Positions 1 to 64,000 of a stretch of 64,000 bases of DNA are shown one piece after another; positions within the stretch are counted from its first letter, which is position 1; every line of letters begins with the position of its first letter. Location: contig CAZOJE010000001.1 in the NCBI GenBank assembly GCA_964580065.1, forward strand, positions 23,717 through 87,716, in the 5' to 3' direction. Source of the DNA: an uncultured Candidatus Saccharibacteria bacterium (GTDB taxonomy: Bacteria > Patescibacteriota > UBA1384 > DTJR01). The notes below the pieces were generated by a model. The model was not told the origin of the DNA. It worked only from the letters and a program-made list of their open reading frames with translations, and searched no databases. A program made the position numbers and the translations under genes.

Positions 1-180
1 AATCGCTTTAGAGATCGGGTTTTGTTATAGGAGAGATCATCAAACGAAACTGCGTGCGGTTAATCTTAGCTCGGATTCGGAGCTCCGAATCAGAAAAAGA
101 GATTAAAGGATTCTCCGATTTTGTTAATCGATCAAATATTTTTAGCACCCGTTTTGGGTGTTTTTTTGTTTGCGTAAATA

Positions 181-2373
181 ATGAAATATAAAATCCACAA
201 AAGATCGATCATTCTCTCGTCGCTGGCAATCGCTCTAATTGCCACTCTTGGCATTTCCTTGCTTTATAAAACCAAGAAAGCTGACGCGGTAGCTATAAAC
301 TTGGCTGGACGAGCCCAAATTTTAAACACAAACGGCTACCTTAACTTCACCGATTACTCTGCCAATGTCACAACTTCCAATATCAGCTGCACTTTCGACG
401 GCTATGGCTGGTCTTCTGATATCGGTTGGGTGGCTTTTGGCACGAGTAATAATCTCGACGGCCCCGTAACCTGTGATTTGACAACCGGCATTCTCTCGGG
501 GAAAGCCAGCATCATAAATGATGGCTCAATCATTGATTTTAACGTCGATCCATATCATAGCAATGTCCGTATCCTTTCTTCCGGTGACTTTACCGGTTAT
601 GCTTGGTCAACGACACTCGGCTGGATCAATTTCACCGGTGTTTCAGCCCCAGGAATGATCATCGGCCCTACTTCAAGCTCAACTTCCTCGCCAACAACCA
701 CTGATACGATTTTCACCGAGCCGGCTCCAGTTGATACAACTTCAAGCCCAACACCTGCTTCAAGTCTAACTTCCTCATCAGCGACTAGCACAATTTTCAC
801 CGATCCGGCTCCTGTTGCCATGACTAAAAAAGAAATAATTGAGTTGCCTGACTTCAAATTTTATTTTGTTTTAGAAAATGGAAATCTTGAGGTCAAAATA
901 AATGGCGAAAAAGATTTTGAGCTGGTAAAAAACTCCGAGCTTTTAATTGGGATTCCAGCTGATATTTTTGCCAAGGAAGTCAATGCTATCACCATCACTA
1001 CTGCCGATTCTTCTTATCCGATGAATTTTTTGGCTGACAAAAACAAATATCAGGCAGTCATTTCCGTACCCCAAAAAGGCGAATGCGAACTGCGTATCCT
1101 AATAGCTTACAAAGACGACACAATTCAGGAAATTAAAAAAACTATCCTCGTCGACCCTCAAGGTTATATTTTTACTAAAAGCTCTTCTTATTTCGGTTTA
1201 GGCAGAAAGCAAGAAATGAGAATTGAAGGCGCGGAAGTTACTCTTTATAAGCTTGAAAACGGTGAGTTCCAAAAATGGGATGCCAAGGAATTTAAGCAAA
1301 ATAATCCGGTTATTTCCGACCAGTCGGGGGAATACTCATTTTTTGTGCCCAACGGTGAATACTATTTAGAGGTCAAAAAAAGTGGCTACCGAGACAAGAA
1401 AAGCGATAATTTTAAAGTGGAAAATCAGGTTCTCAACAAAAATATTGAGCTTGAACCCAATATCAAGCCCTGGATTTGGGCAGTGATTATGGCTGTTTTA
1501 GCCGGAATTGTTTTGGTTTTTTTATTGATGAGAAAAAAATTTATATTGAAAATTAAAAAAGGAGTTCGTATGAAAAAACTAATTACTATCCTTGTCAGTG
1601 CAATAGTTTTAGCAACCGGAGTTTTGGTTGGCTCCAGTTATGTCTTGGCTGAACAGTCGGGTTCTTCACCCGAGTCTGGTGTTACAAGTTATTTCAAAGC
1701 CACTTACGACTCGATTGTGGCGCTTTCACACGGTTCGGTTGCAGCCGGCGCTTGGGGCGACTGGGGTGCTTACTGGAACCGAATCAGATCGGCCGCTGAA
1801 TGGGTGCCGTCTGGCGATGCAGCCGTCACCGACGTTGTGTCGGGCAAAACTTTTTACAAAGATTCCCGAACCAAAGCCACTGGAACCAAACTAGTGGTCG
1901 GCCCTTGCCCAACACAGGCCTATCACGACTCGCATGCTTTAGCTACTGCTCAAAATAACTGCTCTCAAACATGGGAAAGCGAAACAAGTGTTACCGGTTC
2001 AGAAAAAAAAGATCCTGTCACCGGTTTAATCTGGAGTAACTTGCTGGTAAATAACGCCGGCACTGTGGCTTTCAGCCCAAGCACTAACTCCACTTGGAGC
2101 TGGGACGCTTCGGCTGCTGCTAACGTGGCGGTTGGCAATAAAACAGCTTCACAGCTTTGTAGCGAACGCGGAGATGGTTGGCGCTTACCAATGCAGAAGG
2201 AGTTAATGCAGGCCTACATTGATGGTTCGACATGGAATCTGACTCAGTCTGCCAACTTCTTTTGGTCAGCTACGGAGACATATAGCACGCTCGCTTGGTA
2301 CGTGACCTTGAATACTGGCCTCACGCTCAGCACCGATAAGACGACTGTGTATCAGTTACGTTGTGTCAGGTAA
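181..2373 (+). CDS. secreted/membrane protein: signal peptide, GW-type repeats, CarboxypepD_reg-like beta-sandwich, TM helix, then a second signal-peptide-like segment and a C-terminal DUF1566 (Lcl C-terminal) domain; possibly two genes fused
   Basis: N-terminal hydrophobic leader. Repeated GYGWSSDIGWVAFG / GYAWSTTLGWINFTG motifs. GEYSFFVPNGEYYLEVKKSGY matches the carboxypeptidase-regulatory fold. C-terminus TGLIWS...GWRLP..EL...FWSAT...VYQLRCVR matches DUF1566. An internal MKKLITILVSAIVLATGVLVG sits after a TM helix at about nt 1570, with AAGGAG 5 nt upstream. Confidence 0.55.
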   Translation: MKYKIHKRSIILSSLAIALIATLGISLLYKTKKADAVAINLAGRAQILNTNGYLNFTDYSANVTTSNISCTFDGYGWSSDIGWVAFGTSNNLDGPVTCDLTTGILSGKASIINDGSIIDFNVDPYHSNVRILSSGDFTGYAWSTTLGWINFTGVSAPGMIIGPTSSSTSSPTTTDTIFTEPAPVDTTSSPTPASSLTSSSATSTIFTDPAPVAMTKKEIIELPDFKFYFVLENGNLEVKINGEKDFELVKNSELLIGIPADIFAKEVNAITITTADSSYPMNFLADKNKYQAVISVPQKGECELRILIAYKDDTIQEIKKTILVDPQGYIFTKSSSYFGLGRKQEMRIEGAEVTLYKLENGEFQKWDAKEFKQNNPVISDQSGEYSFFVPNGEYYLEVKKSGYRDKKSDNFKVENQVLNKNIELEPNIKPWIWAVIMAVLAGIVLVFLLMRKKFILKIKKGVRMKKLITILVSAIVLATGVLVGSSYVLAEQSGSSPESGVTSYFKATYDSIVALSHGSVAAGAWGDWGAYWNRIRSAAEWVPSGDAAVTDVVSGKTFYKDSRTKATGTKLVVGPCPTQAYHDSHALATAQNNCSQTWESETSVTGSEKKDPVTGLIWSNLLVNNAGTVAFSPSTNSTWSWDASAAANVAVGNKTASQLCSERGDGWRLPMQKELMQAYIDGSTWNLTQSANFFWSATETYSTLAWYVTLNTGLTLSTDKTTVYQLRCVR

Positions 2374-2434
2374 CTCCGTGAGGTAAACCCCATTTAATGG
2401 GGATGCCTTTCTTTGGCTGAAATGATGCCATACT

Positions 2435-2460
2435 GAACTTATTTCAGCATCTCACAACAC
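2435..2460. repeat. 26-bp direct repeat, copy 1 (GAACTTATTTCAGCATCTCACAACAC), flanking the GIY-YIG gene
   Basis: Matches the copy at 2849-2875 at 24 of 26 positions. Confidence 0.6.
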
Positions 2461-2478
2461 TTCAGTATCTAAAAAATT

Positions 2479-2709
2479 ATGATAATGAAAACATATTTCA
2501 TTTACATTTTGACCAATCAGACCAACACCACTTTATACATTGGTGTGACCAATAATTTGCAGCGGAGGATGTACGAGCATAAGAATGAACTGATAGATGG
2601 TTTTAGTAAGAGATATAAACTCAAAAAACTTGTATATTCCGAGCAGTGCGAAGATGTGCTGAGTGCAATTTCGAGGGAAAAGCAGTTAAAAAACTGGCAT
2701 AGGGACTAG
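2479..2709 (+). CDS. GIY-YIG nuclease superfamily protein (short, UPF0213-like)
   Basis: YILTN..TLYIGVTNNLQRRMYEHK...GFSKRY...LVY.E....AISREKQLKNW is a GIY-YIG domain signature. Confidence 0.7.
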   Translation: MIMKTYFIYILTNQTNTTLYIGVTNNLQRRMYEHKNELIDGFSKRYKLKKLVYSEQCEDVLSAISREKQLKNWHRD

Positions 2710-2848
2710 AAGCTGAATTTAATCAAAAGCATTAATCCTACATTTAGAGATTTATCAAAAGATTGGGAACGAGATCCCGAAACGAGTTCGAAATGACAGA
2801 TTGCACTTCAGTTCGGGATGACACAGCCGGTTGTCATTTTGTCATGGC

Positions 2849-2875
2849 GAACTTGTTTCAGCATCTAATCAACAC
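2849..2875. repeat. 26-bp direct repeat, copy 2 (GAACTTGTTTCAGCATCTAATCAACAC)
   Basis: Near-identical to 2435-2460. The two copies bracket the GIY-YIG ORF. Confidence 0.6.
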
Positions 2876-2879
2876 AGAC

Positions 2880-3251
2880 CTACAAACCTGGTGGATTGAT
2901 CGCTTTTATTGTTCGAAAATCGAAGATACGTGAAGTTTTGCCGCCGATGTGCTCGAACTTCTCGTCTTCGGGACGACATACCCCGAAAAGCAGTTCAAGT
3001 GCTCCATCCTCGCCCTCGGTCAGGATGTGCTGGACTCGCGCAGCCTCGTCTACGTCACCTGCCTCGCCGGCTGCCGTAGCCGGCGTGAGTTGGGCCTCGT
3101 TCCGCGCGGCGTTCGCTGGGTTCAGGACTGCCGCGTTCTCGCCTTTCGCAAGTAGTCGTCCCTTTGGCCTAGAGAAAGCCATCGGGCGAGGAGCCGTCCG
3201 GCCCCCACGCATGACGTTATATGCGCGGGGGCTTTTGTTTTTAAGAGGCAA
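2880..3251 (-). CDS. GC-rich ORF fragment with strong GC3 bias (hypothetical; foreign-looking). The true start is probably internal (MAFSRPKGRLL...).
   Basis: Local GC is far above the window background. Codons are dominated by G/C in third position (GAC GAG GCG GTC CAG CAC ATC CTG ACC GAG GGC...). No recognisable family. Confidence 0.3.
   Translation of the reverse strand: MPLKNKSPRAYNVMRGGRTAPRPMAFSRPKGRLLAKGENAAVLNPANAARNEAQLTPATAAGEAGDVDEAARVQHILTEGEDGALELLFGVCRPEDEKFEHIGGKTSRIFDFRTIKAINPPGL
3202..3242 (+). terminator. Rho-independent terminator (stem CCCCCACGCAT/ATGCGCGGGGG followed by CTTTTGTTTT)
   Basis: GC-rich hairpin followed by a T-run, read on the + strand. Confidence 0.6.
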
Positions 3252-3581
3252 GGTTTTACAAAATCTAACAATTATTTTATAATTTGTTTGTAAGCAAAAT
3301 TGTTTGCTTGCGTTTTTTTTGTGACTTTTTTTAGGAGGGGATATTAATCAGGAACGAATTAGCGAATTAGAAAAATCGATTGAAAGCGTACAAAAATCAA
3401 CACGAACATTTTTTAGTTTTATGAATAAGCCGCACAACTGGTTGCGGATGAAATCAAAGCACTATTCTATCTTTCTATCTGTTATTTTTTGATTTTTTTG
3501 CTATGATAAAAAGGTCTAATTTAGCTGCTAAAAAAGCAGCCGTTATTTGATAGAAAACTTAGTTCACAATGGTTTTGATAG

Positions 3582-3656
3582 GCGGGTATCGTATAATGGT
3601 TATTATGTCAGCCTTCCAAGCTGAAGATGGCGGTCCGATTCCGCTTACCCGCTCCA
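3582..3656 (+). tRNA. tRNA-Gly (anticodon TCC)
   Basis: Acceptor GCGGGTA/TACCCGC. Anticodon stem TCAGC/GCTGA with loop CTTCCAA. T-arm GGCGG-TCCGATT-CCGCT. Encoded CCA. Confidence 0.85.
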
Positions 3657-3800
3657 AAAATAGTAGGTTAGTAGGTTAGTTGTTAGCGGGTAGGGAAGAA
3701 GAAAACAGAAAGAATAGTAAGTTAGTAGGCTAGTAGTTAGTGGGTAGTGGTTAGGGAAAAAGAGAACAGAAAGGATAGTAAGTTAGAAGGTTGGCGGGTA
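3657..3800. repeat. about 2.5 tandem copies of a roughly 62-bp unit (TAGTAGGTTAGT...GGGTAGGGAAGAAGAAAACAGAAAGAATAGTAA)
   Basis: Unit A 3657-3716, unit B 3717-3782, partial unit C to about 3810. Unit B contains the left arm of an inverted repeat that pairs with 4195-4230. Confidence 0.6.
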
Positions 3801-3846
3801 GTTGTTGGGGCAAGCTAGCCAAAAGACTGTTTTGCGTCTAGGTAAA

Positions 3847-4194
3847 ATGTTCAATTTTGAGAAATTAACCGTATACCAACGATCGCTTATACTAGCAACG
3901 AATTTGTCGAGAGTTGCTGGTGGCTTTCCATTGAAATATCGACGCATACAAGATCAGTTGATAGGTGCCGCCATTTCGGTAACTCTCAATATAGCCGAAG
4001 GATCTGGAAGGTATGGCAAAAGAGAAAAAATACAATTCTATCGAACGGCGCAAGCATCTGCTTTTGAGATAATTCCAATTTTGGAGATATGTGATAATCT
4101 TAATTTGCTCAAGAAAAATGAGTGGGCAGGTGAGGTTGAGGAAATTTGCAAAATGTTAAGTTCATTAATAAAAAAATTGAGTACATCCGAGTAG
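3847..4194 (+). CDS. four-helix-bundle protein (23S rRNA intervening-sequence protein family, PF05635-like)
   Basis: MFNFEKLTVYQRSLILATNL...PLKYRRIQDQLIGAAISVTLNIAEGSGRY...FYRTAQASAFEI matches the family hallmark (F.FE.L.VYQ...L..Q...AA.SI..NIAEG). Confidence 0.75.
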   Translation: MFNFEKLTVYQRSLILATNLSRVAGGFPLKYRRIQDQLIGAAISVTLNIAEGSGRYGKREKIQFYRTAQASAFEIIPILEICDNLNLLKKNEWAGEVEEICKMLSSLIKKLSTSE

Positions 4195-4230
4195 CCCTAA
4201 CCACTAACCTACTAACTACTAACAACTATT
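4195..4230. repeat. right arm of a roughly 34-bp inverted repeat (CCCTAACCACTAACCTACTAACTACTAACAACTA), reverse complement of 3725-3758
   Basis: The reverse complement of this arm matches TAGTAGTTAGT.GGTAGTGGTTAGGG in the upstream tandem repeat. The two arms bracket the four-helix-bundle ORF. Confidence 0.6.
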
Positions 4231-4234
4231 TCAT

Positions 4235-4311
4235 GCGCCCGTAGCTCAGCTGGATAGAGCGGCTGCCTTCTAAGCAGCAGGTCACAGGTTCGAATCCTGT
4301 CGGGCGTACCA
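4235..4311 (+). tRNA. tRNA-Arg (anticodon TCT)
   Basis: GCGCCCG-TA-GCTC-AGCTGGATA-GAGC...GCTGC-CTTCTAA-GCAGC...ACAGG-TTCGAAT-CCTGT-CGGGCGT-A-CCA. Confidence 0.85.
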
Positions 4312-4399
4312 GAATTTTCAATTCACCCGTAAGGGTGTGTTGAAAATTGTTTGGGAGCTACAGGATTCGAATGCCGGACTGAATCGCCGATTAGGCGAT

Positions 4400-4447
4400 G
4401 AGGGAGGCGGGGGTTTCGAGGGTGGAACTCGAAACTGCGGCGCACTC
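4400..4447. repeat. 47-nt motif GAGGGAGGCGGGGGTTTCGAGGGTGGAACTCGAAACTGCGGCGCACTC, identical to 35829-35877; internal hairpin GTTTCGAG-GGTGGAA-CTCGAAAC
   Basis: Exact 47-nt identity between the two loci. Both copies lie 90-100 bp downstream of a tRNA or tRNA fragment and share an upstream TGCCGGAC(T/C)GA block. Confidence 0.7.
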
Positions 4448-4525
4448 CTTAAAATGACTCCAAACGAGGAGTGGAAAGCAATGAAGTGCTTGAAGTGTCT
4501 GTCGACGAGTTGTTAGAATAAATTT

Positions 4526-5038
4526 ATGAAACAAAAAGTTATTTTATACATGGCAATAAGTTTGAACGGAATTATTGCCAAGAGCGATGATGACACAAGC
4601 TGGATTTCAAACGAAGAATGGGATAGCTATAGTTTAGCCGTGCGAACTGCTGGAAATCTCATTGTCGGTCATCGCACATACAACATACTTACTAAACAGC
4701 CGGAATTTTCAGAATTTAAAGATGTAAAACTTGTCGTCGTCGCTTATGATGATTTTCAAACTTTAGCAGAAAATCATTTAGTCGCTCATTCGCCCAAAGA
4801 AGCGTTGAAACTTTTGAGCGATTTTGAGCAGGTGGTCGTTGCGGGCGGCGGAACTCTTAACGCTTCTTTCGTTGAAGAAAATTTGATTGACGAAATTTTT
4901 ATTGATATTGAACCGATAGTTTTAGGTCAAGGCATCCCACTTTTCAAAGATAAAAACTTTGAGCGTAACCTAAAATTGCTCGGGCAAAGACAAATAAGCG
5001 ATAATGAAATACAACTTCATTATGAGGTTTTGAAATAA
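4526..5038 (+). CDS. dihydrofolate reductase family protein (RibD C-terminal-domain-like)
   Basis: KVILYMAISLNGIIAKSDDDTSW...AGNLIVGHRTY...VVVAGGGTLNASFVEENLIDEIFIDIEPIVLGQGIPLF is a typical DHFR-like pattern. Confidence 0.8.
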   Translation: MKQKVILYMAISLNGIIAKSDDDTSWISNEEWDSYSLAVRTAGNLIVGHRTYNILTKQPEFSEFKDVKLVVVAYDDFQTLAENHLVAHSPKEALKLLSDFEQVVVAGGGTLNASFVEENLIDEIFIDIEPIVLGQGIPLFKDKNFERNLKLLGQRQISDNEIQLHYEVLK

Positions 5039-5204
5039 TATTGCAGCAATTCATAAAAAAGTTTGGCCAGAAATTTTATAAAAATTAACAAAACATAAAA
5101 TCAGCCCTATGGGTTGATTTTTTTATCATAATACGCTATAATTATTAGCTGTGTTGAAAGCGACATTAAATATGTTGTGTGAGAACATTGAAAATGAGTA
5201 GTTA

Positions 5205-5260
5205 GAAGCAGCTTAGTAAGCTATCCATTTATGATATTTTACTAAGCTGCTTCTGGCACT
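5205..5260. repeat. perfect 16-bp inverted repeat (AGAAGCAGCTTAGTAA ... TTACTAAGCTGCTTCT) with a 19-nt loop, at the edge of GC-rich islet 2
   Basis: Read directly from the sequence. A strong hairpin immediately upstream of the GC-rich segment. Confidence 0.7.
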
Positions 5261-5408
5261 TTAGTGTCGAAGCGGCGGCCGTCTCGCTAGAGCGAGCGGC
5301 AGTGTCTTCCCGAGATTTCGGGTTGCACAGGCACTACCTCAAAAGGAATCGGGGGTCCCAACCGATTCGCCACTTTAACAAAAGTGGAATCACCAGGAGG
5401 TGAGTGGG

Positions 5409-5834
5409 ATGTCTGGTTTCTACGAAAGCCGTAGAAGTGAATACCTCCAGGGCGCCAACCGGCGGCTGGAGGGGGAGTATGGCTTGTCGTTTTTTTTAGT
5501 CGAGGATCGCGTCCGGTGTCGCAAAGGCGCGACCTTCAACTTGAAGCTGAAGTTCAATGACGTGCCGCAGGTTGTCGAATTCGACATCCTGCTGGCACAG
5601 CCGCGGAAGCGGCTCCGCCGAGCGGTTGCCGCCGTCGAGCAGCACGGCCTTTTGGGCGTGCTGCTCGACCCAGAGACTTATCTCTGGGAGTCGATCCGCG
5701 ACGGAATTGTTTTTGGCCTGGAGCCGGCTCAATGGCTTCTTGAGCCGGTGCTTTCACGCGTCGCGCCCGAAGTTTGGGCGCAGGCGGTAGAGGGGGTCCG
5801 AGCTGACGCAAAAGAGCTCGGACGGGCGTGCTGA
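5409..5834 (+). CDS. GC-rich hypothetical protein (strong GC3 bias; foreign-looking)
   Basis: AGGAGGTG Shine-Dalgarno 6 nt before the ATG. Codon third positions are overwhelmingly G/C, unlike neighbouring genes. Followed by a terminator. No family recognised. Confidence 0.45.
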   Translation: MSGFYESRRSEYLQGANRRLEGEYGLSFFLVEDRVRCRKGATFNLKLKFNDVPQVVEFDILLAQPRKRLRRAVAAVEQHGLLGVLLDPETYLWESIRDGIVFGLEPAQWLLEPVLSRVAPEVWAQAVEGVRADAKELGRAC

Positions 5835-5861
5835 TGAGCGGGGGCACCGGGTAACACTTAC

Positions 5862-5897
5862 GGGACAGGTCGATGCGACCTGTCCCGTTTGCTTTTG
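5862..5897 (+). terminator. Rho-independent terminator (GGGACAGGTCG...CGACCTGTCCC followed by GTTTGCTTTTG)
   Basis: 11-bp GC-rich stem followed by a T-run. Confidence 0.65.
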
Positions 5898-5911
5898 CCA
5901 AAATTCTCACC

Positions 5912-6340
5912 TCAATTATTTCCCAATTTAGAAAGATATTGTTCCATTAGGTTTGCATCATTAATGTCTTTCTGGCGGCCTTCGCCATCTGCAATCCAGC
6001 GGCGTTTTACTTCAAGCAAAAACTTTATTGAATTATAACGGATACCGTCTATTATTGTTGAATGATTGAGCAAATCAGCAAATTCCCAAATTTTTCCAGC
6101 AACTATCCACTTTGTTCTGATTTCCAAAAAACCATCGGCTAAAACCTCGCACCCGTGATTTTGCTCTTTTGTAAAACGACCGCTGTCGAGAAGCTCTTAG
6201 TATTTTTCTTTTGTGACGATAACGTCAATGTCTCCGCTTTCGCGAAGATTGAGTGCATTTAAAATACCCGAGCCGATAACGACAGCATTGTCAGGGTCTA
6301 AGCCGAGGTTGTCAAGTTCAATCTTGATATTTTTTCATTC
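5912..6340 (-). pseudogene. nucleotidyltransferase-domain gene disrupted by an in-frame TAA (about nt 6196-6198 on the + strand) and a probable 5' frameshift
   Basis: The minus-strand translation reads ...LDNLGLDPDNAVVIGSGILNALNLRESGDIDVIVTKEKY*ELLDSGRFTKEQNHGCEVLADGFLEIRTKWIVAGKIWEFADLLNHS... in a single frame. The GSG...DIDV motif is typical of a minimal nucleotidyltransferase. The initiator ATG at about 6338 is out of frame. Confidence 0.45.
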
Positions 6341-6387
6341 GCCATATAAAAGCTATTTAAGAACTTTTTGCCGGTGATGCAAAATGT

Positions 6388-6960
6388 TTATTTTATTTTT
6401 AATCCGTCGAGAAAAATTGTACTTACAGTTGCGATAATTTTTGTTTTTGGGGTTTTAGGGCTAAAGATAATCCAGCGCAAACCGGTGGCAAAAACAAATG
6501 AAAAGAAAACGGTGGTTGTGATTTTAGGATCAATATTTTGTTTAAACTCTTTTTGCTTGATTCCTTCTTTAATTATCTGCGAAATGATTTTGGTATATTT
6601 ACCGTGAATTTTATCAACGCTTCTTTTCCAATAACTTTCAATACGCCAAAGTTCGGCGAAAATAACGCGGCAAATATCCCTATATTCCACTAAATAATCT
6701 AACTCAATCTCGATTATTTTTTCCATTTTTTCAGACGCATTTTGAAGATTTTTAGTGCCATCTTGGATTAACAAGAAAATATCGTCAATTCCTTGATCTA
6801 TGAGGGCAAAGAGTAGCTCTTTCTTACTTTTAAAATGATAATAAAAAGTTCCTTTTGCTGTTTTAGCTTCTAAAACTATTTCATCAACAGACGCGTTGTC
6901 AAAACCCTTTTGAGCGAATATTTTTGCCGCGGCTTTAAATATCCTATCTTTTGTTTCCAT
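6388..6960 (-). CDS. TetR/AcrR family transcriptional regulator
   Basis: N-terminal HTH: IFKAAAKIFAQKGFDNASVDEIVLEAKTAKGTFYYHFKSKKELLFAL. Confidence 0.85.
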   Translation of the reverse strand: METKDRIFKAAAKIFAQKGFDNASVDEIVLEAKTAKGTFYYHFKSKKELLFALIDQGIDDIFLLIQDGTKNLQNASEKMEKIIEIELDYLVEYRDICRVIFAELWRIESYWKRSVDKIHGKYTKIISQIIKEGIKQKEFKQNIDPKITTTVFFSFVFATGLRWIIFSPKTPKTKIIATVSTIFLDGLKIK

Positions 6961-8981
6961 TAGACTGCTAGATTAATTTTGCTTTTTCTTATCTTATCAA
7001 AAGATAAGACTAATGTCATAAGAAATGCAACAGCAATCACAACGATAATGATAAACTCCGATTTAATATTAGCCATATTGCCGCCAGAGATTATTTCTCG
7101 CAAACCTTTAACGGCATAAGTCATTGGCAGATACGGGCTAATTTTGCTAAAAAATTTCGGGGATGTTTCGATTGGGTATGTGCCCGAAGCCGAAGTCAAC
7201 TGAAGCATTAAAAGTAAAATGCCTAAAAATTTACCGCCATCTTGCAAAGCACTGATTAAAAACTGCAAAATTGCTAAGAAGCACCAAGATATGAGAATTG
7301 TGAAAAAGAAGAAAAGAATGTAATTAAGCGGTCGTAAGCCAAGAGCAAAAATCAGAACGAGATCTAAAATGATTGCCTGAAGGGCGCCAAATTTTATTAA
7401 GGTTAGATATTTGGAAAGCGCTAGGATCGAAGAGGGGATTTCTGCTTCTTCTTGATCTTTACCGTCAACTCTAATGATTAAAAACAAGACAAGAGCCCCA
7501 ACCCAAAGCGAAAGAGGAATAAAATATGGGGCGAAACCGGTGCCATAATTTTCAACCCTATCGACGGAAGCGTCTTTTAAATTAATGGGATCTGACAAAA
7601 CAGACAGGTTCTGCTCGCTGTTTTGACTGTTAGCGTTATTTTTTATCTCTTTTGCGCCGTCTGATAATTTGCTCGAAAGTGAAGCAGCGCCGTTTTGCAA
7701 CTGATTCGTAGCTTGGCCAACTGTTCGTTGGCCAGAAATTACAGAGCTTAATCCTGAATCAAGCTTGCTAGCGCCATTATCGGCCTTTGATAACGCTGTA
7801 CTAATTTGGCCGGAAGCATCGACTAATTGTGAGGTGCCGGATTTTATTTGCGTGCTAGCCGGCAGAATTTGATTTTTATATGACAAATCAAGCATCTCGG
7901 TCTTGTCTGAAAGATCTGACAGTCCGCTTTTGAGCTGTGACATTCCAGATTGCAAAGCGGCGATATTTTGTAAATTGCTGGCAGATTGGGCTTGATTAAC
8001 GATCGTTGAAAGCATTAGTTGGGCAACTTGTTTGTTAGTAATGCCGTAGGATATGTTTATAGTATCGGGACTATCTAATAAAGTATTTATTGTTTGCAAT
8101 GTGGTTATGGTTGCATTAGTGTTTTTAATTAATTGATCGACACCGTTTTTGGTCTCATCGGACGCAGTACTTAATTTTTGGGTACCGTCGGTAAGATTTG
8201 ATAACGAAGAAGAAACCTGCGAAAGGCCATTGTCTAATTTTTGAGAACCAGCGGCGAGGTCGCTTAATTTAGTCGTAACCGTGCCTGAACCGTTTAATAT
8301 TTGGTTAATTGCGTCTGACAAAATAACTGTCCCGGAATGTAAACCGACCGTTCCGTCTGCGAGCGATTGATTTGCTTGAGCGATTTTATTTGCGCCTTCG
8401 GCGATTTGGCTAGAGGCATCTGAAGCTTCATTCATTTTGTCCGATATCGAAGCGGTTTGGACAAAAATATTTTCGAAATAATTTTTTGATATTTTTGTAC
8501 TTAAAGTGTGAGAAATTTCGCTAGCGACCCGGTTGATCAACTGGGCGCCTATCATGCTGTTGGACTCTCTAGCGATAAAAATCAAATTAGCTTTTTTGGG
8601 ATTGTTAGTCCCAACCGAAATTGTTTTTTGTGAAAAATCCGCTGGAATTTTGATTTCAGCGTAATAATTATAGTTTTCCAAACCTTTCTTGGCTTCATTT
8701 TCGTTAGTAGAACAAAACTTTAATGCGTCGTTGTCTTCGAGTTCGTTTACAAGGTCGTTTCCAAGGTTTATTTTTTGGCTATCTTTTGATGTGCCAATGT
8801 CCTCGTTGACTATAGCAACGGGAATGTTGTTCACACGGCTTGATGGGTCCCAGAAAGCCCAAAGATACAAAACACCATAAAGAAGGGGAATAAGTGTAAC
8901 AACGGTAAGGGCAACACGAATAAGCCGGCTCGAAACAAGCTTCTTTATTTGTTTTTTAGAATGGAATGTGGCTGCTGTCAT
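6960..8981 (-). CDS. YhgE/Pip domain membrane protein (ABC-2-type permease-like, phage-infection-protein family)
   Basis: N-terminal TM helix, a long Ser/Thr/Gln-rich low-complexity extracellular region, and C-terminal multi-TM ABC-2 permease-like helices. It is translationally coupled to the TetR gene, a classic pairing. Confidence 0.8.
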   Translation of the reverse strand: MTAATFHSKKQIKKLVSSRLIRVALTVVTLIPLLYGVLYLWAFWDPSSRVNNIPVAIVNEDIGTSKDSQKINLGNDLVNELEDNDALKFCSTNENEAKKGLENYNYYAEIKIPADFSQKTISVGTNNPKKANLIFIARESNSMIGAQLINRVASEISHTLSTKISKNYFENIFVQTASISDKMNEASDASSQIAEGANKIAQANQSLADGTVGLHSGTVILSDAINQILNGSGTVTTKLSDLAAGSQKLDNGLSQVSSSLSNLTDGTQKLSTASDETKNGVDQLIKNTNATITTLQTINTLLDSPDTINISYGITNKQVAQLMLSTIVNQAQSASNLQNIAALQSGMSQLKSGLSDLSDKTEMLDLSYKNQILPASTQIKSGTSQLVDASGQISTALSKADNGASKLDSGLSSVISGQRTVGQATNQLQNGAASLSSKLSDGAKEIKNNANSQNSEQNLSVLSDPINLKDASVDRVENYGTGFAPYFIPLSLWVGALVLFLIIRVDGKDQEEAEIPSSILALSKYLTLIKFGALQAIILDLVLIFALGLRPLNYILFFFFTILISWCFLAILQFLISALQDGGKFLGILLLMLQLTSASGTYPIETSPKFFSKISPYLPMTYAVKGLREIISGGNMANIKSEFIIIVVIAVAFLMTLVLSFDKIRKSKINLAV

Positions 8982-9140
8982 TTTATGTACCGACTAGTCA
9001 GTATAATAAAACAAATCTGCAATTTCGTCAAGACCCTTGATGCTAATTATTGCTGTTAAGAACCAAATATGGTAAAATTTGTCATGTTAGTAGGAAGAAA
9101 TCGCTTAAAAACGATATATTTGGATCACTGATAATTTTAT

Positions 9141-9215
9141 GGCGGCCGTAGTTTAACGGTAAAACTCCAGTTTGTGGCACTGGTGTCGAGGGTTCAACTC
9201 CCTCCGGTCGCCCCA
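9141..9215 (+). tRNA. tRNA-His (anticodon GTG), including G-1
   Basis: Extra 5' G pairing with discriminator C. Acceptor GCGGCCG/CGGTCGC. D-stem GTTT/AAAC. Anticodon loop TTGTGGC. T-arm GAGGG-TTCAACT-CCCTC. Confidence 0.85.
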
Positions 9216-9222
9216 TCAATAT

Positions 9223-9717
9223 ATGATTTACAAATACTGTCCAGTTTGCGCTGGAGAATTAAAAACTAAAAGTTCATCCTGTCTCGTTTGCCAAAAATGT
9301 GGTTTTGAATTTTTTCAAAATTCCAAACCAACGGCATCAGGCCTTTTTCTTAACGAAAAGCAAGAAGTTTTACTTTTAAAACGCGCCATTTCGCCTTCTT
9401 TGGGGAAATGGGACATCCCGGGTGGTTTTTTAGAAAACGGCGAAGATCCGATTGAAGGATTAAGGCGAGAAATGCGCGAAGAGCTTTCCTCGGAAATCGA
9501 GCTAGGGCCGATTCTGACAATTTTTATAGACCACTATGGTAAAAACGAAGACGTGGTGTATACTTTTAATGTTTTTTACGAGGCGAAAATTTTATCTGAT
9601 GATATTAAACTAGATCATGAGAATTCCGAGTATAAATGGTTCGCTAAAGACGATATTCCGTGGAATGATTTAGCATTTCAGAACACTCATCACGCTTTGC
9701 ACGCTCTTTACAAATAG
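9223..9717 (+). CDS. NUDIX hydrolase with an N-terminal zinc ribbon
   Basis: CPVCAGELK..CLVCQKCGF is a zinc ribbon. GGFLENGEDPIEGLRREMREELS is a Nudix box. The track ORF begins inside tRNA-His; MIYKYCPVC is the first Met after the tRNA. Confidence 0.8.
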   Translation: MIYKYCPVCAGELKTKSSSCLVCQKCGFEFFQNSKPTASGLFLNEKQEVLLLKRAISPSLGKWDIPGGFLENGEDPIEGLRREMREELSSEIELGPILTIFIDHYGKNEDVVYTFNVFYEAKILSDDIKLDHENSEYKWFAKDDIPWNDLAFQNTHHALHALYK

Positions 9718-9724
9718 ATTTCAC

Positions 9725-9801
9725 GCCCCTGTAGCTCAACTGGATAGAGCGCCTGGCTTCGGACCAGGAGGTTGTGGGTTCGAGTCCTGCCAGGGGTACC
9801 A
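9725..9801 (+). tRNA. tRNA-Arg (anticodon TCG)
   Basis: GCCCCTG-TA-GCTC-AACTGGATA-GAGC-G-CCTGG-CTTCGGA-CCAGG...TTCGAGT...CAGGGGT-A-CCA. Confidence 0.85.
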
Positions 9802-9906
9802 GACAATTTGGTTCTTGGCGACCGGAATGCCGTCATCGCCAAAAATCGACAGGTTAACGACAAAAATAAAAAATGGCTCAAAAGCCATTTTTTATTTGAT
9901 CAAATC

Positions 9907-10458
9907 TCAAAGTAGCTTATTAGTCCTTAATAGCTTATCGATTGATGCCTTGCATCGCATTGCGAGTTCCTCGGCTTCAATTGCCAAACCATTATTTTCT
10001 CCGACAAGTCGTGAAATTCCAAGAGATGGTAGAGGCGATCTTATCCCAACATAAAGTCGGCTATATGGCGGCACACCGATAGGTGCAGAACCTATTGTGT
10101 AACCAATGCCAACTCGTTCGATATCCATATCCTCACTGACCGATGCTCGCTTGGGATCCAGCTTGAGATGCTTAGTTGCATTTGCCAGGTCTCTTGCCCA
10201 TCTGAGTTCAGGGTCTACTTGGTAATACTTATTTACAATGTTTCGTTTTCTTTTGGGAACGCTCGGATCTTTGGTTATCCAATCTCTCAAACTAAGGCAA
10301 TCTTGAAAAAAATGAATAAAATCATCCTCTACTATTTGAATATCTTTTTCAAAACCATAATATGGGAGCTTAGGCTCATCTCCCCATTGCGAATGAGCAA
10401 TGCACTTTTCGTATGAGCGTAACATTCGTTCGTATTGTTCTTTAAATCCTCGTTCCAT
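9907..10458 (-). CDS. hypothetical protein (island cargo)
   Basis: Uninterrupted 183-aa ORF adjacent to the recombinase. No recognisable family. Confidence 0.5.
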   Translation of the reverse strand: MERGFKEQYERMLRSYEKCIAHSQWGDEPKLPYYGFEKDIQIVEDDFIHFFQDCLSLRDWITKDPSVPKRKRNIVNKYYQVDPELRWARDLANATKHLKLDPKRASVSEDMDIERVGIGYTIGSAPIGVPPYSRLYVGIRSPLPSLGISRLVGENNGLAIEAEELAMRCKASIDKLLRTNKLL

Positions 10459-10524
10459 AAGATTAACTTAACAAAAGTACACCACTCTTAACAAGAGTTC
10501 GATTTCTTCTGAAGATTCGGTCTG

Positions 10525-11928
10525 TTAATTGATTACCGACAGTTCCTTATTTCTCAAGCTCATTTTGATCTTAAGGCAGCTCAGGAGTTCTCGTTTTTCC
10601 TCTCTTGCTCCCTCGCGAAGCACAAACTTTGAGTAGTCTCTAAGATCTACTTTGTTATCTAAATCCTTGCTGATTTTTTGTTTTAGGATTTTCGACATAA
10701 ATCTCTCGTATCTATTTATCTCCGACTGTAAATGCTTTTGAGTATTAAGCGTATCGACATTGATATCATCAATAATTTTACAAATTTGTTCTGTAATCTC
10801 TTCTTCTCTTACATACGGCTGTTTACAATTTCGGTCTTTGCCACCAGTGCAGTGATAGTAGACATATCTTCTGATTACGCCATTATCTTGCCTTTTGAAC
10901 TTTTCTTCAGCTGTAACACCTGATCCGCAAACTCCGCAGAAAATGAGCTTGGTAAAGTCAAACTCTTTAGTTCCTGGCTTGGCTCTTGGAGCTACCACTA
11001 ATCTTTCCTGAACTTTATCAAATAGCTCTTTTGTAATGATTGATTCATGTCCGGCTTGATACCAAATTCCAGCACCTCTCGGGTATTCAAATGAACCGTA
11101 GTAGTAATGATTATTCAAAATTGCATAAATTGAACTTAATACCACTGGTTTTCCTTGCCTGGTTCTAAAATTGATTGAATTAAGCCAGTTTAATATTGTC
11201 CGGCCACTTTCACCATTTAAGGATCGCTCAAAAATCTCATGAATTACTGGTGCACGTTCAGGATCTAAGAATATTTTTTTGTATCCCTTTTTACCGCCAA
11301 TTTCATTCACATATCCTAGCGGTGGAGCACAGGGTCTGAATCCCATTTCACATTTGGCCTTAAGGCCTCGTTTTACATTAATAACCTTGTTGTCATTTTC
11401 GAGCTTCGCTTGGCTTCCTAAAATCATCAATAAGAACTTGTCATTCGGTGAATTAGTGAATATTTGATTGTAAGTTCTTATCTCAACAAGATAATTTTGG
11501 TCCATCAGATCTACCAAGGTTCCCAAATCACCAGCGTTTCTGCTTAATCTATCTGGTGCCCAGGTCAGAATACCTTGAATCTTGTCAGCCCGAATATCTT
11601 TGATTATAGACATGAATACTGGCCGTTCGGCCGAGTTTTTAGCTGAATGACTTTCTTTTCTGATATCAGCAACCTCCAAGCCATCCCGATCGGCGACCGC
11701 TAACATCTCTTTGAGCTGAGAATCGATGGAAAGAGCCTGTAATTCGTCTCTTTCGGTTGATTTACGAGCATAAAGGCAGAACTTGATCTTCTTATTTCCT
11801 GGCAGTATTGCTTCCATGGTAGGAGGGAAGGTACCGCAAGGGCTGGGCATGTCAAGCTCATTAAATGACTTTACAACAGGAGTAAATCTGCTAACATTAA
11901 GGTTGTTAATTGTACATTTTGAATACAT
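10525..11928 (-). CDS. large serine recombinase (resolvase/invertase N-terminal catalytic domain + recombinase domain + zinc ribbon)
   Basis: FCLYARKSTERDELQALSIDSQ matches the catalytic Y-x-R-x-S-T ... S-x-x-x-Q motif. LTWAPDRLSRN. The C-terminus has C..C...C..C (CGVCGSG...YYHCTGG..C). Confidence 0.85.
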   Translation of the reverse strand: MYSKCTINNLNVSRFTPVVKSFNELDMPSPCGTFPPTMEAILPGNKKIKFCLYARKSTERDELQALSIDSQLKEMLAVADRDGLEVADIRKESHSAKNSAERPVFMSIIKDIRADKIQGILTWAPDRLSRNAGDLGTLVDLMDQNYLVEIRTYNQIFTNSPNDKFLLMILGSQAKLENDNKVINVKRGLKAKCEMGFRPCAPPLGYVNEIGGKKGYKKIFLDPERAPVIHEIFERSLNGESGRTILNWLNSINFRTRQGKPVVLSSIYAILNNHYYYGSFEYPRGAGIWYQAGHESIITKELFDKVQERLVVAPRAKPGTKEFDFTKLIFCGVCGSGVTAEEKFKRQDNGVIRRYVYYHCTGGKDRNCKQPYVREEEITEQICKIIDDINVDTLNTQKHLQSEINRYERFMSKILKQKISKDLDNKVDLRDYSKFVLREGAREEKRELLSCLKIKMSLRNKELSVIN

Positions 11929-12100
11929 TGCCTAAACCTTAGAAATTTTCTAAGGCATGGCATAAAATCCTTCGCAGATAATGAGCTCGTCGTCAGAGCA
12001 TCTGCGAAGGTTGTGATCCGAAAGGATTGCAGGTAGCCGTAAAAAGCTATCGCTGGCGGCGGGCTTTTTGTATCCGCTTCCGGTTAATCGAGGCAAGAAA

Positions 12101-13240
12101 ATGAAAATATTACATTTAAATCCGGATAAGAAATGGGTTCCGGTTGAAAAGCGATACTATAACGATGAAGCTCAACTTCAAGATCTCTTAACAAACGATG
12201 TTAACACTCTTCCGCTTGATGAAATAGGGTATGATTCCAAATTCGTCACAATAGGAAAGGAAGTAATCCTTCAAAATGGTGCGCTGGATGTTTTGGCGGT
12301 CAGTCCTCAAGGCCACATTGCTTTGATTGAAACAAAGCTCGAGAAAAACCCCGAAGTAAAGAGGACAGTCGTCGGTCAAATCCTCGGTTATGCCGCCTAT
12401 CTTTGGAATAAATCTTATGAAGAGATTGAAGGTAATTGTTTTAGAAAATTCCTACTCCAGCGTAAGGTCAATTTTCAAGGTTCGTTGTGTGAATATATGA
12501 AAGAGAAGATAGGAGAGGAGAATTTCTCAGAATCTGAATTCAAAGAAGGCCTGGAAAAGCGGCTTCGTCTCGGCAGTTTTACTCTTCTGATTGTTGTCGA
12601 TCAGGCCAATCAAGAGCTTAAAGATATCGCTAACTACCTGAATGATCGAACTGGGCAAGAAATCGACTTCTATGTGGTAGAGATGCAATTGGTTGGTGAT
12701 GAACAAGAGCATTTTTTGATACCCAGTCTAGCCAACCCTCCACGAAAAAATATTACCTACTCTGAGAAATCCAAGTCTAACGACAGCTATGATCGAACAC
12801 CGATTGCCAAAGAGGACTTTATAAAATTATTATCACAAAATGGCAAGAGAATTGCCGAAGCACTCCTTGGAAAATTTGAGGCAAGGGATGATGTAGATAT
12901 TGTTTGGCGCAAGAATGGATTCTCGCTGATGGCTAAGTATCCGAAGGATTTTGCCGTACCTGGTTATTCCACAAAATTTTCATTCTTATTTTTTAAGGCT
13001 CCTTCAAATGAACAAGACAGCGAGGAGCTTCAGTTTGGTTATTGCGAATGGCCCTATGAAAACATTCCCAAGCTCAAACCATTTATTGATGAATATGTTA
13101 GTTTCTATCGAACTATGCCTGGATACGACGCAAAACGTAAAACAACTAATGCGTTCAATGAATTTACCGTAGAACAGCAGAATAAATTTATTGGTCTCAT
13201 AGAGGAATCAGCTCGAGAATTAAAATCAAAAGTTTTATAA
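12101..13240 (+). CDS. PD-(D/E)xK nuclease-like hypothetical protein (NucS/DUF91-type motif in the N-terminal domain)
   Basis: ALDVLAVSPQGHIALIETKLEKNPEVKRTVVGQILGYAAYL fits the D...E.K core plus the Q-x-x-x-Y of NucS/DUF91-type restriction-endonuclease-fold proteins. The remaining 280 aa are unassigned. Confidence 0.5.
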   Translation: MKILHLNPDKKWVPVEKRYYNDEAQLQDLLTNDVNTLPLDEIGYDSKFVTIGKEVILQNGALDVLAVSPQGHIALIETKLEKNPEVKRTVVGQILGYAAYLWNKSYEEIEGNCFRKFLLQRKVNFQGSLCEYMKEKIGEENFSESEFKEGLEKRLRLGSFTLLIVVDQANQELKDIANYLNDRTGQEIDFYVVEMQLVGDEQEHFLIPSLANPPRKNITYSEKSKSNDSYDRTPIAKEDFIKLLSQNGKRIAEALLGKFEARDDVDIVWRKNGFSLMAKYPKDFAVPGYSTKFSFLFFKAPSNEQDSEELQFGYCEWPYENIPKLKPFIDEYVSFYRTMPGYDAKRKTTNAFNEFTVEQQNKFIGLIEESARELKSKVL

Positions 13241-13264
13241 ATAGTAATTAAGATTGGGGGAAAT

Positions 13265-13846
13265 ATGGCAAAGCAAACGTTTTCGAAAAAACAGCTTCTA
13301 ATAGCTGTAGGGGCAGCGGTAGTAATCTTTCTGATCGGATTTTATTCAGGAGATGCTTATCGCGTAAATAGAATTAAGAGTGCATTTAACAGCATCGGCT
13401 CGTTAGGCGAATCTCCCGATCTCAATAAAGACAAGAAACTGGTAGAAAAAAAGCTCGGGGAAGAAATCGATATTGTTAAGATGAAACTAACTGTTAATAA
13501 ATCCGAGGAAAAGAATTCCATATCAAGCAAATATGGTGATGCGAAGTCGGCTAAAGATAATGCAAAATTTGTCGTAGTAGATTTATCTGTTACAAACTCA
13601 ACTGATAGTGAATTTAACTTTTCTCCGAATAACACACTTCAACTGGTTGATAATCAGAATAGAAAGTATAAAACATACGACGACTCAATTGGCACAGTCG
13701 ACAACTATCTAGATGTGCGTGAACTATCACCAAGCATTGCCGAATCGGGCGTTCTCGTTTATGAGATTCCAAACGATGCCAGTAATTACTCACTTTGGAT
13801 CGATAAAGATGGATCTAGCGACAGATTCCAAGTCGGCCTAAAGTAA
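13265..13846 (+). CDS. membrane-anchored DUF4352-like protein
   Basis: N-terminal TM helix. KFVVVDLSVTNSTDSEFNFSPNNTLQLVDNQNRKY...GVLVYEIP pattern. Confidence 0.6.
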   Translation: MAKQTFSKKQLLIAVGAAVVIFLIGFYSGDAYRVNRIKSAFNSIGSLGESPDLNKDKKLVEKKLGEEIDIVKMKLTVNKSEEKNSISSKYGDAKSAKDNAKFVVVDLSVTNSTDSEFNFSPNNTLQLVDNQNRKYKTYDDSIGTVDNYLDVRELSPSIAESGVLVYEIPNDASNYSLWIDKDGSSDRFQVGLK

Positions 13847-13923
13847 CCGAGTCAGAAACCTCTTCCATACCTGTTACCTTGGTGATACTATTATATAAAT
13901 AATATCAACTTATTTATAATCAA

Positions 13924-16900
13924 ATGAAAGAAGAGCTAAAAGATATAAAAAGTAATATCGAGATTATGAATCTCATTAGGTATTGCCAAGGTTATATAAA
14001 GCTTGTTAATCCCTCGTTCAATAGATTCAGAATAAATTCTGACCCTATCGAAGAAAAATATCTAAGTACCGATATTCTATATCAAGACAGCGATGAGGAA
14101 GATGAATTTGAAATAAATCTGACAGAGTTTTACGAGAATGACCCTAAAAACGTTCCTGAAGAAGCAAAAGAAGAATATGCACAGCAAAAAGAACTCGCGC
14201 AACAGCTCGAGCAGATTAAGAATCGTTTTAATATAAGTGAGTACACAAAGCAGGTTAATCTCAATTTCGGATATTTTAAGGTAGAAGTGCCCGAACCGGA
14301 AGTAGATGAATTCTCTGAAGATGATACGGAGGAGAATAAGCCCAAGAAGAAAAAATCCGATATTTATCCATTATTCTCTTTACCAATTGAAGTTATAGTC
14401 GACAGGAAGTTTTCGATAAAATTGAAGGATGTGAATATTATTCCAAATATCGGTTTCTTATTCGATGTCCTTGGCGAAGAAAAATTTTATGAATTTGCTG
14501 ATTTTATAAACAAACAAGAGATAGAAGGAGCCCTCAGACTTCCGATACAAAAAAGAACTATCGATAACATATGGGCTGAGTTGAAAGCCAAACTTAAGCT
14601 TTCAGAAGCAATTTTTGACGAAAAGTCATTCGATCCTGATTTCTTTCTAGTTTCTCTTTCAGGCAAATCGAATTATTTCCTAGAGCAAGATTTTAATTCT
14701 TTGCTACAACTTGAAGAAACGGAATTTGAAGATACTTCACTGAGCAGCTGGAATACGGATGATCAACTATCAATAGATGAGCCAGTTAATGAACGAGACG
14801 GCGAATTATTTTTTCCATTTCCATACAATAAAGATCAGGTTGGCGTTCTATCTGCAATTAAAAATAAGGCTTGTATTGTAGAGGGACCTCCAGGCACAGG
14901 TAAATCTCAAACGATTGCAAATCTGTTGTGTCATTTTGCTGCAAATGGCAAAAGAGTGTTGTTCCTTAGCCAAAAAGCTCAAGCAATTAAGGTTGTGAAG
15001 GATTACTTAAAAAAACTAGATGTTCAATATCTTTATGGTTATATACCAAATAGATATTCCAGTCTCTATAATAGTGAAGAAGAAAGGGACGGTGCTTCAA
15101 TTTCATTACAATCAATTCATTTATATCTCAACTCATTAGCCTATGATGCTACTGATCAGACAGAAGAAGATCCAAGATCTATAAAATTTGAAGTTGAAGA
15201 TAAAATAAACGAAACCATAGAAATTGAAAGGAAAATTTACAGTACCTATCAAGAAAAAGAAGCATTAGAAAAATATAACATTGTAGCACTTGATTTTCAT
15301 AAGTTTAATAGCTCGGATGATGATGAAATATTACAACTTTTGGAATTAGATCAAACTATTGATGAGCTAAAGAGACAACTAGATAAATATTATTCGGAAA
15401 ATTCCAAGTATGTAATAAGGTTAAATAAATTGTTCGCAAATATTGATACGAACAATAGTCATTACTCTTTAGCAATCAACGGAGTAATAAACGATATACC
15501 GCAGAATGCATTTGAAAGGGATGGATTGATTCAAAATTTAAAAAAACAACTTATCAAGAACCATTTGAAAAAATATACAAATACCTTGCCGAAAGAAGTT
15601 TACAGTTTTTTTCAAGAGATAATAGATAAATCCACCTCAAGAGCAGAGAAGATAAAAGAACTAAATGGGTTAAAGGATTATTTCAGCTTTTGTGAAAATA
15701 CAATAAAGAATGAGTTGGATCATGTCGACTTTAATGGGCGACTAGAACGGATTGGTCTCAACCAGAAAAGTTTTAATAAACTTAAAAAAATTGTTAGCTC
15801 CGATCAGCATGGATTGGAAAATATACGAAGATACTCGCAAGTTCACTCAGAGATCGAAGAAATTAAACTTAGTAATCCGAATGAGCTAAATAAATATTTG
15901 CATAAAATACAGGATGCGGAAGGAAAGTATATTGCGAATTATCTTCAAAATATAATAATCAATAATCTTAGGGAGATCACTAAAAATGCGACGATCAAAG
16001 GAATCTTGGCAAGAATCGCTAAGAGCTTACAAAAGAGCAAGAAAGCATATAAGACATTCGACAAGTTTAAAAACGAGCCGATCAATTTTTATGTTATGAG
16101 AGAAGCGGTTCCTATCTGGATCATGGACTTGGAAGATGTAAGCAGGCTCATACCACTAGAAAAAAACTTATTCGATTATGTAATTCTCGATGAGGCCTCA
16201 CAATGCAATATCGCATATGCAATGCCTGCAATGTTCAGAGCAGAGAGAGCAATTTTGGTTGGTGATAGTGAGCAGATGAGGGACGACTCAGTAAGGTTTA
16301 AAACTAATAAGTCTTTGGAAATGCTGGCTAAAAAATTTGATATTCCCGACTTCTTGCAGATAAAGGCTATTGGAGATTCAGTTCAGTCAATTATTGATAT
16401 CGGTTACAAGAGAGGCTTTATGATGAAGCCATTAACTTATCACTATAGGTCGCCTAAAGAGCTTATCGGATTTTCAAACGATAATTTCTATGCGCCAAAA
16501 GGTAAAAAATTAAAGGTAATAAACACTAATTATCTGACCTATAAAGATACGAATAGAGTTTTAGTTAATCACATCATAAAACCAAGCAAGGAATTAGACA
16601 TTTCCAGCAAGTCGAATATTGCAGAAGCCAAATATATTTGCAAATTAGTAGAAGAGCTCAAAACAGATCCTAAGACAAAAAATAAGTCCATAGGGGTTCT
16701 ATCCTTCTTTGCTAATCAGGCAGCTCTTTTGAGAGATATGATAAAAGATGAAAAAATTAAAGTTTCTATTATTGAAGGAATCCAGGGAGACGAGAAAGAT
16801 ATAATTATTTACTCAATGGTAATTTGCGACCCAGGTCAAAAAAGAATGTATATTCCCCTAACTGGTGAAGGCGGAGAAATAAATAAAGGATTAAACGAAG

Positions 16901-18039
16901 GTCGAGTAAATGTTGCCTTTTCACGAGCAAGGCAGCAAGTTCATATCGTCACAAGTTTACCGGTAGAAAAATGGTCGGATGGAATCTGGATTAAAAGATA
17001 TCTTGAACATGTTCAAAAAAATGGCGAGGTAGATTTTTTTGAAACTGAGCTGAAGCCATTCGACTCTAAATATGAAGAAGATTTCTATCAAGAGATTTTA
17101 CGAGCCAATTTCACAAAAGGTTATATTATCCAAAATCAAGTTGAAAGCTGTGGATTTAAAATCGATTTCGTTCTAACAAATGTAGATAATGGAAAACAGT
17201 TGGCAATTGAATGTGACGGACCAACCCATTTTGAAAGTGAAGATGAAGGCGTTTATGTTCAGAGCGATTTCGAAAGACAGGCAATACTAGAAAGCGCCGG
17301 CTGGGTTTTTTATAGAACTAATTATGCCGATTGGATAAATAGGAATTTTAATCGAGCAACAATCACAGACGATATAAGTAGACACTTCGAGCTTTCAATA
17401 TTCAATAGCGAAGAAGATGAATCCACCAAACCGAATAAGGAAAGTGGCGATGAAGTAATCGACATAGATGTTGATGATTTAGAGGCACCCGATCAAAACG
17501 TAAAAGAGGGGAAGATATTCTCCGACACCTCAACTAAACTACCGGAAAAGGCTTTGCATCCCGTTGAGATGAAGATTGAAACAAAGAAAACTCAAAAAGA
17601 AAAATTAAGCGAGAAGAAAGATCGTCCGCACGCGAATAGTTTTAAAGATATATTTAAGTTTCCATTAGGTGGTAAAAGGAAACTTGTGGTTTCATCGTTT
17701 AATGATGACGAAGATTTAATAATTACAGAATATATAGAAACAGATTCCTATACAGGATATACACAGAAAAACATTGTTTTAAGTAAGAAAGACATTTTCC
17801 AGTTTGTTACAAAGTCTAGAGAGGTAATAAAGGACTCTGGAGAAGAAACGGTCCCTTGGCGAGGAAATGAAAAAGAAAAAATTATGATACGAATGATTGA
17901 TGATTCTACTATTGATGTCAGACAATATTTGAATACCAGTTGGTATTCTGGTTATACCAAAAAGGGGTTTAGGCTCGATAGTAAGACGTGGTCTAAATTT
18001 CTTGATGTATTGGAAAAAACAATAAGCCTCACAGAATAA
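13924..18039 (+). CDS. Upf1-like SF1 helicase (AAA_11/AAA_12, COG1112-type) fused to a DUF559/Vsr-like PD-(D/E)xK endonuclease domain, with a C-terminal extension containing a duplicated YTGYTQKNIVL / YSGYTKKGFRL module
   Basis: Walker A VEGPPGTGKSQT. Walker B VILDEASQ. Motif III/IV region YHYRSPKELIGFSNDNFY. Motif VI VAFSRARQQVHIV. Then KIDFVLTNVDNGKQLAIECDGPTHF...ERQAILESAGWVFYR is a DUF559-type nuclease. The acidic N-terminal region of about 300 aa is unassigned. Confidence 0.85.
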   Translation: MKEELKDIKSNIEIMNLIRYCQGYIKLVNPSFNRFRINSDPIEEKYLSTDILYQDSDEEDEFEINLTEFYENDPKNVPEEAKEEYAQQKELAQQLEQIKNRFNISEYTKQVNLNFGYFKVEVPEPEVDEFSEDDTEENKPKKKKSDIYPLFSLPIEVIVDRKFSIKLKDVNIIPNIGFLFDVLGEEKFYEFADFINKQEIEGALRLPIQKRTIDNIWAELKAKLKLSEAIFDEKSFDPDFFLVSLSGKSNYFLEQDFNSLLQLEETEFEDTSLSSWNTDDQLSIDEPVNERDGELFFPFPYNKDQVGVLSAIKNKACIVEGPPGTGKSQTIANLLCHFAANGKRVLFLSQKAQAIKVVKDYLKKLDVQYLYGYIPNRYSSLYNSEEERDGASISLQSIHLYLNSLAYDATDQTEEDPRSIKFEVEDKINETIEIERKIYSTYQEKEALEKYNIVALDFHKFNSSDDDEILQLLELDQTIDELKRQLDKYYSENSKYVIRLNKLFANIDTNNSHYSLAINGVINDIPQNAFERDGLIQNLKKQLIKNHLKKYTNTLPKEVYSFFQEIIDKSTSRAEKIKELNGLKDYFSFCENTIKNELDHVDFNGRLERIGLNQKSFNKLKKIVSSDQHGLENIRRYSQVHSEIEEIKLSNPNELNKYLHKIQDAEGKYIANYLQNIIINNLREITKNATIKGILARIAKSLQKSKKAYKTFDKFKNEPINFYVMREAVPIWIMDLEDVSRLIPLEKNLFDYVILDEASQCNIAYAMPAMFRAERAILVGDSEQMRDDSVRFKTNKSLEMLAKKFDIPDFLQIKAIGDSVQSIIDIGYKRGFMMKPLTYHYRSPKELIGFSNDNFYAPKGKKLKVINTNYLTYKDTNRVLVNHIIKPSKELDISSKSNIAEAKYICKLVEELKTDPKTKNKSIGVLSFFANQAALLRDMIKDEKIKVSIIEGIQGDEKDIIIYSMVICDPGQKRMYIPLTGEGGEINKGLNEGRVNVAFSRARQQVHIVTSLPVEKWSDGIWIKRYLEHVQKNGEVDFFETELKPFDSKYEEDFYQEILRANFTKGYIIQNQVESCGFKIDFVLTNVDNGKQLAIECDGPTHFESEDEGVYVQSDFERQAILESAGWVFYRTNYADWINRNFNRATITDDISRHFELSIFNSEEDESTKPNKESGDEVIDIDVDDLEAPDQNVKEGKIFSDTSTKLPEKALHPVEMKIETKKTQKEKLSEKKDRPHANSFKDIFKFPLGGKRKLVVSSFNDDEDLIITEYIETDSYTGYTQKNIVLSKKDIFQFVTKSREVIKDSGEETVPWRGNEKEKIMIRMIDDSTIDVRQYLNTSWYSGYTKKGFRLDSKTWSKFLDVLEKTISLTE

Positions 18040-18048
18040 AGGACAAAT

Positions 18049-18834
18049 ATGTGGTTCTGGATATTTGTAATCGGCGGCATAATTTTATATGCAATTGCTA
18101 ACTCTGGTAAGGAAAAGAGTAAACCAAATATTAGATATTCTTATAAAGTCAGTGAACCTAACTACAACACTGAATACTCATTTAAACCAGCGAAGCCGAG
18201 TGCGCTTCCAGAGAATGATCCCGTTATTGACGCACTGCGAGGATATATAGAGGCGGGCTGGGAAATAAAAATAAGATACTGCAATTCAAGCGGAACTACT
18301 ACTAGCAGAAGGATAAAACCTTTAGAAATTCTGGTATGGAACGGCCAGTATTATTTGAAGGCAGTCTGCCTATTAAGAGAGGAAGAAAGAACGTTTAAAA
18401 TTAAGAGAATACTCGCAATAAACGATGAGAGTATTGAAAAGAAAAGAGAGACAAAGGCTCAATTTATAAGAAGTAGGGTATTGCTTGTTGAAAAAAACGA
18501 GGAAATATTAGCTAGTTGTAAATCTTTTTTGAGAAAAAATAGAATTTCAACTTCAACCGCTCAAGATGGAATTTCAGCTTTAGACAAGGCCGAGAAAGGC
18601 AACTTCGATTTGATTTTCCTCAGTCAAAATATCCCATACGTTAGTGGAATTGAGGTACTCCGCAATATCAAAAAAAGAGGTTTGACTGGAGCGAAAGTAG
18701 TTATGGTAACAACTAAACCAGATGCAAAAATAAAGGAAGAGGCCGAGCGACTTGGTGTAAGCGACTACTTTGTGTTTTCGGATGATTCTAAGGAGGAGCT
18801 TACTTCTGCCCTGGAATATTTCTTATCACAATAA
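18049..18834 (+). CDS. membrane-anchored WYL-domain + response-regulator receiver (REC) fusion protein
   Basis: N-terminal TM helix WFWIFVIGGIILYAIA. WYL domain IKIRYCNSSGTTTSRRIKPLEILVWNGQYYLKAVCLLREEERTFKIKRI. REC domain with VLLVE, FDLIFLS (phospho-acceptor Asp), VVMVTT and KP. Confidence 0.75.
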   Translation: MWFWIFVIGGIILYAIANSGKEKSKPNIRYSYKVSEPNYNTEYSFKPAKPSALPENDPVIDALRGYIEAGWEIKIRYCNSSGTTTSRRIKPLEILVWNGQYYLKAVCLLREEERTFKIKRILAINDESIEKKRETKAQFIRSRVLLVEKNEEILASCKSFLRKNRISTSTAQDGISALDKAEKGNFDLIFLSQNIPYVSGIEVLRNIKKRGLTGAKVVMVTTKPDAKIKEEAERLGVSDYFVFSDDSKEELTSALEYFLSQ

Positions 18835-18840
18835 ATAATT

Positions 18841-20094
18841 ATGAATAAAATAATCCTACAAATATCTGAGCTCAATAAATTAATATCCGACCATATTAAT
18901 CATCTCGAGGAATTTGAGGTTGAAGCAGAAATTTCCGACTGGAGGCTGTTCGGTGGAAAGCTTTTCTATTTTAAGCTCAAAGACAAAAAATCATCCGTTT
19001 CCGCAATGACAAACATTTTTGAGTTAACAAACTGGAGAGATTTTGAGGATGGCATGTTGGTCCGCGCAAAAATTTCAATAAAGTTCAATCAGCTCAAAGG
19101 CACTCTCTATGCATGGGTCGAGGAAATGAACCCACACGGCGAAGGTGCTTTAAAGATAGCTTTCGAGAAGCTTAGAAAACGTCTCGAAACAGAGGGATTG
19201 TTTTCCCAAGAAAGAAAGAGGCATATTGTTCGTTACCCACAACGCTTAGGACTCATTACCTCCAAGGATGGTGCTGCAATCAAGGATTTCGAAAAGATAT
19301 TAAATTCGAGGATGGGAGGCCTGACTATTTATTTTCATCCCGTCAAAGTTGAAGGGAAAGATGCTGTTCCCAGCATTATTGAAGCTTTTTCTTATTTTAA
19401 CAATTTTAAAGAATCGCTTGATGCTATAGTTTTAATTCGAGGAGGCGGTAGTCTTGAAAATCTTCAGGTATTTAATGATGAGAGGATAGCCCGATGTGTT
19501 GCGGGTTCTCGTTACCCAGTCATTTGTGGGGTTGGCCACGAGCATGATGTAAGTTTGTGTGATTTGTGTGCTGACGTTAGAGCTTCGACACCGTCCAATG
19601 CAGCTGAATTGCTTGTCGAGAACAAGGTCCATACACAGAAGATTATAGACACATCGTTAGATAAAATCAGGGGCATCATCAAATTCAAAATTGGTGGAAC
19701 CTCCCAGCAAATAGAGAGCCATTTATTGTTAATCAGCCACTCCATCAAGAACGAACTTCAAAGTAAAAAACTTATCGTTATCGAAATTAATTCTTCGCTT
19801 TTTCGTTATAAATCACAATTTAGTAATTTTGAGCAACAAATTTCTCAATCAGTTGTATCGATATCAAGAGTATTTGTTCACAGATTAGATATTTCTAAAC
19901 AATACCTCGCTCAAACAGCTGTTTTTCTTAAATCGGTAAGTCCTAAAAATATAATGGCAATGGGATATTCTGTTGTCAAAGACGAAAAACAAAAAATCGT
20001 ACGAGACTCCGAACAGTTAGAAATAGAATCTAACTTATGCGCCTACTTTTTAAAGGGGTCTATTAAAGCTAAAGTAATTAAGAAAGGGGTATAA
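18841..20094 (+). CDS. xseA: exodeoxyribonuclease VII large subunit
   Basis: LGLITSKDGAAIKD...LIRGGGSLENLQVFNDERIARCVAGSRYPVICGVGHEHDVSLCDLCADVRASTPSNAAE matches conserved XseA blocks. Confidence 0.9.
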   Translation: MNKIILQISELNKLISDHINHLEEFEVEAEISDWRLFGGKLFYFKLKDKKSSVSAMTNIFELTNWRDFEDGMLVRAKISIKFNQLKGTLYAWVEEMNPHGEGALKIAFEKLRKRLETEGLFSQERKRHIVRYPQRLGLITSKDGAAIKDFEKILNSRMGGLTIYFHPVKVEGKDAVPSIIEAFSYFNNFKESLDAIVLIRGGGSLENLQVFNDERIARCVAGSRYPVICGVGHEHDVSLCDLCADVRASTPSNAAELLVENKVHTQKIIDTSLDKIRGIIKFKIGGTSQQIESHLLLISHSIKNELQSKKLIVIEINSSLFRYKSQFSNFEQQISQSVVSISRVFVHRLDISKQYLAQTAVFLKSVSPKNIMAMGYSVVKDEKQKIVRDSEQLEIESNLCAYFLKGSIKAKVIKKGV

Positions 20095-20095
20095 A

Positions 20096-20296
20096 ATGCC
20101 AGAAGAAAAGACTTTTGCAGAAAAAATGAAAGAATTAGATACTATAAAGGAAAAATTTGAATCGGGAAATTTCGATTTAGAGAAAGATTTGCCGTTATAT
20201 AAGAGAGCTGTTCAGCTTGCTACCGATTTAAAAGAGCATCTGAATAAGCTCGAGAATGAGATTATAGAGATCGAAGCAAAAAAGGAAAATGAATAA
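20096..20296 (+). CDS. xseB: exodeoxyribonuclease VII small subunit
   Basis: 66-aa coiled-coil protein FAEKMKELDTIKEKFESGNFDLEKDLPLYKRAVQL, immediately after xseA. Confidence 0.85.
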   Translation: MPEEKTFAEKMKELDTIKEKFESGNFDLEKDLPLYKRAVQLATDLKEHLNKLENEIIEIEAKKENE

Positions 20297-21830
20297 AAAA
20301 GATAAAAAGATAACAGCTTCCATTCTTTATGACTATGTTCAGTGCCCACACAAAGTATGGCGGGATGTTTATGGTCCACAAAATGAGAAAATCATCGAGC
20401 CAAATCCTTTTGTAGAGTTGCTATGGCGGAAGGGTATACAACACGAAAAAAGGGTTGTGTTGACCTTTGGCGAATATCTTGATTTAAGTAAGGGAACCCT
20501 GGATGAGCGAATCTCAAAAACCATCGAAGCTCTCAGGGATGAAGTGCCATTGATTTATCAAGGGGTATTAAAACATGAAAATTTACTTGGAATACCCGAC
20601 CTCTTGAAACGCCAGTCTGACGGATCATACATTCCTATCGACATTAAGTCTGGTTCAGCCTTTGAAGGTGGAAGTGATGATGGCGCTGGGGATGAGGGTA
20701 AACCAAGATTACATTATGCAATTCAGCTCTGCTTGTATAATGAACTGTTAAAGAAACTTGGATTTGCAGAGCATGATAAAGGTCAAGTGATCGATATACA
20801 TCACGACCAGGTTGAATATGATCTATCGGCGCCCAAAGGATTAAGAGATAAGACGACTTGGTGGAAAAATTACGAAAAGATAAAAACTGATGTTAGGTTA
20901 CTTATGCTGGACCAGACAAAAAATAAGCCGTCTTATTCGAGTAAATGCAAGTTGTGCCCCTGGTATCAAAGTTGCAAGAGGTGGTGCAAAGAAAATAATG
21001 ATCTGACGAATATTTTTGACATGGGAAGAGCTAGTAGGGATAGAATAAACGAAGACCTCTATATCGAAAATTTAAATGATTTAATGTCGATTGATATTGC
21101 TTCGATAATGCAACAAAAAGAACAAGAAAAAAAGGCAGGAAATAAAACTTTTCTATTTAACATTTCCGACAACACCCTGAAGAAGGCTGTTGAAAGAGCG
21201 AGAATCTCTTTAATAACTAAGATTCCTGTATTATACGAACCGATTGATTTTCCCGATGTGAGTTATGAACTTTTTTTTGACATTGAAGATGATCCGACTC
21301 AGGAATTTGTATATTTACACGGTGTCTATGAGAGAAGAAACGGCGCAGAGCGTTTTCTAGATTTTACGGCTAAAGAAATTAGTCCTGAGGCCGAAAAAGA
21401 GGCATGGGCCAACTTTTGGAAGTATATTGACTCGCTACCACAAGATGATTTTACGGTTTACTATTACACGCATCATGAAAAGACAACATATACCAAAATG
21501 CAAAAGCTCTATCCGGATGTGATATCAGCGGAAAAGATTGAGAATTTTTTTTCAAATCCTAACGTGATCGATTTGTACAAAGTTGTACGATCAAAGACAA
21601 ACTGGCCTGTACCAAGTTATTCACTCAAAGAGATTGCGGTTTACCTCGGCTTTGAATGGCGCGATGAAACACCTTCTGGCGCACTCTCCATCCAGTGGTT
21701 TAATGAGTATATAGAGAAGAAAGATCCTAAGATGTTGGAGAGAATACTGCTCTATAACGAAGATGACTGTAAAGCAACGTTAGTTATTAAGGATGCAATT
21801 AGTAAGTTAAATAATGAGTTGGCTAAGTAA
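20289..21830 (+). CDS. RecB-family nuclease, TM0106 type (Cas4-like PD-(D/E)xK N-domain with Cys cluster + C-terminal RNase H-like exonuclease-fold domain)
   Basis: YDYVQCPHKVW...IPDLL...IDIKSG matches the Cas4/RecB nuclease core. Cys cluster CKLCPWYQSC..C. C-terminal YNEDDCKAT. Confidence 0.7.
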   Translation: MNKKDKKITASILYDYVQCPHKVWRDVYGPQNEKIIEPNPFVELLWRKGIQHEKRVVLTFGEYLDLSKGTLDERISKTIEALRDEVPLIYQGVLKHENLLGIPDLLKRQSDGSYIPIDIKSGSAFEGGSDDGAGDEGKPRLHYAIQLCLYNELLKKLGFAEHDKGQVIDIHHDQVEYDLSAPKGLRDKTTWWKNYEKIKTDVRLLMLDQTKNKPSYSSKCKLCPWYQSCKRWCKENNDLTNIFDMGRASRDRINEDLYIENLNDLMSIDIASIMQQKEQEKKAGNKTFLFNISDNTLKKAVERARISLITKIPVLYEPIDFPDVSYELFFDIEDDPTQEFVYLHGVYERRNGAERFLDFTAKEISPEAEKEAWANFWKYIDSLPQDDFTVYYYTHHEKTTYTKMQKLYPDVISAEKIENFFSNPNVIDLYKVVRSKTNWPVPSYSLKEIAVYLGFEWRDETPSGALSIQWFNEYIEKKDPKMLERILLYNEDDCKATLVIKDAISKLNNELAK

Positions 21831-22785
21831 TTTATTTTCGAGCGAACCTGCTAAAACAAATCAAAACGCTGTTTGCGTTACTAAAAGCGAAATAATTGCT
21901 GGCTCGAGATTTTCTATACCCGAGCCAACTAGGTCGTTGGTTTTTGTAACTGATGATTCTCCCGATAAAGCCCAAGCTCTAGGGCCATCAATAAGGATTA
22001 CTTTCAATCTGGGTAGTCTTGAAACCGAACGGGAGGTTGAAGAAGGAAATATTTTTTCCGAACCTAGCCTAATATGGACAAGACTTCCAATAAAACCAAA
22101 TAGTGATTTAGAAGATAAGCCAATGTATTATCCATGCTATGTCCATCTAAATCCTCTGCAGAGATATCAGTATCTTAGTTGGCTTCAGGACGTTACCAAG
22201 AAGACAAATTTGAGCTATGTCTTTTTATATTATTATGGTCTCGAAAGGCACCTATTGATCGGTGACTATGATAAAGCAGTTGATGAAATACTTAGATTAA
22301 TTAAATATCATGATCATGATAAATTTCGCTACTATGTAATTACACCACTTATCGTTGCCAGCCTGTACAGAAAGAGGGTGGATGTATTCAAAAAGGCTGA
22401 CTTTTTGTCTCGCGAGGTTTCCAATGAAGCACTGATCATGCGAGCCCTACAGAATATTCACTTAAATGCTGATGACTTGATCAAATTATCTTCATCGGTC
22501 GGGTTTAGAAATAAGAGGTATATTCATCAGAAGCCAGAATTATTTAAAGAAATTCTGATTGAAAAAATGCAAGAAGATGAAGCAAAAAGCGTCCCCATTC
22601 TCAATAGGTTCGAAATAAGTCAGCTCCAAAAGGAAAAAATATCTGCTTTTTGCAATCTATCGATCCCGGAGAGATTCAAAAAGCTTGAGACTCCCCAGCT
22701 CTTAAGGAATAAGCGCTTTGAAAAATTAATTTTCAACTTAATAACCGAAACTCACGCAGAAGTGAAGATCAGAAAAGAAGTATAA
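21814..22785 (+). CDS. TerB-N domain-containing protein (hypothetical; conflict-system associated)
   Basis: YYPCYVHLNPLQRYQYLSWLQD...SYVFLYYYGLERHLL matches, as I remember it, the TerB_N signature (Y.FLYlYGLERR). Confidence 0.5.
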   Translation: MSWLSNLFSSEPAKTNQNAVCVTKSEIIAGSRFSIPEPTRSLVFVTDDSPDKAQALGPSIRITFNLGSLETEREVEEGNIFSEPSLIWTRLPIKPNSDLEDKPMYYPCYVHLNPLQRYQYLSWLQDVTKKTNLSYVFLYYYGLERHLLIGDYDKAVDEILRLIKYHDHDKFRYYVITPLIVASLYRKRVDVFKKADFLSREVSNEALIMRALQNIHLNADDLIKLSSSVGFRNKRYIHQKPELFKEILIEKMQEDEAKSVPILNRFEISQLQKEKISAFCNLSIPERFKKLETPQLLRNKRFEKLIFNLITETHAEVKIRKEV

Positions 22786-22814
22786 CCAATTCAAAGCAAG
22801 AACAGGAGTTAAAG

Positions 22815-24413
22815 TCAAGATCTCCTATATGGCAGCCCATCTGACCCGAACTCAATCGAAGAGCTTTTGCCCGGTCCCCAAGGATGGCGATTTAATCTCT
22901 TGAACATCTCTCGATCGTCTTTGTCTCCCCAATCCTCGCCTCGTCTTTTTCCTAAAGTTCCACTAATTAGGCCATTGGTCTCAACAAACAGGACGCCACA
23001 ATTACTTGGCATTTTCTCAATTAGTCCAAGAATTAAGATGCTAAATGCATCTGCCATGTCATCATGTCTTGTTCTACCGAAATCCACGAGTTGCTTGATC
23101 AGTTCTTCGCAGCCATTTCGGGGAAAATACACTTTGCTCTGGTAAACCTTATTGGCAGCAAGTTCGAGGCGTTCTCTTTTATCTTTGCCTCTAATTTTGA
23201 CTCCAACTGCATCGATGTTGCGCTCCCTTAACTGTTGAGTCACATAGCCCTGAAGCATCGTATCTTCAACATAAAACTTATTGCTGAATCTGCCATCGTG
23301 TACTTTGCAGATATCCTCGGCACGCTCCAGAATTTCAGTAAATTTCAGGCGTGCATTGACGGGGTTTGGCAAGATATAAACTTCAAAGTTATCGCCCGAT
23401 CCAACAACTTTTGCCGAAACAAGCGAGGTAAAATCAGCTGTCGCTTTTTCGCTAATTGCCAAGTCAATTCCGGTGGCGAAACTATAGGATTGATTTCGTA
23501 AGTTTTCTGGCAGTTTATCGTAGTATTGAATCTTGTCTTCGGTAATGACACGCTCTCTGTCATCAATAATGTGAAGCAGATATTCTTTATTCCATGTTTT
23601 TTCGTCTCCAACTCGGAGTCGTTCATCTTCGACTGCCTTCAAATCCTCGTACTTTCCAGGCCAGGCAATATTGTCATACTCATCAAGAAGCGGATATTTT
23701 CTGAATATTCCCGAGAGCTTCTCGTGGACAATAAGATTTTCAAGACGCTTCAGTAAGCTGTCTTCGTGAAGCAGATTACCGACTATTATGATTTTAGTTC
23801 CCTTATCACCGAGAGGGAACACTTCGCTCGTTAACCAGTTGAAAGTACTCTCTCTGGCTTCCTGTGTTTTCACCGAATCTGTGTTCTCAACATCGTCAGC
23901 TACTATCAGGTCCGGGCGATATCGGCCGTGTCTGATGCCGCGAAAACTTTGATCCTTGGATACGGCAATGATTTTGGCGTTGTACCGGGGAATAACTAAA
24001 CTACAATTATTCCACTCATCGGTTTCTTGAAAGGGACCAAGATCACGCTTCAATAAGTCGTTTGTTTCAAGCTCGCGTTTTAAGTTTTTGAAGTGAAGTT
24101 TGGCCTGTTCGGCAGTCTGCGAGATTAATACCACAAACTTCTTTTGTGGACGTCCAACAACGGCCCAGATTGGATAGCTTAGAGTCATAAGCGTTGATTT
24201 GGCTGATCCGCGAAAACTACATATAGCGGCGAGACTTATATCATCTCGCTCAGTAATCGCAAACATTTCTTTGTGAAATTCTGCAATTTTGTACTGAACG
24301 AATGAACTTAAGTAGGTGTGAAAGAACCATACATGGCTTTTCTTGGTTAGATCTGCCCTTGTTGCTTGGTTTTTGATGATTTTACTTATTTGGTTTTTCT
24401 TTTTTCTTTTCAT
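22815..24413 (-). CDS. phage terminase large subunit
   Basis: Walker A-like SFRGSAKSTL. Walker B LIVADDVEN. C-terminal RNase H-like nuclease ATGIDLA...RHDDMADAF. Confidence 0.85.
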   Translation of the reverse strand: MKRKKKNQISKIIKNQATRADLTKKSHVWFFHTYLSSFVQYKIAEFHKEMFAITERDDISLAAICSFRGSAKSTLMTLSYPIWAVVGRPQKKFVVLISQTAEQAKLHFKNLKRELETNDLLKRDLGPFQETDEWNNCSLVIPRYNAKIIAVSKDQSFRGIRHGRYRPDLIVADDVENTDSVKTQEARESTFNWLTSEVFPLGDKGTKIIIVGNLLHEDSLLKRLENLIVHEKLSGIFRKYPLLDEYDNIAWPGKYEDLKAVEDERLRVGDEKTWNKEYLLHIIDDRERVITEDKIQYYDKLPENLRNQSYSFATGIDLAISEKATADFTSLVSAKVVGSGDNFEVYILPNPVNARLKFTEILERAEDICKVHDGRFSNKFYVEDTMLQGYVTQQLRERNIDAVGVKIRGKDKRERLELAANKVYQSKVYFPRNGCEELIKQLVDFGRTRHDDMADAFSILILGLIEKMPSNCGVLFVETNGLISGTLGKRRGEDWGDKDDREMFKRLNRHPWGPGKSSSIEFGSDGLPYRRS

Positions 24414-24882
24414 TTTCCTCTCCTTTGGAAGTAATGAGCGTGGCCAGTTCTAGTGCTTTCATAATGCTCTCTTCCTGCTCCTTAGTTAACTCATCTTTTT
24501 TGATTTCTAGACCACCCGATACCTCAAGTTTATTCTTGTAGGCGTTGTGGCGGTGATTGAGCCAATACATCACAGCGGTCAGATTATTATCTTTCATCGC
24601 TGTAATGAGCTTGCTTTCTGCCAAATCATTTATGAATTGGCAACCCTCCTCAATTGCTTTATCACTTGAAGCAGCAAATTTTTTGCTTGCTTTTCGCCAG
24701 CGATAATATGTATTTCGACTGATACCAACTTTTTGGCAAGCGACTTCGATAATTGGGGTTTTGCTGAATTGCTCAACTAGGGTTTTTTGATTTTGCGCAG
24801 TTCTGATCTGAATCTTCGAATCTACATCACTCATTTTGCCTTCTTGATCAGCTCTGACTTTTGCCCGGTGAATTTTTCCCAA
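24382..24882 (-). CDS. putative terminase small subunit (HTH protein)
   Basis: Overlaps the terminase large-subunit start. HTH CQKVGISRNTYYRWRK. Position and size are typical. Confidence 0.5.
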   Translation of the reverse strand: MGKIHRAKVRADQEGKMSDVDSKIQIRTAQNQKTLVEQFSKTPIIEVACQKVGISRNTYYRWRKASKKFAASSDKAIEEGCQFINDLAESKLITAMKDNNLTAVMYWLNHRHNAYKNKLEVSGGLEIKKDELTKEQEESIMKALELATLITSKGEENEKKKEKPNK

Positions 24883-26159
24883 CGATTTCTAATCACCTCG
24901 GCATAGATCGGACACTTTTCCATTACATAACAGCGACGCTTGAGTGTTTCCGCAGCAATCAAGGTGCTTCCAGATCCGCCGAAGGGTTCGATAATAAGGT
25001 CATCTCTTTTGGTGAGAACCTTGATGTACGGAATGAGGATTTCAACAGGTTTTGTGCCGAAAATAATCGCTTGCCCCGTACTTTTCTCATCGCCAGCTTT
25101 CGATTCAATCACATCGGTGGGACAATACTGCTTGCCTTTTTCATATCCTTCCCACTGAGCATCGCCCGATGTGGCAAACAGTGCCGTCTGATACTCATTT
25201 TGCAGCAGCTCTTCTTCGGGTTCAAGATTCAACTGTTTACCGGGCGTTGTACCAACTACTGCGATGTCATATTTAGAGAAGAATTTGTGCTTAGCGGAAT
25301 ATCCTTGATTTCTATTTGGAATTTTCCAAATAATCATATTGCGGATAGTCCAAAATTTTTCCATCGCTCCCCATAGCTCACGGACATTTTTCCAGTTCTC
25401 AAAGGCAATGATATTGAAGTTTTCATTTTGGACCTTGGCAACGTTGGCCGTCCAGAGTTCAATGAAATCAGGCGGAAGCTCGTCAGTACCAATATATTTT
25501 CTGTTTTTCTTGGCTCCGAACCCGTCTGTCGGTTTGCCGTGACGCTTTCCCTGGAGGTAATTGAGAACATATGGCTCATCAGTGAAACACATGTCGGCTT
25601 TCTCGCCATTCATTAGCTTGATAATGTCATCTTCTACCATGCTGTTTCCGCACATCAACCTGTTTTTGCCGAGGATGTATGTATCTCCCGGTTCAATTTC
25701 TATCTTTGAAATCTTGAGCTTTTCAAGTTCACGATTTACGTCGAATTGTTCTGGCTCTGTTTCGATATCAAAGATATCGTCAAGTTCTTCCGAATCAAAT
25801 CCGACATCAGCTAGAAATCTTTCGTCAAATTCGGCGAGAAGTTTGAAGTCAAATTCTCCCGTGTTGCGATTTAATCGCAAGTTGAGCTCTTTTTCTTTTT
25901 CGATGTCTGCGATATCGACATAGACAACAGGAACTTTTTCAATTCCAATTTCTTTGGCTGCGACAACTCTCATGTGCGCACCAATTATTATATTCTTGCG
26001 ATTTGGATTTGAGTTGACGATCGCTGGATCAACGAATCCAAATTTCTTGATACTTTCCTTCAGGTCAGAAAGTTGTTTATCATTCCATTTTCTTGGATTG
26101 TAATCGCTAGCGATCAAATCCTTAGTTGATACATATTCTATTTTGTGTGTGTTGTTCAT
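24831..26159 (-). CDS. ParB-like nuclease domain fused to an N6/N4 DNA methyltransferase (beta class)
   Basis: ParB N-terminus LIASDYNPRK...L..SI...GFVDPAIV. Methyltransferase motif IV-like FTDEPYV and motif I EPFGGSGSTLIAA, in beta-class order. Confidence 0.85.
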   Translation of the reverse strand: MNNTHKIEYVSTKDLIASDYNPRKWNDKQLSDLKESIKKFGFVDPAIVNSNPNRKNIIIGAHMRVVAAKEIGIEKVPVVYVDIADIEKEKELNLRLNRNTGEFDFKLLAEFDERFLADVGFDSEELDDIFDIETEPEQFDVNRELEKLKISKIEIEPGDTYILGKNRLMCGNSMVEDDIIKLMNGEKADMCFTDEPYVLNYLQGKRHGKPTDGFGAKKNRKYIGTDELPPDFIELWTANVAKVQNENFNIIAFENWKNVRELWGAMEKFWTIRNMIIWKIPNRNQGYSAKHKFFSKYDIAVVGTTPGKQLNLEPEEELLQNEYQTALFATSGDAQWEGYEKGKQYCPTDVIESKAGDEKSTGQAIIFGTKPVEILIPYIKVLTKRDDLIIEPFGGSGSTLIAAETLKRRCYVMEKCPIYAEVIRNRWEKFTGQKSELIKKAK

Positions 26160-26185
26160 AGATACTCCTTATTTTTTAGTTAATA

Positions 26186-26216
26186 ACAAAAAACCCACAC
26201 TTGATGGTGTGGTTTT
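26186..26216. terminator. bidirectional Rho-independent terminator (AAAAAACCCACAC-TTGATG-GTGTGGTTTTGT)
   Basis: Stem CCACAC/GTGTGG flanked by an A-run and a T-run. Confidence 0.6.
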
Positions 26217-26366
26217 GTAGGCTCGACCCTTAAATACAAAAACACACCTAACTCGCGATAACTAAATTCGCCTTTAGTTGTGCTTTTGCAGTTCTGGGGT
26301 TTCCTTACTGTGCAAAAACTATTTTCTTAATTTTCAATTTACATTCAAATAATACTCTACTACTGC

Positions 26367-26537
26367 TTACCGTTTTTTGTCAAGTTTTTGTTTGCTAATA
26401 TTCTCAATGGCCTTAGTAAATATCATATCGAATGCTTGTTCGATGTTCCAGTCAGCCCTTGCTTTCTCTTCCGGACTTAAAGAGTCGTAAATATTTTCGT
26501 AAACGATTTCAAGTTTCTTCGGCTTTTTCTTTTTCAT
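26367..26537 (-). CDS. small basic hypothetical protein (56 aa, MKKKKPKKLEIVYENIYDSLSPEEKARADWNIEQAF...). It is not in the supplied ORF track.
   Basis: ATG..TAA ORF on the minus strand overlapping the upstream gene by about 29 nt. Protein-like composition. Confidence 0.25.
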   Translation of the reverse strand: MKKKKPKKLEIVYENIYDSLSPEEKARADWNIEQAFDMIFTKAIENISKQKLDKKR

Positions 26538-26769
26538 TTAAGTAGAATTTGATCGTTTTGCCTACAATCTCAATCTTGCCTTGATTCGTCAGTTCTTTGT
26601 AAGCATCCTGAAAAGTTATATTTTTTTCGACAATCATTTTGTTTAACATGTGATAAAGAGCGAGAGGAATTTCATATCCCTCAACTTTTAAAGCTTTATA
26701 CCACGAAGATGTAGTTTTATATTTGTCCATATCCATTTTTACATTATACACGTCTAGTATTTTATTCAA
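26509..26769 (-). CDS. hypothetical protein (prophage remnant)
   Basis: 86-aa ORF in the leftward gene string. Confidence 0.4.
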   Translation of the reverse strand: MNKILDVYNVKMDMDKYKTTSSWYKALKVEGYEIPLALYHMLNKMIVEKNITFQDAYKELTNQGKIEIVGKTIKFYLNEKEKAEET

Positions 26770-26796
26770 CCAAGGAGCTCAACGATATTGTTGTTC

Positions 26797-27315
26797 TTAG
26801 TTCGAGAAGGAAATACTAGAGAGAACCGTTTTAAGATCTCTGTCTATATTCCACCCTGAGAAATCATTGCTCAAAAAACTAATTTCATAGTATCCAGTAT
26901 TATCTGGAAGCTCATAAATGTAAGCATAGTAAAAAACTGCTGCGTCGCCATCGCCATACGCCAGAAATTTTTTATCACCAAAGATTGTGGTTATCAGATA
27001 CTCCTGTGGTAGTGGTCCGCCAGTTGTTTTAATATTTTCTTTATCAAAAGGTGAATCTTTGAATTCATAAGAAATACAATCATCAAGACCTTGCTTGTTT
27101 GGTTTAGAGCAAAGATATCTCGCCCCTTTAATTTCTTTGGAATCAACAAGGTGTTGTGGATATTTAAAGCTAATCAACTGATCAGAATAAGTTTTCCAAA
27201 AAAGTTGGGTATTTTGCGTCAATTCGAAATAAATAACATAAAGAAAAGCTATTGAGAGAATAATTATGCCGATAAATATAAACAGTGGTTGTTTTCTCAC
27301 ACTTCCATTATACAA
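26797..27315 (-). CDS. hypothetical membrane-anchored protein
   Basis: N-terminal TM helix LFIFIGIIILSIAFLYVIYF. Confidence 0.4.
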   Translation of the reverse strand: MYNGSVRKQPLFIFIGIIILSIAFLYVIYFELTQNTQLFWKTYSDQLISFKYPQHLVDSKEIKGARYLCSKPNKQGLDDCISYEFKDSPFDKENIKTTGGPLPQEYLITTIFGDKKFLAYGDGDAAVFYYAYIYELPDNTGYYEISFLSNDFSGWNIDRDLKTVLSSISFSN

Positions 27316-27356
27316 CTTTATTTGCCTGATTCTATTAAATCGCTTATGATTTACTT

Positions 27357-28412
27357 ATGGATCAAGAACAAGAAGGTAAAGTTAGTGAACAGCAGCAAAA
27401 ATGGAAGGCTCCGAAGTTTAAGCAAAGTCTTAAAATCAACCCCAAACTCCAGGTAGAAATTAAGCAGCAAGAAGAAAGACAAGAAGCAGCGGATCAGCTT
27501 AGGGCGGACGAGGTTCGTCGATCAATCGGACTACCAACAGTGGAAGCAGCACAGCCTCCAAAACCTAAGAGCCGACGGGACTTATTTGTCGAACAAATAG
27601 AGGAAGCGACACAAGCACCTGATAGTGCACAACGAATTGCACTGGCAAGGCAAGTAATATCAACAAGATTAGCTGAATTGAAGGATCATCAAATGGCGGT
27701 CGAGACCATACAGCCCGTATTTGGGACTATGAAAGGCGAAAAATTTAAATACGATGGTTTTATTGGAGAAACTACTAAGATTAAAAGAGGCGCCAGTGCG
27801 GAATTCCAGCTTGACGACGAGACGGCGTATTTAGATTTTGCCGACACCTTGCAAGAAGTAAGAGCTCAGATTGGAGATAAATCCATCGGAGATTATCTAC
27901 CTTATGCTGTCTTTAGACATATTGGAAAGTATTTTGGCAATTATGTTTCAAATAACCAAACCGAATCTTCAAATCAAGCATTTTATGCCGAACAGGCTGA
28001 TAAGATCGATCTAGGCGAAGCGGCAAAAACATCAATCAGTGATATGAAGGGAATGGGTATTGCGGTGTGTGCCGAAAAAGCAGCTTTGGCTCAAAACCTT
28101 TTCCAAATCGCTGGAATGGAATCGAAGCTGGTTTCGGGTGGCGTATCTGGCGGGCAAGAACAATCAGGCCTCGGGCATTATTATAATATTATCAGCTCCG
28201 AAAATGGGAGTTATCTGGTTGATGTGACAAATCCAGTGGTTTACAGTCGAGAAGGCCAAATGGTTAATTTTAACCCATCAATCTACCCGCTCACACAGGA
28301 TCAAATGGCTTCCCTGGAAGGCATAAAACCGATTGAGGTCACGCATACCGATTATGAAATAGGTGATGATAATTCTCTAACTCCGAGAGAAACAAAGCTT
28401 ACTTACTCTTAA
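27357..28412 (+). CDS. hypothetical protein; possible papain/transglutaminase-like Cys-His-Asp fold in the C-terminal half
   Basis: GIAVCAEKAALAQNLF ... GLGHYYNII ... LVDVTN has the spacing of a Cys/His/Asp triad. Weak. Confidence 0.4.
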   Translation: MDQEQEGKVSEQQQKWKAPKFKQSLKINPKLQVEIKQQEERQEAADQLRADEVRRSIGLPTVEAAQPPKPKSRRDLFVEQIEEATQAPDSAQRIALARQVISTRLAELKDHQMAVETIQPVFGTMKGEKFKYDGFIGETTKIKRGASAEFQLDDETAYLDFADTLQEVRAQIGDKSIGDYLPYAVFRHIGKYFGNYVSNNQTESSNQAFYAEQADKIDLGEAAKTSISDMKGMGIAVCAEKAALAQNLFQIAGMESKLVSGGVSGGQEQSGLGHYYNIISSENGSYLVDVTNPVVYSREGQMVNFNPSIYPLTQDQMASLEGIKPIEVTHTDYEIGDDNSLTPRETKLTYS

Positions 28413-28569
28413 TTCTGAATCTTTTTTTATACTGTAACATTGTGTAACATTTCGGATTGAAAAAATCGCCCCTATAAGGTATAGTGATTGAGGTATCAGT
28501 GCTAGACCGGAGTAGGGTACCATTTCTTATATAGTAAATTTTTCTTAAATTTTAACGGCAAGGAGAAGA

Positions 28570-29244
28570 ATGGGTGAATTTCTAACAGATCAGAGTCAAA
28601 GAGAGCTGTGGGAAAAACAGCATTTAGAGAGAGCGGAAGAACACGAGGAGCTTGAAGATACTCCAAATGAGTTTGGCAAAGAATGTGTACATCTTATTCC
28701 GGAAAATGGCATTGTTCTGGAAATCGGGGCGGCAAATGGCAGGGATGCAAGATACTTCGCAAAGGAAAAAGGGTGCAAAGTTGTTGCAACCGATTTTTCC
28801 GAAGTTGCTGCCGGCCATCTCAAGAGCGCAGCTACCAAGGATGGCACTGGCTCTCATGTTTATCCCGTAGTCGCAGATGTGAGAAACCTGCCCATAACTC
28901 AAAAAGAGAATTTCGATGCAGTATATGCTAGATCGTCGCTTCATCTAGATGATGAAGAATTAGACAGATTTTTGGATGAGGTTGCTGTAGTTCTGAAACC
29001 CGGCGGTTATTTAATGATAGAGGGGAAACCAAAAGAAGATCCAAAGATTTCACGAAGCGAAGAGGTTAAAGCAAACATGCACATGGATTATGACGGTCAT
29101 TTACGTCGTGCCTGGTCAGAGGAGGGAATTAAAAAAATCGTAGATAAATTAGGATTTGAGCTTGTTTCAATCAACCGCTCAACAGAAACATGGCATGGCG
29201 TCGAAACACATTTTATTAATTTTATAGCAAAAAAACATGAATAA
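28570..29244 (+). CDS. class I SAM-dependent methyltransferase
   Basis: Motif I VLEIGAANGRDARYFA. Acidic motif II VVATDFS. Confidence 0.8.
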   Translation: MGEFLTDQSQRELWEKQHLERAEEHEELEDTPNEFGKECVHLIPENGIVLEIGAANGRDARYFAKEKGCKVVATDFSEVAAGHLKSAATKDGTGSHVYPVVADVRNLPITQKENFDAVYARSSLHLDDEELDRFLDEVAVVLKPGGYLMIEGKPKEDPKISRSEEVKANMHMDYDGHLRRAWSEEGIKKIVDKLGFELVSINRSTETWHGVETHFINFIAKKHE

Positions 29245-29782
29245 TCTTGAATCAAGACCAATCATATCGGCAATATTATTAAAGTATGAAAACGGACAAG
29301 GTTTCGTTTATTTACAGGAACGATGGAAACCCAAAGTAAGTCCTACTTATTCGGGAATGCTGGAAATCCCTGCCGGTGGTATTGATGCATATGAGAATGT
29401 TTATGATGCACTCACAAGAGAGGTAGAGGAAGAGTGTGGCCTGAAGATCACTAAGATTATCGGCGATTATAAGAGTGAAATAATCCAGCCCAGAGAGAAA
29501 GACAAATCATTTGTATTCAAACCGTTCATTTGTCAACAAGTATTGGAAACAGACAATGGTTTGCCATGGATCGGTTTCGTATTTGTCTGCCTTACCGAAG
29601 GGGAGATAAAAATTAATCCAGACGAAGCGCGAAATCCTCAATGGGTTAGTCTGGATCAGTTGAAAGAAATGCTAGATAGAGATAAAACACAATTTTTCCC
29701 GCTCCAGTTGCCTGTCTTACAATATCTGTGCAAAAATATTGAATCGATATCTCAAGGACTCGGAGCCGACATAACAACCTGA
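29237..29782 (+). CDS. NUDIX hydrolase
   Basis: Nudix box GGIDAYENVYDALTREVEEECGL. Confidence 0.85.
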   Translation: MNNLESRPIISAILLKYENGQGFVYLQERWKPKVSPTYSGMLEIPAGGIDAYENVYDALTREVEEECGLKITKIIGDYKSEIIQPREKDKSFVFKPFICQQVLETDNGLPWIGFVFVCLTEGEIKINPDEARNPQWVSLDQLKEMLDRDKTQFFPLQLPVLQYLCKNIESISQGLGADITT

Positions 29783-30011
29783 ACTTGTCATTCAACCTAA
29801 AAGGGCTATGCGGGGTTTGCCCCGCAGAATATAACGGCGTGGGGTGTACCGTGAAAGTTTACTGAAGAGGTATATAGTGGTCAGCAAATTTTAAAACAAG
29901 AAAACTTGCGGAAGATTTTGAAAAGTATTTAAAAAGTTCATCAGGCTTTGCCTTTTGAAATAAAAGATTAATTTGACCCCACCCAGGAAGGTTGGAACTT
30001 TTTTCAAAAAT

Positions 30012-30043
30012 GAAAAGTCGGGCTGCAGTCCCGACTTTTTCAT
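30012..30043. terminator. bidirectional terminator (AAAAGTCGGGCTGCAGTCCCGACTTTTT) between convergent genes
   Basis: 10-bp stem with A-run and T-run flanks. Confidence 0.7.
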
Positions 30044-30045
30044 AC

Positions 30046-30576
30046 TTAACTACAAAACACGCCTCGCATTGGAGTGTCGCATTTCGGACATTTAGTTTGT
30101 GAGCAAGGAATCCCTCTGACGTGGGCAACTTTTTCGCCACAGTTTGGACAGGTGCACTCGGCGCTTCCGCCTGCTTTTCGTCCTAACGAATTTTGTCTTC
30201 TTCCTATCCCTCTACCGGCGCCCCTACCCATTCCTCGTCCGGTCATCGGACCTTGGCCTTGTGGCCCAGTTCCATCTAAATTTGGCATTATAATATCACC
30301 TCCCTTCAATTGAATACTTTTTCCAAATATTAAACTCGTAGCAACCTTTCTGTGTGCGCTATGCAAAACATTCAAATAAGTAATTCTGGCAATCCCCATT
30401 TTTTTTGATGCTGTTTCTTGGTCTAAATTTTCAATATCAGATAAACGCAAAGCTTCTACCTCGTCTAATGTCAGTACTTCCTCTTGCAGCTCGCGAAGTG
30501 GAATGCCCGCTGGTTTGAAATAGGTTATCTCGGGTATAAAACTTACAAATCTTTTTCTTTTTGGTCTGCCTCTCAT
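30046..30576 (-). CDS. DUF134 (sigma-70 region-4-like HTH) protein fused to a C-terminal DUF5320-like Gly/Cys-rich domain
   Basis: MRGRPKRKRFVSFIPEITYFKPAGIPLRELQEEVLTLDEVEALRLSDIENLDQETASKKMGIARITYLNVLHSAHRKVA is DUF134. MPNLDGTGPQGQGPMTGRGMGRG...CPNCG...CPKC is DUF5320-like. SD AAAGGAAAA sits before the internal ATG. The upstream 34 codons of the track ORF are probably not translated. Confidence 0.65.
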   Translation of the reverse strand: MRGRPKRKRFVSFIPEITYFKPAGIPLRELQEEVLTLDEVEALRLSDIENLDQETASKKMGIARITYLNVLHSAHRKVATSLIFGKSIQLKGGDIIMPNLDGTGPQGQGPMTGRGMGRGAGRGIGRRQNSLGRKAGGSAECTCPNCGEKVAHVRGIPCSQTKCPKCDTPMRGVFCS

Positions 30577-30824
30577 AATTTTCCTTTCGTGCAATACTAA
30601 TTTATAACATATGTCATAAATTATCAATAGTAAGCAGATTAGTAGGATAAGTTCTAATGCGATTTGTGGACGGAACACAAACCTAAACCTTTTTTAAAAT
30701 ATTGATCGCCGTTGCAAAAAACGACGAAAGAATTATTTCTTTACCGAGCCGTGGTATGCTTCAGACTAAAAATTAGCGTTTTGGGATTAGTTTCTGTGAT
30801 GGTAAAATAAAGATAAGGAGGATT

Positions 30825-31301
30825 ATGGGCGAAGAAAATATATTGGTCAAAAAAGGTATATCGATTGGAACGGTTGTTCTAATTATTGTACCTATCGCTA
30901 TTATTTTTGGCGGTGGCGTTTATGTTTATATGAATGATAAAGCAACAAAAGACAAAAATGATTTAAATTCCCAAATCAGTCAGCTGGAGAGTCAAGTTTC
31001 TGCCTTACGGACGACGGTAACTCCGGGTCCAGCTGGTACTGTTTCAGCTACTATTTCGACGACCGCGTCATCTACCTCGGCAGAGCTGACAAAAGACCAA
31101 GCGCTGGCAAAAGTTAAAGATTTGCCCGAAGTAAAAACTTATCTCGCGAAAAACAGTAAAAACGTCGCTGAATTTGATCATGAAGACGCGCCAACAAATT
31201 CTTGGGTGATACATGTTTTTTATAATGGTCCCGATTTAACAGCCACATTTAACTGGTATAGCGTAAATAAAGTAACAGGCGATATCACCAAGACTTTCTA
31301 A
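30825..31301 (+). CDS. membrane-anchored hypothetical protein
   Basis: TM helix ISIGTVVLIIVPIAIIFGGGVYVY followed by a coiled-coil and a Thr/Ser-rich linker. Confidence 0.5.
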   Translation: MGEENILVKKGISIGTVVLIIVPIAIIFGGGVYVYMNDKATKDKNDLNSQISQLESQVSALRTTVTPGPAGTVSATISTTASSTSAELTKDQALAKVKDLPEVKTYLAKNSKNVAEFDHEDAPTNSWVIHVFYNGPDLTATFNWYSVNKVTGDITKTF

Positions 31302-31430
31302 CAAAGGAAGAGTTCTTGGTGAAACGTTCCCTAGGATTTCTTTGTCAAAAGTATATTTGTTTTGATATAATAAAAACCAAAGAGCGATTGGAAATTTCGT
31401 TGAGATAATAATTTCAAGTAATGGATATCT

Positions 31431-34400
31431 ATGGCGAAATTTTATCTTAACAGAAATTTTAGCCAAGTTCTTAGTGTTTTTTTGGTGTGTCTCGTGGCAG
31501 CCGTTGTTGCTTTGTGGGCGATTCGAGGTACAAGGGCGGCAGATACTTTTACTTATTACGTGCGAACCGATGGGGCCGATACCAATGATGGCTTAAGTAA
31601 TAGTGCCGAAGGCGCTTTTAAGACAATTACCAAAGCTGCCGAGATAGTTAATGTCGGCGATACGGTTTTAGTTCAGGCGGGTACTTATGATGAGCAGGTG
31701 ACTCTTTCAAAATCAGGGACTGAATCAAGCCGGATTACTTTCGAGGGAGTTGGGGCGGTTATAATCGAAGGCGGCACACGAGTTAATGCGGTGGTAATTT
31801 CTGGTGCGTATAACACTTTCAAAAATATTGAAGTTCAACACGGCCAAACGGGAATTTCTGTTCAAAATGCTAATGTTACGATCGATGGCTGCCATATCCA
31901 TAACACTAGCTCTTCTTACTATGGTGCGATTTCGGGCGACAGCGCAACAATCGTTACAAACAGTGAGATAAACAACAATGTCAGAGTGGCTTTTTTTGAA
32001 AAATGGGCAGCTGTTTCCAATTGCAACATTCATGATAATACAGGCGGCCTTAGCTACCGACAATTATCAAGCTCGCCGAGAATAGAAATTAAGAATAATA
32101 TTTTCACTGACAACCAATGGACATTCAGCATTTATTCTGGCGATCAAAATAAAGATGTCCTATTTGAAGGCAATGAGTTTAATGGCGGCGGCGGATTTGA
32201 ATTTAGCAACGGTAAGATCACACTCATAGACAATTCTTTTCATGATATAAACGGCCCTGTTATAAATCTTGCCTATTACGGTACTCCTTCGGCGACAGAT
32301 GCTTTTATCGATCATAATCTTTTTGACAGCTGTAATCCGGTTCTAGCTATGTATAACGGAATTACTACGATGTTTAGTGATGACAATGTTTTTACTTCGG
32401 ACACGGTTATAAGCAATTGGCAATCACCGGAGGCGGCGGCTGGCAGCTGGACATCAGCTGAAGTTGGCACTCTGCCTGATTGGCAAACCAATTCCGGCCA
32501 GGATTCTAACAGCGTCATTGGCACCTCGCTATCCGACACAACCAAATCAACGGCTTACGTGACCAGTTGGACAGTTTCGCCCATACTGGATAGCAACGGC
32601 TTGAATATTAAATTTAGCGGCACAATGGCCAGCCGCGAAACTTTTACGGCTAAATTGCAATTTAGCGTCACAGATGAAAGCAATAATGTTTACACTGCCA
32701 CTGTCAATAATTTTAATTTGACTGCCGAAGAAAGTTCGAATTTTGATCAAAACGTGATAATTCCACAAATTACCGGCCAGGTGCTGTGCAAATTGGATAT
32801 TTTAGACGGTACCGATACGCGAGTTGGCGGCAAATTTAAATATTTAACTTCGCCCAGTGCTGTGGAGGTGGATTGGCTCAACCCCTCCTACCGCGCCAGC
32901 ATTTTTACCAGACAAACAGACAAAGAGGTAAGAGTAAAAGTTACTATTACCAGCGAAAATATTAATTTAAGCACTTGGTCTGTGCACGCCGGAATTCGGC
33001 TTAAGAATGAAGTTGACTGGCAACAGGAAAATATTTTTACCGCGGCGGCGGAATTGACGGTAAATTTACCGGGGGGTGGCTTGGCGATCGGTTCTTATGA
33101 ATTAGTCACTACTTTGTTGGATGATAGCAGCGTGAAAATCGATGAAACAATTATGGATCTCACGGTTTTGGCCCAGGCAGATAATGAGGTAAGAATCGAT
33201 GAAAACGGTACGATTTTAATTAACGAAGAGCCATTTTTTCCTATCTCAATTGACGGCGACACAAATCAAATTTCTGATTTTCTGTCTTTTGCCGATGCTG
33301 GCTTTAATGTGGCAAATCTTTACCGTTGGAATGGAGATAATAATTTTTGGAATGCCATTGATCAAACAGATTTAAAAATTTTATATATTGGCATTGTGGC
33401 AAATTTATTGACAGAAAGTCAATATACGACCGAGCAAAAACTTGAGTTTTTAAATTCAGCCGCAGATACCATCAATAGTCTTAAAAATCACACTTCTTTT
33501 CTTGGCTATCTTTGGGGTGAGGAATTGGTCTGGAAAAATGAATTAGTTAGTTTATATCAACAAAACGCTGTCCTGGATCCATATCATCCGGTAGCCATGA
33601 ACGGATCTTTTTCCGGTGCGAATTCACTTTACTATATTGCGGATATTATGATGAATCACCTTTATCCTTATCCTAAATATTCAGATAATGCGGCGCAAGT
33701 GGCAGCCAAAATTGGGAATATTGGCGATATTTCTGATGCGAATATTGCCGTCAGCAATGGTGAAGATATCGATGCCAGCTTCCCTGGCTTGCATTTGGCG
33801 GTAGGCAAGAAACCGTGGTGGATTTGGCCGCAATATTTTTATGGTGGTAATTGGGTCTCTGGCGGCGGCGGCCGTTTTTTGACTTTGACAGAAATGCGCG
33901 ATTATATCTGGACGGAAATTGCTCGCGGCGCCAAAGGTGTCCATTTTTGGGCTTATTTTCACGATTACACTAATCCTAGAATGAATCCAAAGCTGTGGGA
34001 AAGTGTTAGGGCAATTGCCGGAGAGGTCAGGTCATTGGAAAAAGTTTTGGTGCAAACCGATGCAGCGAATGTTGTGTCGGCAGATTCCACAACTGATTTA
34101 AGCATGAAGGTAAAAGAATATCAGGGAAATAAATATATTTTTGCGACTTATAACGGATCAACCGCTAAAAAAATTAAATTTTACTTTTCCAGCGCACAAA
34201 GCGGTAATATCGCGGTTTGGTCGGAAAACCGTACGCTTTCTATCGCCGATAATGCTTTTGAAGATGATTTTGAACCAACCAGCGTACATATTTATACTAC
34301 GGCGGCAGCCGACAATAATGTCAAAATGAAAAGTTTGCTGGCCGATTCATATTTTGCCGATAGATTATCATATCAAGCCAAAGCCGGTAATTTTGCCTCA

Positions 34401-35636
34401 AAACAAAGCGGGGCTACCGCTTCGAGTAGTAACTACTACTGTGGCTTGAATCATGGCACTTATGCCATCGATAGTGATCCGGATACAAACTGGTTCCCGC
34501 TATATGACGGCTCGATAATTCCGTCTTTTACCAACCCTACTGGTAATAATCCGGAATGGCTGCAGGTTAATTTTGCCAATGGAGCGACTAAAAATATTAA
34601 CCAAATTGTGGTGCGGTCGTATAAACCAAAATATTATGCCGATGCCAACGATGTGCTGGCGGATTTTGATTTACAATACTGGGATGGATCTGACTGGCAA
34701 CTCATAGAGAGTGTTACTGGTAATGATGATGAGAACCTGACTTTGGATTTTCCCTATGTAAGCACTAATAAAATCCGTTTAGTGGCAAAATATGGTTTGT
34801 ATGTTTCGGAAATTGAGGCCTATCACGTCAACTATACTCCAACACTTGATAATATCGGAAATAAAAATATTGTTGTCGGAGAGAATTTGTCTTTCAATGT
34901 TTCTGGCAGTGATCCCGAAGACGATACTTTGATTTATTCGGCCAGCAATTTGCCGGAAGGCGCCACTTTCGATGCTCTAACGCATAGTTTTTCCTGGGCC
35001 CCAACAGATTCACAAGTCGGCACTTATACGACAGTTAGATTTACCGTAAGTGACGGCACCGCTTCGGCTTCGGAAGATATCACTATTACTGTTTATGAAA
35101 ATGTGGCCGAGGCCTTAGCTGGTAATGATGACGCAGAAATAGATTTGTTCGAGAGTAGAAGCGTTGAATCGACAACGGAAAAAATAAATCTCGCTCCTAT
35201 CTTGTCGGCTATCGGTAATAAACGCGTAATGGAGCAGACTAGACTTTCTTTCACTGTATTCGCTTCTGATCCCGAAGGCGATACATTAACTTTTTTGGCT
35301 AGTAATTTGCCTCATGGCGCCCGTTTTGATACCGACAATCATAGTTTTTATTGGACGCCATCTGCTAATCAAGTTGGCGAATACGGCGCAGTCACATTTA
35401 CTGTCAGTGATGGACGAAAAAGCGTTTCTGAATCAATTAATATTACCGTTGAACCAAAAAGTATTGTTTCGGAAGTAATTTCTGGCATCAGTAAAATTTT
35501 TTCTCCCCAAAGTAATAACAACGGATCAGCCCAAGGTTCTAACAATGGTTGGATTGTTTTTGCAATCGCCGCTTTGCCGATAACAGGAGCACTTGTGACA
35601 GGGACTATTTATTTAAGGCGATTAATAATGCGATAG
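31431..35636 (+). CDS. giant cell-surface protein: signal peptide, right-handed beta-helix repeats, TIM-barrel-like middle region, F5/8 type C (discoidin) domain, two He_PIG/Ig-like repeats, C-terminal TM anchor
   Basis: Parallel beta-helix repeat motifs (NNVRVAFFEKWAAVSNCNIHDN...). Discoidin-like YYCGLNHGTYAIDSDPDTNWFP...NINQIVVRSY...IRLVAKYGLYVSEIEAY. Duplicated ...LSFNVSGSDPEDDTLIYSASNLPEGATFDALTHSFSWAPT...FTVSDG. C-terminal IVFAIAALPITGALVTGTIYL followed by RR. Confidence 0.75.
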   Translation: MAKFYLNRNFSQVLSVFLVCLVAAVVALWAIRGTRAADTFTYYVRTDGADTNDGLSNSAEGAFKTITKAAEIVNVGDTVLVQAGTYDEQVTLSKSGTESSRITFEGVGAVIIEGGTRVNAVVISGAYNTFKNIEVQHGQTGISVQNANVTIDGCHIHNTSSSYYGAISGDSATIVTNSEINNNVRVAFFEKWAAVSNCNIHDNTGGLSYRQLSSSPRIEIKNNIFTDNQWTFSIYSGDQNKDVLFEGNEFNGGGGFEFSNGKITLIDNSFHDINGPVINLAYYGTPSATDAFIDHNLFDSCNPVLAMYNGITTMFSDDNVFTSDTVISNWQSPEAAAGSWTSAEVGTLPDWQTNSGQDSNSVIGTSLSDTTKSTAYVTSWTVSPILDSNGLNIKFSGTMASRETFTAKLQFSVTDESNNVYTATVNNFNLTAEESSNFDQNVIIPQITGQVLCKLDILDGTDTRVGGKFKYLTSPSAVEVDWLNPSYRASIFTRQTDKEVRVKVTITSENINLSTWSVHAGIRLKNEVDWQQENIFTAAAELTVNLPGGGLAIGSYELVTTLLDDSSVKIDETIMDLTVLAQADNEVRIDENGTILINEEPFFPISIDGDTNQISDFLSFADAGFNVANLYRWNGDNNFWNAIDQTDLKILYIGIVANLLTESQYTTEQKLEFLNSAADTINSLKNHTSFLGYLWGEELVWKNELVSLYQQNAVLDPYHPVAMNGSFSGANSLYYIADIMMNHLYPYPKYSDNAAQVAAKIGNIGDISDANIAVSNGEDIDASFPGLHLAVGKKPWWIWPQYFYGGNWVSGGGGRFLTLTEMRDYIWTEIARGAKGVHFWAYFHDYTNPRMNPKLWESVRAIAGEVRSLEKVLVQTDAANVVSADSTTDLSMKVKEYQGNKYIFATYNGSTAKKIKFYFSSAQSGNIAVWSENRTLSIADNAFEDDFEPTSVHIYTTAAADNNVKMKSLLADSYFADRLSYQAKAGNFASKQSGATASSSNYYCGLNHGTYAIDSDPDTNWFPLYDGSIIPSFTNPTGNNPEWLQVNFANGATKNINQIVVRSYKPKYYADANDVLADFDLQYWDGSDWQLIESVTGNDDENLTLDFPYVSTNKIRLVAKYGLYVSEIEAYHVNYTPTLDNIGNKNIVVGENLSFNVSGSDPEDDTLIYSASNLPEGATFDALTHSFSWAPTDSQVGTYTTVRFTVSDGTASASEDITITVYENVAEALAGNDDAEIDLFESRSVESTTEKINLAPILSAIGNKRVMEQTRLSFTVFASDPEGDTLTFLASNLPHGARFDTDNHSFYWTPSANQVGEYGAVTFTVSDGRKSVSESINITVEPKSIVSEVISGISKIFSPQSNNNGSAQGSNNGWIVFAIAALPITGALVTGTIYLRRLIMR

Positions 35637-35728
35637 ATTTTTTTGTCTATTTTAGCGCACACATATTCATTTTTGTCCTGTTTTATGTTAAGATCTTCAC
35701 TGTAAAAGAGGGGAGAGTTGGTTTTTTT

Positions 35729-35781
35729 GGGCCAGTAGCTCACGGGTTGTGTCGGTTGCCTCTTAAGCAACTTGTCGAGGG
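35729..35781 (+). pseudogene. 5' fragment of tRNA-Lys(CTT) with a mutated D-arm (pseudo-tRNA, 53 nt)
   Basis: GGGCCAGTAGCTCAcGGGTtGtGtcGGTTGCCTCTTAAGCAACTTGTCGAGGG compared with the intact gene at 35952: identical except for the D-loop. Ends where the T-loop would begin. Confidence 0.6.
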
Positions 35782-35828
35782 CTTGAGTGGGTGGAACGCT
35801 CAAGTGCCGGACCGAGTGAGCTAGCGAA

Positions 35829-35877
35829 CGAGGGAGGCGGGGGTTTCGAGGGTGGAACTCGAAACTGCGGCGCACTC
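35829..35877. repeat. second copy of the 47-nt hairpin motif (identical to 4400-4447)
   Basis: Exact identity. Preceded by a related hairpin CTTGAGTG-GGTGGAAC-GCTCAAG with the same loop sequence. Confidence 0.7.
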
Positions 35878-35951
35878 GTTGACAAAAAAATATCGCGCCG
35901 ACTTGTGACCGATCCCCAAGGGGATCGAACATTATAAATATATGTTAGTTT

Positions 35952-36026
35952 GGGCCAGTAGCTCAGTGGTAGAGCGGTTGCCTCTTAAGCAACTTGTCGA
36001 GGGTTCGATCCCCTCCTGGCCCTCCA
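35952..36026 (+). tRNA. tRNA-Lys (anticodon CTT)
   Basis: GGGCCAG-TA-GCTC-AGTGGTA-GAGC-G-GTTGC-CTCTTAA-GCAAC-TTGTC-GAGGG-TTCGATC-CCCTC-CTGGCCC-T-CCA. Confidence 0.85.
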
Positions 36027-36062
36027 AGCAAGTACCCCACGCAAGTGGGGTTTTTGCTTGGA
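36025..36062 (+). terminator. Rho-independent terminator after tRNA-Lys (CCCCACGCAAGTGGGG + TTTTT, with outer CCAAGCAA/TTGCTTGG)
   Basis: Hairpin followed by a T-run. Confidence 0.6.
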
Positions 36063-36153
36063 GTGATTTTGGCGCGGGGATCGAAGGCCGCAGGGCTGAC
36101 TGAGTCCGAGGCCCGCCCCGAAGAAATTTCAGCAGAAATTTACTGAGGGGGAG

Positions 36154-36170
36154 CCCCTCCTGGCCCTCCA
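36154..36170 (+). repeat. 17-19 nt duplicate of the tRNA-Lys 3' end (CCCCTCCTGGCCCTCCAA); att-like remnant
   Basis: Identical to the tRNA 3' terminus, 130 bp downstream of the intact gene. Confidence 0.55.
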
Positions 36171-36427
36171 AACCTATTTTGCGCAAGCAAGGAGGTTTGT
36201 CCTCCGTCTTGTCTATCATAGCTTCATGCGAAGATGGAAGCTCTAAAGAGCGTAGGACGGACTACCCATAACCCATAACTTTACGTGAAGAAGAACATTC
36301 TAAACCTAGAGTTTGCCGCCTAATACAGATAGCTTTTTATTCGAGTAATTGGAGACAATGACCAAAATTTTTGAAAGTAAAAGGGACCTACTTAGTAGGT
36401 CCCTGTGTACAGCTTCTCGTGCTGCAA

Positions 36428-36778
36428 CTAGTCCTCGAACTCGAGGGCAACGCGCCTGATGCGGCGGAACCGGACGAACCGGAACCCTTGGCCGCGCGCG
36501 CCCCAGAAATCGACCTTGGCCGGATCGTTTTCTTCGACCGATTCCGACCAAAGCGGCTTGACACCCTCATGACAGAGCACCGCGATGACCGAGAGGGGGG
36601 CCACGACCACCAGATCGTCGAACCCGCCCTGTTCGTATCGGGTAGCAATCTGCCTAGCGTCATCGAACGGCTTCGAATCCTGTTCGATGATTGTATCGGC
36701 GCCGTACATCTTTTGCAGCGCCTTGATCTGTCGAGGGTGTGGCTTGTGTCGCGACATCCACAAGATCTTTTTCGACAT
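36428..36778 (-). CDS. GC-rich hypothetical protein (strong GC3 bias; foreign-looking)
   Basis: MSKKILWMSRHKPHPRQIKALQKMYGADTIIEQ...GGFDDLVVVAPLSVIAVL.... Third-position G/C dominates the codons. Local GC is above 60% against about 38% background. Confidence 0.4.
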   Translation of the reverse strand: MSKKILWMSRHKPHPRQIKALQKMYGADTIIEQDSKPFDDARQIATRYEQGGFDDLVVVAPLSVIAVLCHEGVKPLWSESVEENDPAKVDFWGARGQGFRFVRFRRIRRVALEFED

Positions 36779-36964
36779 CTGTGTCCCTCCGGTTCGACGG
36801 GTTTGTGCGTTTAGACAGCTAAAAATCTTACTATAAAAATAGCGTTTTGTCTACTTCGCGAATTAGATCATCAGAAATGTTACCGAAATGTTCGCCCGTT
36901 AGCTCATTAACAATGTTACCGTAATTTGGGATAATCTCCGGTCAAACAATCGATAAGACAGGAG

Positions 36965-37180
36965 ATGAAAATGATGAACAAAATGAGCAAAAGAGAGTAT
37001 TTGCGGGAGCTGAAAAAGAGATATCGTAAAGCAAGCAAGAAGCGCAAAACCCAGCTTTTGAATGACTTTTGTACGTTCACTGGCTATCACCGGAAATCAG
37101 CTTTGCGGTTGATTAATAATCGTTTACCAAGTCAATTAGGTAATTTTGTGAAATGTTTTAATTTGGGCGCTGATATTTAA
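36965..37180 (+). pseudogene. truncated transposase/integrase N-terminal HTH fragment (71 aa)
   Basis: MSKREYLRELKKRYRKASKKRKTQLLNDFCTFTGYHRKSALRLI resembles the N-terminal HTH region of DDE-type integrase-core transposases. The ORF stops after 71 aa with no catalytic domain following. Confidence 0.35.
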
Positions 37181-37226
37181 GCGCCTATTGCGAGTAAAAT
37201 TTTATTCGATAAAGTAAATTATAGAT

Positions 37227-37634
37227 ATGAAAAAAATTATTGTTTTTGGATCGTTCGACCCTCTCCATCAAGGTCATTTGAATTTTTTTAATCAGGCAAA
37301 AAAACTTGGTGATTATTTAATTGTTGTGGTGGCGCGAGATGAAAACATTAAAAAAAATAAGAATAGGGAAGTGAGATTTGGCGAAGATGAACGAATGAAA
37401 GCTGTTGAAGCAACACAAATTGCCAACGAAGTGATGTTGGGAGACGAGAGCGATAGCTACACAATCCTTGAAAAAATTAATCCTGACGTTATTGCTGTCG
37501 GTTATGATCAAAAAATCCCCGAGGTCTTGAAAAATAAGGTTAAAAAGTATAAAATTGTCACGTTGAAGCCGTTTAAGCCGGAAATTTTTAAATCGAGTAA
37601 GATGATAAATTCGGATAACGGCCCCATCGTCTAG
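37227..37634 (+). CDS. cytidylyltransferase-family nucleotidyltransferase (HxGH motif; RibL/TagD-like). Its 3' end overlaps tRNA-Glu by about 15 nt.
   Basis: IIVFGSFDPLHQGHLNFF...YLIVVVARDE. Confidence 0.75.
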   Translation: MKKIIVFGSFDPLHQGHLNFFNQAKKLGDYLIVVVARDENIKKNKNREVRFGEDERMKAVEATQIANEVMLGDESDSYTILEKINPDVIAVGYDQKIPEVLKNKVKKYKIVTLKPFKPEIFKSSKMINSDNGPIV

Positions 37635-37694
37635 TGGTCAGGACACCAGGTTTTCATCCTGGCAACCGGGGTTCGACTCCCCGTGGGGTCACCA
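37620..37694 (+). tRNA. tRNA-Glu (anticodon TTC)
   Basis: GGCCCCA-TC-GTCT-AGTGGTCAGGAC-ACCAGG-TTTTCAT-CCTGG-CAAC-CGGGG-TTCGACT-CCCCG-TGGGGTC-A-CCA. Confidence 0.85.
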
Positions 37695-37739
37695 ATTGAA
37701 TTCGTGAGAGGAATAGGTTTTTGTTCCACCCAAAAACCG

Positions 37740-37798
37740 CATCCTGGCAACCGGGGGTTTCGAGAGTGGAGCTCGAAACTATCCCCGTGGGGTCACCA
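37740..37798 (+). repeat. duplicate of the tRNA-Glu 3' half in which the T-loop is replaced by a GTTTCGAG-AGTGGAG-CTCGAAAC hairpin (a relative of the 47-nt motif)
   Basis: CATCCTGGCAACCGGGGG[TTTCGAGAGTGGAGCTCGAAACTA]TCCCCGTGGGGTCACCA compared with the tRNA CATCCTGGCAACCGGGG-TTCGACT-CCCCGTGGGGTCACCA. Confidence 0.65.
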
Positions 37799-37826
37799 GT
37801 TCGCCGCCTTTTTTGGCGGTTTTTTG

Positions 37827-39833
37827 TTAGACGGAAAATTGGCTTTTATAAAGCGATTCGTAAAACCCTTTTTGTGCCAAGAGCTCTTCGTGAGTGCCTT
37901 GTTCGATAACATTTCCGTCTTTCATTACTAAAATTAAATCTGCATCTCTTATCGTCGAAAGTCGATGCGCGATCACGAAACTGGTTTTTCCTTTCATCAA
38001 ATTGTCCATGGCTTTTTGAATAAGAATTTCAGTTCTAGTATCAACCGAACTTGTCGCTTCGTCCAAAATCAACATTGGTGTTTTTGCTAGCATTGCACGG
38101 GCTATGGTTAATAGCTGTTTTTCACCTTGAGAAATATTGCTGGTTTCTTCATTTAACTCCATATCATAACCTTGCGGCAAAGAATGAATAAAATGTTCGG
38201 CATGGGCCGCTTCGGCCGCTTCGATAATTTCTTTTTTGCTGGCGCGATCGTCGCTGTAGGCGATATTATCGCGAATTGTCCCGTTAAATAACCACGTATC
38301 TTGTAAAACCATACCGAAAAGTTGACGAACATCGGCGCGCTTCATATCGTTGATATTTATTCCGTCGATTTTGATTGAGCCGCCTTGAACATCGTAAAAA
38401 CGCATTAGTAAATTTACGAGCGTAGTTTTACCAGCACCAGTGGGACCGACGATGGCAACTCGGTCGCCCGGTTTAATTTTAGCGCTAAGACCTTTGATAA
38501 TAACTTTTTCTGGATCATAGCCGAAAACAACATTATCAAATTCAACTTGACCTTTAACAGTCGGTAATGAAACTAATTTTTCTATTTCAGCGCTTTCCTC
38601 TTTCTCGTTTAAAAATTCAAAAACACGCTCGGCTGCAGCCATGGTAGATTGAATAATATTAGCAATATTGGCTGTTTGTACGATGGGCTGGTTAAACTGC
38701 TGGACATATTGAATGAAGGCCTGAATATCGCCAATTTTAATTCTGTCTTTAATTGCCATCCAGCCACCCAAAACAGAAACACAAACATAACCCAGATTGC
38801 CGATAAAGCTCATGATCGGGAACATAAGACCGGACAGAAATTGCGATTTCCAAGCGCTGTCGTAAATTTTGTTGTTGATAAGGTTGAATTTATTAAGTGA
38901 TTTTTTTTCGCCGTTAAAGGCCTTCATTACAGCATGGCCACCATACATTTCTTCGATATGGCCATTGATTTCGCCAAGACTTTCTTGCTGACGAATGAAC
39001 TGAACTTGAGATTTTTTCATAATAACGCCAATGAGACCAAAGCTAAGTGGCAAAATAACAATGGTTACCAAAGTCAAAAGCCAGCTAATTGACAACATCA
39101 TTATCACAATGCCGACGATCGAAACAATTGACGTTATTATTTGGGAAAGACTTTGGTTGAGCGTTTGGCTGATTGTGTCAACATCGTTAGTGACACGGCT
39201 AAGCACTTCACCGTATGTTCTTTTATCGAAATATTCTAGTGGCAGGCGGTTAATTTTTTGGGAAATATTTCGTCGTAATTTTTGAGTTGCTTTTTGGGTG
39301 ACGCCAGAAATAATCCAACCCTGAACATAGGCAAAAATGGTGCTTAGAGCGTAAAGAACAATCAGAAACACCGCGATTTGTTTCATTTTATCAAAATGAA
39401 ATACCGGCCTTTCGGACATATCGAGATTTTTAATTTTCTCGAGAGTGTCAGAGGGGATTTTTTCTTTGACTTGAGGAGACATTTTTTTAATAAAATCTGC
39501 TCCAGTCGTACCTTTGGGCAATTTTGTGCCGGCAGGCAGTTGTGACATTATTTCTTCGTAAGCTTTAACATTGACGTAATCATCAACTATTTGATTAGTA
39601 ACCCGCCCGAGAATTTTAGGGCTGACAATCGAAAATATAGTGCTGATTGCGGCAAAAACTATAACGACAATAATTGATGTCCAGTATGGTTTGAGATAAC
39701 GCACTAAATTTTTAAAAGTGCCTTTAAAATCTTTGGCTTTTTCCGCTGGACCGCCAATGGGAGGTCCGCCAAAAGGTCCGCCCATTCTTTTGTTTGATTT
39801 TTGATTCATTTTAGTTGTTTCGTTTTCTGCCAT
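37827..39833 (-). CDS. ABC transporter ATP-binding/permease fusion (exporter, MsbA/MdlB-like), partner 2 of a heterodimer
   Basis: Six N-terminal TM helices. Walker A GPTGAGKTT. Signature LSGGQKQ (ISQGEKQ). Walker B ILDEATS. Confidence 0.9.
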   Translation of the reverse strand: MAENETTKMNQKSNKRMGGPFGGPPIGGPAEKAKDFKGTFKNLVRYLKPYWTSIIVVIVFAAISTIFSIVSPKILGRVTNQIVDDYVNVKAYEEIMSQLPAGTKLPKGTTGADFIKKMSPQVKEKIPSDTLEKIKNLDMSERPVFHFDKMKQIAVFLIVLYALSTIFAYVQGWIISGVTQKATQKLRRNISQKINRLPLEYFDKRTYGEVLSRVTNDVDTISQTLNQSLSQIITSIVSIVGIVIMMLSISWLLTLVTIVILPLSFGLIGVIMKKSQVQFIRQQESLGEINGHIEEMYGGHAVMKAFNGEKKSLNKFNLINNKIYDSAWKSQFLSGLMFPIMSFIGNLGYVCVSVLGGWMAIKDRIKIGDIQAFIQYVQQFNQPIVQTANIANIIQSTMAAAERVFEFLNEKEESAEIEKLVSLPTVKGQVEFDNVVFGYDPEKVIIKGLSAKIKPGDRVAIVGPTGAGKTTLVNLLMRFYDVQGGSIKIDGININDMKRADVRQLFGMVLQDTWLFNGTIRDNIAYSDDRASKKEIIEAAEAAHAEHFIHSLPQGYDMELNEETSNISQGEKQLLTIARAMLAKTPMLILDEATSSVDTRTEILIQKAMDNLMKGKTSFVIAHRLSTIRDADLILVMKDGNVIEQGTHEELLAQKGFYESLYKSQFSV

Positions 39834-39834
39834 T

Positions 39835-41676
39835 TTATTTTTTTATGTTGGAAATTGTCTTTAACTCTTTGTCGGAAAGTTGTGAAAAAGCAATTTCGCG
39901 ATAAACTTCATTAGTTTTTAGTAGATTTTCATGAGTTCCTTGACCGACAATCTTCCCTTCATCAATTACGATAATTTTATCGGCATTCATAATACTCCCG
40001 ATGCGCTGGCCGATAATTATTACGGTTTTATCCTTGGTTTGTTTAGCCAAATCAGCGCGGAGTTTGGCATCTGTTTTAAAGTCTAGTGCTGAAAAAGAAT
40101 CGTCAAAAATATAAACTTTTGCGTCTTTGGCTAAAGCGCGGGCGATCGAGAGTCTTTGTTTTTGACCACCTGAAACATTTGCCCCGCCTTGAGCAATGAA
40201 AGAATCGTATTTATCTTCGATTTTATCTATAAATTCGTCAGCTTGAGCAGTTTGAGCGGCTTGTTTAACTTCTTCGTCGGTTGTTTTTTCACGACCGTAT
40301 TTTATATTAGATTTGATTGTCCCAGAAAAGAGAACTCCTTTTTGTGGTACATAACCGAGTTGATTACGCAAATCCTCTAATTTAATGTCTCGGATATCAA
40401 CGCCATCAAGAAGAATTTGCCCAGCGGTTACATCATAAAATCGCGGAATCAAGTTAATAATAGTGGATTTGCCACTTCCAGTACTGCCAATAAAGGCGGT
40501 GGTTTGTCCCGGCTCGGCTGTAAATGAAATATCGGTTAGCACGGGCAAGTCAGCGTCGGGATAAGAAAAAGTGACTTCTTTGAATTCAACCAGTCCCCTG
40601 ACTCTACTGTTCATATTCACCGGTTTTTTCGGTTCTTTAATTGTTAGTGGAGTTTTGAGAATCTCGGCTATTCTCTTTGTTGAAACTGAGGCGCGAGGAA
40701 ACATAATAAAGATTATCGAAATCATCAAAAATGACATAATTGTTTGGATTGAATATTGCATGAAGGCCATCATGTTGCCGATTTGTAGATTGTTGGCATC
40801 GATTAGATGAGCGCCAAACCAAACAACTCCAAGTGTTGCGAAGTTTAAAATCAACATCATGATGGGCTGAACCATTGCCATGAGTCGATTAACAAACAAA
40901 TTCATTTTTGTTAGGTCGGTGTTAGCTTTCTCAAATTTTTCTTCTTCTTTAGCTTCATTATTAAAAGCGCGAATAACTCTTAAGCCAGTGAGGTTTTCGC
41001 GGGTGACCAAATTCAGCTTATCGACTAATTTTTGTAATAGCTGGAACCTCGGTATGCCAATGCCGAAAAGCGTAATAATTACACAAAACATGCAGACAAC
41101 GGCAACCACAATGAGCCAACTCATCGAAGGTGCATTTTGATAGGCCTTTTGAAGGGCGCCAACAGCCATGATGGGGGCCATTAAAACCATACGAAAAAAC
41201 ATTAGTGTGACGGTTTGGATTTGCTGGACGTCGTTGGTAGTTCGCGTAATTAAAGAAGCGGTAGAAAAATTATTGAATTCGCTTAAGGAAAAACTTTCCA
41301 CTTTGGCAAAAGTTTTCTCGCGCAGTGATTTAGAAAATCCTGTGGCAATACGGGCGGCCAAAAAACCAACGCCAACGGCGCAGACAACACCAATAAAAGA
41401 AACAGCAATCATCCTTATCCCGTCATCTATTATAATGGCGTTATCTTTAGCAACAATTCCTTCATTGATTATTTTGGCCATGTAATCCGGGAGACGCAAA
41501 TTCGCCATCACTTGAATATAAGTAAAGGCAATTAACACTAGAATGTGCCAAATATATGGCTTAAATAATTTAATTATTTTGTTCAATTTAGTACCTTTTT
41601 TAACCTTATGCGATATCAATCTCGCACATGACTTTAATATGTTGACATTTTCGATTACCCTTGTCAATGGTGGCAA
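39835..41676 (-). CDS. ABC transporter ATP-binding/permease fusion (exporter), partner 1
   Basis: Walker A GSTGSGKST. Signature VSGGQKQR. Walker B IFDDSFSALD. Confidence 0.9.
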   Translation of the reverse strand: MPPLTRVIENVNILKSCARLISHKVKKGTKLNKIIKLFKPYIWHILVLIAFTYIQVMANLRLPDYMAKIINEGIVAKDNAIIIDDGIRMIAVSFIGVVCAVGVGFLAARIATGFSKSLREKTFAKVESFSLSEFNNFSTASLITRTTNDVQQIQTVTLMFFRMVLMAPIMAVGALQKAYQNAPSMSWLIVVAVVCMFCVIITLFGIGIPRFQLLQKLVDKLNLVTRENLTGLRVIRAFNNEAKEEEKFEKANTDLTKMNLFVNRLMAMVQPIMMLILNFATLGVVWFGAHLIDANNLQIGNMMAFMQYSIQTIMSFLMISIIFIMFPRASVSTKRIAEILKTPLTIKEPKKPVNMNSRVRGLVEFKEVTFSYPDADLPVLTDISFTAEPGQTTAFIGSTGSGKSTIINLIPRFYDVTAGQILLDGVDIRDIKLEDLRNQLGYVPQKGVLFSGTIKSNIKYGREKTTDEEVKQAAQTAQADEFIDKIEDKYDSFIAQGGANVSGGQKQRLSIARALAKDAKVYIFDDSFSALDFKTDAKLRADLAKQTKDKTVIIIGQRIGSIMNADKIIVIDEGKIVGQGTHENLLKTNEVYREIAFSQLSDKELKTISNIKK

Positions 41677-41722
41677 TATTGTTTTGTTATGTGGTAGAAT
41701 TAAAAAAATAAACGGAGGGGAA

Positions 41723-42184
41723 ATGCCTAACGACGAAAAATCTAATACTTGGCGAGATACTATCTCGATTTTATCTTTACTGCTTTTAGCGACACCTTTT
41801 CAGGCAGTTGGGGTGATTATCATGTGGCTTATATCGCGATGGTCTTACATCACAAAGTGGATTGTTACGGCTGTTGTGATTATCAACCTTGGTATTTTCG
41901 GTAAATATAGTATTAATGCTTACAAATATTACGGGTATCAAAAAGCGTTTACGCCGCTTTTAAGCGTTCAGCAAGCTCTGGACATTTATGGCGTGGTCAA
42001 CGGCAAGTATCCTGACAAGGTCGATCAGCTCAAACCCAAATATATTTTATCGATTCCCGAAGGATACGATATTCAATATTCGCAATTAGAAGATGGAAAA
42101 AGCTATTCACTCAAAGCGAAAGTAAACGGCAAAGAAATAGAACTAAGGCCCTCGTTTACTCAACTTCCCGAAAAATCCTCCTAA
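41723..42184 (+). CDS. small two-TM membrane protein (hypothetical)
   Basis: GGAGGGG SD before MPNDEKS. The earlier part of the track ORF overlaps the ABC gene and was discarded. Confidence 0.45.
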   Translation: MPNDEKSNTWRDTISILSLLLLATPFQAVGVIIMWLISRWSYITKWIVTAVVIINLGIFGKYSINAYKYYGYQKAFTPLLSVQQALDIYGVVNGKYPDKVDQLKPKYILSIPEGYDIQYSQLEDGKSYSLKAKVNGKEIELRPSFTQLPEKSS

Positions 42185-42237
42185 ATAGTTGACTTTCAGT
42201 CTATAAAAAGCGAAAATTGTTCTTCGCAGGAAGAATA

Positions 42238-44223
42238 ATGTTTAAAGTTGTAAGCAAATATAAACCTTCGGGATCGCAGCCGGAAGCGATCAAGCAACTT
42301 GTTGATGGTGTTAAAAATGAGAAAAATCAACAGGTTCTTTTGGGTGTGACCGGAAGCGGAAAAACTTTTACAGTTGCCAATGTTGTTGAAAAGCTCCAAC
42401 TTCCGACACTAGTAATTGCTCACAATAAAACCTTGGCGGCGCAGTTAACGCAAGAATTCAGAGAATACTTTCCACACTCGGCGGTGGGCTATTTTGTCAG
42501 CTACTATGATTATTATCAGCCGGAAGCTTATTTACCCAATACTGATACTTATATAGAAAAAGAAGCGACAATCAACGAAGAAATTGAGCGCCTTCGCAAT
42601 GCGGCAACCGAGGCAATATTGAATCGTAACGATGTCATTATTGTTTCATCGGTTTCGTGCATTTATGGCTTGGGCTCGCCGGAATATTACAAAAATGCGA
42701 TCAGAGAATTTACTGTTGGGCAAAAAATTTCCCGAATGGAAGTGATGCAAAATCTGGTTGACTTGCTTTTTAGCCGAAACGATATTGAGTTAGCGAAAGG
42801 AACTTTTAGGTCGGTCGGCATGGGGATTGAGATTGTTCCCGCTAGCGAACAAAAAATTATTAAATTAAATTTTAAAGATGAGGCAATTGTCGAGATTGTT
42901 ATTTTAGACAGCGTAAACCGCGACGTAATTGATCGTTATGATAGAATTCAGATTTTTCCGGCCAAACATTATTTAGCGCCGGAAAATATAGTCAAAAAAG
43001 CTTTGAGTGAAATTGAACGTGATCTCGAAAAACGCTTGGCGGAGTTTAGAAAAGAAGGCAAAATTTTGGAAGCGGAAAGATTGAGTCGCAAAACCCGTTA
43101 TGATTTGGAGATGATTCAATCGGTTGGCTATTGCAACGGGATTGAAAACTATTCTCGATATTTTGACGGTCGCGCGCCCAACGAACCCCCCTATACTTTA
43201 ATCGACTACTTTAAAATGAAATACGGCGATGATTTTTTGCTTGTCATAGACGAGTCGCACGTAACTGTGCCGCAATTAAACGGTATGTATGCAGGTGATA
43301 AAAGCCGAAAAGACATGCTGATAAATTATGGTTTTCGTTTGCCAAGTGCCCGCGATAACCGGCCACTCAAGTTTGTCGAGTTTGAAAAAATGGTCAAAAA
43401 GGCAATTTACGTTTCGGCAACGCCCGCCAAATATGAAATAGAAAAATCAAAAGGTCAGATAGTCGAACAGGTTGTCCGGCCAACCGGTCTTGTTGATCCT
43501 CAAGTCGAAGTTCGCAAAACTGAAAATCAAATTAACGATTTGATTGATGAAATTCAAAAAACGATTGCCTCGAGTGAGCGAGTTTTGGTAACTACGCTGA
43601 CAAAAAAGATGGCCGAAGATTTATCTAATTATCTTAAAGAAAAAGATATTAAGGTCAAATATTTGCACAGTGGGGTTGAAACTATTGAAAGAATTCGCCT
43701 GATTAGCGCCTTGAGATCTGGCGAATTTGATGTTTTAGTTGGTGTCAATCTCTTGCGCGAAGGTCTCGATATGCCCGAAGTTTCTCTAGTGGCAGTATTG
43801 GATGCTGATAAAGAGGGTTTTTTACGCAGTGAGACTTCTTTGATTCAAACAATTGGGCGCGCGGCTAGAAATGTTAACGGTCGAGTGATTTTGTATGCCG
43901 ATAATGTAACGCGTTCGATGCAAAGTGCCATACTGGAAACTAACCGTCGTCGGAAGATTCAGCTGGCTTACAATGAAGCACACGATATTACGCCAAAAAC
44001 TATCGAAAAGGAAATAAAATCGATCGCTTCCGAAATAGGAGAGTTTGCGCTTGATGATGTAGAAAAGTCCTTGAGCGAAAAAGATTCAAAACGCTTGATT
44101 CGTGAAAAAGAACAACAAATGAAACAAGCGGCGCAGGAACTTAGATTTGAAGAGGCGGCAATTTTACGAGACCAAATTGCTTCACTTAAAAAATCGAGTC
44201 GTTTCTTTTCTAGGGTGAGATAA
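42238..44223 (+). CDS. uvrB: excinuclease ABC subunit B
   Basis: PSGSQPEAIKQL...GVTGSGKTFT, full-length conservation through the C-terminal UVR domain. Confidence 0.95.
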   Translation: MFKVVSKYKPSGSQPEAIKQLVDGVKNEKNQQVLLGVTGSGKTFTVANVVEKLQLPTLVIAHNKTLAAQLTQEFREYFPHSAVGYFVSYYDYYQPEAYLPNTDTYIEKEATINEEIERLRNAATEAILNRNDVIIVSSVSCIYGLGSPEYYKNAIREFTVGQKISRMEVMQNLVDLLFSRNDIELAKGTFRSVGMGIEIVPASEQKIIKLNFKDEAIVEIVILDSVNRDVIDRYDRIQIFPAKHYLAPENIVKKALSEIERDLEKRLAEFRKEGKILEAERLSRKTRYDLEMIQSVGYCNGIENYSRYFDGRAPNEPPYTLIDYFKMKYGDDFLLVIDESHVTVPQLNGMYAGDKSRKDMLINYGFRLPSARDNRPLKFVEFEKMVKKAIYVSATPAKYEIEKSKGQIVEQVVRPTGLVDPQVEVRKTENQINDLIDEIQKTIASSERVLVTTLTKKMAEDLSNYLKEKDIKVKYLHSGVETIERIRLISALRSGEFDVLVGVNLLREGLDMPEVSLVAVLDADKEGFLRSETSLIQTIGRAARNVNGRVILYADNVTRSMQSAILETNRRRKIQLAYNEAHDITPKTIEKEIKSIASEIGEFALDDVEKSLSEKDSKRLIREKEQQMKQAAQELRFEEAAILRDQIASLKKSSRFFSRVR

Positions 44224-44242
44224 GTAGATATACTTAAAAGTA

Positions 44243-45091
44243 GTGGCTATAAAAGAGAGAAAACCAGTTTTAATTATTAGATTGTACAAACGTCATATTT
44301 TGCTTATTACGGCACTGATTGTGACTGGATTTTTGGGATATGGCAGTTATTTTAGGCGTTATATGACCCTGCCGCAGTCGGCGATTAATATCGTGCAAGA
44401 AGTGCCATTTTCGGTTGAAAGCAAAAAAGTTTTAATTTTAGCGCCCCATTGTGATGATGAAACACTTGGTGCTGGCGGGTTAATCCAGAAAACTTTAAAA
44501 TCTGGCGGGCAAGTGAAAGTCGCTATTGTGACTGATTGCGATTATCACAAAACAGGAGCGACGCGGAGGAATGAATCGATTAGTGCCCTAAAACAACTTG
44601 GTTTATCGAAAGAGAATGTTAGTTTTTTAAATTTTCCCGAACGCGGTGAAAATATGCAGGGTGATATTAACGAAGAAACGAGCATCTCAAAATCCATTAG
44701 TCAGCTTGTTGATGGTTTCTCGCCTGACGTTGTAGTTTTGCCTCATCCTAACGATACACACAGCGATCATGCTATTACTGGCAAGGCGGGGGAAATTGTT
44801 TTAAGGGATAAAGACAATATCAAGATAATGTACTATTTAATTCATTATAATTTTTTGAAGTTTCCGTCGCCTTCGGGTTTTCGTCCAGACGGGTATTTGT
44901 TGCCGCCGGCGGCACTAATTAATTTTACCGATCTTTGGTACAAATTTCCGCTTGATCAAACTGACGAAGAGCAAAAGGAAATGGCAATTTTGGAATATAA
45001 AACACAGTTGCGCAAAACCAACCCCATACTTTATAAAATTATGTTCGATTTTGTTCGTCGCAATGAGCTTTTCATGATTAAAAGCAATTAG
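44243..45091 (+). CDS. PIG-L/LmbE family deacetylase
   Basis: LILAPHCDDETLGAGG and HPNDTHSDH motifs. Confidence 0.8.
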   Translation: MAIKERKPVLIIRLYKRHILLITALIVTGFLGYGSYFRRYMTLPQSAINIVQEVPFSVESKKVLILAPHCDDETLGAGGLIQKTLKSGGQVKVAIVTDCDYHKTGATRRNESISALKQLGLSKENVSFLNFPERGENMQGDINEETSISKSISQLVDGFSPDVVVLPHPNDTHSDHAITGKAGEIVLRDKDNIKIMYYLIHYNFLKFPSPSGFRPDGYLLPPAALINFTDLWYKFPLDQTDEEQKEMAILEYKTQLRKTNPILYKIMFDFVRRNELFMIKSN

Positions 45092-45140
45092 CGCAAGTGT
45101 CAAGAGGCATATTTTTTAAACCGATATTTGTTCTCAATGT

Positions 45141-48011
45141 TTGATTTTTGTTCGGTATTATAATAAAATGTTGTCTATGCAAAACGAAATGGATTATATT
45201 TTTGTTAAGGGAGCGCGCGAGCACAATCTCAAAAATGTTGATGTTAAAATTCCGCGCAATAAATTAGTCGTTATTACCGGTCTTTCAGGGAGCGGTAAAT
45301 CTTCGTTGGCTTTTGACACTATTTATGCTGAAGGCCAGCGTCGATATATGGAATCTCTTTCCAGCTACGCCAGACAATTTTTGGGGCAGATGGAAAAGCC
45401 GGATGTCGACTATATTGAAGGTCTTTCGCCGGCGATTTCGATAGATCAAAAGGCGGTTTCGAAAAATCCACGTTCCACAGTTGGGACGGTTACGGAAATA
45501 TACGATTATCTTAGGGTATTGTTTGCGCGTATTGGTAAGGCCCATTGTCCAATTGACGGTAAAAGAATTCAGCAATACAGCGTCGATGAAGTGGCTGATT
45601 TTGTTTTGGAGAATTTTGCCGACAAAGAAATCGCAATTCATTCACCGATTGTCCGTGGCAGAAAGGGCGATTATCTGACGTTGCTAACCGACTTGAAAAA
45701 GAAAGGGTACGAATTTGCTCGGATTGATAAAGAAACAATTAAGCTATCTGATGTTAAAAGATTGGAAAGGTATAAAGCGCACAATATCAGTGTTTTGGTT
45801 GATGAAATATCGATAAAAAAAGGTAATCAATCAGATGAGTCCAAGTCTCGTCTCTCTCAATCACTAGAAGAAGCTACGAAATTGTCGGAAGGTTTGGTTT
45901 TAATTATTTCAAACGACGAAGAAATTATTTTTTCAACAAGATTCTCCTGTCCTGACGGCCATGTTTTTGAGGAAATCGAGCCGCGTCTTTTTTCTTTTAA
46001 TAATCCTTATGGCGCCTGTCCGAGCTGTTTGGGCTTGGGCTATCACCAAGAAGTTGATCCAAGCTTGATTATTCCCGATAAGAATAAAACAATTGATGAA
46101 GGCGGCATATTGCCCTGGAGTTATTCCCATTTTAATTACTACGGTTCCATTATCCGTTCAGTAGCAAAGGCCCTCGGTACGGGTACAAGTGTGCCGATTA
46201 AAAATTTTTCGTCAGAAATTCTCGATTTTTTTCTCTTTGGCTCCAGCACAGAAGAATATTTACCGGTAACTTATTACTCTCAAGGCCGACCGATGCATTT
46301 TACAATAAAGTTTAATGGGCTGATAGATCTACTGGCAAAAAGATACGACAAAACTGACTCGGACGCAGTGCGCGAAGAAATCTCTAAATATATGGCAAAA
46401 ATGCCTTGCGAAACCTGTGGCGGAAGACGATTAAAACCGGAGGCCTTGGCCGTAACGATTGATAGAAAAAATATTGACGAGGTTGCCAATATGACAATAT
46501 CCCAGTTGCTAAAGTTTTTTACTAACCTTGATTTATCAGAAGAAGAAAAGTTAATTTCCGATCGTTTAATAAAGGAAATAATTGGTCGAGCAAAATTTTT
46601 AAAAAATGTTGGGCTTAAATATCTTACTTTGAGCCGATTCGCTAACAGTCTTTCTGGTGGTGAAACACAGAGGATTCGTTTGGCCTCCCAAATTGGTTCA
46701 GGGTTGATGGGAGTTTTATACGTTTTAGACGAGCCGTCAATTGGTTTGCATCAAAAAGATAACGCCCAGCTACTAAAAACACTAAGGGATTTGCGAGATT
46801 TAGGCAACACTGTTTTAGTAATTGAACATGATGAAGAAACAATGAAGCAAGCCGATTGGGTCGTTGATGTTGGGCCTGGGGCAGGCGAAAAAGGTGGACA
46901 TATTGTGGCAACTGGCACAGCGGAAGAAATCGCCCAAAATCCCGATTCAATTACAGGATCTTACTTGAGTGGACGTAAAAAAATTAAAGTTCCAGAAAAA
47001 AGAAGGCAGGTAAGTGGAAAATATCTTTCCATAATTGGCGCGGGGGCGAACAATTTAAAGGATATTACGGTTAAAATTCCGGTTGGCTCTTTTGTCGCAG
47101 TAACGGGCGTCTCTGGAAGTGGCAAATCCACGTTCGTGAATGATGTTCTTTACAAGGGACTAAAGAGAGAGCTGGGTCATGGTTGGGAGAAGCCCGGAAG
47201 ATACAAAGCGATAGAAGGAAAGGAAAACATTGATAAGGTAATTTGTATTGACCAATCGCCAATTGGCCGCACTCCAAGGAGCAACCCAGCAACTTATACG
47301 AAATCATTTGATATTATCAGGGACCTTTTTACTTTATCTAAAGAAGCAAAAATCCGCGGCTATAATCCCGGTCGTTTTTCCTTCAACGTTGCTGGCGGCC
47401 GATGTGAGAAATGCCGCGGTGATGGTGTTTTAAAAATTGAAATGCATTTTTTGCCAGATGTATTTATTCCTTGTGATGTTTGTAAAGGAGCGCGTTATAA
47501 TAGGGAGACTTTACAGGTTAAATATAACGGCAAAAATATTGCTGATGTTTTGGCGATGAGCGTTGATGAAGCAAGTGATTTCTTTAAAAATATTCCTAAA
47601 CTTTATGATAAACTGAAAGTTCTACAAGACGTTGGACTTGGTTACATTCGTTTAGGCCAACCGGCAACAACATTATCTGGCGGTGAAGCCCAAAGAATAA
47701 AGCTCGCCAGTGAATTGTCGAAAAGAGCGACTGGCAAAACACTGTATGTTCTTGACGAACCGACAACGGGCTTGCATTTTTATGACGTAGCAAAGCTTTT
47801 AGATGTACTCAATCGACTAGTCGATGCAGGAAATACGATAGTTGTAATCGAGCATAATTTAGATGTTATCAAAACAGCCGACTATGTAATTGATCTAGGG
47901 CCAGAAGGTGGTGACGAAGGTGGCAAAGTAGTCGCGGCTGGATCGCCTGAAGCTATTAGCGGTGTGGATGCCTCTTATACTGGACAGTATCTTAAAAAAA
48001 TACTAAAATAA
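45141..48011 (+). CDS. uvrA: excinuclease ABC subunit A
   Basis: Two ABC ATPase modules (GLSGSGKSS and GVSGSGKST), zinc fingers, LSGGE.QR signatures. The true start may be one of the nearby in-frame Mets. Confidence 0.95.
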
Positions 48012-48031
48012 GCGCAATCCTCTGAAGGGAA

Positions 48032-48262
48032 GTGGTTGCTATGCTGCTAATTGATATTGCCGCCTACAACCTGAGGGATCCGCGACAACTCATGCGGTTG
48101 TTCTGCAGAATTGTCAATGCAAGTATTTCGGAGTATCTGGCGATTCTTTCCGAGGTGAGGAAGGGGTTGATCGGATATGGGCTGCATTCAAGTATGGCTG
48201 AAAGCTTCATTAACGAGGCGGAAAGCGAGGCATGGGAGGTGATGGTAAATGAGGCCGGCTAG
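48032..48262 (+). CDS. small hypothetical protein in a moderately GC-richer segment
   Basis: 76-aa ORF followed by a strong terminator. No recognisable family. Confidence 0.3.
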   Translation: MVAMLLIDIAAYNLRDPRQLMRLFCRIVNASISEYLAILSEVRKGLIGYGLHSSMAESFINEAESEAWEVMVNEAG

Positions 48263-48270
48263 CAGTCTCC

Positions 48271-48309
48271 ATGCGCCGCCGGGGACAACATCCGAGCGGC
48301 GCATTTTTT
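48271..48309 (+). terminator. Rho-independent terminator (ATGCGCCGC...GCGGCGCAT + TTTTTT)
   Basis: 9-bp GC stem followed by a T-run. Confidence 0.7.
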
Positions 48310-48314
48310 AACTT

Positions 48315-49523
48315 ATGAAAAACTTAAAAACAAAGGTACTAAATTTTCCCGAAAAACCGGGCGTTTATATTATGAAAAACATTGCCGGGGAAATTATTTA
48401 TATTGGCAAGGCGACTTCGCTTAAAGAAAGAGTCCGCTCGTATTTTTCAAGTAATATTGCGCCAAAGACAATTCAGCAGATGCTTGAGGTTACTGACATT
48501 GAATATCAGCTGACGGAAAGTGCCTTCGAGGCCTTGGTGCTAGAATCGAACTTAATTAAAAAATACTTTCCCAAATATAACATCAGAGAAAAAGATGATA
48601 AAAGTCGATCGTATATTTACATTACTAATGAAAGTTTTCCGCGAATTTATATCTTAAGAGCCAGTGATTTGGCTAAAGAAAAATATTTAAATAAAAACTT
48701 GTTTGGACCATTTGGATCAGGCCATGTAGTTGGTCAGGCCTTGGATGTGATAAGAGAAATTGTGCCTTTTCGAACTTGTCGCATTATGCCTAAAAAGAAA
48801 TGTTTGTATGGGCGGCTTGGGCTTTGTGAGGCGCCGTGCGAAGGCAAAATAGCAAAAGATGATTACAATAAAAACATTAAAAGTATAAAAAATTTCTTAT
48901 CGGGGAAAAAAGAAAAAGTTCTTAATCAATTCAAAAAAGATTTAAAATTCTATTCTAAAAACCTTGAGTTTGAAAAAGCCGCGGAAATTCGCGATAGAAT
49001 TTTTGCTTTAGAGCATTTAAAGAAAGTTCATGTCGTCAGTGATTCGAATGCCACCGTGTACGATCGTATAGAAGGATACGACATTTCGAATATTTTTGGA
49101 GAATATGCTACTGGATCAATGGTGGTATTCATAAATGGTGAAAGTGAAAAAAGCGAATACAGAAAATTTAAAATTAAAACAGTCAAGGGTGCGAATGATG
49201 TCGCGATGATGAAAGAAGTGCTTGAGAGAAGATTCCGCAACAACTGGCCATATCCGGATTTAATTTTAATTGATGGCGGCCGACCACAGGTAAACGCGGC
49301 ACTGGAAGTTTTGAAAGAAAGAGGTCTAAATATTCCAATTGTTGGCCTTGCTAAGGGGCCAGATCGAAAAAAAGATGAAATTGTAGCAAGTAAAACCTTT
49401 CCACGAGACGAAATTAGTTTGCTTAAGCAAGTGCGTGATGAAGCCCATCGCTTTGCCAAAGGATATTACGAAAAACTACATCGTCGCGGCTTGCTTAGTG
49501 ATTTTACCGACAAAGCTCGTTAA
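48315..49523 (+). CDS. uvrC: excinuclease ABC subunit C, short form (GIY-YIG + Cys-rich + UvrBC-interaction + RNase H-like endonuclease; no C-terminal HhH pair)
   Basis: GVYIMKN..GEIIYIGKA is the GIY-YIG. FRTCR...C...C..C. UvrBC domain EKAAEIRDRIFALE. The endonuclease domain follows up to the stop at 402 aa. Confidence 0.85.
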   Translation: MKNLKTKVLNFPEKPGVYIMKNIAGEIIYIGKATSLKERVRSYFSSNIAPKTIQQMLEVTDIEYQLTESAFEALVLESNLIKKYFPKYNIREKDDKSRSYIYITNESFPRIYILRASDLAKEKYLNKNLFGPFGSGHVVGQALDVIREIVPFRTCRIMPKKKCLYGRLGLCEAPCEGKIAKDDYNKNIKSIKNFLSGKKEKVLNQFKKDLKFYSKNLEFEKAAEIRDRIFALEHLKKVHVVSDSNATVYDRIEGYDISNIFGEYATGSMVVFINGESEKSEYRKFKIKTVKGANDVAMMKEVLERRFRNNWPYPDLILIDGGRPQVNAALEVLKERGLNIPIVGLAKGPDRKKDEIVASKTFPRDEISLLKQVRDEAHRFAKGYYEKLHRRGLLSDFTDKAR

Positions 49524-49929
49524 TTTGCTGACCGACAATATTCAAGCCAACAGAATCAGCGTTTAGCTCGATGGCCTTGTCGGCTTTTGTTTTAGATTCG
49601 TAAGTTTTAGCTGGATTGGTTGGGTCTGGCTCAACGCTCATTTCTTTAACATCAACAATTCGACAACCGTCGAGAAAAACTATTTCCAAAGGGATCAGAG
49701 TATCCTTCATCCAAAAAATTTGAATGTCTCTTGTGCCAAAGAGAAAAAGCATTCCGTTATTTTGTTCAAGTGTCGCTCTGGAAGATAGCCCCTTTTTCCT
49801 TTGTTCATCGGTTTTGGCAATCTCTAAATTAAACGTTTTTCCATTGATGTGGACAGTTTGAAAATCACGATTATTCGTGCAACCGACTAAAAATAGAGCT
49901 ATGATAATAAAAATAAGAGACTTTTTCAT
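49504..49929 (-). CDS. DUF192 lipoprotein
   Basis: Lipobox LFLVGC. GLSSRATLEQNNGMLFLF...FWMKDTLIPLEIVFLD. Confidence 0.75.
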   Translation of the reverse strand: MKKSLIFIIIALFLVGCTNNRDFQTVHINGKTFNLEIAKTDEQRKKGLSSRATLEQNNGMLFLFGTRDIQIFWMKDTLIPLEIVFLDGCRIVDVKEMSVEPDPTNPAKTYESKTKADKAIELNADSVGLNIVGQQINELCR

Positions 49930-50025
49930 ATAATGAATTTATCATTTTTCCATATTTTTCTAATACGTTAAATCTAGTATAGATCATATAAAATAATAAT
50001 TTAAGCAATTTAATTAGGAAAAAAT

Positions 50026-51297
50026 ATGCAAGATAAACAAGAGTTCAAAAATAAATTCCAAATCGAAGCAAAATATGAAATTATCGTTCCCAGCCGAGTT
50101 AATCTAATTGGCGAACATTCGGATTATTTTGGTAATTTCGTCATGTCGATGGCTGTGGAAAATGTCAAAATGAAGTCGTATCTGTGCCCAAGAGATGACG
50201 ACAAGGTGCGAATGTTTTCTGTTAATTTATCTGAAAGTAAAGGGATAACAAACGGAAATTATAAGCCGTTCGAAGAATTTTCTGTTTTAGACGATCGAAT
50301 AAATGACCAATGGGTGCAATATGTTCAAGGGGCAATTGCGATGTATGCCGAAGAGTATACTAGACGTAAATTAAAAGGTTTTGATTTACTGATCGACTCA
50401 AGTATTCCGGTCGGCGGGGGGCTATCATCGTCTTCGGCGTTGACCATGACAGCCATTGTGGCTTTAGGCATTGCCAACGGCTTTACGGACGGGGCTAAAA
50501 ATTACACGCCGGAAGAAGGTCTGGCGATTTTGAACAAAAAAGACGACAGTGAAACGACTAAAAATCTTTTTCGCAAATTGTTTATGATGGGTTGCTGGAG
50601 CGAATATTGGTATGGCACAAGGGGCGGTTTCAATGATCATCTGGCAATGACCGTCGGTAAAAAAGGGGTGGCTTCTGTTTCGGATAATTTTAAAAAAGAT
50701 TATGAATACGTCCCCCTGCCGCGAGGGTTGAGTATTGTCATTTGCAATACTATGGTAAGACATAATCAGCTTTATTCTGAATATGATAATCGAAAAAAAG
50801 ATGCTTGGCATGGTTTTGCAAAATTAAACCATTACGTTCCTAGTGCTAAAAATGTCCGTGATATTTCTTTGGAATTACTCGAGGAACACAAGAACGAACT
50901 TACTGAAAATGAATACAAGAGATTGTTGCATCCGATTACCGAAAAACAAAGAGTATTTGATTTTATTGACGCTTTAAAGGAACGTGATTTTGCAAAAGCG
51001 GGCGAGCTTTTAAACAAAACTCACGAGAGTTTAAGAAGAAACTATGAGGTGTCGTGCAATGAATTAAATATTATGCAACGAGCGGCGGTGAATAGCCCCG
51101 GCTGTTATGGGGCGCGTCTTGTCGGCGGTGGGTTTGGCGGATGCGTCATAGCGCTAGTCGATGAGAGTAAAAAAAATGATTTTATTGTTCGTGTCAAAAA
51201 AGAATATGACAATGATCCGGAAATTTCAGCGTTGGAAATTGACAGTGAAATTTGGGAAGCTGTAAGTGGCGAAGGTATCTTAGTTAACGAGCTTTAA
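50026..51297 (+). CDS. GHMP kinase, galactokinase-like
   Basis: PSRVNLIGEHSDY matches the galactokinase signature. PVGGGLSSSSAL is the GHMP ATP-binding motif. Confidence 0.8.
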   Translation: MQDKQEFKNKFQIEAKYEIIVPSRVNLIGEHSDYFGNFVMSMAVENVKMKSYLCPRDDDKVRMFSVNLSESKGITNGNYKPFEEFSVLDDRINDQWVQYVQGAIAMYAEEYTRRKLKGFDLLIDSSIPVGGGLSSSSALTMTAIVALGIANGFTDGAKNYTPEEGLAILNKKDDSETTKNLFRKLFMMGCWSEYWYGTRGGFNDHLAMTVGKKGVASVSDNFKKDYEYVPLPRGLSIVICNTMVRHNQLYSEYDNRKKDAWHGFAKLNHYVPSAKNVRDISLELLEEHKNELTENEYKRLLHPITEKQRVFDFIDALKERDFAKAGELLNKTHESLRRNYEVSCNELNIMQRAAVNSPGCYGARLVGGGFGGCVIALVDESKKNDFIVRVKKEYDNDPEISALEIDSEIWEAVSGEGILVNEL

Positions 51298-51317
51298 TTT
51301 TTTTAGCTGAGAGCAAA

Positions 51318-52184
51318 ATGCCCGAATTGCCCGAAGTAGAAATCATCAAAAGAGGTCTCGAACAAAAGATTATTGGCAGAACCATTGCCTCTGTTGATGT
51401 ACGCGAGAGTAAAATTTTTCAGGGTAGAAAAGAAGATGTAGTTGACTCTAAAATTATTAACATCAAGCGGCGGGCCAAGATGATTGTGATAGAACTATCT
51501 AACCAAAAAAGTCTTTTAATCCATTTGAAAATGACCGGTCAGCTTATTTTCGATCGCAAACCAAACGACAAAACTACTCGGACGGCTGGTGGACATCCGT
51601 CTAAAGATTGGGTGGCTGATTTACCAAGTCAATTCACGAGAGTGATTTTTGTTTTTACAGATGGAAGCGTTTTGTATTTTAACGATTTGCGTAAATTCGG
51701 CTATATTAAAGTCTATAAAAGCTCTGAAATTGATGATCTCAAAGTTTTGCGTGAGCTTGGGCCGGAGCCATTTGATAAAGAATTTACGGCGGAATATTTA
51801 TTACGCTGTTGTGATAAAAAACCGCGAACAAAAATAAAACAACTTTTAATTGATCAAACGATAATTTCGGGCGTTGGTAATATATACGCCGATGAGTCGC
51901 TTTTTTGCGCCCATATTTCGCCTCTGCGGTTAGGGCGCGATATTAAATTATCGGAATTAAGAAAGATTGCAGAATGTGTCAAAGAAGTTTTAACGAAAGC
52001 GCTTAAAATGGGCGGTTCAAGCGAAAATACTTTTGTCGACGTTGAAGGAAAAAGGGGACAAATGCAAAACCATTTTTTGGTATATCGTCAAACAGGAAGA
52101 AATTGTCCGAATGGCTGTGGAAAAATAATGAGAACGACTGTGGGAGGCAGAGGAACGCATTATTGCCCAATTTGCCAAGTTTAA
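51318..52184 (+). CDS. mutM: formamidopyrimidine-DNA glycosylase
   Basis: N-terminal MPELPEVE. H2TH region. C-terminal zinc finger CPNGCG...C..C. Confidence 0.9.
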   Translation: MPELPEVEIIKRGLEQKIIGRTIASVDVRESKIFQGRKEDVVDSKIINIKRRAKMIVIELSNQKSLLIHLKMTGQLIFDRKPNDKTTRTAGGHPSKDWVADLPSQFTRVIFVFTDGSVLYFNDLRKFGYIKVYKSSEIDDLKVLRELGPEPFDKEFTAEYLLRCCDKKPRTKIKQLLIDQTIISGVGNIYADESLFCAHISPLRLGRDIKLSELRKIAECVKEVLTKALKMGGSSENTFVDVEGKRGQMQNHFLVYRQTGRNCPNGCGKIMRTTVGGRGTHYCPICQV

Positions 52185-52407
52185 TTAATTTGATAAGGAT
52201 AAAAAAACTGTTATTATAAAAATATGTTAACCGAATTAATAAATAAGACCTTTGCATATTGGTTTTTTACCGACTCTCACAGCCGGCGTTTTTAGTTATT
52301 TAAAATAATCAAAATAAATTTAGCCGGCTGAAGAGCCGGTTTTTTTGTGTTTAGCTGCTAACTTTCGATTTTCGAAGGTTGGCACATTGAACACAAGGGA
52401 GGCAGAA

Positions 52408-52593
52408 ATGGACGCTCAAGAGGTGTTCTTTAAAAGGGCGCTTGTCTGGATGCAAGCATTGGAGCGAGCAAAAATGTCGGGAATCCAGTCGTGGATAAAC
52501 GACTGTGAAGAACAGGTAAGAAGGGCAAAAGAAGAAGCCGAGAGAGCCGGCTACCCTGTACCGATTCAAGAAGTGCCCAATCGCACCGCGTAA
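52408..52593 (+). CDS. small hypothetical protein (61 aa)
   Basis: GGGAGG SD before MDAQEVFF. Terminator downstream. Confidence 0.4.
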   Translation: MDAQEVFFKRALVWMQALERAKMSGIQSWINDCEEQVRRAKEEAERAGYPVPIQEVPNRTA

Positions 52594-52745
52594 CTGGTCT
52601 GCGTCGAATTTAGTTTGTTGAGAGGACCCTGCCTTTTGTGTTTTACGGGGTTGGATTTATTTGCAAGATCCAACCCTTATTTTTTTATTCAGCAATTTTG
52701 TCAAATCTAAGATGATTATTAGGCCTTGCGCTAACATAACGATTG

Positions 52746-52774
52746 TTGACCAGAGAAAAAATATTTGCTACGAT
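52746..52774 (+). promoter_or_regulatory. sigma-70-like promoter TTGACC-17 bp-TACGAT
   Basis: Both hexamers are a good match with canonical spacing. The putative +1 coincides with the ATG of a 27-codon ORF. Confidence 0.45.
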
Positions 52775-52781
52775 TTAACCG

Positions 52782-52865
52782 ATGAAAAACTTAGTTGCTA
52801 GCGCATTCGTATTATCGCTTGGTCTACTACTGGGCGACTCTTTACCTTTGCGGCGGGCACGCTGA
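52782..52865 (+). CDS. putative leaderless small hydrophobic peptide (27 aa, MKNLVASAFVLSLGLLLGDSLPLRRAR); could instead be a small RNA
   Basis: ATG about 7 nt downstream of the -10. The ORF is followed by a terminator. Confidence 0.25.
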   Translation: MKNLVASAFVLSLGLLLGDSLPLRRAR

Positions 52866-52894
52866 GTTTTTAGCACCTTTCAATCAATAAATAG

Positions 52895-52920
52895 AAAAGC
52901 CCCGTCGCAAGACGGGGTTT
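52895..52920 (+). terminator. Rho-independent terminator (AAAAGCCCCGTC-GCAA-GACGGGGTTTTTC)
   Basis: Stem CCCCGTC/GACGGGG followed by a T-run. Confidence 0.7.
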
Positions 52921-52999
52921 TTCTATTCCCTTTCATTTTTGGGCGTTCCTGCCTTTGTCGTATTTACTGCAAGGGCGCGACGCGCCCAAAAAGGAGAAA

Positions 53000-53380
53000 A
53001 TGAGAATGAACGAGTTTACTTTGGACGGAGCATGGATGAACGGCAATCAAACGTTTGCCGTCAGAGTGAGGACTCTCGATGGCATCGTCGTATCTGACGC
53101 TGCATCTAGCTCAAACTTGTTCGAAGCTATATCGAAGGCGTTCCAAAGAACGACGGGGGTTGACTTTTCGATCACATCTCTTGTGGTCGATTCGAGGTTC
53201 GAGAGCAACTCCGTGTCGTTCAAAGTCCATCTTTCTGTTGTTGCTGATGGGTTTTGGATGGCGAAAACCGAAGGAGAATCCAGCAACTTGGTCGAAGCGA
53301 TAGCGAGCGCGGCTTTGGCCGGTGTCAACATGCGTCTTCGGTACACTGCGGCCGCTCCAGCACCCGCTTCAGTTGCCTAG
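53000..53380 (+). CDS. hypothetical protein with an internal duplication (SSSNLFEAISKA / ESSNLVEAIASA)
   Basis: AAGGAG SD. Two repeated half-domains. Moderately GC-richer than surrounding genes. Confidence 0.45.
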   Translation: MRMNEFTLDGAWMNGNQTFAVRVRTLDGIVVSDAASSSNLFEAISKAFQRTTGVDFSITSLVVDSRFESNSVSFKVHLSVVADGFWMAKTEGESSNLVEAIASAALAGVNMRLRYTAAAPAPASVA

Positions 53381-53547
53381 TGTGGCAGCATCCGGGGCCT
53401 TGGCAGAATTTTCTGCCGAGGCCCTTGATCGTCAGGAGGGATTTTGATATTTTATATTCATATAAAATGTTTAGTTTAAACCAAAATATTATTGCTATCA
53501 TTATTACTCCGCCGACGCGGTGGTAGCTTAAAGTATCTTGAAAAACA

Positions 53548-53577
53548 AAGCTCCCGCCGCAAAACGGCGGTTTTTTT
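53548..53577 (+). terminator. Rho-independent terminator (CTCCCGCCGCAAAACGGCGG + TTTTTTT)
   Basis: GC stem followed by a T-run. Confidence 0.7.
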
Positions 53578-53645
53578 GTCTGCTGGATTGATCAAGAACG
53601 ACCATTTTTGGTCAGAATCAGCAGACAAAAAGGAGATGAAAGAAG

Positions 53646-53996
53646 ATGGGTGAAGTAACCGAAGGACTGGCCAACGAGCTGAAGCCGCTTTTTGAGAGGG
53701 GCGAGACTCTCATAGACAGCGAGGAGGAAAAGGCGCGTTTCTTGAAGGAAGCCAGGATTCTCTTCAGTGTAGAGATTCGCTGGGGACATTCTGCCGGTAG
53801 AGACTACTGGCTTCGTGCAGGTCATACCGAGTTCATCACATCTTGCGCCACCTCGCTGTCTCGCCAAGATGCCATTGGGAGGGCAATCTGGTGGCTAGAC
53901 AGAAAACCTTACTTCCAGTCGGAGTTCTTCAAAACCCATCGGAGTGAATTGCTTCAACACCCGGGGGTTCCTCTAATCCGTCGCGGGTTGATCTGA
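53646..53996 (+). CDS. hypothetical protein
   Basis: AAGGAG SD. 116-aa ORF. Terminator downstream at 54001-54035. Confidence 0.4.
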   Translation: MGEVTEGLANELKPLFERGETLIDSEEEKARFLKEARILFSVEIRWGHSAGRDYWLRAGHTEFITSCATSLSRQDAIGRAIWWLDRKPYFQSEFFKTHRSELLQHPGVPLIRRGLI

Positions 53997-54000
53997 CATT

Positions 54001-54035
54001 CCGGGCGGCCGCTTTTTGCGGCCGCCCTTTCTCTT
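54001..54035 (+). terminator. Rho-independent terminator (GGGCGGCCGC-TTTTT-GCGGCCGCCC)
   Basis: 10-bp palindromic GC stem. Confidence 0.65.
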
Positions 54036-54090
54036 ACTCCTTGATTCTGTTTACTCTTGTTTTTGTTATATTTTAGATTATATTTGAAAC

Positions 54091-54855
54091 ATGATTAACA
54101 ACAAAAAAGTTTTTGCAATTGTGATGGCGGGCGGCAAGGGCACGCGCATTGGCGCTACAGATTTTCCAAAAGTAATGTTTACCGTGGCGGACAAACCAAT
54201 TATTGAATGGGCTTTGCGGCCGTTGGAGCAGTTAAAAAAAGACGGCCTGATTGATCGCATTCTTGTTATCGTTGGTTTTAAAGGCGACAAAATTATTGAT
54301 TATCTCAAAGATCGTGTTGAATATGTTTGGCAAAAAGAACAGTTGGGAACGGCGCACGCTGTGCAAATGGCCGAAAATTTATTGGCTAACGAAGAAGGAA
54401 TTACAGTCATTGTCAACGGTGACCATGCCCTTTATTCAGCAGCTACTTATGAAAAAATGCTCAAAACTTATACTGACAAAGATTTGACGCTGGCATTTGC
54501 CACAGTTGAATCGGCTAGCCGTTTTGATTCTTACGGACGAGTGCTGCGCGGCGATAAAGGAGAAATAAAAGGTGTGGTGGAAGTTCCCGAAGCCACCGAG
54601 GCCGAGCTGAAAATAAAAGAAAAGAGTATCAATTTATACGCGGTTGACAATGAGTGGCTTTTTGGCGTTTTGCCGGACATTAAGCAAAGCGCGGCCAAAA
54701 AAGAATATTATATTGTGGATATTGTTAAAAAAGCTATTGATCAGGGCAAAAAAGTAGCAACGGTTGGAGTTGACGACGAGGACGAGGCCTTGGGCATTAA
54801 TACTTTAGACGACCGAGCGGAAGTTGAAGGAATTCTGCGCGCCAGACAATTTTAA
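54091..54855 (+). CDS. sugar-phosphate nucleotidyltransferase (GlmU N-terminal-domain-like; no acetyltransferase domain)
   Basis: AIVMAGGKGTRIG...QLGTAHAV matches the nucleotidyltransferase signature. Confidence 0.8.
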   Translation: MINNKKVFAIVMAGGKGTRIGATDFPKVMFTVADKPIIEWALRPLEQLKKDGLIDRILVIVGFKGDKIIDYLKDRVEYVWQKEQLGTAHAVQMAENLLANEEGITVIVNGDHALYSAATYEKMLKTYTDKDLTLAFATVESASRFDSYGRVLRGDKGEIKGVVEVPEATEAELKIKEKSINLYAVDNEWLFGVLPDIKQSAAKKEYYIVDIVKKAIDQGKKVATVGVDDEDEALGINTLDDRAEVEGILRARQF

Positions 54856-54932
54856 AAATTAGTGAGTTTCAGAATTTAATGCAACATTTTTGAGCTTTGT
54901 TTGTATTCTTTCAATAACTCGCTGATCTGATA

Positions 54933-54961
54933 TTGACAGTCTACCCTTATCGGGGTAGAAT
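54933..54961 (+). promoter_or_regulatory. strong sigma-70-like promoter TTGACA-17 bp-TAGAAT. The spacer contains the palindrome CTACCC..GGGTAG.
   Basis: Consensus -35 and a near-consensus -10 with 17-bp spacing, at the start of a 630-bp non-coding interval. Confidence 0.55.
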
Positions 54962-54967
54962 TTTAAA

Positions 54968-55466
54968 CGTGAATACAAACCTGACAATAGATCAAAAGCA
55001 AACAGCCATTTATTTTGGCAGTTTTTGCTTTTCTAAATGGATGACCGGAGAGCGGTTTTGAGGTAGAGATACATAATTTCCCCTCAAAACCGCTCCGCCC
55101 CACGGAGCGGTTTTATTTTGACAAGGGGGGTGGGACAGTGGCCGGCTTTACTTAGCCGCACATGGCTCTGCTTCTCTAGCAGAGCCGGGGGTCAGCCCCT
55201 TATAGCTGCGTTCGTTGAAAACGGGTTCGCCCGTGCACTTTTCAACCATGTTTCTTCCTTTTAGCCGACGTATGAAGCAAGGGGGAAGGTACGTCTAGGA
55301 CTTCGGTCCTCGGTTGATTCGTGCGATAGCGAGTGGGAAAGGGTCCGGGTCTCTGCCCTTCCCTTCGGCTTCGGCCGAAAAAAGAGACCCCCACGGGACG
55401 GTGAGGTTTCCGCCTCACCGTCCCGACCAGTTTACCAGACGAAGACCCCGTGGGTCTTTTTTTGTT
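54968..55466 (+). ncRNA. candidate structured non-coding transcript of about 500 nt (unidentified). It begins with an attenuator and contains UUCG tetraloop hairpins; a terminator closes it at the 3' end.
   Basis: No plausible ORF. GC-rich stem-loops include GGACTTCGGTCC, GGCTTCGGCC, GGGACGGTGAGG...CCTCACCGTCCC and GGCTCTGC...GCAGAGCC. A terminator (AGACCCCGTGGGTCTTTTTTT) at 55443-55466 closes the region. Does not match the RNase P, tmRNA or SRP consensus as I recall them. Confidence 0.3.
55045..55118 (+). promoter_or_regulatory. terminator/antiterminator-type alternative hairpins. Segment 1 CCGGAGAGCGGTTTTGAGG and segment 3 CGGAGCGGTTTT are both complementary to segment 2 CCTCAAAACCGCTCCG.
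   Basis: Pairing 1:2 is a 14-bp perfect stem. Pairing 2:3 is an 8-bp stem followed by a T-run (terminator). The two pairings are mutually exclusive. Confidence 0.45.
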
Positions 55467-55491
55467 GGAATTATTTGTTAACTTTTAATCA

Positions 55492-56226
55492 ATGAAATCT
55501 TATTCGACTTATGGCATTATCATTAAAAAAAGAAATTTTCTTGAAAAAGACCGGATTTTAACTATTTTTTCCCGAGATAGGGGAAAAATCGAGATTTTAT
55601 CCAAAGGTTGTCGTCGCCCGGGGTCGAAATTGTCCTATTGTTCGGATTTGGGTGTGGTCGGTAGATTTTTTCTCCATGCCGGCAAAAGTCTGGATATTTT
55701 AACGGATTTTCAGCCGATTTTTTATCCTCAAGAAATTACTGGCGATTATGAAAAAACTAATTTCATGGGTGCGATTTTTTCGATCGTCAACAAGCTTTTT
55801 GAGTTTGATCAGCCCCACCGTAAAACTTATGCGTTATTGTGCGAAATCGTGGAAAATTTGAACGAAACTTCGGTTAAATTGAACGGAGTTGTTTTTTGGG
55901 CTAAATTAAGCGAAGATTTGGGCATCAGGCCGAATTTAAACACTTGCCCTGTTTGCAAAGATAGCATCAATTCTCGGGACGATTTATGTTTCAATGAGGA
56001 AGGAGAGATTTTTCACCGCCATTGCCGCGATTTGAGCAGAAAAATTTCAACAGATGCGGTTAAGTTTATAAAATTACTTTTAGATAAAGACTTATTTTTT
56101 ATCCGGCGGATTAAAGCTAGTGCAAATGTTTTAACCGAAGCCGAGGATTATTTTGAAACATATTTTGTCTGGCATTTTGGTAAGATTATTAATGAAGCGA
56201 CATTAAGACATTTTCGGTTAATATGA
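55492..56226 (+). CDS. recO: DNA repair protein RecO
   Basis: N-terminal OB-fold region (YGIIIKKRNFLEKDRILTIFSRDRGKI) and a C-terminal C..C...H.C zinc motif. Confidence 0.75.
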   Translation: MKSYSTYGIIIKKRNFLEKDRILTIFSRDRGKIEILSKGCRRPGSKLSYCSDLGVVGRFFLHAGKSLDILTDFQPIFYPQEITGDYEKTNFMGAIFSIVNKLFEFDQPHRKTYALLCEIVENLNETSVKLNGVVFWAKLSEDLGIRPNLNTCPVCKDSINSRDDLCFNEEGEIFHRHCRDLSRKISTDAVKFIKLLLDKDLFFIRRIKASANVLTEAEDYFETYFVWHFGKIINEATLRHFRLI

Positions 56227-57317
56227 ACGAAATAGAAATAAATTTGAACGCGATTAACGCCAACGTAAATTATTTTCGTGGTTTGTTGGAGACGGAAACA
56301 AAACTCATCGGCGTAGTGAAAGCCAACGCTTATGGCCACGGTCTCGTGGAGACGGGGAGGGTTATTTGGACGTCGGGGGCGGATATTTTGGCAACGACTT
56401 CTGTGGCTGAAGCGGTTATGTTGAGATTAGAAAAAATCAAAGCGCCAATCATTGTGTTGGGTGCGATCGAAAAAGGAGATTTTCAGAGAATAATTGATTT
56501 TGATTTAACGGTGACTATATATGATTTTGAAACGGCTTATCAGCTGGCCAGAGCGGCTAAAGCGGAAAATAAGTGGGTGAAACTTGATTTAAAAATTGAT
56601 ACGGGTCTTAGCCGTTATGGCTTTAAACCGCCGGAGTTGCTTGAAAATTATCGCAAAATTAGTGCTCTTGAGCATGTTAAAGTAGTGGGGATTCATTCCC
56701 ATTTTGCCAATGTATCTGATAAGGATTTTTCTAAAGAACAGATTAAACTAATGCAGGCGGTGCTGTTCTCTTTTCAGCAAAATTCTCTTGAAATTCCGAT
56801 GACGCACATGGCGGCAACTGATGCAACGGTGAATTTTCCCGAAGCTCATTTTGACGCAGTCCGAATCGGCATTGGCCTATATGGCTATGGAACATTTGAC
56901 GGTTATGGGGAGGCGCTGAAACCGGCTCTTGAGCTAAAAAGCACAATTTCTTGCATAAGGATTGTCGGCAAGGGAGAAACGGTGGGCTACAGGCAAACCT
57001 ACAAAGCCAAAGAAGCAATCAAAGCGGCGGTGATTCCACTGGGTTATTTTGACGGTTATCCCAGGGCCTTGTCGAATAAGGCGGAGGTCTTGATTGGCGG
57101 CAAAAGAGCTAAAGTGATCGGATTGGTTTGTATGAATGCCATGTTGGCTGATGTTACAGGTATTAAATGCGCTGTTGGCGACGAAGTTACTTTAATTGGG
57201 CGACAAGGTAATGAAATGGTCACGGCAATGGAATTAGCCCATAAAATAGATACTATCCCGCATGAAATTTTGTGTCGCTTGCCGGAACATTTACCAAGAA
57301 AACACTGTTTTAAATAA
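56223..57317 (+). CDS. alr: alanine racemase
   Basis: PLP-binding VVKANAYGHG. Full-length conservation. Confidence 0.9.
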   Translation: MNEIEINLNAINANVNYFRGLLETETKLIGVVKANAYGHGLVETGRVIWTSGADILATTSVAEAVMLRLEKIKAPIIVLGAIEKGDFQRIIDFDLTVTIYDFETAYQLARAAKAENKWVKLDLKIDTGLSRYGFKPPELLENYRKISALEHVKVVGIHSHFANVSDKDFSKEQIKLMQAVLFSFQQNSLEIPMTHMAATDATVNFPEAHFDAVRIGIGLYGYGTFDGYGEALKPALELKSTISCIRIVGKGETVGYRQTYKAKEAIKAAVIPLGYFDGYPRALSNKAEVLIGGKRAKVIGLVCMNAMLADVTGIKCAVGDEVTLIGRQGNEMVTAMELAHKIDTIPHEILCRLPEHLPRKHCFK

Positions 57318-57369
57318 GAACTATTTAGAAGTTTTTCGATCGTGTTTTTTGTTCGTCTTTTGTTCTATC

Positions 57370-57429
57370 TTGACACCTTATTCCAACAGGATTAATATGG
57401 GTCAAGTGGAATAAGGTGGGGAAAAGTGG
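57370..57429 (+). promoter_or_regulatory. mraZ promoter (TTGACA-17 bp-TAATAT) followed by three GTGG direct repeats at exact 10-bp spacing (MraZ operator)
   Basis: AAGTGGaataAGGTGGggaaAAGTGGtgaa immediately upstream of mraZ. This matches the known MraZ autoregulatory arrangement. Confidence 0.65.
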
Positions 57430-57442
57430 TGAATAAACGAAG

Positions 57443-57874
57443 ATGTTTATTGGGCAATACGAACATTCTGTTGATCAAAAAGGGCGGGCGGCTGTACCCG
57501 CAGAATTCAGGAGACACCTTGTTGATGGCTCGATTATTACTAAAGGGCTTGATGGGTGCCTTTTTCTTTTCCCCAAAAATAAATGGCAGTCATTGGCAAA
57601 AAACATTGGTGAATTGCCGATAAGCAAATCGGCGGCAAGGTTATACGCCCGATTAATCTTAGCCAATGCCAGCGAAGTGGAATTTGACAATCAGGGAAGA
57701 ATATTAATACCCGCCTACCTTCGAGGGTACGCAACAATTAAAACAAAAATAATCTTCACGGGGGTTTACGACCGTATTGAAATATGGGATAAGCAATCGT
57801 GGAAGAAGTTATCTGAAAAAACAGATAAAAGCGTCGGCGAAATTGTCGAACAGCTGTCGGAGTTGGGGGTTTAA
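57443..57874 (+). CDS. mraZ: transcriptional regulator MraZ
   Basis: Duplicated SpoVT-AbrB-like halves with DxKGR (VDQKGR / DNQGR). Confidence 0.9.
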   Translation: MFIGQYEHSVDQKGRAAVPAEFRRHLVDGSIITKGLDGCLFLFPKNKWQSLAKNIGELPISKSAARLYARLILANASEVEFDNQGRILIPAYLRGYATIKTKIIFTGVYDRIEIWDKQSWKKLSEKTDKSVGEIVEQLSELGV

Positions 57875-58064
57875 CTCGTGGCTAGAGGCGTGAGGTGTTG
57901 GCCCCAGGCCATCTGCCCGCGAGAAATATTTGTATGAGCGGTGTGCCGACACATTGCAAAATGTAGAGGAGGGGAAGCTTTTCTGAAGGAGGGTTAACCC
58001 GGATTTGGAAAAGTATCGTCAAACACATCGCTCATACAAAACAATAAGGTCATTGATATTTTCC

Positions 58065-58940
58065 ATGCACCACATACCCGTTTTGTTAAATGAAGTTATC
58101 CAATATTTAGAACCCGAGAACGGGGACATATTTGTGGACGCAACGTTTGGTTTCGGCGGCCATTCCAGAGAAATTGCTTCGCAGTTGGGGCCAAATGGCC
58201 GGATAATCGGTATCGAAAAAGACTTTGCCGTTTATGATATCGATTGTGCCGACAAAACTTTGAGCGACCATCGGCTCACGCTGGTCAGAGATGATTTTAA
58301 AAACATTGATTTGATCCTTGAAAAGGAGGGGGTTTCTAAAGTAAATAAAATCCTTTTTGATTTGGGCGTTTCTTCTTATCATTTTGACGAATCGGAAAAA
58401 GGTTTCAGTTTTTCCGGCGACCAACCGCTTGATATGCGCCTAGATACACAAAGTGGTGTTACCGCTCAAGATTTGATTAACGGTTTGACGGAAAAAGAGC
58501 TGGCTGACTTGTTTTATAATCTTGCCGACGAAAGAGCGTCGCGGCAAATCGCCAAACGGATCATTCTGGAGAGAAAAAAGGAAAAAATTGCCTCAACAGC
58601 CAGATTAGTTGAAATTGTTTCGAAAGCAAAAACTGGCGGGAGGATCAATCCGGCGACAAAGGTTTTTCAGGCCTTGAGAATGGCAGTCAATGACGAGCTT
58701 GGCGTAATCAAAGAAGCTCTGCCGAAGGCGATAAATTTATTGGAAAAAGGGGGGAGATTAGCGGTTATTAGTTTTCATTCGGGAGAGGACAGAATCGTAA
58801 AAAATATTTTTAAAGATTTTGCAAAAATTAATGAAGTAAAAATTTTAACAAAAAAACCGGTTTCAGCGAGCATAACAGAGATTCGTCAGAATCCACGTTC
58901 TAGAAGCGCTAAACTAAGGGTTGTAGAAAGGAATACATGA
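58065..58940 (+). CDS. rsmH: 16S rRNA (cytosine1402-N4)-methyltransferase
   Basis: HIPVLL.EV...L.......VDATFGFGGHS matches the MraW signature. Confidence 0.9.
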   Translation: MHHIPVLLNEVIQYLEPENGDIFVDATFGFGGHSREIASQLGPNGRIIGIEKDFAVYDIDCADKTLSDHRLTLVRDDFKNIDLILEKEGVSKVNKILFDLGVSSYHFDESEKGFSFSGDQPLDMRLDTQSGVTAQDLINGLTEKELADLFYNLADERASRQIAKRIILERKKEKIASTARLVEIVSKAKTGGRINPATKVFQALRMAVNDELGVIKEALPKAINLLEKGGRLAVISFHSGEDRIVKNIFKDFAKINEVKILTKKPVSASITEIRQNPRSRSAKLRVVERNT

Positions 58941-59245
58941 TAACAGTTGGCCAAAGAGACATCAATCTAGGACAGAGAAAAAGAGGAATTTCGCGTAAAG
59001 TTGTCTTTGGTCCAGGATCACTTAAGGTCATCGCCTTTATTATTTTGGCGGCATTTTCATTTTTTTATTTATCACAATCGAGTCAAAGTGCGACCAAAAC
59101 AATTCAGGTTTCGGATCTCGAACAAAAAGAAAAAGATATTACAGCAGAAAAGGAACGCTTAGAAGTAGAATCAAGTCGTTTAAAAGCGCTGTCGGTTATT
59201 CAAGAAAAAGCCAAGGAAAAGGGCATGGAGCAAGTCACCCAATAA
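58937..59245 (+). CDS. ftsL: cell division protein FtsL-like (TM + coiled coil)
   Basis: Single TM helix, short coiled coil, positioned between rsmH and ftsI. Confidence 0.6.
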   Translation: MITVGQRDINLGQRKRGISRKVVFGPGSLKVIAFIILAAFSFFYLSQSSQSATKTIQVSDLEQKEKDITAEKERLEVESSRLKALSVIQEKAKEKGMEQVTQ

Positions 59246-59251
59246 AATATT

Positions 59252-61015
59252 ATGAAGGTGACACAATCTCCAATGAACACTGAAAATATCCGACTAGGAG
59301 TGGTCTCCTGGGTTTTTTTAATTCTGACCTTAGTTATTTTAGTGCGGCTTTGCGATAGGCAATTAATCAGACGTGATACCTATGTGGCAATGGCCCAAAA
59401 ACAGTATTATACCGAGACAAAGCAAGAAGCAAAAAGGGGCAAAGTTTATATTCAAGATAAAGATAGCCAAGATCTCATTGATGAATCGAAGTCGGGACTT
59501 TTTTCTGTAGCAACAGATTTGGAACTTTTTAATCTTGTTATTGTGCCAAAACAAGTTAAGGACAAGCAGGTGGTGGCGGATAAACTATCAGGAATAATTG
59601 GTGAAGATGCTAAGGCAATTTTCGACAAGATAAATTGTGACAAATGGTATGTCCCCCCGATTAAGAAAAAAATTCCTAAAGAAACGGCCGATAAAATTGA
59701 CAATCTTAATTTGGCGGGCGTTTTTCTTCAGGGGGAATATTCGCGATTTTATCCGGAAAATGATTTTCTTTCTCAAGTTCTTGGTTTTGTTGATTATCAA
59801 GGCGATGGCAAATACGGTATCGAAGAATACTATGACGGAATACTTAAGGGCGAAGGTGGCACGATCAAGGGGCTTAAGGATAATAATGGCCATGTTATTA
59901 AACAGGAAGAAAGTGATCCGGGCAAGGACGGCTCGGATATTGTTTTAACGATCGATCGCAGTGTCCAATATATGGCGGAAAAAAAACTCAAGGAAGGAAT
60001 CGAAAAGTATGGGGCGGAGGGTGGTTCGATTGTAATTATGAATCCCCAAGATGGCAGCATTTTGGCGATGGCCTCAAATCCGTCGTACGATCCAAATAAA
60101 TTTAACGAAATTAGCGGTGACGGGCAAAGCATCTTTTTAAATCCCGCTTCATCGCTAGCTTGGGAACCCGGGTCAATTTTTAAGCCAGTTGTAACGGCGG
60201 CGGCCATTAACGAAAAGAAGGTTGATGTTGATTCTAAACCAGATGAAATTCCAGGCGGATTTAAAAATTCTATTACGGTCGACGGCTATGAAATTCACAA
60301 TTCTCAAGATAAATCCTTTGGCTACGAAACGGTAATGCAAATATTAGAAAACTCGGACAATGTTGGTATGGTTTGGATTGCAAATAAACTTGGCAATGAG
60401 CTTTTGGGCAATTTTATTAAAAAAATGGGATTTGGTACCAAGACCGGACTCGATTTAGCGGGTGAGTCAACGGGCAAAGTGAGTCCGTCAAAGCAATGGC
60501 GCGATGTTAACCGTGCCACTATTTCCTTTGGCCAAGGTATAACGGTTACTCCAATTCAAATTGTTAGTGCTTACAGCGCCATTGCCAATAAAGGAAAATA
60601 CGTTAAGCCACATCTTTTGGATAAAATTATTGATCCCAATGGCAACGAAAAAAAAGCCGATTCCGGTCAAGGAGAGCAAATGCTTTCCGAAGAGGACTGC
60701 AACAAGGTCACGCAAATGCTTATTTCGGTAGTGGAAAATGGTCACGGTAAAAAAGCGGCGGTTAGCGGCTTCAAGGTGGCGGGTAAAACCGGTACAGCCC
60801 AAGTTGCCAAAGCTGAAGGCGGCTATGAAGAAAACGCCTTCATCGGATCTTTTGCTGGCTACGCGCCGGCCTATGATCCTAAATTTGTAATGCTGGTAAA
60901 ATTAAATAAACCAAAAAATGTGGAATGGGCAGAAAGTTCGGCGGCGCCAATTTTTGGTGAAATGGCTGATTGGTTGCTTAATAGTTATTATCGAGTTCCC
61001 AAAACGGAACAATAG
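59252..61015 (+). CDS. ftsI: penicillin-binding protein (FtsI/PBP2-type transpeptidase)
   Basis: N-terminal TM. SIFK (SxxK), SDN and KTGT motifs. Confidence 0.9.
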   Translation: MKVTQSPMNTENIRLGVVSWVFLILTLVILVRLCDRQLIRRDTYVAMAQKQYYTETKQEAKRGKVYIQDKDSQDLIDESKSGLFSVATDLELFNLVIVPKQVKDKQVVADKLSGIIGEDAKAIFDKINCDKWYVPPIKKKIPKETADKIDNLNLAGVFLQGEYSRFYPENDFLSQVLGFVDYQGDGKYGIEEYYDGILKGEGGTIKGLKDNNGHVIKQEESDPGKDGSDIVLTIDRSVQYMAEKKLKEGIEKYGAEGGSIVIMNPQDGSILAMASNPSYDPNKFNEISGDGQSIFLNPASSLAWEPGSIFKPVVTAAAINEKKVDVDSKPDEIPGGFKNSITVDGYEIHNSQDKSFGYETVMQILENSDNVGMVWIANKLGNELLGNFIKKMGFGTKTGLDLAGESTGKVSPSKQWRDVNRATISFGQGITVTPIQIVSAYSAIANKGKYVKPHLLDKIIDPNGNEKKADSGQGEQMLSEEDCNKVTQMLISVVENGHGKKAAVSGFKVAGKTGTAQVAKAEGGYEENAFIGSFAGYAPAYDPKFVMLVKLNKPKNVEWAESSAAPIFGEMADWLLNSYYRVPKTEQ

Positions 61016-61023
61016 GCAAATAA

Positions 61024-62178
61024 ATGAAAGATTTTTTTAGATATTTTCTTGAATCAGAATTAAAGTTTTTTGCGGCTAAGTTAATTAAAAAATTTAAACC
61101 GTTCGTAATTGGTGTGACCGGCAGTTCTGGGAAAACTACGGTCAAATATATGATTGGCGAAATGATGAGAGCATCTGGGAAAAAAGTTAGAGCCGGAGCG
61201 TCTAATCTAAATACGGAAACCGGACTACCTTTGGCGATTTTAGGATATGAACAGGCGCCTGAAACGATTTTGCAATGGCTGGCTGTGTGCCTGGGTGTGC
61301 CGTGGAGGTATTTATTTACCAGCCAACTGCCAGAATTTTTAGTTTTAGAATATGCCGCCGACAAACCGGGTGATATTAAATATTTAACCAGCATTGTTCG
61401 GCCGCAAATAGCGGTTATCACTAATATTGGTGTTGCTCATATTGAAATTTTTAAAACGGTCGACAAAATTGCGCGGGAAAAATGGAATTTAGCCTCGGCA
61501 GCTGAAGAAAAAATCATTTGTTTTAAAAAGGATTACGCCAAAGTGAGCGATCATGCCGCGCGAGCCGAGCTTATTTTGGTCGAAGAAGGGCCGATTAAAA
61601 TTACCGCCGTTAAATATTTGCCCAATCAAACGACGATGAATATTGGTCTTTATGGCGATATAATTTCGACACAAACATCATTTTTAGGCGAACATAATAT
61701 TGCTAATCTTCAAATTAGCTTAATCGCTTCTTATCTCGCCGGAGGCGATTTTAAAAAAATTGTTCGAGCGGTTGAAACAATCAAACCGCAAGCCGGCCGA
61801 GGGATGAGGATCATCGGGCGCAACGAGGTTGTTATAATTGATGAAAGCTATAACGCTAACCCACTGTCGATGATGGCGGCTTTAAGTAATTTAGCTAATG
61901 TTAAGTATTCCCGCAAAGTGGCCGTGCTGGGGGAGATGATGGAGATTGGCCCTGTCAGCCAGAAGTCTCATCACGAAGTGGCTAAATATGCTCGCGAAGT
62001 GGCTGATTTCATTGTTGGCGTAGGCGGCAAATTCAAAGAGGAAAAACTTGATCTCTGGTACCCTAATGTGACAGAATTAAGCAAGATGGCCGAAGATATA
62101 ATCAAGAAAGGCGATATTGTGTTGGTTAAAGGTTCTCACTCTAATCGTCTAGATAAATTTGTGGAGATATTAAAATAA
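61024..62178 (+). CDS. murF: Mur ligase family protein, MurF-like (short; N-terminal domain reduced)
   Basis: VIGVTGSSGKTT P-loop. Mur ligase middle and C-terminal domains. Position before mraY. Confidence 0.65.
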   Translation: MKDFFRYFLESELKFFAAKLIKKFKPFVIGVTGSSGKTTVKYMIGEMMRASGKKVRAGASNLNTETGLPLAILGYEQAPETILQWLAVCLGVPWRYLFTSQLPEFLVLEYAADKPGDIKYLTSIVRPQIAVITNIGVAHIEIFKTVDKIAREKWNLASAAEEKIICFKKDYAKVSDHAARAELILVEEGPIKITAVKYLPNQTTMNIGLYGDIISTQTSFLGEHNIANLQISLIASYLAGGDFKKIVRAVETIKPQAGRGMRIIGRNEVVIIDESYNANPLSMMAALSNLANVKYSRKVAVLGEMMEIGPVSQKSHHEVAKYAREVADFIVGVGGKFKEEKLDLWYPNVTELSKMAEDIIKKGDIVLVKGSHSNRLDKFVEILK

Positions 62179-63200
62179 TGAACAGTTTTTCTGTCAACAG
62201 CACAGATCTTTTTAGTATTTTGGTTTATTTTTCAATATCATTTTTGATCGCTTGGTTTGCCACGCCATTTTTAACGGATTTTTTGTACAAAAACAGGATT
62301 GGCAAGAAAATTCGCGATGTCGATTACGCCGGTAAGAAAACGCCAATTTTTTCCAAACTGCATCAAGCAAAAGAAAATACACCAACTTTGGGCGGAGTTT
62401 TAATTTGGGGGACTGCTTCGATTGTTACATTTGTGGCAAATTTCACGCGAACAGGAACACTTTTGCCAGTTTTCACCTTAATCGCTTCTGGCGTTATTGG
62501 CGCTATCGACGATCTGATGAATGTTTTCGGTGTCGGTTTTGCCCGTGGCGGTATGAGATTTAGAACGAAATTCGTCTTTTATTTTCTTGTTTCGCTGGCC
62601 GGCGCTTTGTGGTTTGCTTTTAAGCTTGATTGGATTAACCGATCTTTTGTTTTTGGGCCGGGCAGTGTTGTTTTGGGATATTATTACATACCAATTTTTA
62701 TTCTTGTGGCTATTTTCACCGCTTTTTCCGCCAACCAGACCGATGGTTTGGACGGTTTGGCTGGCGGGGTTTTCGCCTTTGCTTACGGGGCTTATACTTT
62801 TATTTGCCTGCTGAAAGGCAATTATTCCTTGGCTCTTTTTTGCGCCACGATTATGGGCAGCATCCTCGCTTTTTTGTGGTTTAATATTTATCCTGCCCGT
62901 TTTTTTATGGGTGATACGGGAGCAATGAGTTTGGGCATGACGCTGGCGGTTATTGCCTTTTTGACGAATACTGTTTACGCTTTGCCTTTTATTGGCTTAA
63001 TTTTGATAGTGGAGGCGATTACGACAATTATTCAGATTATCAGCAAGAAAGTTTTTAAAAGAAAAGTATTTCTGGTTGCCCCAATCCATCACCATTTCGA
63101 AGCAAAGGGTTGGCCGGAAACCAAGGTGACAATGAGGTTTTGGATTGTTTCAGCGGTTTCCACGGCAATCGGACTATGTATGGTTTTGATATATGGCTAA
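62178..63200 (+). CDS. mraY: phospho-N-acetylmuramoyl-pentapeptide transferase
   Basis: Ten TM helices. NQTDGLDGLAGG. Full-length conservation. Confidence 0.9.
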   Translation: MNSFSVNSTDLFSILVYFSISFLIAWFATPFLTDFLYKNRIGKKIRDVDYAGKKTPIFSKLHQAKENTPTLGGVLIWGTASIVTFVANFTRTGTLLPVFTLIASGVIGAIDDLMNVFGVGFARGGMRFRTKFVFYFLVSLAGALWFAFKLDWINRSFVFGPGSVVLGYYYIPIFILVAIFTAFSANQTDGLDGLAGGVFAFAYGAYTFICLLKGNYSLALFCATIMGSILAFLWFNIYPARFFMGDTGAMSLGMTLAVIAFLTNTVYALPFIGLILIVEAITTIIQIISKKVFKRKVFLVAPIHHHFEAKGWPETKVTMRFWIVSAVSTAIGLCMVLIYG

Positions 63201-64000
63201 TTTAGAAATCGATACATTGAGGCAGAAGAAAATTGCTATCTTGGGATATGGCGTTGAAGGTTCGGCTCTAGCAAATTTTTTGCGCTCTCACAAGGTTGAA
63301 AATATTTTGATTTTTGACGAAAATGCGTCTGCTCTCGAAAATGTTGACTCTGTTTTCGAATGCACTAGCGATTCTACAAAATTAAATGAATTTGCTCCGG
63401 AAATTGTTTTTCGTAGCCCGGGCTTTCAATATAAAAAAGCGGCCGAGCTTTTACCGAACGCTTTTATCACAAGCGGCACGGATCTTTTTTTGTCTTTAAA
63501 AAAAGGAACGGTGATTGGAATTACAGGAACCAAGGGCAAATCGACAACAGCCAACCTAATTTATGCCATTTTAAAAGCCAATGGCGAAAAAGTATTTTTA
63601 GGCGGCAATATTGGCAATTCTCCCCTGGATTTTGTTGGTGAACTAGATGAACGATCGTACACCATAATGGAATTATCAAGTTTTCAGTTGCAAGAAATGA
63701 AAAATTACCCCGAAATAGCAATAATTTTGCCTATATCATCTGACCATTTAAATTATCACGAATCAATCGAAGAATACCGTCAAGCAAAAATGAATATTAT
63801 TGCGCCCGAAGGTCAAGAGCAGATTGTTGTGATGCCGTATGATCTTCGCGAACAGGTTCCGTCAGATGACAAGAAAAAAATCGTTAGCTATTCACTTGAT
63901 AATCAAGCGTCTGACTGTCATTTGACTTCGACTGATTTCATCTGTCGTGAAAATAAAATTACAGAAGATTTTTTGAGTTTAGCAAAAAAACTGGCCACGC
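63193..64000 (+). CDS. murD: UDP-N-acetylmuramoylalanine--D-glutamate ligase (partial; continues past the window end)
   Basis: IAILGYGVEG...VIGITGTKGKSTT. No stop before nt 64000, which is why it is absent from the ORF track. Overlaps the mraY stop. Confidence 0.8.
   Translation, partial: MANLEIDTLRQKKIAILGYGVEGSALANFLRSHKVENILIFDENASALENVDSVFECTSDSTKLNEFAPEIVFRSPGFQYKKAAELLPNAFITSGTDLFLSLKKGTVIGITGTKGKSTTANLIYAILKANGEKVFLGGNIGNSPLDFVGELDERSYTIMELSSFQLQEMKNYPEIAIILPISSDHLNYHESIEEYRQAKMNIIAPEGQEQIVVMPYDLREQVPSDDKKKIVSYSLDNQASDCHLTSTDFICRENKITEDFLSLAKKLAT

Follow-up and report, generated by a model that had tools for sequence, protein, structure and literature searches.

A tRNA-Lys(CTT) gene between two displaced fragments of itself, and a family of hairpin mosaics at tRNA genes in a group of Patescibacteria

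A tRNA-Lys gene flanked by pieces of itself

We analyzed a stretch of 64,000 nucleotides (hereafter the window, with positions counted from its first letter) from an uncultured Candidatus Saccharibacteria bacterium (assembly GCA_964580065.1, contig CAZOJE010000001.1), in which an intact tRNA-Lys(CTT) gene lies between two partial copies of itself. Sequences used for comparison are designated L001, L002 and so on. The locus comprises, from upstream to downstream:

35729-35781, plus strand: displaced 5′ fragment of tRNA-Lys(CTT), tRNA positions 1-53, from sequence comparison with the gene
35781-35805, plus strand: hairpin h1 (9-bp stem, GGTGGAA loop), adjoining the final base of the T-stem 5′ strand
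35806-35829, plus strand: linker, beginning GCCGGACC
35830-35880, plus strand: 51-nt repeat, GAGGGAGGCGGGGG-hairpin-CTGCGGCGCACTC, with hairpin hp1 (GGTGGAA loop) at 35842-35866
35881-35909, plus strand: right arm of the upstream mosaic element, with CTTGTGAC at its end
35910-35930, plus strand: CGATCCCC (tRNA positions 56-63), AA and the inverted copy GGGGATCGAAC
35931-35951, plus strand: AT-rich leader, with a -10-like box, ATTATAAAT, 12-18 nt before tRNA-Lys
35952-36026, plus strand: tRNA-Lys(CTT), intact, CCA encoded (ARAGORN and Rfam, 72.4 bits)
36022-36063, plus strand: trailer hairpin, an intrinsic-terminator-like site with its stem at 36034-36051 followed by TTTTT
36064-36150, plus strand: downstream mosaic element, variant B
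36151-36170, plus strand: displaced 3′ part of tRNA-Lys (T-loop end, T-stem 3′ strand, 3′ acceptor strand and CCA)

The 5′ fragment is separated from the gene by 170 nt and is identical to it at all 42 positions outside an 11-nt block of the D loop (35743-35753), which has been replaced. Its anticodon arm, variable loop and T-stem 5′ strand are those of the gene, and its last bases are exactly the GAGGG of that strand. The 3′ acceptor strand is absent and the D stem is broken, so the cloverleaf is incomplete; neither ARAGORN nor Rfam, even at E<=10, called a tRNA at 35729-35781. Of 8 leader bases, 6 agree between fragment and gene. The fragment has the same sequence in strains L048 and L046, and its anticodon arm tracks the neighboring tRNA (CTT in the window, TTT in L045). 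On the other side, 124 nt past the gene, the 3′ fragment holds a perfect copy of 17 nt (36154-36170) within a stretch of 95% identity (36151-36171). The two fragments are complementary halves of one tRNA, both broken in the T loop, with their inner ends at G53 (5′ fragment) and near C56 (3′ fragment). A reading made from the sequence alone had described a 53-nt 5′ copy altered only in the D loop and lying 170 bp upstream, a perfect copy of the 3′ end at 36154-36170, a 47-nt hairpin motif and T-arm-like palindromes. All were recovered, the 47-nt motif as the 51-nt repeat at 35830-35880 and the palindrome as GATCCCCAAGGGGATC at 35911-35926.

The two intervals around the gene are filled by GC-rich, non-coding mosaic elements of about 130-190 nt, which are specific to the lineage and sit at tRNA genes. 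Each element stands where a tRNA-gene fragment would have its T loop. Upstream, the order is the old 5′ part (positions 1-53), the element, and then 8 nt of T loop plus T stem; downstream, it is an inverted T-arm copy, the element and the old 3′ part (positions about 56-76). Within the upstream element, part of the linker (GTGAGCTA, 35816-35823) is complementary to TAGCTCAC (35736-35743) of the pseudo-copy and pairs with it in the minimum-free-energy fold; the linker is missing in L045, where the pseudo-copy keeps an intact D arm. The 51-nt repeat is 98% identical to positions 4400-4450 of the window, and its core has 100% matches in L002, L021 and L039. The right arm is 95% identical to that of the element in L025 and 92% identical to that in L026, and the segment that follows it includes a 16-nt perfect palindrome (35911-35926). 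The leader pattern CGAAC-ATT(T)A(T/C)AAT is kept in the window, L045, L020 and L029; a sigma-70 scan did not call the leader box because there is no -35 match.

Variant B, the downstream element, contains TTTGG, an inverted T-arm copy (GGGGATCGAAGGCCG, 36076-36090), a CCCC/GGGG stem and an AAATTT-CAGCAG-AAATTT hairpin (36124-36141). Its modules have homologues in L001, L027, L020 and L018, and the stem of its second hairpin covaries fully in L020 (CCCCGC-TAGCAG-GCGGGG). The downstream element with its 3′ fragment is also present at the tRNA-Lys(CTT) of L020, which belongs to a different genus, and the 3′ fragment there agrees with L020's own tRNA. Neither the 170-nt nor the 124-nt interval contains an integrase, cargo or an ORF with a family match. 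A search of positions 35600-36450 against Rfam 15 at E<=10 found only tRNA, with a YrlA hit of 24 bits (threshold 69) overlapping the real gene; at gathering thresholds, the whole window yielded only tRNAs and LOOT.

It is extremely improbable that the arrangement is an assembly chimera produced by the short repeats, which are shorter than the usual assembly k-mers. Two Logan contigs do end at 36161 and another at 37738, at repeat borders, but two contigs from other samples are colinear across the whole locus with only three gaps: L048 (JGI), colinear with 37671-32427 at 98.7% identity and containing those gaps, and L046 (ENA), colinear with 37007-34863 at 98.1% identity. Mis-assembly, which the sequence-only reading had named as its own possible undoing, is excluded by two independent assemblies of strains 98-99% identical that reproduce the locus.

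Related elements at other tRNA genes

The split of tRNA-Lys into complementary halves at the T loop escaped the sequence-only reading, as did the same theme at tRNA-Glu (37740-37798) and tRNA-Arg(TCT) (4350-4450). The features at these two loci are:

4312-4450, plus strand: mosaic element after tRNA-Arg(TCT) (4235-4311)
37620-37694, plus strand: tRNA-Glu(TTC), intact (tRNA calls, including Rfam)
37716-37738, minus strand: GGTGGAA-loop hairpin (TTCCACC in the tRNA sense), 22 nt past tRNA-Glu
37740-37798, plus strand: copy of the 3′ half of tRNA-Glu, from the anticodon loop to CCA
37801-37826, plus strand: intrinsic terminator closing the tRNA-Glu unit

The tRNA-Glu copy has its inner end in the anticodon loop, and a hairpin (37756-37780) with an AGTGGAG loop takes the place of its T loop. 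L020 has the same architecture with the loop flipped and a compensatory change in the T stem, and it keeps the position of the hairpin at 37716-37738 with a different stem. The tRNA-Arg(TCT) element contains a trailer hairpin (4312-4349), the T arm in inverted copy together with GCCGGA (4350-4378), and the repeat of 51 nt (4400-4450). It is 91% identical to the L025 element and truncated, as the right arm is missing.

The building blocks of the elements are hairpins whose GGTGGAA loop is invariant and whose stems vary freely. The pattern search for them returned 3 stretches in genome representatives and 30 in metagenomes; 61 hairpins were found in 284 kb, as against about 1 in shuffled sequence. 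More than half (34 of the 61) lie within 250 nt of a tRNA, in DNA that makes up about 13% of that examined. The hairpins near tRNAs are mostly downstream of the gene and on its strand, at 10 isotypes or more; others occur away from tRNAs and on both strands. The modules follow a fixed order: trailer hairpin, inverted T arm, GCCGGA, GAGGCGGGGG, hairpin, CTTGTGAC and a tRNA 3′ copy. Nine tRNAs have a downstream copy of their own last 16 nt. Inverted copies of the T loop plus T stem accompany the cognate tRNA in 10 of 53 cases, compared to 1.3% for non-cognate pairs (15 times). The 5′-fragment type recurs with the same junction, GG followed by CTTGAGYGGGTG, at four other loci: Arg(TCT), Arg(TCG) twice and Lys(TTT). 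The sequence-only reading had thought a 5′ duplication unusual; this is so for genomic islands in general, of which 159 of 3919 are of that type (PMC4383910). In this clade it recurs at the tRNAs just named.

Many copies are truncated, nested or decayed, and the orthologous loci of L001 and L023, and of the window and L045, differ by entire modules. Viral contigs gave no match to the GGTGGAA-loop hairpin or to the CAGCAG module. A match to TTGTGACCGA at 11108 in L032 fell in a coding region and was set aside as a chance match. The literature on tRNA-linked repeats, CPR MITEs and T-loop insertion elements yielded no description of this family. Their recurrence marks the elements as junk or mobile DNA of tRNA sites, of an apparently undescribed kind, and not as the scar of a single event.

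Could the elements function as RNA? We consider it unlikely that they are structured RNAs cotranscribed with the tRNA, that is, mimics of tRNA halves in which the T loop (and the D or anticodon loop) has been swapped for a protein-binding hairpin, with possible roles in precursor processing, 3′-end protection, regulation or as decoys for tRNA-targeting enzymes. Around the invariant loop, both partners change in 7 of 8 stem pairs and pairing holds in 98.9% of cells, as expected for such RNAs, but these pair counts are partly circular because the hairpin set was chosen for pairing. The first and last bases of the loop switch between G..A and A..G, the folding z-scores range from -2.9 to -3.9, and the stems of the CAGCAG-loop hairpin are completely different yet complementary in the window and L020. 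Also in line with an RNA function, the Glu architecture is kept between genera with its compensatory T-stem change, the Glu element lies between tRNA and terminator, and the fragments and the pseudo-copy track the local tRNA, down to the CTT or TTT anticodon arm. Against it, G-U pairs are nearly absent (only 3 G-T pairs in 264 cells), the loop flips its orientation at orthologous sites, and hairpins occur on both strands and off tRNAs. Strains that are 99% identical differ in the presence of one element, degraded copies are common, the Lys element sits after a terminator-like hairpin and no Rfam family matches. The scarcity of G-T pairs, the occurrence of the loop on either strand, its flip between the window and L020 and the hairpins distant from tRNAs suggest a DNA-like character.

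We hold it distinctly unlikely, too, that the tRNA-derived units are functional RNA mimics, or, in a related scenario, that the hairpins entered the exposed D, anticodon and T loops at the RNA level and returned to the genome by reverse transcription. As mimics, the units would keep the exact anticodon arm, or the exact acceptor/T-stem strand, of the neighboring tRNA, while the loops of the tRNA elbow would hold a GGUGGAA hairpin to which protein binds; tRNA-binding enzymes would be decoyed or regulated by them. The architecture shared across genera, the compensatory changes and the co-variation of the CTT/TTT arm are compatible with either scenario. We also rejected some other candidates. A T-loop intron of the group I or archaeal type does not agree with an insert that includes a complete tRNA gene plus a terminator. 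T-box-like UGGN:NCCA pairing is at odds with a loop that stays the same whatever the discriminator base. Against a CRISPR-like repeat or guide RNA, many copies have interrupted or decayed tRNA-matching segments. A paper on group I introns in Patescibacteria tRNAs deals with introns of the anticodon loop and has no bearing on these elements.

Foreign ORFs, an 18.7-kb island and strain variation

Two ORFs adjoin the tRNA-Lys locus, and a large island lies elsewhere in the window:

9802-28496: strain-variable island of about 18.7 kb, directly 3′ of tRNA-Arg(TCG) (9725-9801)
10525-11928, minus strand: large serine recombinase in the island (Resolvase, Recombinase and Zn_ribbon_recom domains above threshold)
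36382-36404, minus strand: intrinsic terminator of the 116-aa ORF
36428-36778, minus strand: 116-aa ORF, GC 0.59 and GC3 0.76
36965-37180, plus strand: 71-aa ORF

The 116-aa ORF is compositionally foreign, with a GC3 of 0.76 versus 0.37-0.39 in the adjoining genes. The sequence-only reading had noted this bias and proposed a foreign origin at over 60% GC; the composition agrees, at a GC content (59%) slightly under that value. The product has a small alpha/beta fold (AlphaFold model, pLDDT 93) and is a member of a conserved family, which heads a bpMoxR/VWA operon in the GC-rich contigs L040-L042 and whose members are not tRNA-linked. The homology search that had been proposed for this ORF returned no match in Pfam, PHROGs, NCBIfam or PDB sequences, and the model gave no significant Foldseek match in the PDB. 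As for the 71-aa ORF, it had no direct family match and a word-index homologue search returned only the ORF itself, but its sequence matches the N-termini of 1645 proteins. In the one long relative checked (P0247, 438 aa) an rve core was detected at E=4e-5, below the Pfam threshold. Judging from these matches, the window ORF, which stops after 71 aa, is probably the N-terminal remnant of a DDE (rve-type) transposase, in keeping with the sequence-only reading.

Both ORFs are foreign DNA that arrived in this plastic flank independently of the elements. Since the downstream Lys element also occurs in L020, it is older than the GC-rich ORF and the transposase fragment and has no connection with them; in place of the foreign ORF, L020 carries native, AT-rich genes. 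Both ORFs are situated outside the intervals bounded by the tRNA fragments, and beyond the 116-aa ORF there is no further Lys fragment.

The island ends at a right junction, CTAGACCGGAGTAGGGTACCA, in the region 28497-28522. L025 lacks it, with flanks that are 99.2% identical on one side and 100% on the other, and holds at its tRNA-Arg(TCG) a 187-nt mosaic element, of which the window has none there. The L025/window comparison places the borders of this element at an 8-nt repeat, GGGT(G/A)CCA. Homology of the island ends to the ends of the mosaic elements, suspected by eye, was not significant in alignments against shuffles, and the only significant match among the island-end comparisons was a 21-nt scar shared with L025. 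Six tRNAs that occupy 2.8 kb in the relative L020 are spread over 34 kb in the window, where the compact cluster of L020 has been expanded after nearly every tRNA. The tRNA 3′ flanks of this genome are demonstrably plastic. We found no tyrosine integrase, reverse transcriptase or Y1 transposase domain in 38 ORFs of the window; its sole recombinase is the large serine enzyme of the island, and none is linked to the elements. At the Lys locus, neither an empty site nor a circular form was observed.

The sequence-only reading took the Lys locus as the footprint of repeated integration and excision at a tRNA att site. The Islander-like layout and the plastic flanks speak for it, but the intervals hold ordered, conserved elements and no integrase. 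Taken further, each interval would be the collapsed remnant of a large island or prophage, with attL and attR fused by deletion and the ORFs as leftovers. We regard this as very unlikely, even with a real island at tRNA-Arg(TCG), foreign ORFs next to tRNA-Lys and partial tRNAs already known as relics of old integrations, since independent deletions would not yield one ordered architecture of 130-190 nt at many loci. Nor would it fit L020, which shares the downstream Lys element but has native genes in place of the foreign ORF, or the position of that ORF outside the interval.

Local events could also have assembled the elements with no dedicated mobility, through tandem duplication of tRNA genes, fold-back or template switching at the T and D arms, gene conversion and colonization by palindromes. 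The inverted local T-arm copies adjoining the gene, the 16-nt palindrome at the junction, the leader bases shared by pseudo-copy and gene, the co-variation of the two and the location of the junctions in the most conserved tRNA sequences are all consistent with such a history. Still, it cannot account for a non-tRNA core of 51 nt that is 98% identical and a module order found at three loci of one genome and at many tRNA types elsewhere, and it leaves the clean presence or absence of the 187-nt unit between strains unaccounted for. We think a purely local origin improbable.

A tentative model and its counterparts among known systems

The explanation that we favor, to which we give somewhat less than an even chance, treats the elements as miniature and non-autonomous units that integrate into tRNA genes, or as relics of such units, in either case overgrown by REP-like hairpins. 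A site-specific recombinase acting in trans would recombine them in the T loop; the equivalent break at tRNA-Glu would be in the anticodon loop. The incoming element would carry sequence that rebuilds a working tRNA gene, the upstream type bringing the -10-like box and a 5′ part and the downstream type a 3′ part and the terminator hairpin, and the displaced fragment would stay on the far side, following the logic of a genomic island in a tRNA gene without the cargo. The REP-like GGTGGAA hairpins would serve as building blocks and also settle in the D, anticodon and T loops of dead tRNA copies, and gene conversion could then keep closely spaced repeats alike. The model predicts empty junctions of GGTTCGATCCCCTCCTGGCCCTCCA joined to AACCTATTTTG and, at the left flank, of TTGGTTTTTTT joined to the full tRNA, and a circle junction in which CTTGTGAC is joined to the left end of the element.

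The fragments with their T-loop boundaries, the recurrence at many tRNA types, the strain variation and the hairpin covariation are direct observations; what we infer is that the elements move by recombination, which enzyme moves them, and whether each event was an insertion or a deletion. Our tentative preference draws on the fragment boundaries, the recurrence of the family, the recurrence of the 5′-type junction, the instability between strains, the DNA-like character of the hairpins and the expansion of a tRNA cluster that is compact in L020. Against them stand the lack of a recombinase linked to the elements and of significant similarity between island ends and element ends. Rebuilding also requires tRNA-specific sequence, yet one core is found at 10 or more tRNA types, and the model does not account for a re-templating of the arms. 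The anticodon arm of the pseudo-copy follows its neighbor. The conservation of the downstream Lys and Glu elements between genera, with fragments that track their own tRNA and a compensatory change, fits selection as well as it fits gene conversion.

Patescibacteria have tiny genomes with few recognizable mobile elements, yet their gene content varies. The tRNA genes, and especially their T loops and 3′ ends, appear as hot spots of DNA gain and loss, which a family of hairpin mosaics under 200 nt marks and whose changes it may mediate. If mobile, these would be the smallest tRNA-gene-integrating elements known to us and could offer a handle on finding the recombinase that moves DNA in the phylum; should they be RNAs, they would represent a new class of tRNA mimics. 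In either case, such fragments and pseudo-copies can confuse tRNA annotation and break assemblies.

A MITE has terminal inverted repeats, a short target-site duplication and a related autonomous transposon; in the elements described here, the inverted arms are copies of the local tRNA, the L025/window comparison shows a border repeat of 8 nt, and no autonomous partner was found. The REP and BIME sequences of enterobacteria are short, repeated extragenic palindromes and mosaics of modules that vary between strains, as in the elements described here. In REP sequences the stem and a flanking GTAG are conserved and a RAYT (Y1) transposase is implicated. Here, in contrast, the loop is invariant and the stems vary, with no conserved stem or GTAG of the REP/REPIN type and no RAYT or Y1 domain in 38 window ORFs, and the hairpins are concentrated at tRNA genes together with tRNA fragments. 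Escherichia coli tyrT and other tRNA operons carry downstream repeats, each with a copy of approximately the last 19 nt of the tRNA, and thus share with the elements units that follow a tRNA and end in a copy of its 3′ end. These are, however, simple tandem repeats at few operons and lack loop-conserved hairpins, an inverted T arm and 5′ fragments.

The tycheposons of Prochlorococcus are comparable in that tRNA genes of a streamlined genome are hot spots of gene gain, where scattered partial tRNAs mark successive, degenerate integrations (bioRxiv 10.1101/2020.12.28.424599). They carry tyrosine recombinases and cargo, whereas the units described here are hairpin assemblies of less than 200 nt with a conserved architecture. 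The closest layout is that of genomic islands in tRNA and tmRNA genes (Williams, 2002; Islander database, PMC4383910). Islander looks for a full tDNA and a cognate end fragment in the same orientation, 5′ upstream or 3′ downstream, and requires an integrase and a length of 2-200 kb; tDNA crossover sites lie in the anticodon loop, the T loop and the T/acceptor junction (PMC4383910). The intact gene, the cognate fragments with their orientation and placement, and the inner boundaries in the T or anticodon loop are all found here, and as in such islands the incoming DNA would rebuild the gene. Unlike in them, the intervals measure 124-190 nt without integrase or cargo, one non-coding core serves many tRNA types, an inverted local T-arm copy is part of the unit, and the 5′ and 3′ types both flank one gene.

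Two halves of a tRNA-Lys gene around an intact copy

The locus contains a single tRNA-Lys(CTT) gene, called by both ARAGORN and Rfam, together with these features:

35729-35781: 5' copy, repeating tRNA-Lys positions 1-53
35830-35880: 51-nt repeat, 98% identical to 4400-4450
35911-35926: 16-nt palindrome
35952-36026: intact tRNA-Lys(CTT) gene
36154-36170: perfect repeat of the final 17 nt of the gene (36151-36171 with one mismatch allowed)
36428-36778, minus strand: 116-aa ORF
36965-37180, plus strand: 71-aa ORF

The 5' copy, 3' repeat, hairpin repeat, palindrome and two ORFs reported by the sequence-only reading are all present. Outside an 11-nt D-loop block the 5' copy matches the gene at 42 of 42 positions, and it received no tRNA score in Rfam, even at E<=10. 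Because it ends precisely on the final base of the T-stem 5' strand and the 3' repeat (36151-36171) starts where the T loop ends, the upstream and downstream fragments are two halves of one tRNA-Lys gene split in the T loop, with the intact gene between them. Mis-assembly, against which the sequence-only reading had cautioned, does not explain this arrangement, which is colinear in two contigs from other samples (L048 from JGI, 98.7%; L046 from ENA, 98.1%; three gaps); we give an artefact next to no credence. Logan contigs start at 36161 in two runs and one ends at 37738, both positions being edges of tRNA-fragment repeats. Because the bordering repeats are shorter than k=31, these breaks may reflect population variation rather than repeat collapse.

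The 116-aa ORF, which had been read as a foreign part of the tRNA footprint, has a GC content of 0.59 and a GC3 of 0.76, versus 0.37-0.39 in neighbouring genes. Its family numbers at least 144 proteins (55-77% identity), and we found no domain or structural match for it. In three GC-rich contigs (L040-L042) a homologue leads an operon that also encodes a bpMoxR AAA+ ATPase and a VWA protein; homologues from low-GC genomes are isolated GC-rich islands. Foreignness of the ORF is thus supported, yet a connection to the tRNA fragments is not, because no tRNA linkage was seen for the homologues in other genomes. At another fetched locus, L008, the 3' end of a homologue recurs 1.8 kb downstream as a 59-nt copy (5228-5286) that brackets a pair of methylase genes. 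A truncated transposase remains a plausible, unproven identity for the 71-aa ORF, with which 1645 proteins share their N-termini; a single 438-aa relative contains an rve core that stays under the Pfam threshold.

Pseudo-copies, hairpins and module order at tRNA genes

Besides the window locus, the 5' pseudo-copy junction recurs upstream of intact genes at four loci from related contigs:

L020, a relative from a different genus: tRNA-Arg(TCT)
L029 and L032: tRNA-Arg(TCG)
L045, a related strain: tRNA-Lys(TTT)

At each of the four, CTTGAGYGGGTG follows the T-stem 5' strand, and the element closes with an inverted T-arm copy, CGAAC and a -10-like ATT(T)A(T/C)AAT box located 12-18 nt upstream of the gene. 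Alterations of the D-loop region differ from copy to copy (a substitution in the window, a 20-nt insertion in L032, a nested GGTGGAA hairpin in L029), and in L045 the region is intact. Pseudo-copy and gene co-vary, since the anticodon arm is of the TTT type in the L045 pseudo-copy, as in its neighbour, and of the CTT type in both window copies.

The L045 locus (minus strand 3330-3601) carries tRNA-Lys(TTT) in place of tRNA-Lys(CTT) at the position homologous to window 35729-36026, and the difference is confined to the anticodon arm (7 of 17 nt) in both gene and pseudo-copy. On its left lies the neighbourhood native to Lys(TTT), with DnaJ/DnaK as seen in L014 and L022, and its right flank is that of the window; the locus is either a recombinant or a chimeric contig. 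In L032, a tRNA-like sequence with a Gln-type anticodon loop (11870-11950) sits just upstream of tRNA-Arg(TCT); it has an abnormal T arm and unpaired acceptor strands, and ARAGORN made no call.

The same theme extends to other tRNAs in the window. The intact tRNA-Glu (37620-37694) is followed by a hairpin and then by a tRNA 3'-half copy that spans the anticodon loop to CCA, its T loop substituted by the hairpin GTTTCGAG-AGTGGAG-CTCGAAAC. On the 3' side of tRNA-Arg(TCT), a long trailer hairpin leads to an inverted copy of the tRNA's own T loop and T stem and then to the 51-nt repeat. The window has five hairpins with an 8-9 bp stem and a loop of GGTGGAA or AGTGGAG, and each is no more than 150 nt away from tRNA-Lys, tRNA-Glu or tRNA-Arg(TCT). 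Elsewhere in the window (3657-4234), a four-helix-bundle ORF (about 3846-4195) between tRNA-Gly and tRNA-Arg has a 61-nt GTTAGT-rich tandem repeat (3675-3796) on one side and the inverted complement of that repeat (4196-4228) on the other, and looks like an inserted cassette.

The hairpin set was selected for pairing, so the percentage of paired cells is not meaningful evidence; excess over shuffles and stem diversity are. The window and fetched loci (284 kb) contain 61 hairpins, compared with about 1 in shuffled sequence; they comprise 33 distinct sequences, with 13 or more unrelated stems. All share the closing G-C pair, and the loop varies only by a coupled change at its two end bases (G..A to A..G). 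More than half (34/61) are no more than 250 nt away from a tRNA gene; such tRNA-adjacent zones make up about 13% of the DNA examined. These hairpins involve ten or more tRNA types and are mainly downstream and on the tRNA strand. The pattern also matched three stretches in species-representative genomes (a Berkelbacteria MAG and another MAG) and 30 in metagenome contigs, with zero matches in viral contigs.

Order of modules in the GC-rich mosaic element, taken from better-preserved copies
1: tRNA including CCA
2: long trailer hairpin
3: TTTGG, then inverted copy of the local T stem/T loop
4: GCCGGA
5: small hairpin, variable
6: GAGGCGGGGG
7: GGTGGAA hairpin
8: second hairpin with a CAGCAG loop, or an alternative arm
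9: CTTGTGAC
10: direct copy of the final approximately 21 nt of the local tRNA

In support of this order, nine tRNAs have a downstream copy of their own last 16 nt, and 10 of 53 have their own T loop and T stem repeated in inverted form, as compared with 1.3% of non-cognate combinations. The stretch 3' of tRNA-Lys (36064-36170) is a typical member of the second element variant and has modules in common with L001, L027, L018 and L020. As an account of the units as a whole, local duplication, fold-back replication and gene conversion with no dedicated enzyme seem rather improbable.

Differences between genera and strains

The six window tRNAs occur in the same order in L020, where they occupy 2.8 kb (minus strand 1460-4201) versus 34 kb in the window (3582-37694). 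Relative to L020, additional genes follow nearly every window tRNA. The interval from tRNA-Lys to the cytidylyltransferase gene holds native AT-rich genes in L020 and, in the window, the GC-rich ORF plus the putative transposase stub. The tRNA-Lys(CTT) of L020 carries a downstream element of the same kind, whose 3' fragment matches L020's own tRNA and whose second hairpin has a wholly different yet complementary stem. The L020 Glu unit keeps the layout, with different stems, a loop that lies on the other strand and a compensating change in the T stem. Some tRNA-linked structures, the Lys downstream element and the Glu unit, thus persist between genera. Conservation and co-variation would fit a structured RNA co-transcribed with the tRNA equally well, although we regard that reading as rather improbable.

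Contig L025 matches the window at 99.2% identity over 28515-31352 and at 100% over 9700-9801. There, tRNA-Arg(TCG) connects to the 28523 flank via a 40-nt module, a 21-nt scar and a mosaic element of 187 nt, which terminates in GTCCTGCCAGGGGTACCA and has GGGT(G/A)CCA repeats at its borders. The window lacks the 187-nt element and has instead about 18.7 kb between the same tRNA and the same scar:

9725-9801: tRNA-Arg(TCG)
9802-28496: strain-variable island, directly 3' of the tRNA

The island carries helicase-nuclease, terminase-like and ParB-methylase genes and, as its sole recombinase, a large serine recombinase encoded on the minus strand at 10525-11928. According to the Islander paper (PMC4383910), no integrases other than those of the tyrosine type are known to target tRNA genes. 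Also within the island, a LOOT RNA (RF03000, 93.6 bits; 11929-12051, plus strand) fits exactly between the start of the recombinase gene and a 390-aa ORF (12068-13240). Whole modules also differ between orthologous loci (L001 and L023; window and L045).

Proposed miniature elements and known tRNA-gene islands

The most economical reading, which we hold tentatively and at somewhat less than even confidence, takes the tRNA-adjacent units to be integrating elements of a miniature, non-autonomous kind, or relics of them. Their movement would be driven in trans, and an incoming element would rebuild the tRNA gene and displace a fragment; REP-like hairpins would serve as building blocks and secondary colonists. 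This reading is favoured by presence or absence between strains, by truncated and nested copies, by near-perfect palindromes in which G-T pairs are almost absent, and by loop flipping at orthologous sites. It is weakened because no recombinase is linked to the mosaic elements, because the ends of the 18.7-kb island have no significant similarity to theirs, because it does not explain how a single core comes to have arms specific for many tRNAs, and because a functional RNA is equally suited to the conservation and co-variation. That the units are collapsed large islands seems very doubtful.

The host belongs to Patescibacteria; a neighbouring ABC transporter has its best named match in candidate division WWE3 (73% identity). 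Displaced tRNA fragments are already well known. In Rfam and our literature searches we found no description of a conserved element family, with members shorter than 200 nt, that occurs at many tRNA types, of loop-invariant hairpins in loop positions of dead tRNA copies, or of 5' and 3' fragment types paired around one gene, a non-detection that falls short of proof of novelty for the element family. In tycheposons, partial tRNAs have been described as relics of past integration (bioRxiv 10.1101/2020.12.28.424599). Crossover sites in tRNA genes are the anticodon loop, the T loop and the T/acceptor junction, and islands with 3' fragments number 3760 versus 159 with 5' fragments (Islander paper, PMC4383910). 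With no integrase and intervals under 200 nt, the Lys locus falls outside the Islander definition of an island, yet its fragment geometry is the same as that of Islander tRNA-gene islands.

Follow-up and report, generated by a model that had tools for sequence, protein, structure and literature searches.

In the classical attenuators (trp, phe, his, thr, and ilv), a short translated leader ORF precedes an antiterminator hairpin and a terminator hairpin that compete for one strand and exclude each other, and a ribosome that arrives at the stop codon covers the antiterminator 5′ arm, so that the terminator forms. In the ermK, vmlR, and bmrCD leaders, a stalled or absent ribosome on the short ORF leads to antiterminator formation and induction of the downstream gene. 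In EutX/Rli55, a non-coding RNA is gated by an AdoCbl riboswitch. The Saccharibacteria-like lineage is not known to make amino acids and is presumed to get them from its host. To our knowledge, gene regulation has hardly been characterised in Saccharibacteria and other candidate-phyla-radiation bacteria, in which very few regulatory RNAs have been described, and no report of leader-peptide attenuation in them was found in full-text literature searches. Leaderless polycysteine short ORFs of mycobacteria are described as cysteine-responsive attenuators (bioRxiv 10.1101/834739), and rnTrpL of Sinorhizobium is described as an attenuator-derived small RNA whose read-through product is an mRNA (PMC6614838).

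The locus reported here is a 636-nt gap (positions 54856 to 55491) 5′ of recO in a Saccharibacteria-like genome; the whole stretch of 64,000 nt that was analysed is called the window. The gap was read, with a probability of about 0.65, as a separate transcription unit consisting of a strong sigma-70-type promoter, a short ORF of about 30 codons that begins at the predicted transcript start or a few nucleotides from it, a three-segment attenuator, and a cargo of about 320 nt with its own terminator. The features are as follows.

54933-54961, + strand: sigma-70-type promoter, with the -35 box TTGACA (54933-54938), a 17-nt spacer, and the -10 box TAGAAT (54956-54961)
54969-55061, + strand: predicted leaderless short ORF, with a GTG start, 30 codons, UGA at 55059-55061, and the peptide VNTNLTIDQKQTAIYFGSFCFSKWMTGERF followed by the stop
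54994-55032, + strand: hairpin in the short ORF, then a U-rich stretch (-12.8 kcal/mol, z = -2.9)
55050-55095, + strand: antiterminator hairpin P1, with the 5′ arm 55050-55063, the inner helix 55066-55070/55076-55080, and the 3′ arm 55082-55095
55086-55119, + strand: attenuator terminator, with the 12-bp stem 55086-55097/55103-55114, then UUUUAUUUU
55120-55440, + strand: cargo, a GC-rich non-coding RNA, with a purine-rich SD-like run (55124-55136), hairpin H2 (55164-55186), hairpin H3 (55187-55199), conserved AUAGC (55202-55206), a variable middle, a conserved 3′ hairpin (55394-55425), and ACCAGU
55299-55310 and 55368-55377, + strand: UUCG-loop hairpins
55441-55466, + strand: intrinsic terminator closing the unit, GAAGACCCCGUGGGUCUUU then a U run
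55476-55494, + strand: context, the extended -10-like TGtTAACTT, 7 nt, and the recO ATG (55492)

The unit shares with the classical attenuators a short leader ORF, exclusive hairpins with a common strand, a stop codon at which a ribosome would mask the antiterminator 5′ arm, and a possible pause hairpin in the ORF. Unlike them, it has three segments rather than four, an ORF predicted to be leaderless and lacking an SD, no regulatory codon run, and an output that is a non-coding RNA or orphan small ORF rather than a biosynthetic operon. It resembles the ermK, vmlR, and bmrCD leaders in having no amino-acid codon run, whereas those leaders have resistance-protein cargo and leader ORFs with an SD, and no drug-dependent arrest motif was identified here. 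The mycobacterial polycysteine ORFs, as they are described in the cited report, are also leaderless first cistrons whose translation status controls downstream expression, but they have Cys codon runs and protein-coding operon genes downstream, neither of which is found here, and the present unit differs from that description in its explicit intrinsic terminator/antiterminator pair and non-coding cargo. Like EutX/Rli55, the unit has a premature terminator 5′ of a conserved non-coding RNA with its own terminator. As in EutX/Rli55 and, on the published description, rnTrpL, a premature-termination switch would set the short or long form of the transcript, and the terminated leader may act as an sRNA. 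EutX/Rli55 senses through a ligand-binding aptamer, and the present unit most likely through a ribosome; the described read-through product of rnTrpL is an mRNA, whereas here it is a non-coding RNA in the window's clade.

Promoter and short ORF

The promoter proposed in the initial annotation of the gap (TTGACA-17-TAGAAT) is present, with 11 of 12 consensus matches, and is the top site within the 5 kb scanned. A promoter of the form cTTGACA-17-TAnnAT occupies the equivalent place in related loci. The same annotation saw no credible ORF, which is contradicted by a conserved 30-codon ORF at 54969 to 55061, the full frame of which was recognised from its promoter-proximal start by aligning the promoters of related loci. 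The GTG of this ORF is only 7 nt 3′ of the -10 box, and the ORF is therefore predicted to be leaderless. Across loci, the start codon lies 6 to 11 nt 3′ of the -10 box and 35 to 43 nt, mostly 38 to 39 nt, from the start of the -35 box (20 loci with the box correctly located). The start codon is GTG in the window and ATG in relatives. As an observation against the leaderless reading, GTG is a poor start codon for leaderless mRNA.

The homologous frame contains no stop across 22 related metagenomic loci, compared with 58 and 36 stops in the other two frames. The length of the ORF ranges from 23 to 34 codons (28 to 34 in all but one locus), and the variation is in whole codons. Substitutions by codon position are 26/37/46, and the changed codons include 20 synonymous and 54 non-synonymous ones. 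The predicted leader peptide is drifting in sequence rather than conserved, and such drift in a kept frame is expected if the act of translation, rather than its product, matters. No run of a single amino acid is conserved in the short ORF, in which only N/T/Q-richness near the N terminus recurs.

The hairpin at 54994 to 55032 has counterparts in most relatives, which at the equivalent place carry a small GC hairpin that differs in sequence and precedes a G/U-rich run. RNAalifold found no consensus pairs in the short-ORF region of a MAFFT alignment, because the small hairpins are out of register there. This element might conceivably be an RNA polymerase pause hairpin.

The switch and its sensor

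Segment 2 (55082 to 55097) pairs with segment 1 (55050 to 55063) in a perfect 14-bp stem, with a 5-bp inner helix, to form P1 (-27.2 kcal/mol, z = -8.2), or alternatively with segment 3 (55103 to 55114) to form the terminator (-19.9 kcal/mol, z = -7.4). The strand 55086 to 55095 is common to the P1 3′ arm and the terminator stem. The three-segment switch of the initial annotation was thus confirmed in both its stems, the second being 12 bp long. When the region upstream of recO was compared among relatives, both helices were found to covary, and the terminator/antiterminator decision structure read from the single sequence is real and conserved, with compensatory changes in both alternatives. 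In 20 loci, 93% of the P1 cells are paired, compared with 40 to 59% when the partner is slid; 12 of the 19 pairs are changed on both sides, a level of covariation that was reached in none of 500 shuffles. The corresponding values for the terminator are 92.7% and 43 to 59% (20 loci), and both partners have changed in 5 of its 11 pairs. P1 is more stable than the terminator and is still present when the free leader is folded to minimum energy, so termination would require that P1 be blocked.

The P1 5′ arm carries the last four codons and the stop of the short ORF. The ORF ends inside this arm in all 22 loci examined, with the stop codon at the identical position of the arm in 19 of 23 loci. The features of a ribosome-dependent attenuator found here are therefore an open leader ORF, exclusive helices that are both maintained, and a stop placed in the antiterminator 5′ arm; a run of codons for a sensed amino acid is absent from the short ORF. 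Because a conserved ORF runs from the predicted transcript start into the antiterminator 5′ arm in 22 of 22 loci, a leader-peptide attenuator is favoured over the novel riboswitch that had been suggested initially. The switch is probably a ribosome-dependent leader-peptide transcription attenuator that decides between termination and read-through into a non-coding RNA, and the sensor is most likely the translating ribosome rather than a ligand-binding aptamer.

The order of switching can be proposed from the geometry. A ribosome reaching the UGA would, judging from the size of the ribosome footprint, occupy the P1 5′ arm and thereby block P1, because the stop codon lies inside that arm. Segment 2 would then pair with segment 3, and transcription would stop at about 55119, giving a leader of about 150 nt. 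If no ribosome loads, or one stalls soon after the start of the ORF, P1, as the more stable hairpin, would form first and pre-empt the terminator, and RNA polymerase would continue into the cargo, giving a predicted read-through RNA of about 500 nt. Since P1 would form without a ribosome, read-through would signal failed or slow translation of the leaderless ORF. The earlier idea of one or two sRNAs in the gap comes near these two predicted RNAs.

The apex of P1 (GG-UAGAGAU..AUUUCC-CC) hardly varies among clades, in contrast to the freely covarying lower stem, and P1-like hairpins are repeated within the cargo of L078, L079, and L081, as decoy binding sites would be. The conservation of UAGAGAU..AUUUCC goes beyond the need of a plain antiterminator, and together with the P1-like cargo hairpins it could reflect a bound factor. 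If a metabolite or an RNA-binding protein acted on the apex to stabilise or destabilise P1, the ORF would be irrelevant to switching. However, P1 folds as a simple hairpin whose internal loop is 2-by-1 and whose terminal loop varies, without the junction or pocket typical of aptamers, and a stabilising ligand would add nothing because P1 by itself greatly exceeds the terminator in stability. Such a riboswitch or protein-dependent antiterminator would also leave unexplained the frame open in 22 of 22 loci, the fixed stop in the arm, and the fixed distance between start and promoter, and no Rfam family supports it; we regard it as unlikely. In the search for a metabolite riboswitch class, no Rfam match and no multi-helix junction or pocket were found, the simple hairpin being the only conserved element.

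The initial annotation found no fit to RNase P, tmRNA, SRP, or T-box RNAs, and the Rfam search that was run agrees with it, as does ARAGORN, neither program giving a match. No Rfam family was found in the interval, either in a search of the whole window at gathering thresholds or in one of positions 54700 to 55700 at E ≤ 10; the best sub-threshold match (E = 0.39) is confined to the terminator hairpin. Nothing was found in the homologous intervals of 15 related loci at E ≤ 0.1. The only related-loci output of interest consists of sub-threshold Phe_leader matches, which lie at a different upstream unit. In the window, Phe_leader (RF01859) scored 17.3 bits on 55002 to 55118 (E = 5.8), below its gathering threshold of 55. 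No T-box was matched at E ≤ 10 over 54700 to 55700, and P1 has no bulge carrying UGGN. A size of about 350 to 500 nt, a high GC content in an AT-rich genome, and a conserved genomic position would suit a divergent housekeeping RNA (RNase P RNA, tmRNA, SRP RNA, or 6S RNA) or a T-box leader. This identity is nevertheless very improbable, given no Rfam match at E ≤ 10 in the window or E ≤ 0.1 in the 15 related loci, no tRNA or tmRNA gene found by ARAGORN within the interval, the absence of the element at this locus in L004 to L006, and a middle region of 240 to 1100 nt that codes for protein in some clades.

The compensatory changes also bear on whether the gap holds one unit or two unrelated genes, that is, a micro-protein ORF with an ordinary terminator and a separate sRNA gene with its own promoter. 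Two genes might show what is seen here, namely a fairly conserved C terminus of the peptide ([VIM][IK]KK.G.R[FL]), a terminator immediately 3′ of the ORF, a TTGACA hexamer at 55119 to 55124, and an SD-like purine run beyond the terminator. Nevertheless, the conserved C-terminal codons encode the P1 arm, and their conservation is explained by RNA constraint on that arm, whereas the rest of the peptide has more non-synonymous than synonymous codon changes (54 versus 20). The internal TTGACA is followed by no -10 box and is not kept in relatives. The terminator 5′ arm covaries with P1, an upstream competitor for which an ordinary terminator would have no need. A two-gene arrangement is accordingly considered quite unlikely.

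The non-coding cargo and the boundary with recO

The cargo in the window's clade is conserved, non-coding, and under constraint. Relative to L003, a near-identical relative of the window, there is 1 change in the 636-nt gap compared with 41 changes in 2595 nt of flanking genes, and the sole gap change, C55171U, preserves a G-U pair in H2. H2, H3, and the 3′ hairpin are common to L007, L008, L009, and L067, with compensatory changes, and both strands of H2 and of the 3′ hairpin have changed among relatives with 49% RecO identity. Indels in the cargo between relatives are mostly not multiples of 3, and tblastx similarity occurs in all three frames. Attenuators with a non-coding RNA as the only cargo are unusual.

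The GC-rich helices noted initially are all present, including the two UUCG-loop hairpins, the long perfect stem at 55394 to 55425 (-29.5 kcal/mol), and the final terminator at 55441 to 55466. The cargo has a GC content of 0.55 to 0.58, compared with about 0.40 in the flanks. The description of the gap as highly structured holds for the full predicted transcript, the fold of which is more stable than dinucleotide shuffles (z = -5.9), but is overstated for the middle; the cargo alone has a z score of -2.1 in the window and of -0.8 to -6.6 in relatives, and its fold stability is in large part due to GC content.

In sister clades, the switch precedes orphan small-protein genes. L013 and L096 share a 105-aa cargo gene with substitutions of 23/27/60 by codon position, and L078 and L081 share a 107-aa cargo ORF. 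The middle region of the cargo is 240 to 1100 nt long among loci and protein-coding in some clades. A protein search with the 105-aa ORF matched only itself and one relative, and Pfam gave nothing significant for the cargo ORFs of relatives and neighbouring small ORFs. In a search for a cargo core common to all clades, blastn linked loci within clades only. A shared architecture, seen by eye only, runs from a closing helix through GCCAAAAA and a hairpin to the terminator. In the non-coding clades, an SD-like GGAGG and a mini-ORF of 2 to 5 codons follow the switch. An SD with a "Met-Leu-stop" mini-ORF where the cargo begins was considered as a second sensor and rejected; it shares sequence with one strand of a conserved helix and may be there by chance.

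The small ORFs behind the switch in sister clades (105 aa in L013/L096 and 107 aa in L078/L081), the GGAGG and mini-ORF as possible leftovers in the non-coding clades, and the modest fold z scores of the cargo would fit a genuine attenuator whose cargo in the window is a decaying small-protein gene without RNA function. This is improbable, as the flanking genes have changed more than the interval, H2, H3, and the 3′ hairpin persist through compensatory changes in relatives with RecO 49% identical, a distance at which neutral DNA would no longer be alignable, and the 3′ terminator is retained in every clade.

The initial annotation placed the structure upstream of recO, which is correct as a position but not as a recO leader, since the unit has its own terminator, a -10-like box precedes recO, and the element is absent in L004 to L006. 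A terminator lies at the matching 3′ position in all relatives read. In relatives, TGnTAnnnT or another -10-like box is found 6 to 9 nt 5′ of the recO ATG, and no SD is visible. Judging from these motifs, recO appears to be separately transcribed and leaderless. Because recO has its own -10 box and sits after the terminator, the best reading is that the attenuator unit does not control recO.

Distribution and neighbouring leader peptides

A covariance model of the switch matched the + strand just 5′ of recO in 17 of 80 loci of a RecO-based metagenome scan, and the switch is also found in six further loci retrieved earlier; this sample is phylogenetically narrow and non-independent, because RecO was the route to every locus. 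Loci with the switch have RecO proteins 36 to 97% identical to that of the window. In L004 to L006 (RecO 56% identical), the next closest relatives after L003, only 70 nt separate the same two genes, and the element is absent. A strict pattern scan of 185,579 species genomes returned 51 stretches, 50 of which are unrelated terminators of the AAAACCGC...GCGGTTTT type. The only real match is L039, an uncultured Candidatus Saccharibacteria genome, and the scan says little on distribution because the pattern is too strict for more distant clades. A scan of viral contigs for the switch gave no match, and thus nothing suggests a phage origin.

Just upstream in the window are two leader peptides of the same design that do carry codon runs of the classical kind, one aromatic-rich (FAYWFF) and one Ile-rich (IIAIII). 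The aromatic-rich peptide reads FWFYF in L008, L011/L012, L068, and L083 and FWFFF in L084, and the Ile-rich peptide (IIAIII) is also found in L008. Both leader ORFs begin 6 to 8 nt after a -10 box. We tentatively propose, as a possibility held at rather less than even odds, a translation-gated non-coding RNA, in which the ribosome on a leaderless mini-ORF would turn on a conserved structured RNA that is not an mRNA when translation falters. The unit would belong to a small island of leaderless attenuators, with the aromatic-rich and Ile-rich units, that may couple amino-acid or translation status to lineage-specific sRNAs and orphan small proteins in reduced, host-dependent bacteria.

The promoter, predicted leaderless short ORF, covarying terminator/antiterminator pair, and cargo form a testable regulatory module that recurs in many metagenomic relatives. 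If confirmed, it would represent ribosome-mediated attenuation built on leaderless translation, and its output would be either a non-coding RNA that is conserved or orphan small genes that are exchanged rapidly. A new RNA family could be founded on the covariance model of the switch and used to annotate these genomes, in which gene callers place spurious ORFs at this locus. In L007, a 136-aa reverse-strand ORF called across the gap is such a gene-caller artefact.

The interval upstream of recO

The interval 54856-55491 is the gap between a nucleotidyltransferase gene and recO, a gene order kept in relatives. It holds a unit consisting of a promoter, a short ORF, a three-segment switch, a downstream stretch termed here the cargo, and a terminator.

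Features of the interval and its flanking genes
54091-54855, nucleotidyltransferase gene (Pfam NTP_transferase, E = 1e-19)
54933-54961, + strand, promoter TTGACA-17-TAGAAT, the top promoter-like site in the 5 kb scanned
54969-55061, short ORF, from GTG to UGA (55059-61)
54994-55032, hairpin and U-rich run inside the short ORF (z = -2.9)
55050-63, 55082-97 and 55103-14, switch segments 1, 2 and 3
55120-55440, cargo
55441-55466, + strand, final terminator of the unit
55476-55494, + strand, extended -10-like TGtTAACTT, 7 nt before the recO ATG, with no SD
55492-56226, recO (RecO_N and RecO_C domains)

The cargo is a GC-rich stretch of ~320 nt with several hairpins, one of which (55394-55425) reaches -29.5 kcal/mol. 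The whole transcript folds better than its dinucleotide shuffles on the + strand (z = -5.9), and the minus strand of the interval also gives a good fold (z = -7.3); the unit was assigned to the + strand because the promoters and both U-runs read on that strand. Every element named in the initial annotation (promoter, three segments, GC-rich helices, and final terminator) was found, and its observation was largely correct, except that it missed the short ORF at 54969.

The Rfam check proposed in the initial annotation found no known family in the interval at gathering thresholds, and at an E value of ≤10 the best match was the rnk leader (E = 0.39), covering the terminator hairpin only. ARAGORN predicted neither a tRNA nor a tmRNA gene in this gap, and the homologous region of 15 related loci had no Rfam match at an E value of ≤0.1. 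Known RNA families are thus excluded for the interval. The terminator closes the unit in every locus read, and a -10-like box (TGnTAnnnT or other) lies 6 to 9 nt before the recO ATG in the loci read, with no SD, which indicates that recO probably has a transcript of its own, likewise leaderless. The sequence argues that the interval is not a recO leader, and a reading of it as an upstream regulator of recO is not supported.

The short ORF and the three-segment switch

Related loci were gathered via RecO homologues and a RecO-based metagenome scan. Their aligned upstream regions reveal a conserved cTTGACA-17-TAnnAT promoter and, 6 to 11 nt beyond the -10 box, a start codon that is also conserved (GTG in the window and ATG in relatives). 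The short ORF is present in every locus, with a length of 28 to 34 codons (23 in one locus), and its stop lies inside the 5' arm of P1, the antiterminator hairpin of segments 1 and 2, where 19 of 23 loci share one model position for it. The initial annotation saw no credible ORF here; over the span of the short ORF in 22 loci, however, the ORF frame contains no stops and the two other frames contain 58 and 36, and lengths differ among loci by whole codons. Among seven close pairs of equal ORF length and ≤35% nucleotide difference, substitutions at codon positions 1, 2, and 3 numbered 26, 37, and 46, with 20 of the changed codons being synonymous and 54 not. The peptide sequence (predicted in the window as VNTNLTIDQKQTAIYFGSFCFSKWMTGERF) is not conserved among loci. 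Its C terminus, ..KK.G.RF before the stop, is conserved; as the codons for it lie in the A-rich spacer and the P1 arm, RNA constraint accounts for its conservation. The short ORF has the sequence signature of a leader ORF, for which the act of translation would matter and the product would not. Judging from the promoter geometry, it would have to be translated leaderless, since there is no space for an SD.

P1 consists of a perfect 14-bp stem and a 5-bp inner helix (-27.2 kcal/mol), and the terminator formed by segments 2 and 3 is a 12-bp stem followed by UUUUAUUUU (-19.9 kcal/mol). Helix counts were made over 20 distinct loci, with the commonest pair as the reference. In P1, 93.0% of the cells were paired (slid controls, 40 to 59%) and 12 of 19 pairs were changed on both sides, although these values are somewhat biased toward P1, whose model guided the alignment. 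For the terminator helix, whose pairs lie outside that model, the values were 92.7% (slid controls, 43 to 59%) and 5 of 11 pairs. The observed covariation score was reached by 0 of 500 shuffles for either helix. In addition, changes of segment 2, as seen in L013, L072, and L081, are mirrored in both segment 1 and segment 3, a pattern that would not be expected unless both pairings are in use. The comparative evidence thus indicates that both alternative helices are real, in support of the attenuator-type decision structure proposed initially.

P1 lies upstream of the terminator, is more stable, and is still present when the free leader is folded to its minimum energy, so termination at 55119 would depend on P1 being kept from forming. 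A ribosome that has reached the UGA would sit over the 5' arm of P1, leaving segment 2 free and allowing the terminator to form; with the ribosome absent or stalled well upstream, P1 would form and transcription would go on. We infer this mechanism as a whole; its logic is like that of the trp attenuator, but the switch is cut down to three segments. The hairpin inside the short ORF has structural counterparts, differing in sequence, in most relatives, and it was not confirmed by RNAalifold on the available alignment; it may serve to pause the polymerase and keep it in step with the ribosome. The short ORF contains no codon run and shows only N/T/Q-richness in the first dozen codons. The simplest candidate signal is general translation capacity or the capacity for leaderless initiation.

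The best explanation is that a leaderless leader-peptide attenuator gates a conserved noncoding RNA, and the riboswitch suggested initially is not supported. The attenuation mechanism is known; the leaderless three-segment form, the noncoding or exchangeable cargo, and the host lineage distinguish this variant, and the element is unrepresented in Rfam. A full-text literature search found no description of leader-peptide attenuation for Saccharibacteria or the candidate-phyla-radiation group.

Distribution and cargo

A covariance model built from the three-segment switch matched 17 of the 80 scan loci (E values of 1e-22 to 1e-5) and six additional loci from outside the scan, in each case on the + strand and directly ahead of recO. 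A pattern scan of species-representative genomes yielded one true extra copy (L039) in an uncultured Candidatus Saccharibacteria genome, which indicates a Saccharibacteria-like lineage. The closest relatives after the near-identical L003 are L004 to L006 (RecO 56% identical), in which only 70 nt separate the nucleotidyltransferase gene and recO (1686-1757 in L004) and the covariance model found no switch. The whole unit was lost or never gained in this lineage, so that recO can evidently do without it.

The distance from switch to recO is 238 to 454 nt in most loci and 693 to 1120 nt in a few. The cargo has a G+C content of 0.47 to 0.60 across loci, versus ~0.40 in the flanks, and diverges so fast that blastn connects cargos within clades only. 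Some cargos are coding. In L013 and L096, the switch is followed by an orphan gene of 105 aa (2591-2908 and 1511-1828, respectively), in which substitutions show a clear third-position excess (23/27/60 by codon position); Pfam has no match for it, and its database members are these two only. Two other loci share a 107-aa ORF (L078, 1827-2150; L081, 2048-2371), and L072 has a possible 149-aa ORF (1874-2323), both without a Pfam family. A public gene call crosses the gap of L007 as a 136-aa reverse-strand ORF (2019-2429, minus strand). This call is probably spurious, since it covers the attenuator promoter and the GC-rich region upstream of it, unlike the 105-aa L013 call, which is a real gene.

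The clade of the window is among those with noncoding cargo. Between noncoding cargos, indels were non-triplet in 7 of 10, 8 of 14, 12 of 15, 9 of 13, and 16 of 20 cases in five pairs, and tblastx similarity occurred in all three frames, shifting along the sequence. Several comparisons point to constraint on the cargo in this clade. The window and L003 differ by 1 change in the 636-nt gap versus 41 in 2595 nt of flanking genes (~10 expected at the flanking rate), and this change, C55171U, preserves a G-U pair in hairpin H2. Relatives whose RecO is only 49% identical have, with compensatory changes, the same cargo elements: H2 (55164-86), H3 (55187-99), AUAGC, and a 3' hairpin with ACCAGU behind it (55394-55430). 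The cargo exceeds the folding expected from its composition only modestly (z = -2.1 for the window; -0.8 to -6.6 for other loci). Nearly every locus has a purine-rich SD-like run behind the switch; in the noncoding clades, the only ORF after this run is a mini-ORF of 2 to 5 codons, possibly incidental and overlapping with a helix strand. A few cargos (L078, 1534-1603; L081, 1520-1590; L079, cargo positions 17-56) start with a degenerate second P1 copy (..UUUUGAGAAGAAGAU..UUUUCUCCCAGAA..) without a terminator, which could be a tandem-duplication remnant or a decoy for a P1-binding factor.

Neighbouring units

More units of the same design lie in 52184-54090, the 1.9 kb that precede the nucleotidyltransferase gene.

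52190-52347, aromatic-rich unit, promoter TTGATA-16-TGtTATTAT at 52190-52217
53429-53577, Ile-rich unit

The former has a predicted leaderless 23-codon ORF (MLTELINKTFAYWFFTDSHSRRF) rich in aromatic residues, whose stop adjoins AGCCGGCG, a potential competitor of the terminator AGCCGGCUGAAGAGCCGGU7; farther downstream there is a 61-aa orphan ORF (52408-52593) preceded by an SD. The aromatic peptide (..FWFYFTD..; FWFFFAD in L084) was found again in L008, L011/L012, L068, L083, and L084, and Rfam Phe_leader matched this unit below threshold in L068 (E = 0.0013) and L008 (E = 0.024). The Ile-rich unit has a predicted leaderless 19-codon ORF (MFSLNQNIIAIIITPPTRW) with 5 Ile in 6 residues and a counterpart in L008 (MLSQNQTTIISIIITSPQRW), a four-segment trp-like attenuator (CCGCCG / CGCGGUGG / CCCGCCG / CGGCGG-U7), and, downstream, an SD and a 116-aa orphan ORF (53646-53996) without a Pfam match. 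Given these units and their recurring peptides, leaderless leader-peptide attenuation appears to be a recurrent device in the lineage.

In the same region, 52746-52927 comprises a promoter (TTGACC-17-TACGAT), a predicted leaderless ORF of 27 codons (MKNLVASAFVLSLGLLLGDSLPLRRAR), and a strong terminator (52890-52927); the hydrophobic product may be a small peptide that is secreted or resides in the membrane. Next comes an orphan ORF of 126 aa (53000-53380), which has an SD. Pfam offers a single hint for it, a weak, below-threshold match of almost full length to PF08502, the allosteric (leucine-binding) domain of LeuA (E = 0.0057). The small-ORF/attenuator island (52400-54000) and the cargo have a G+C content of 0.48 to 0.58, and the flanking housekeeping genes 0.34 to 0.45. 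Elsewhere in the window, the LOOT RNA family (RF03000) is matched over its full length at 11929-12051 (93.6 bits versus a threshold of 46.4).
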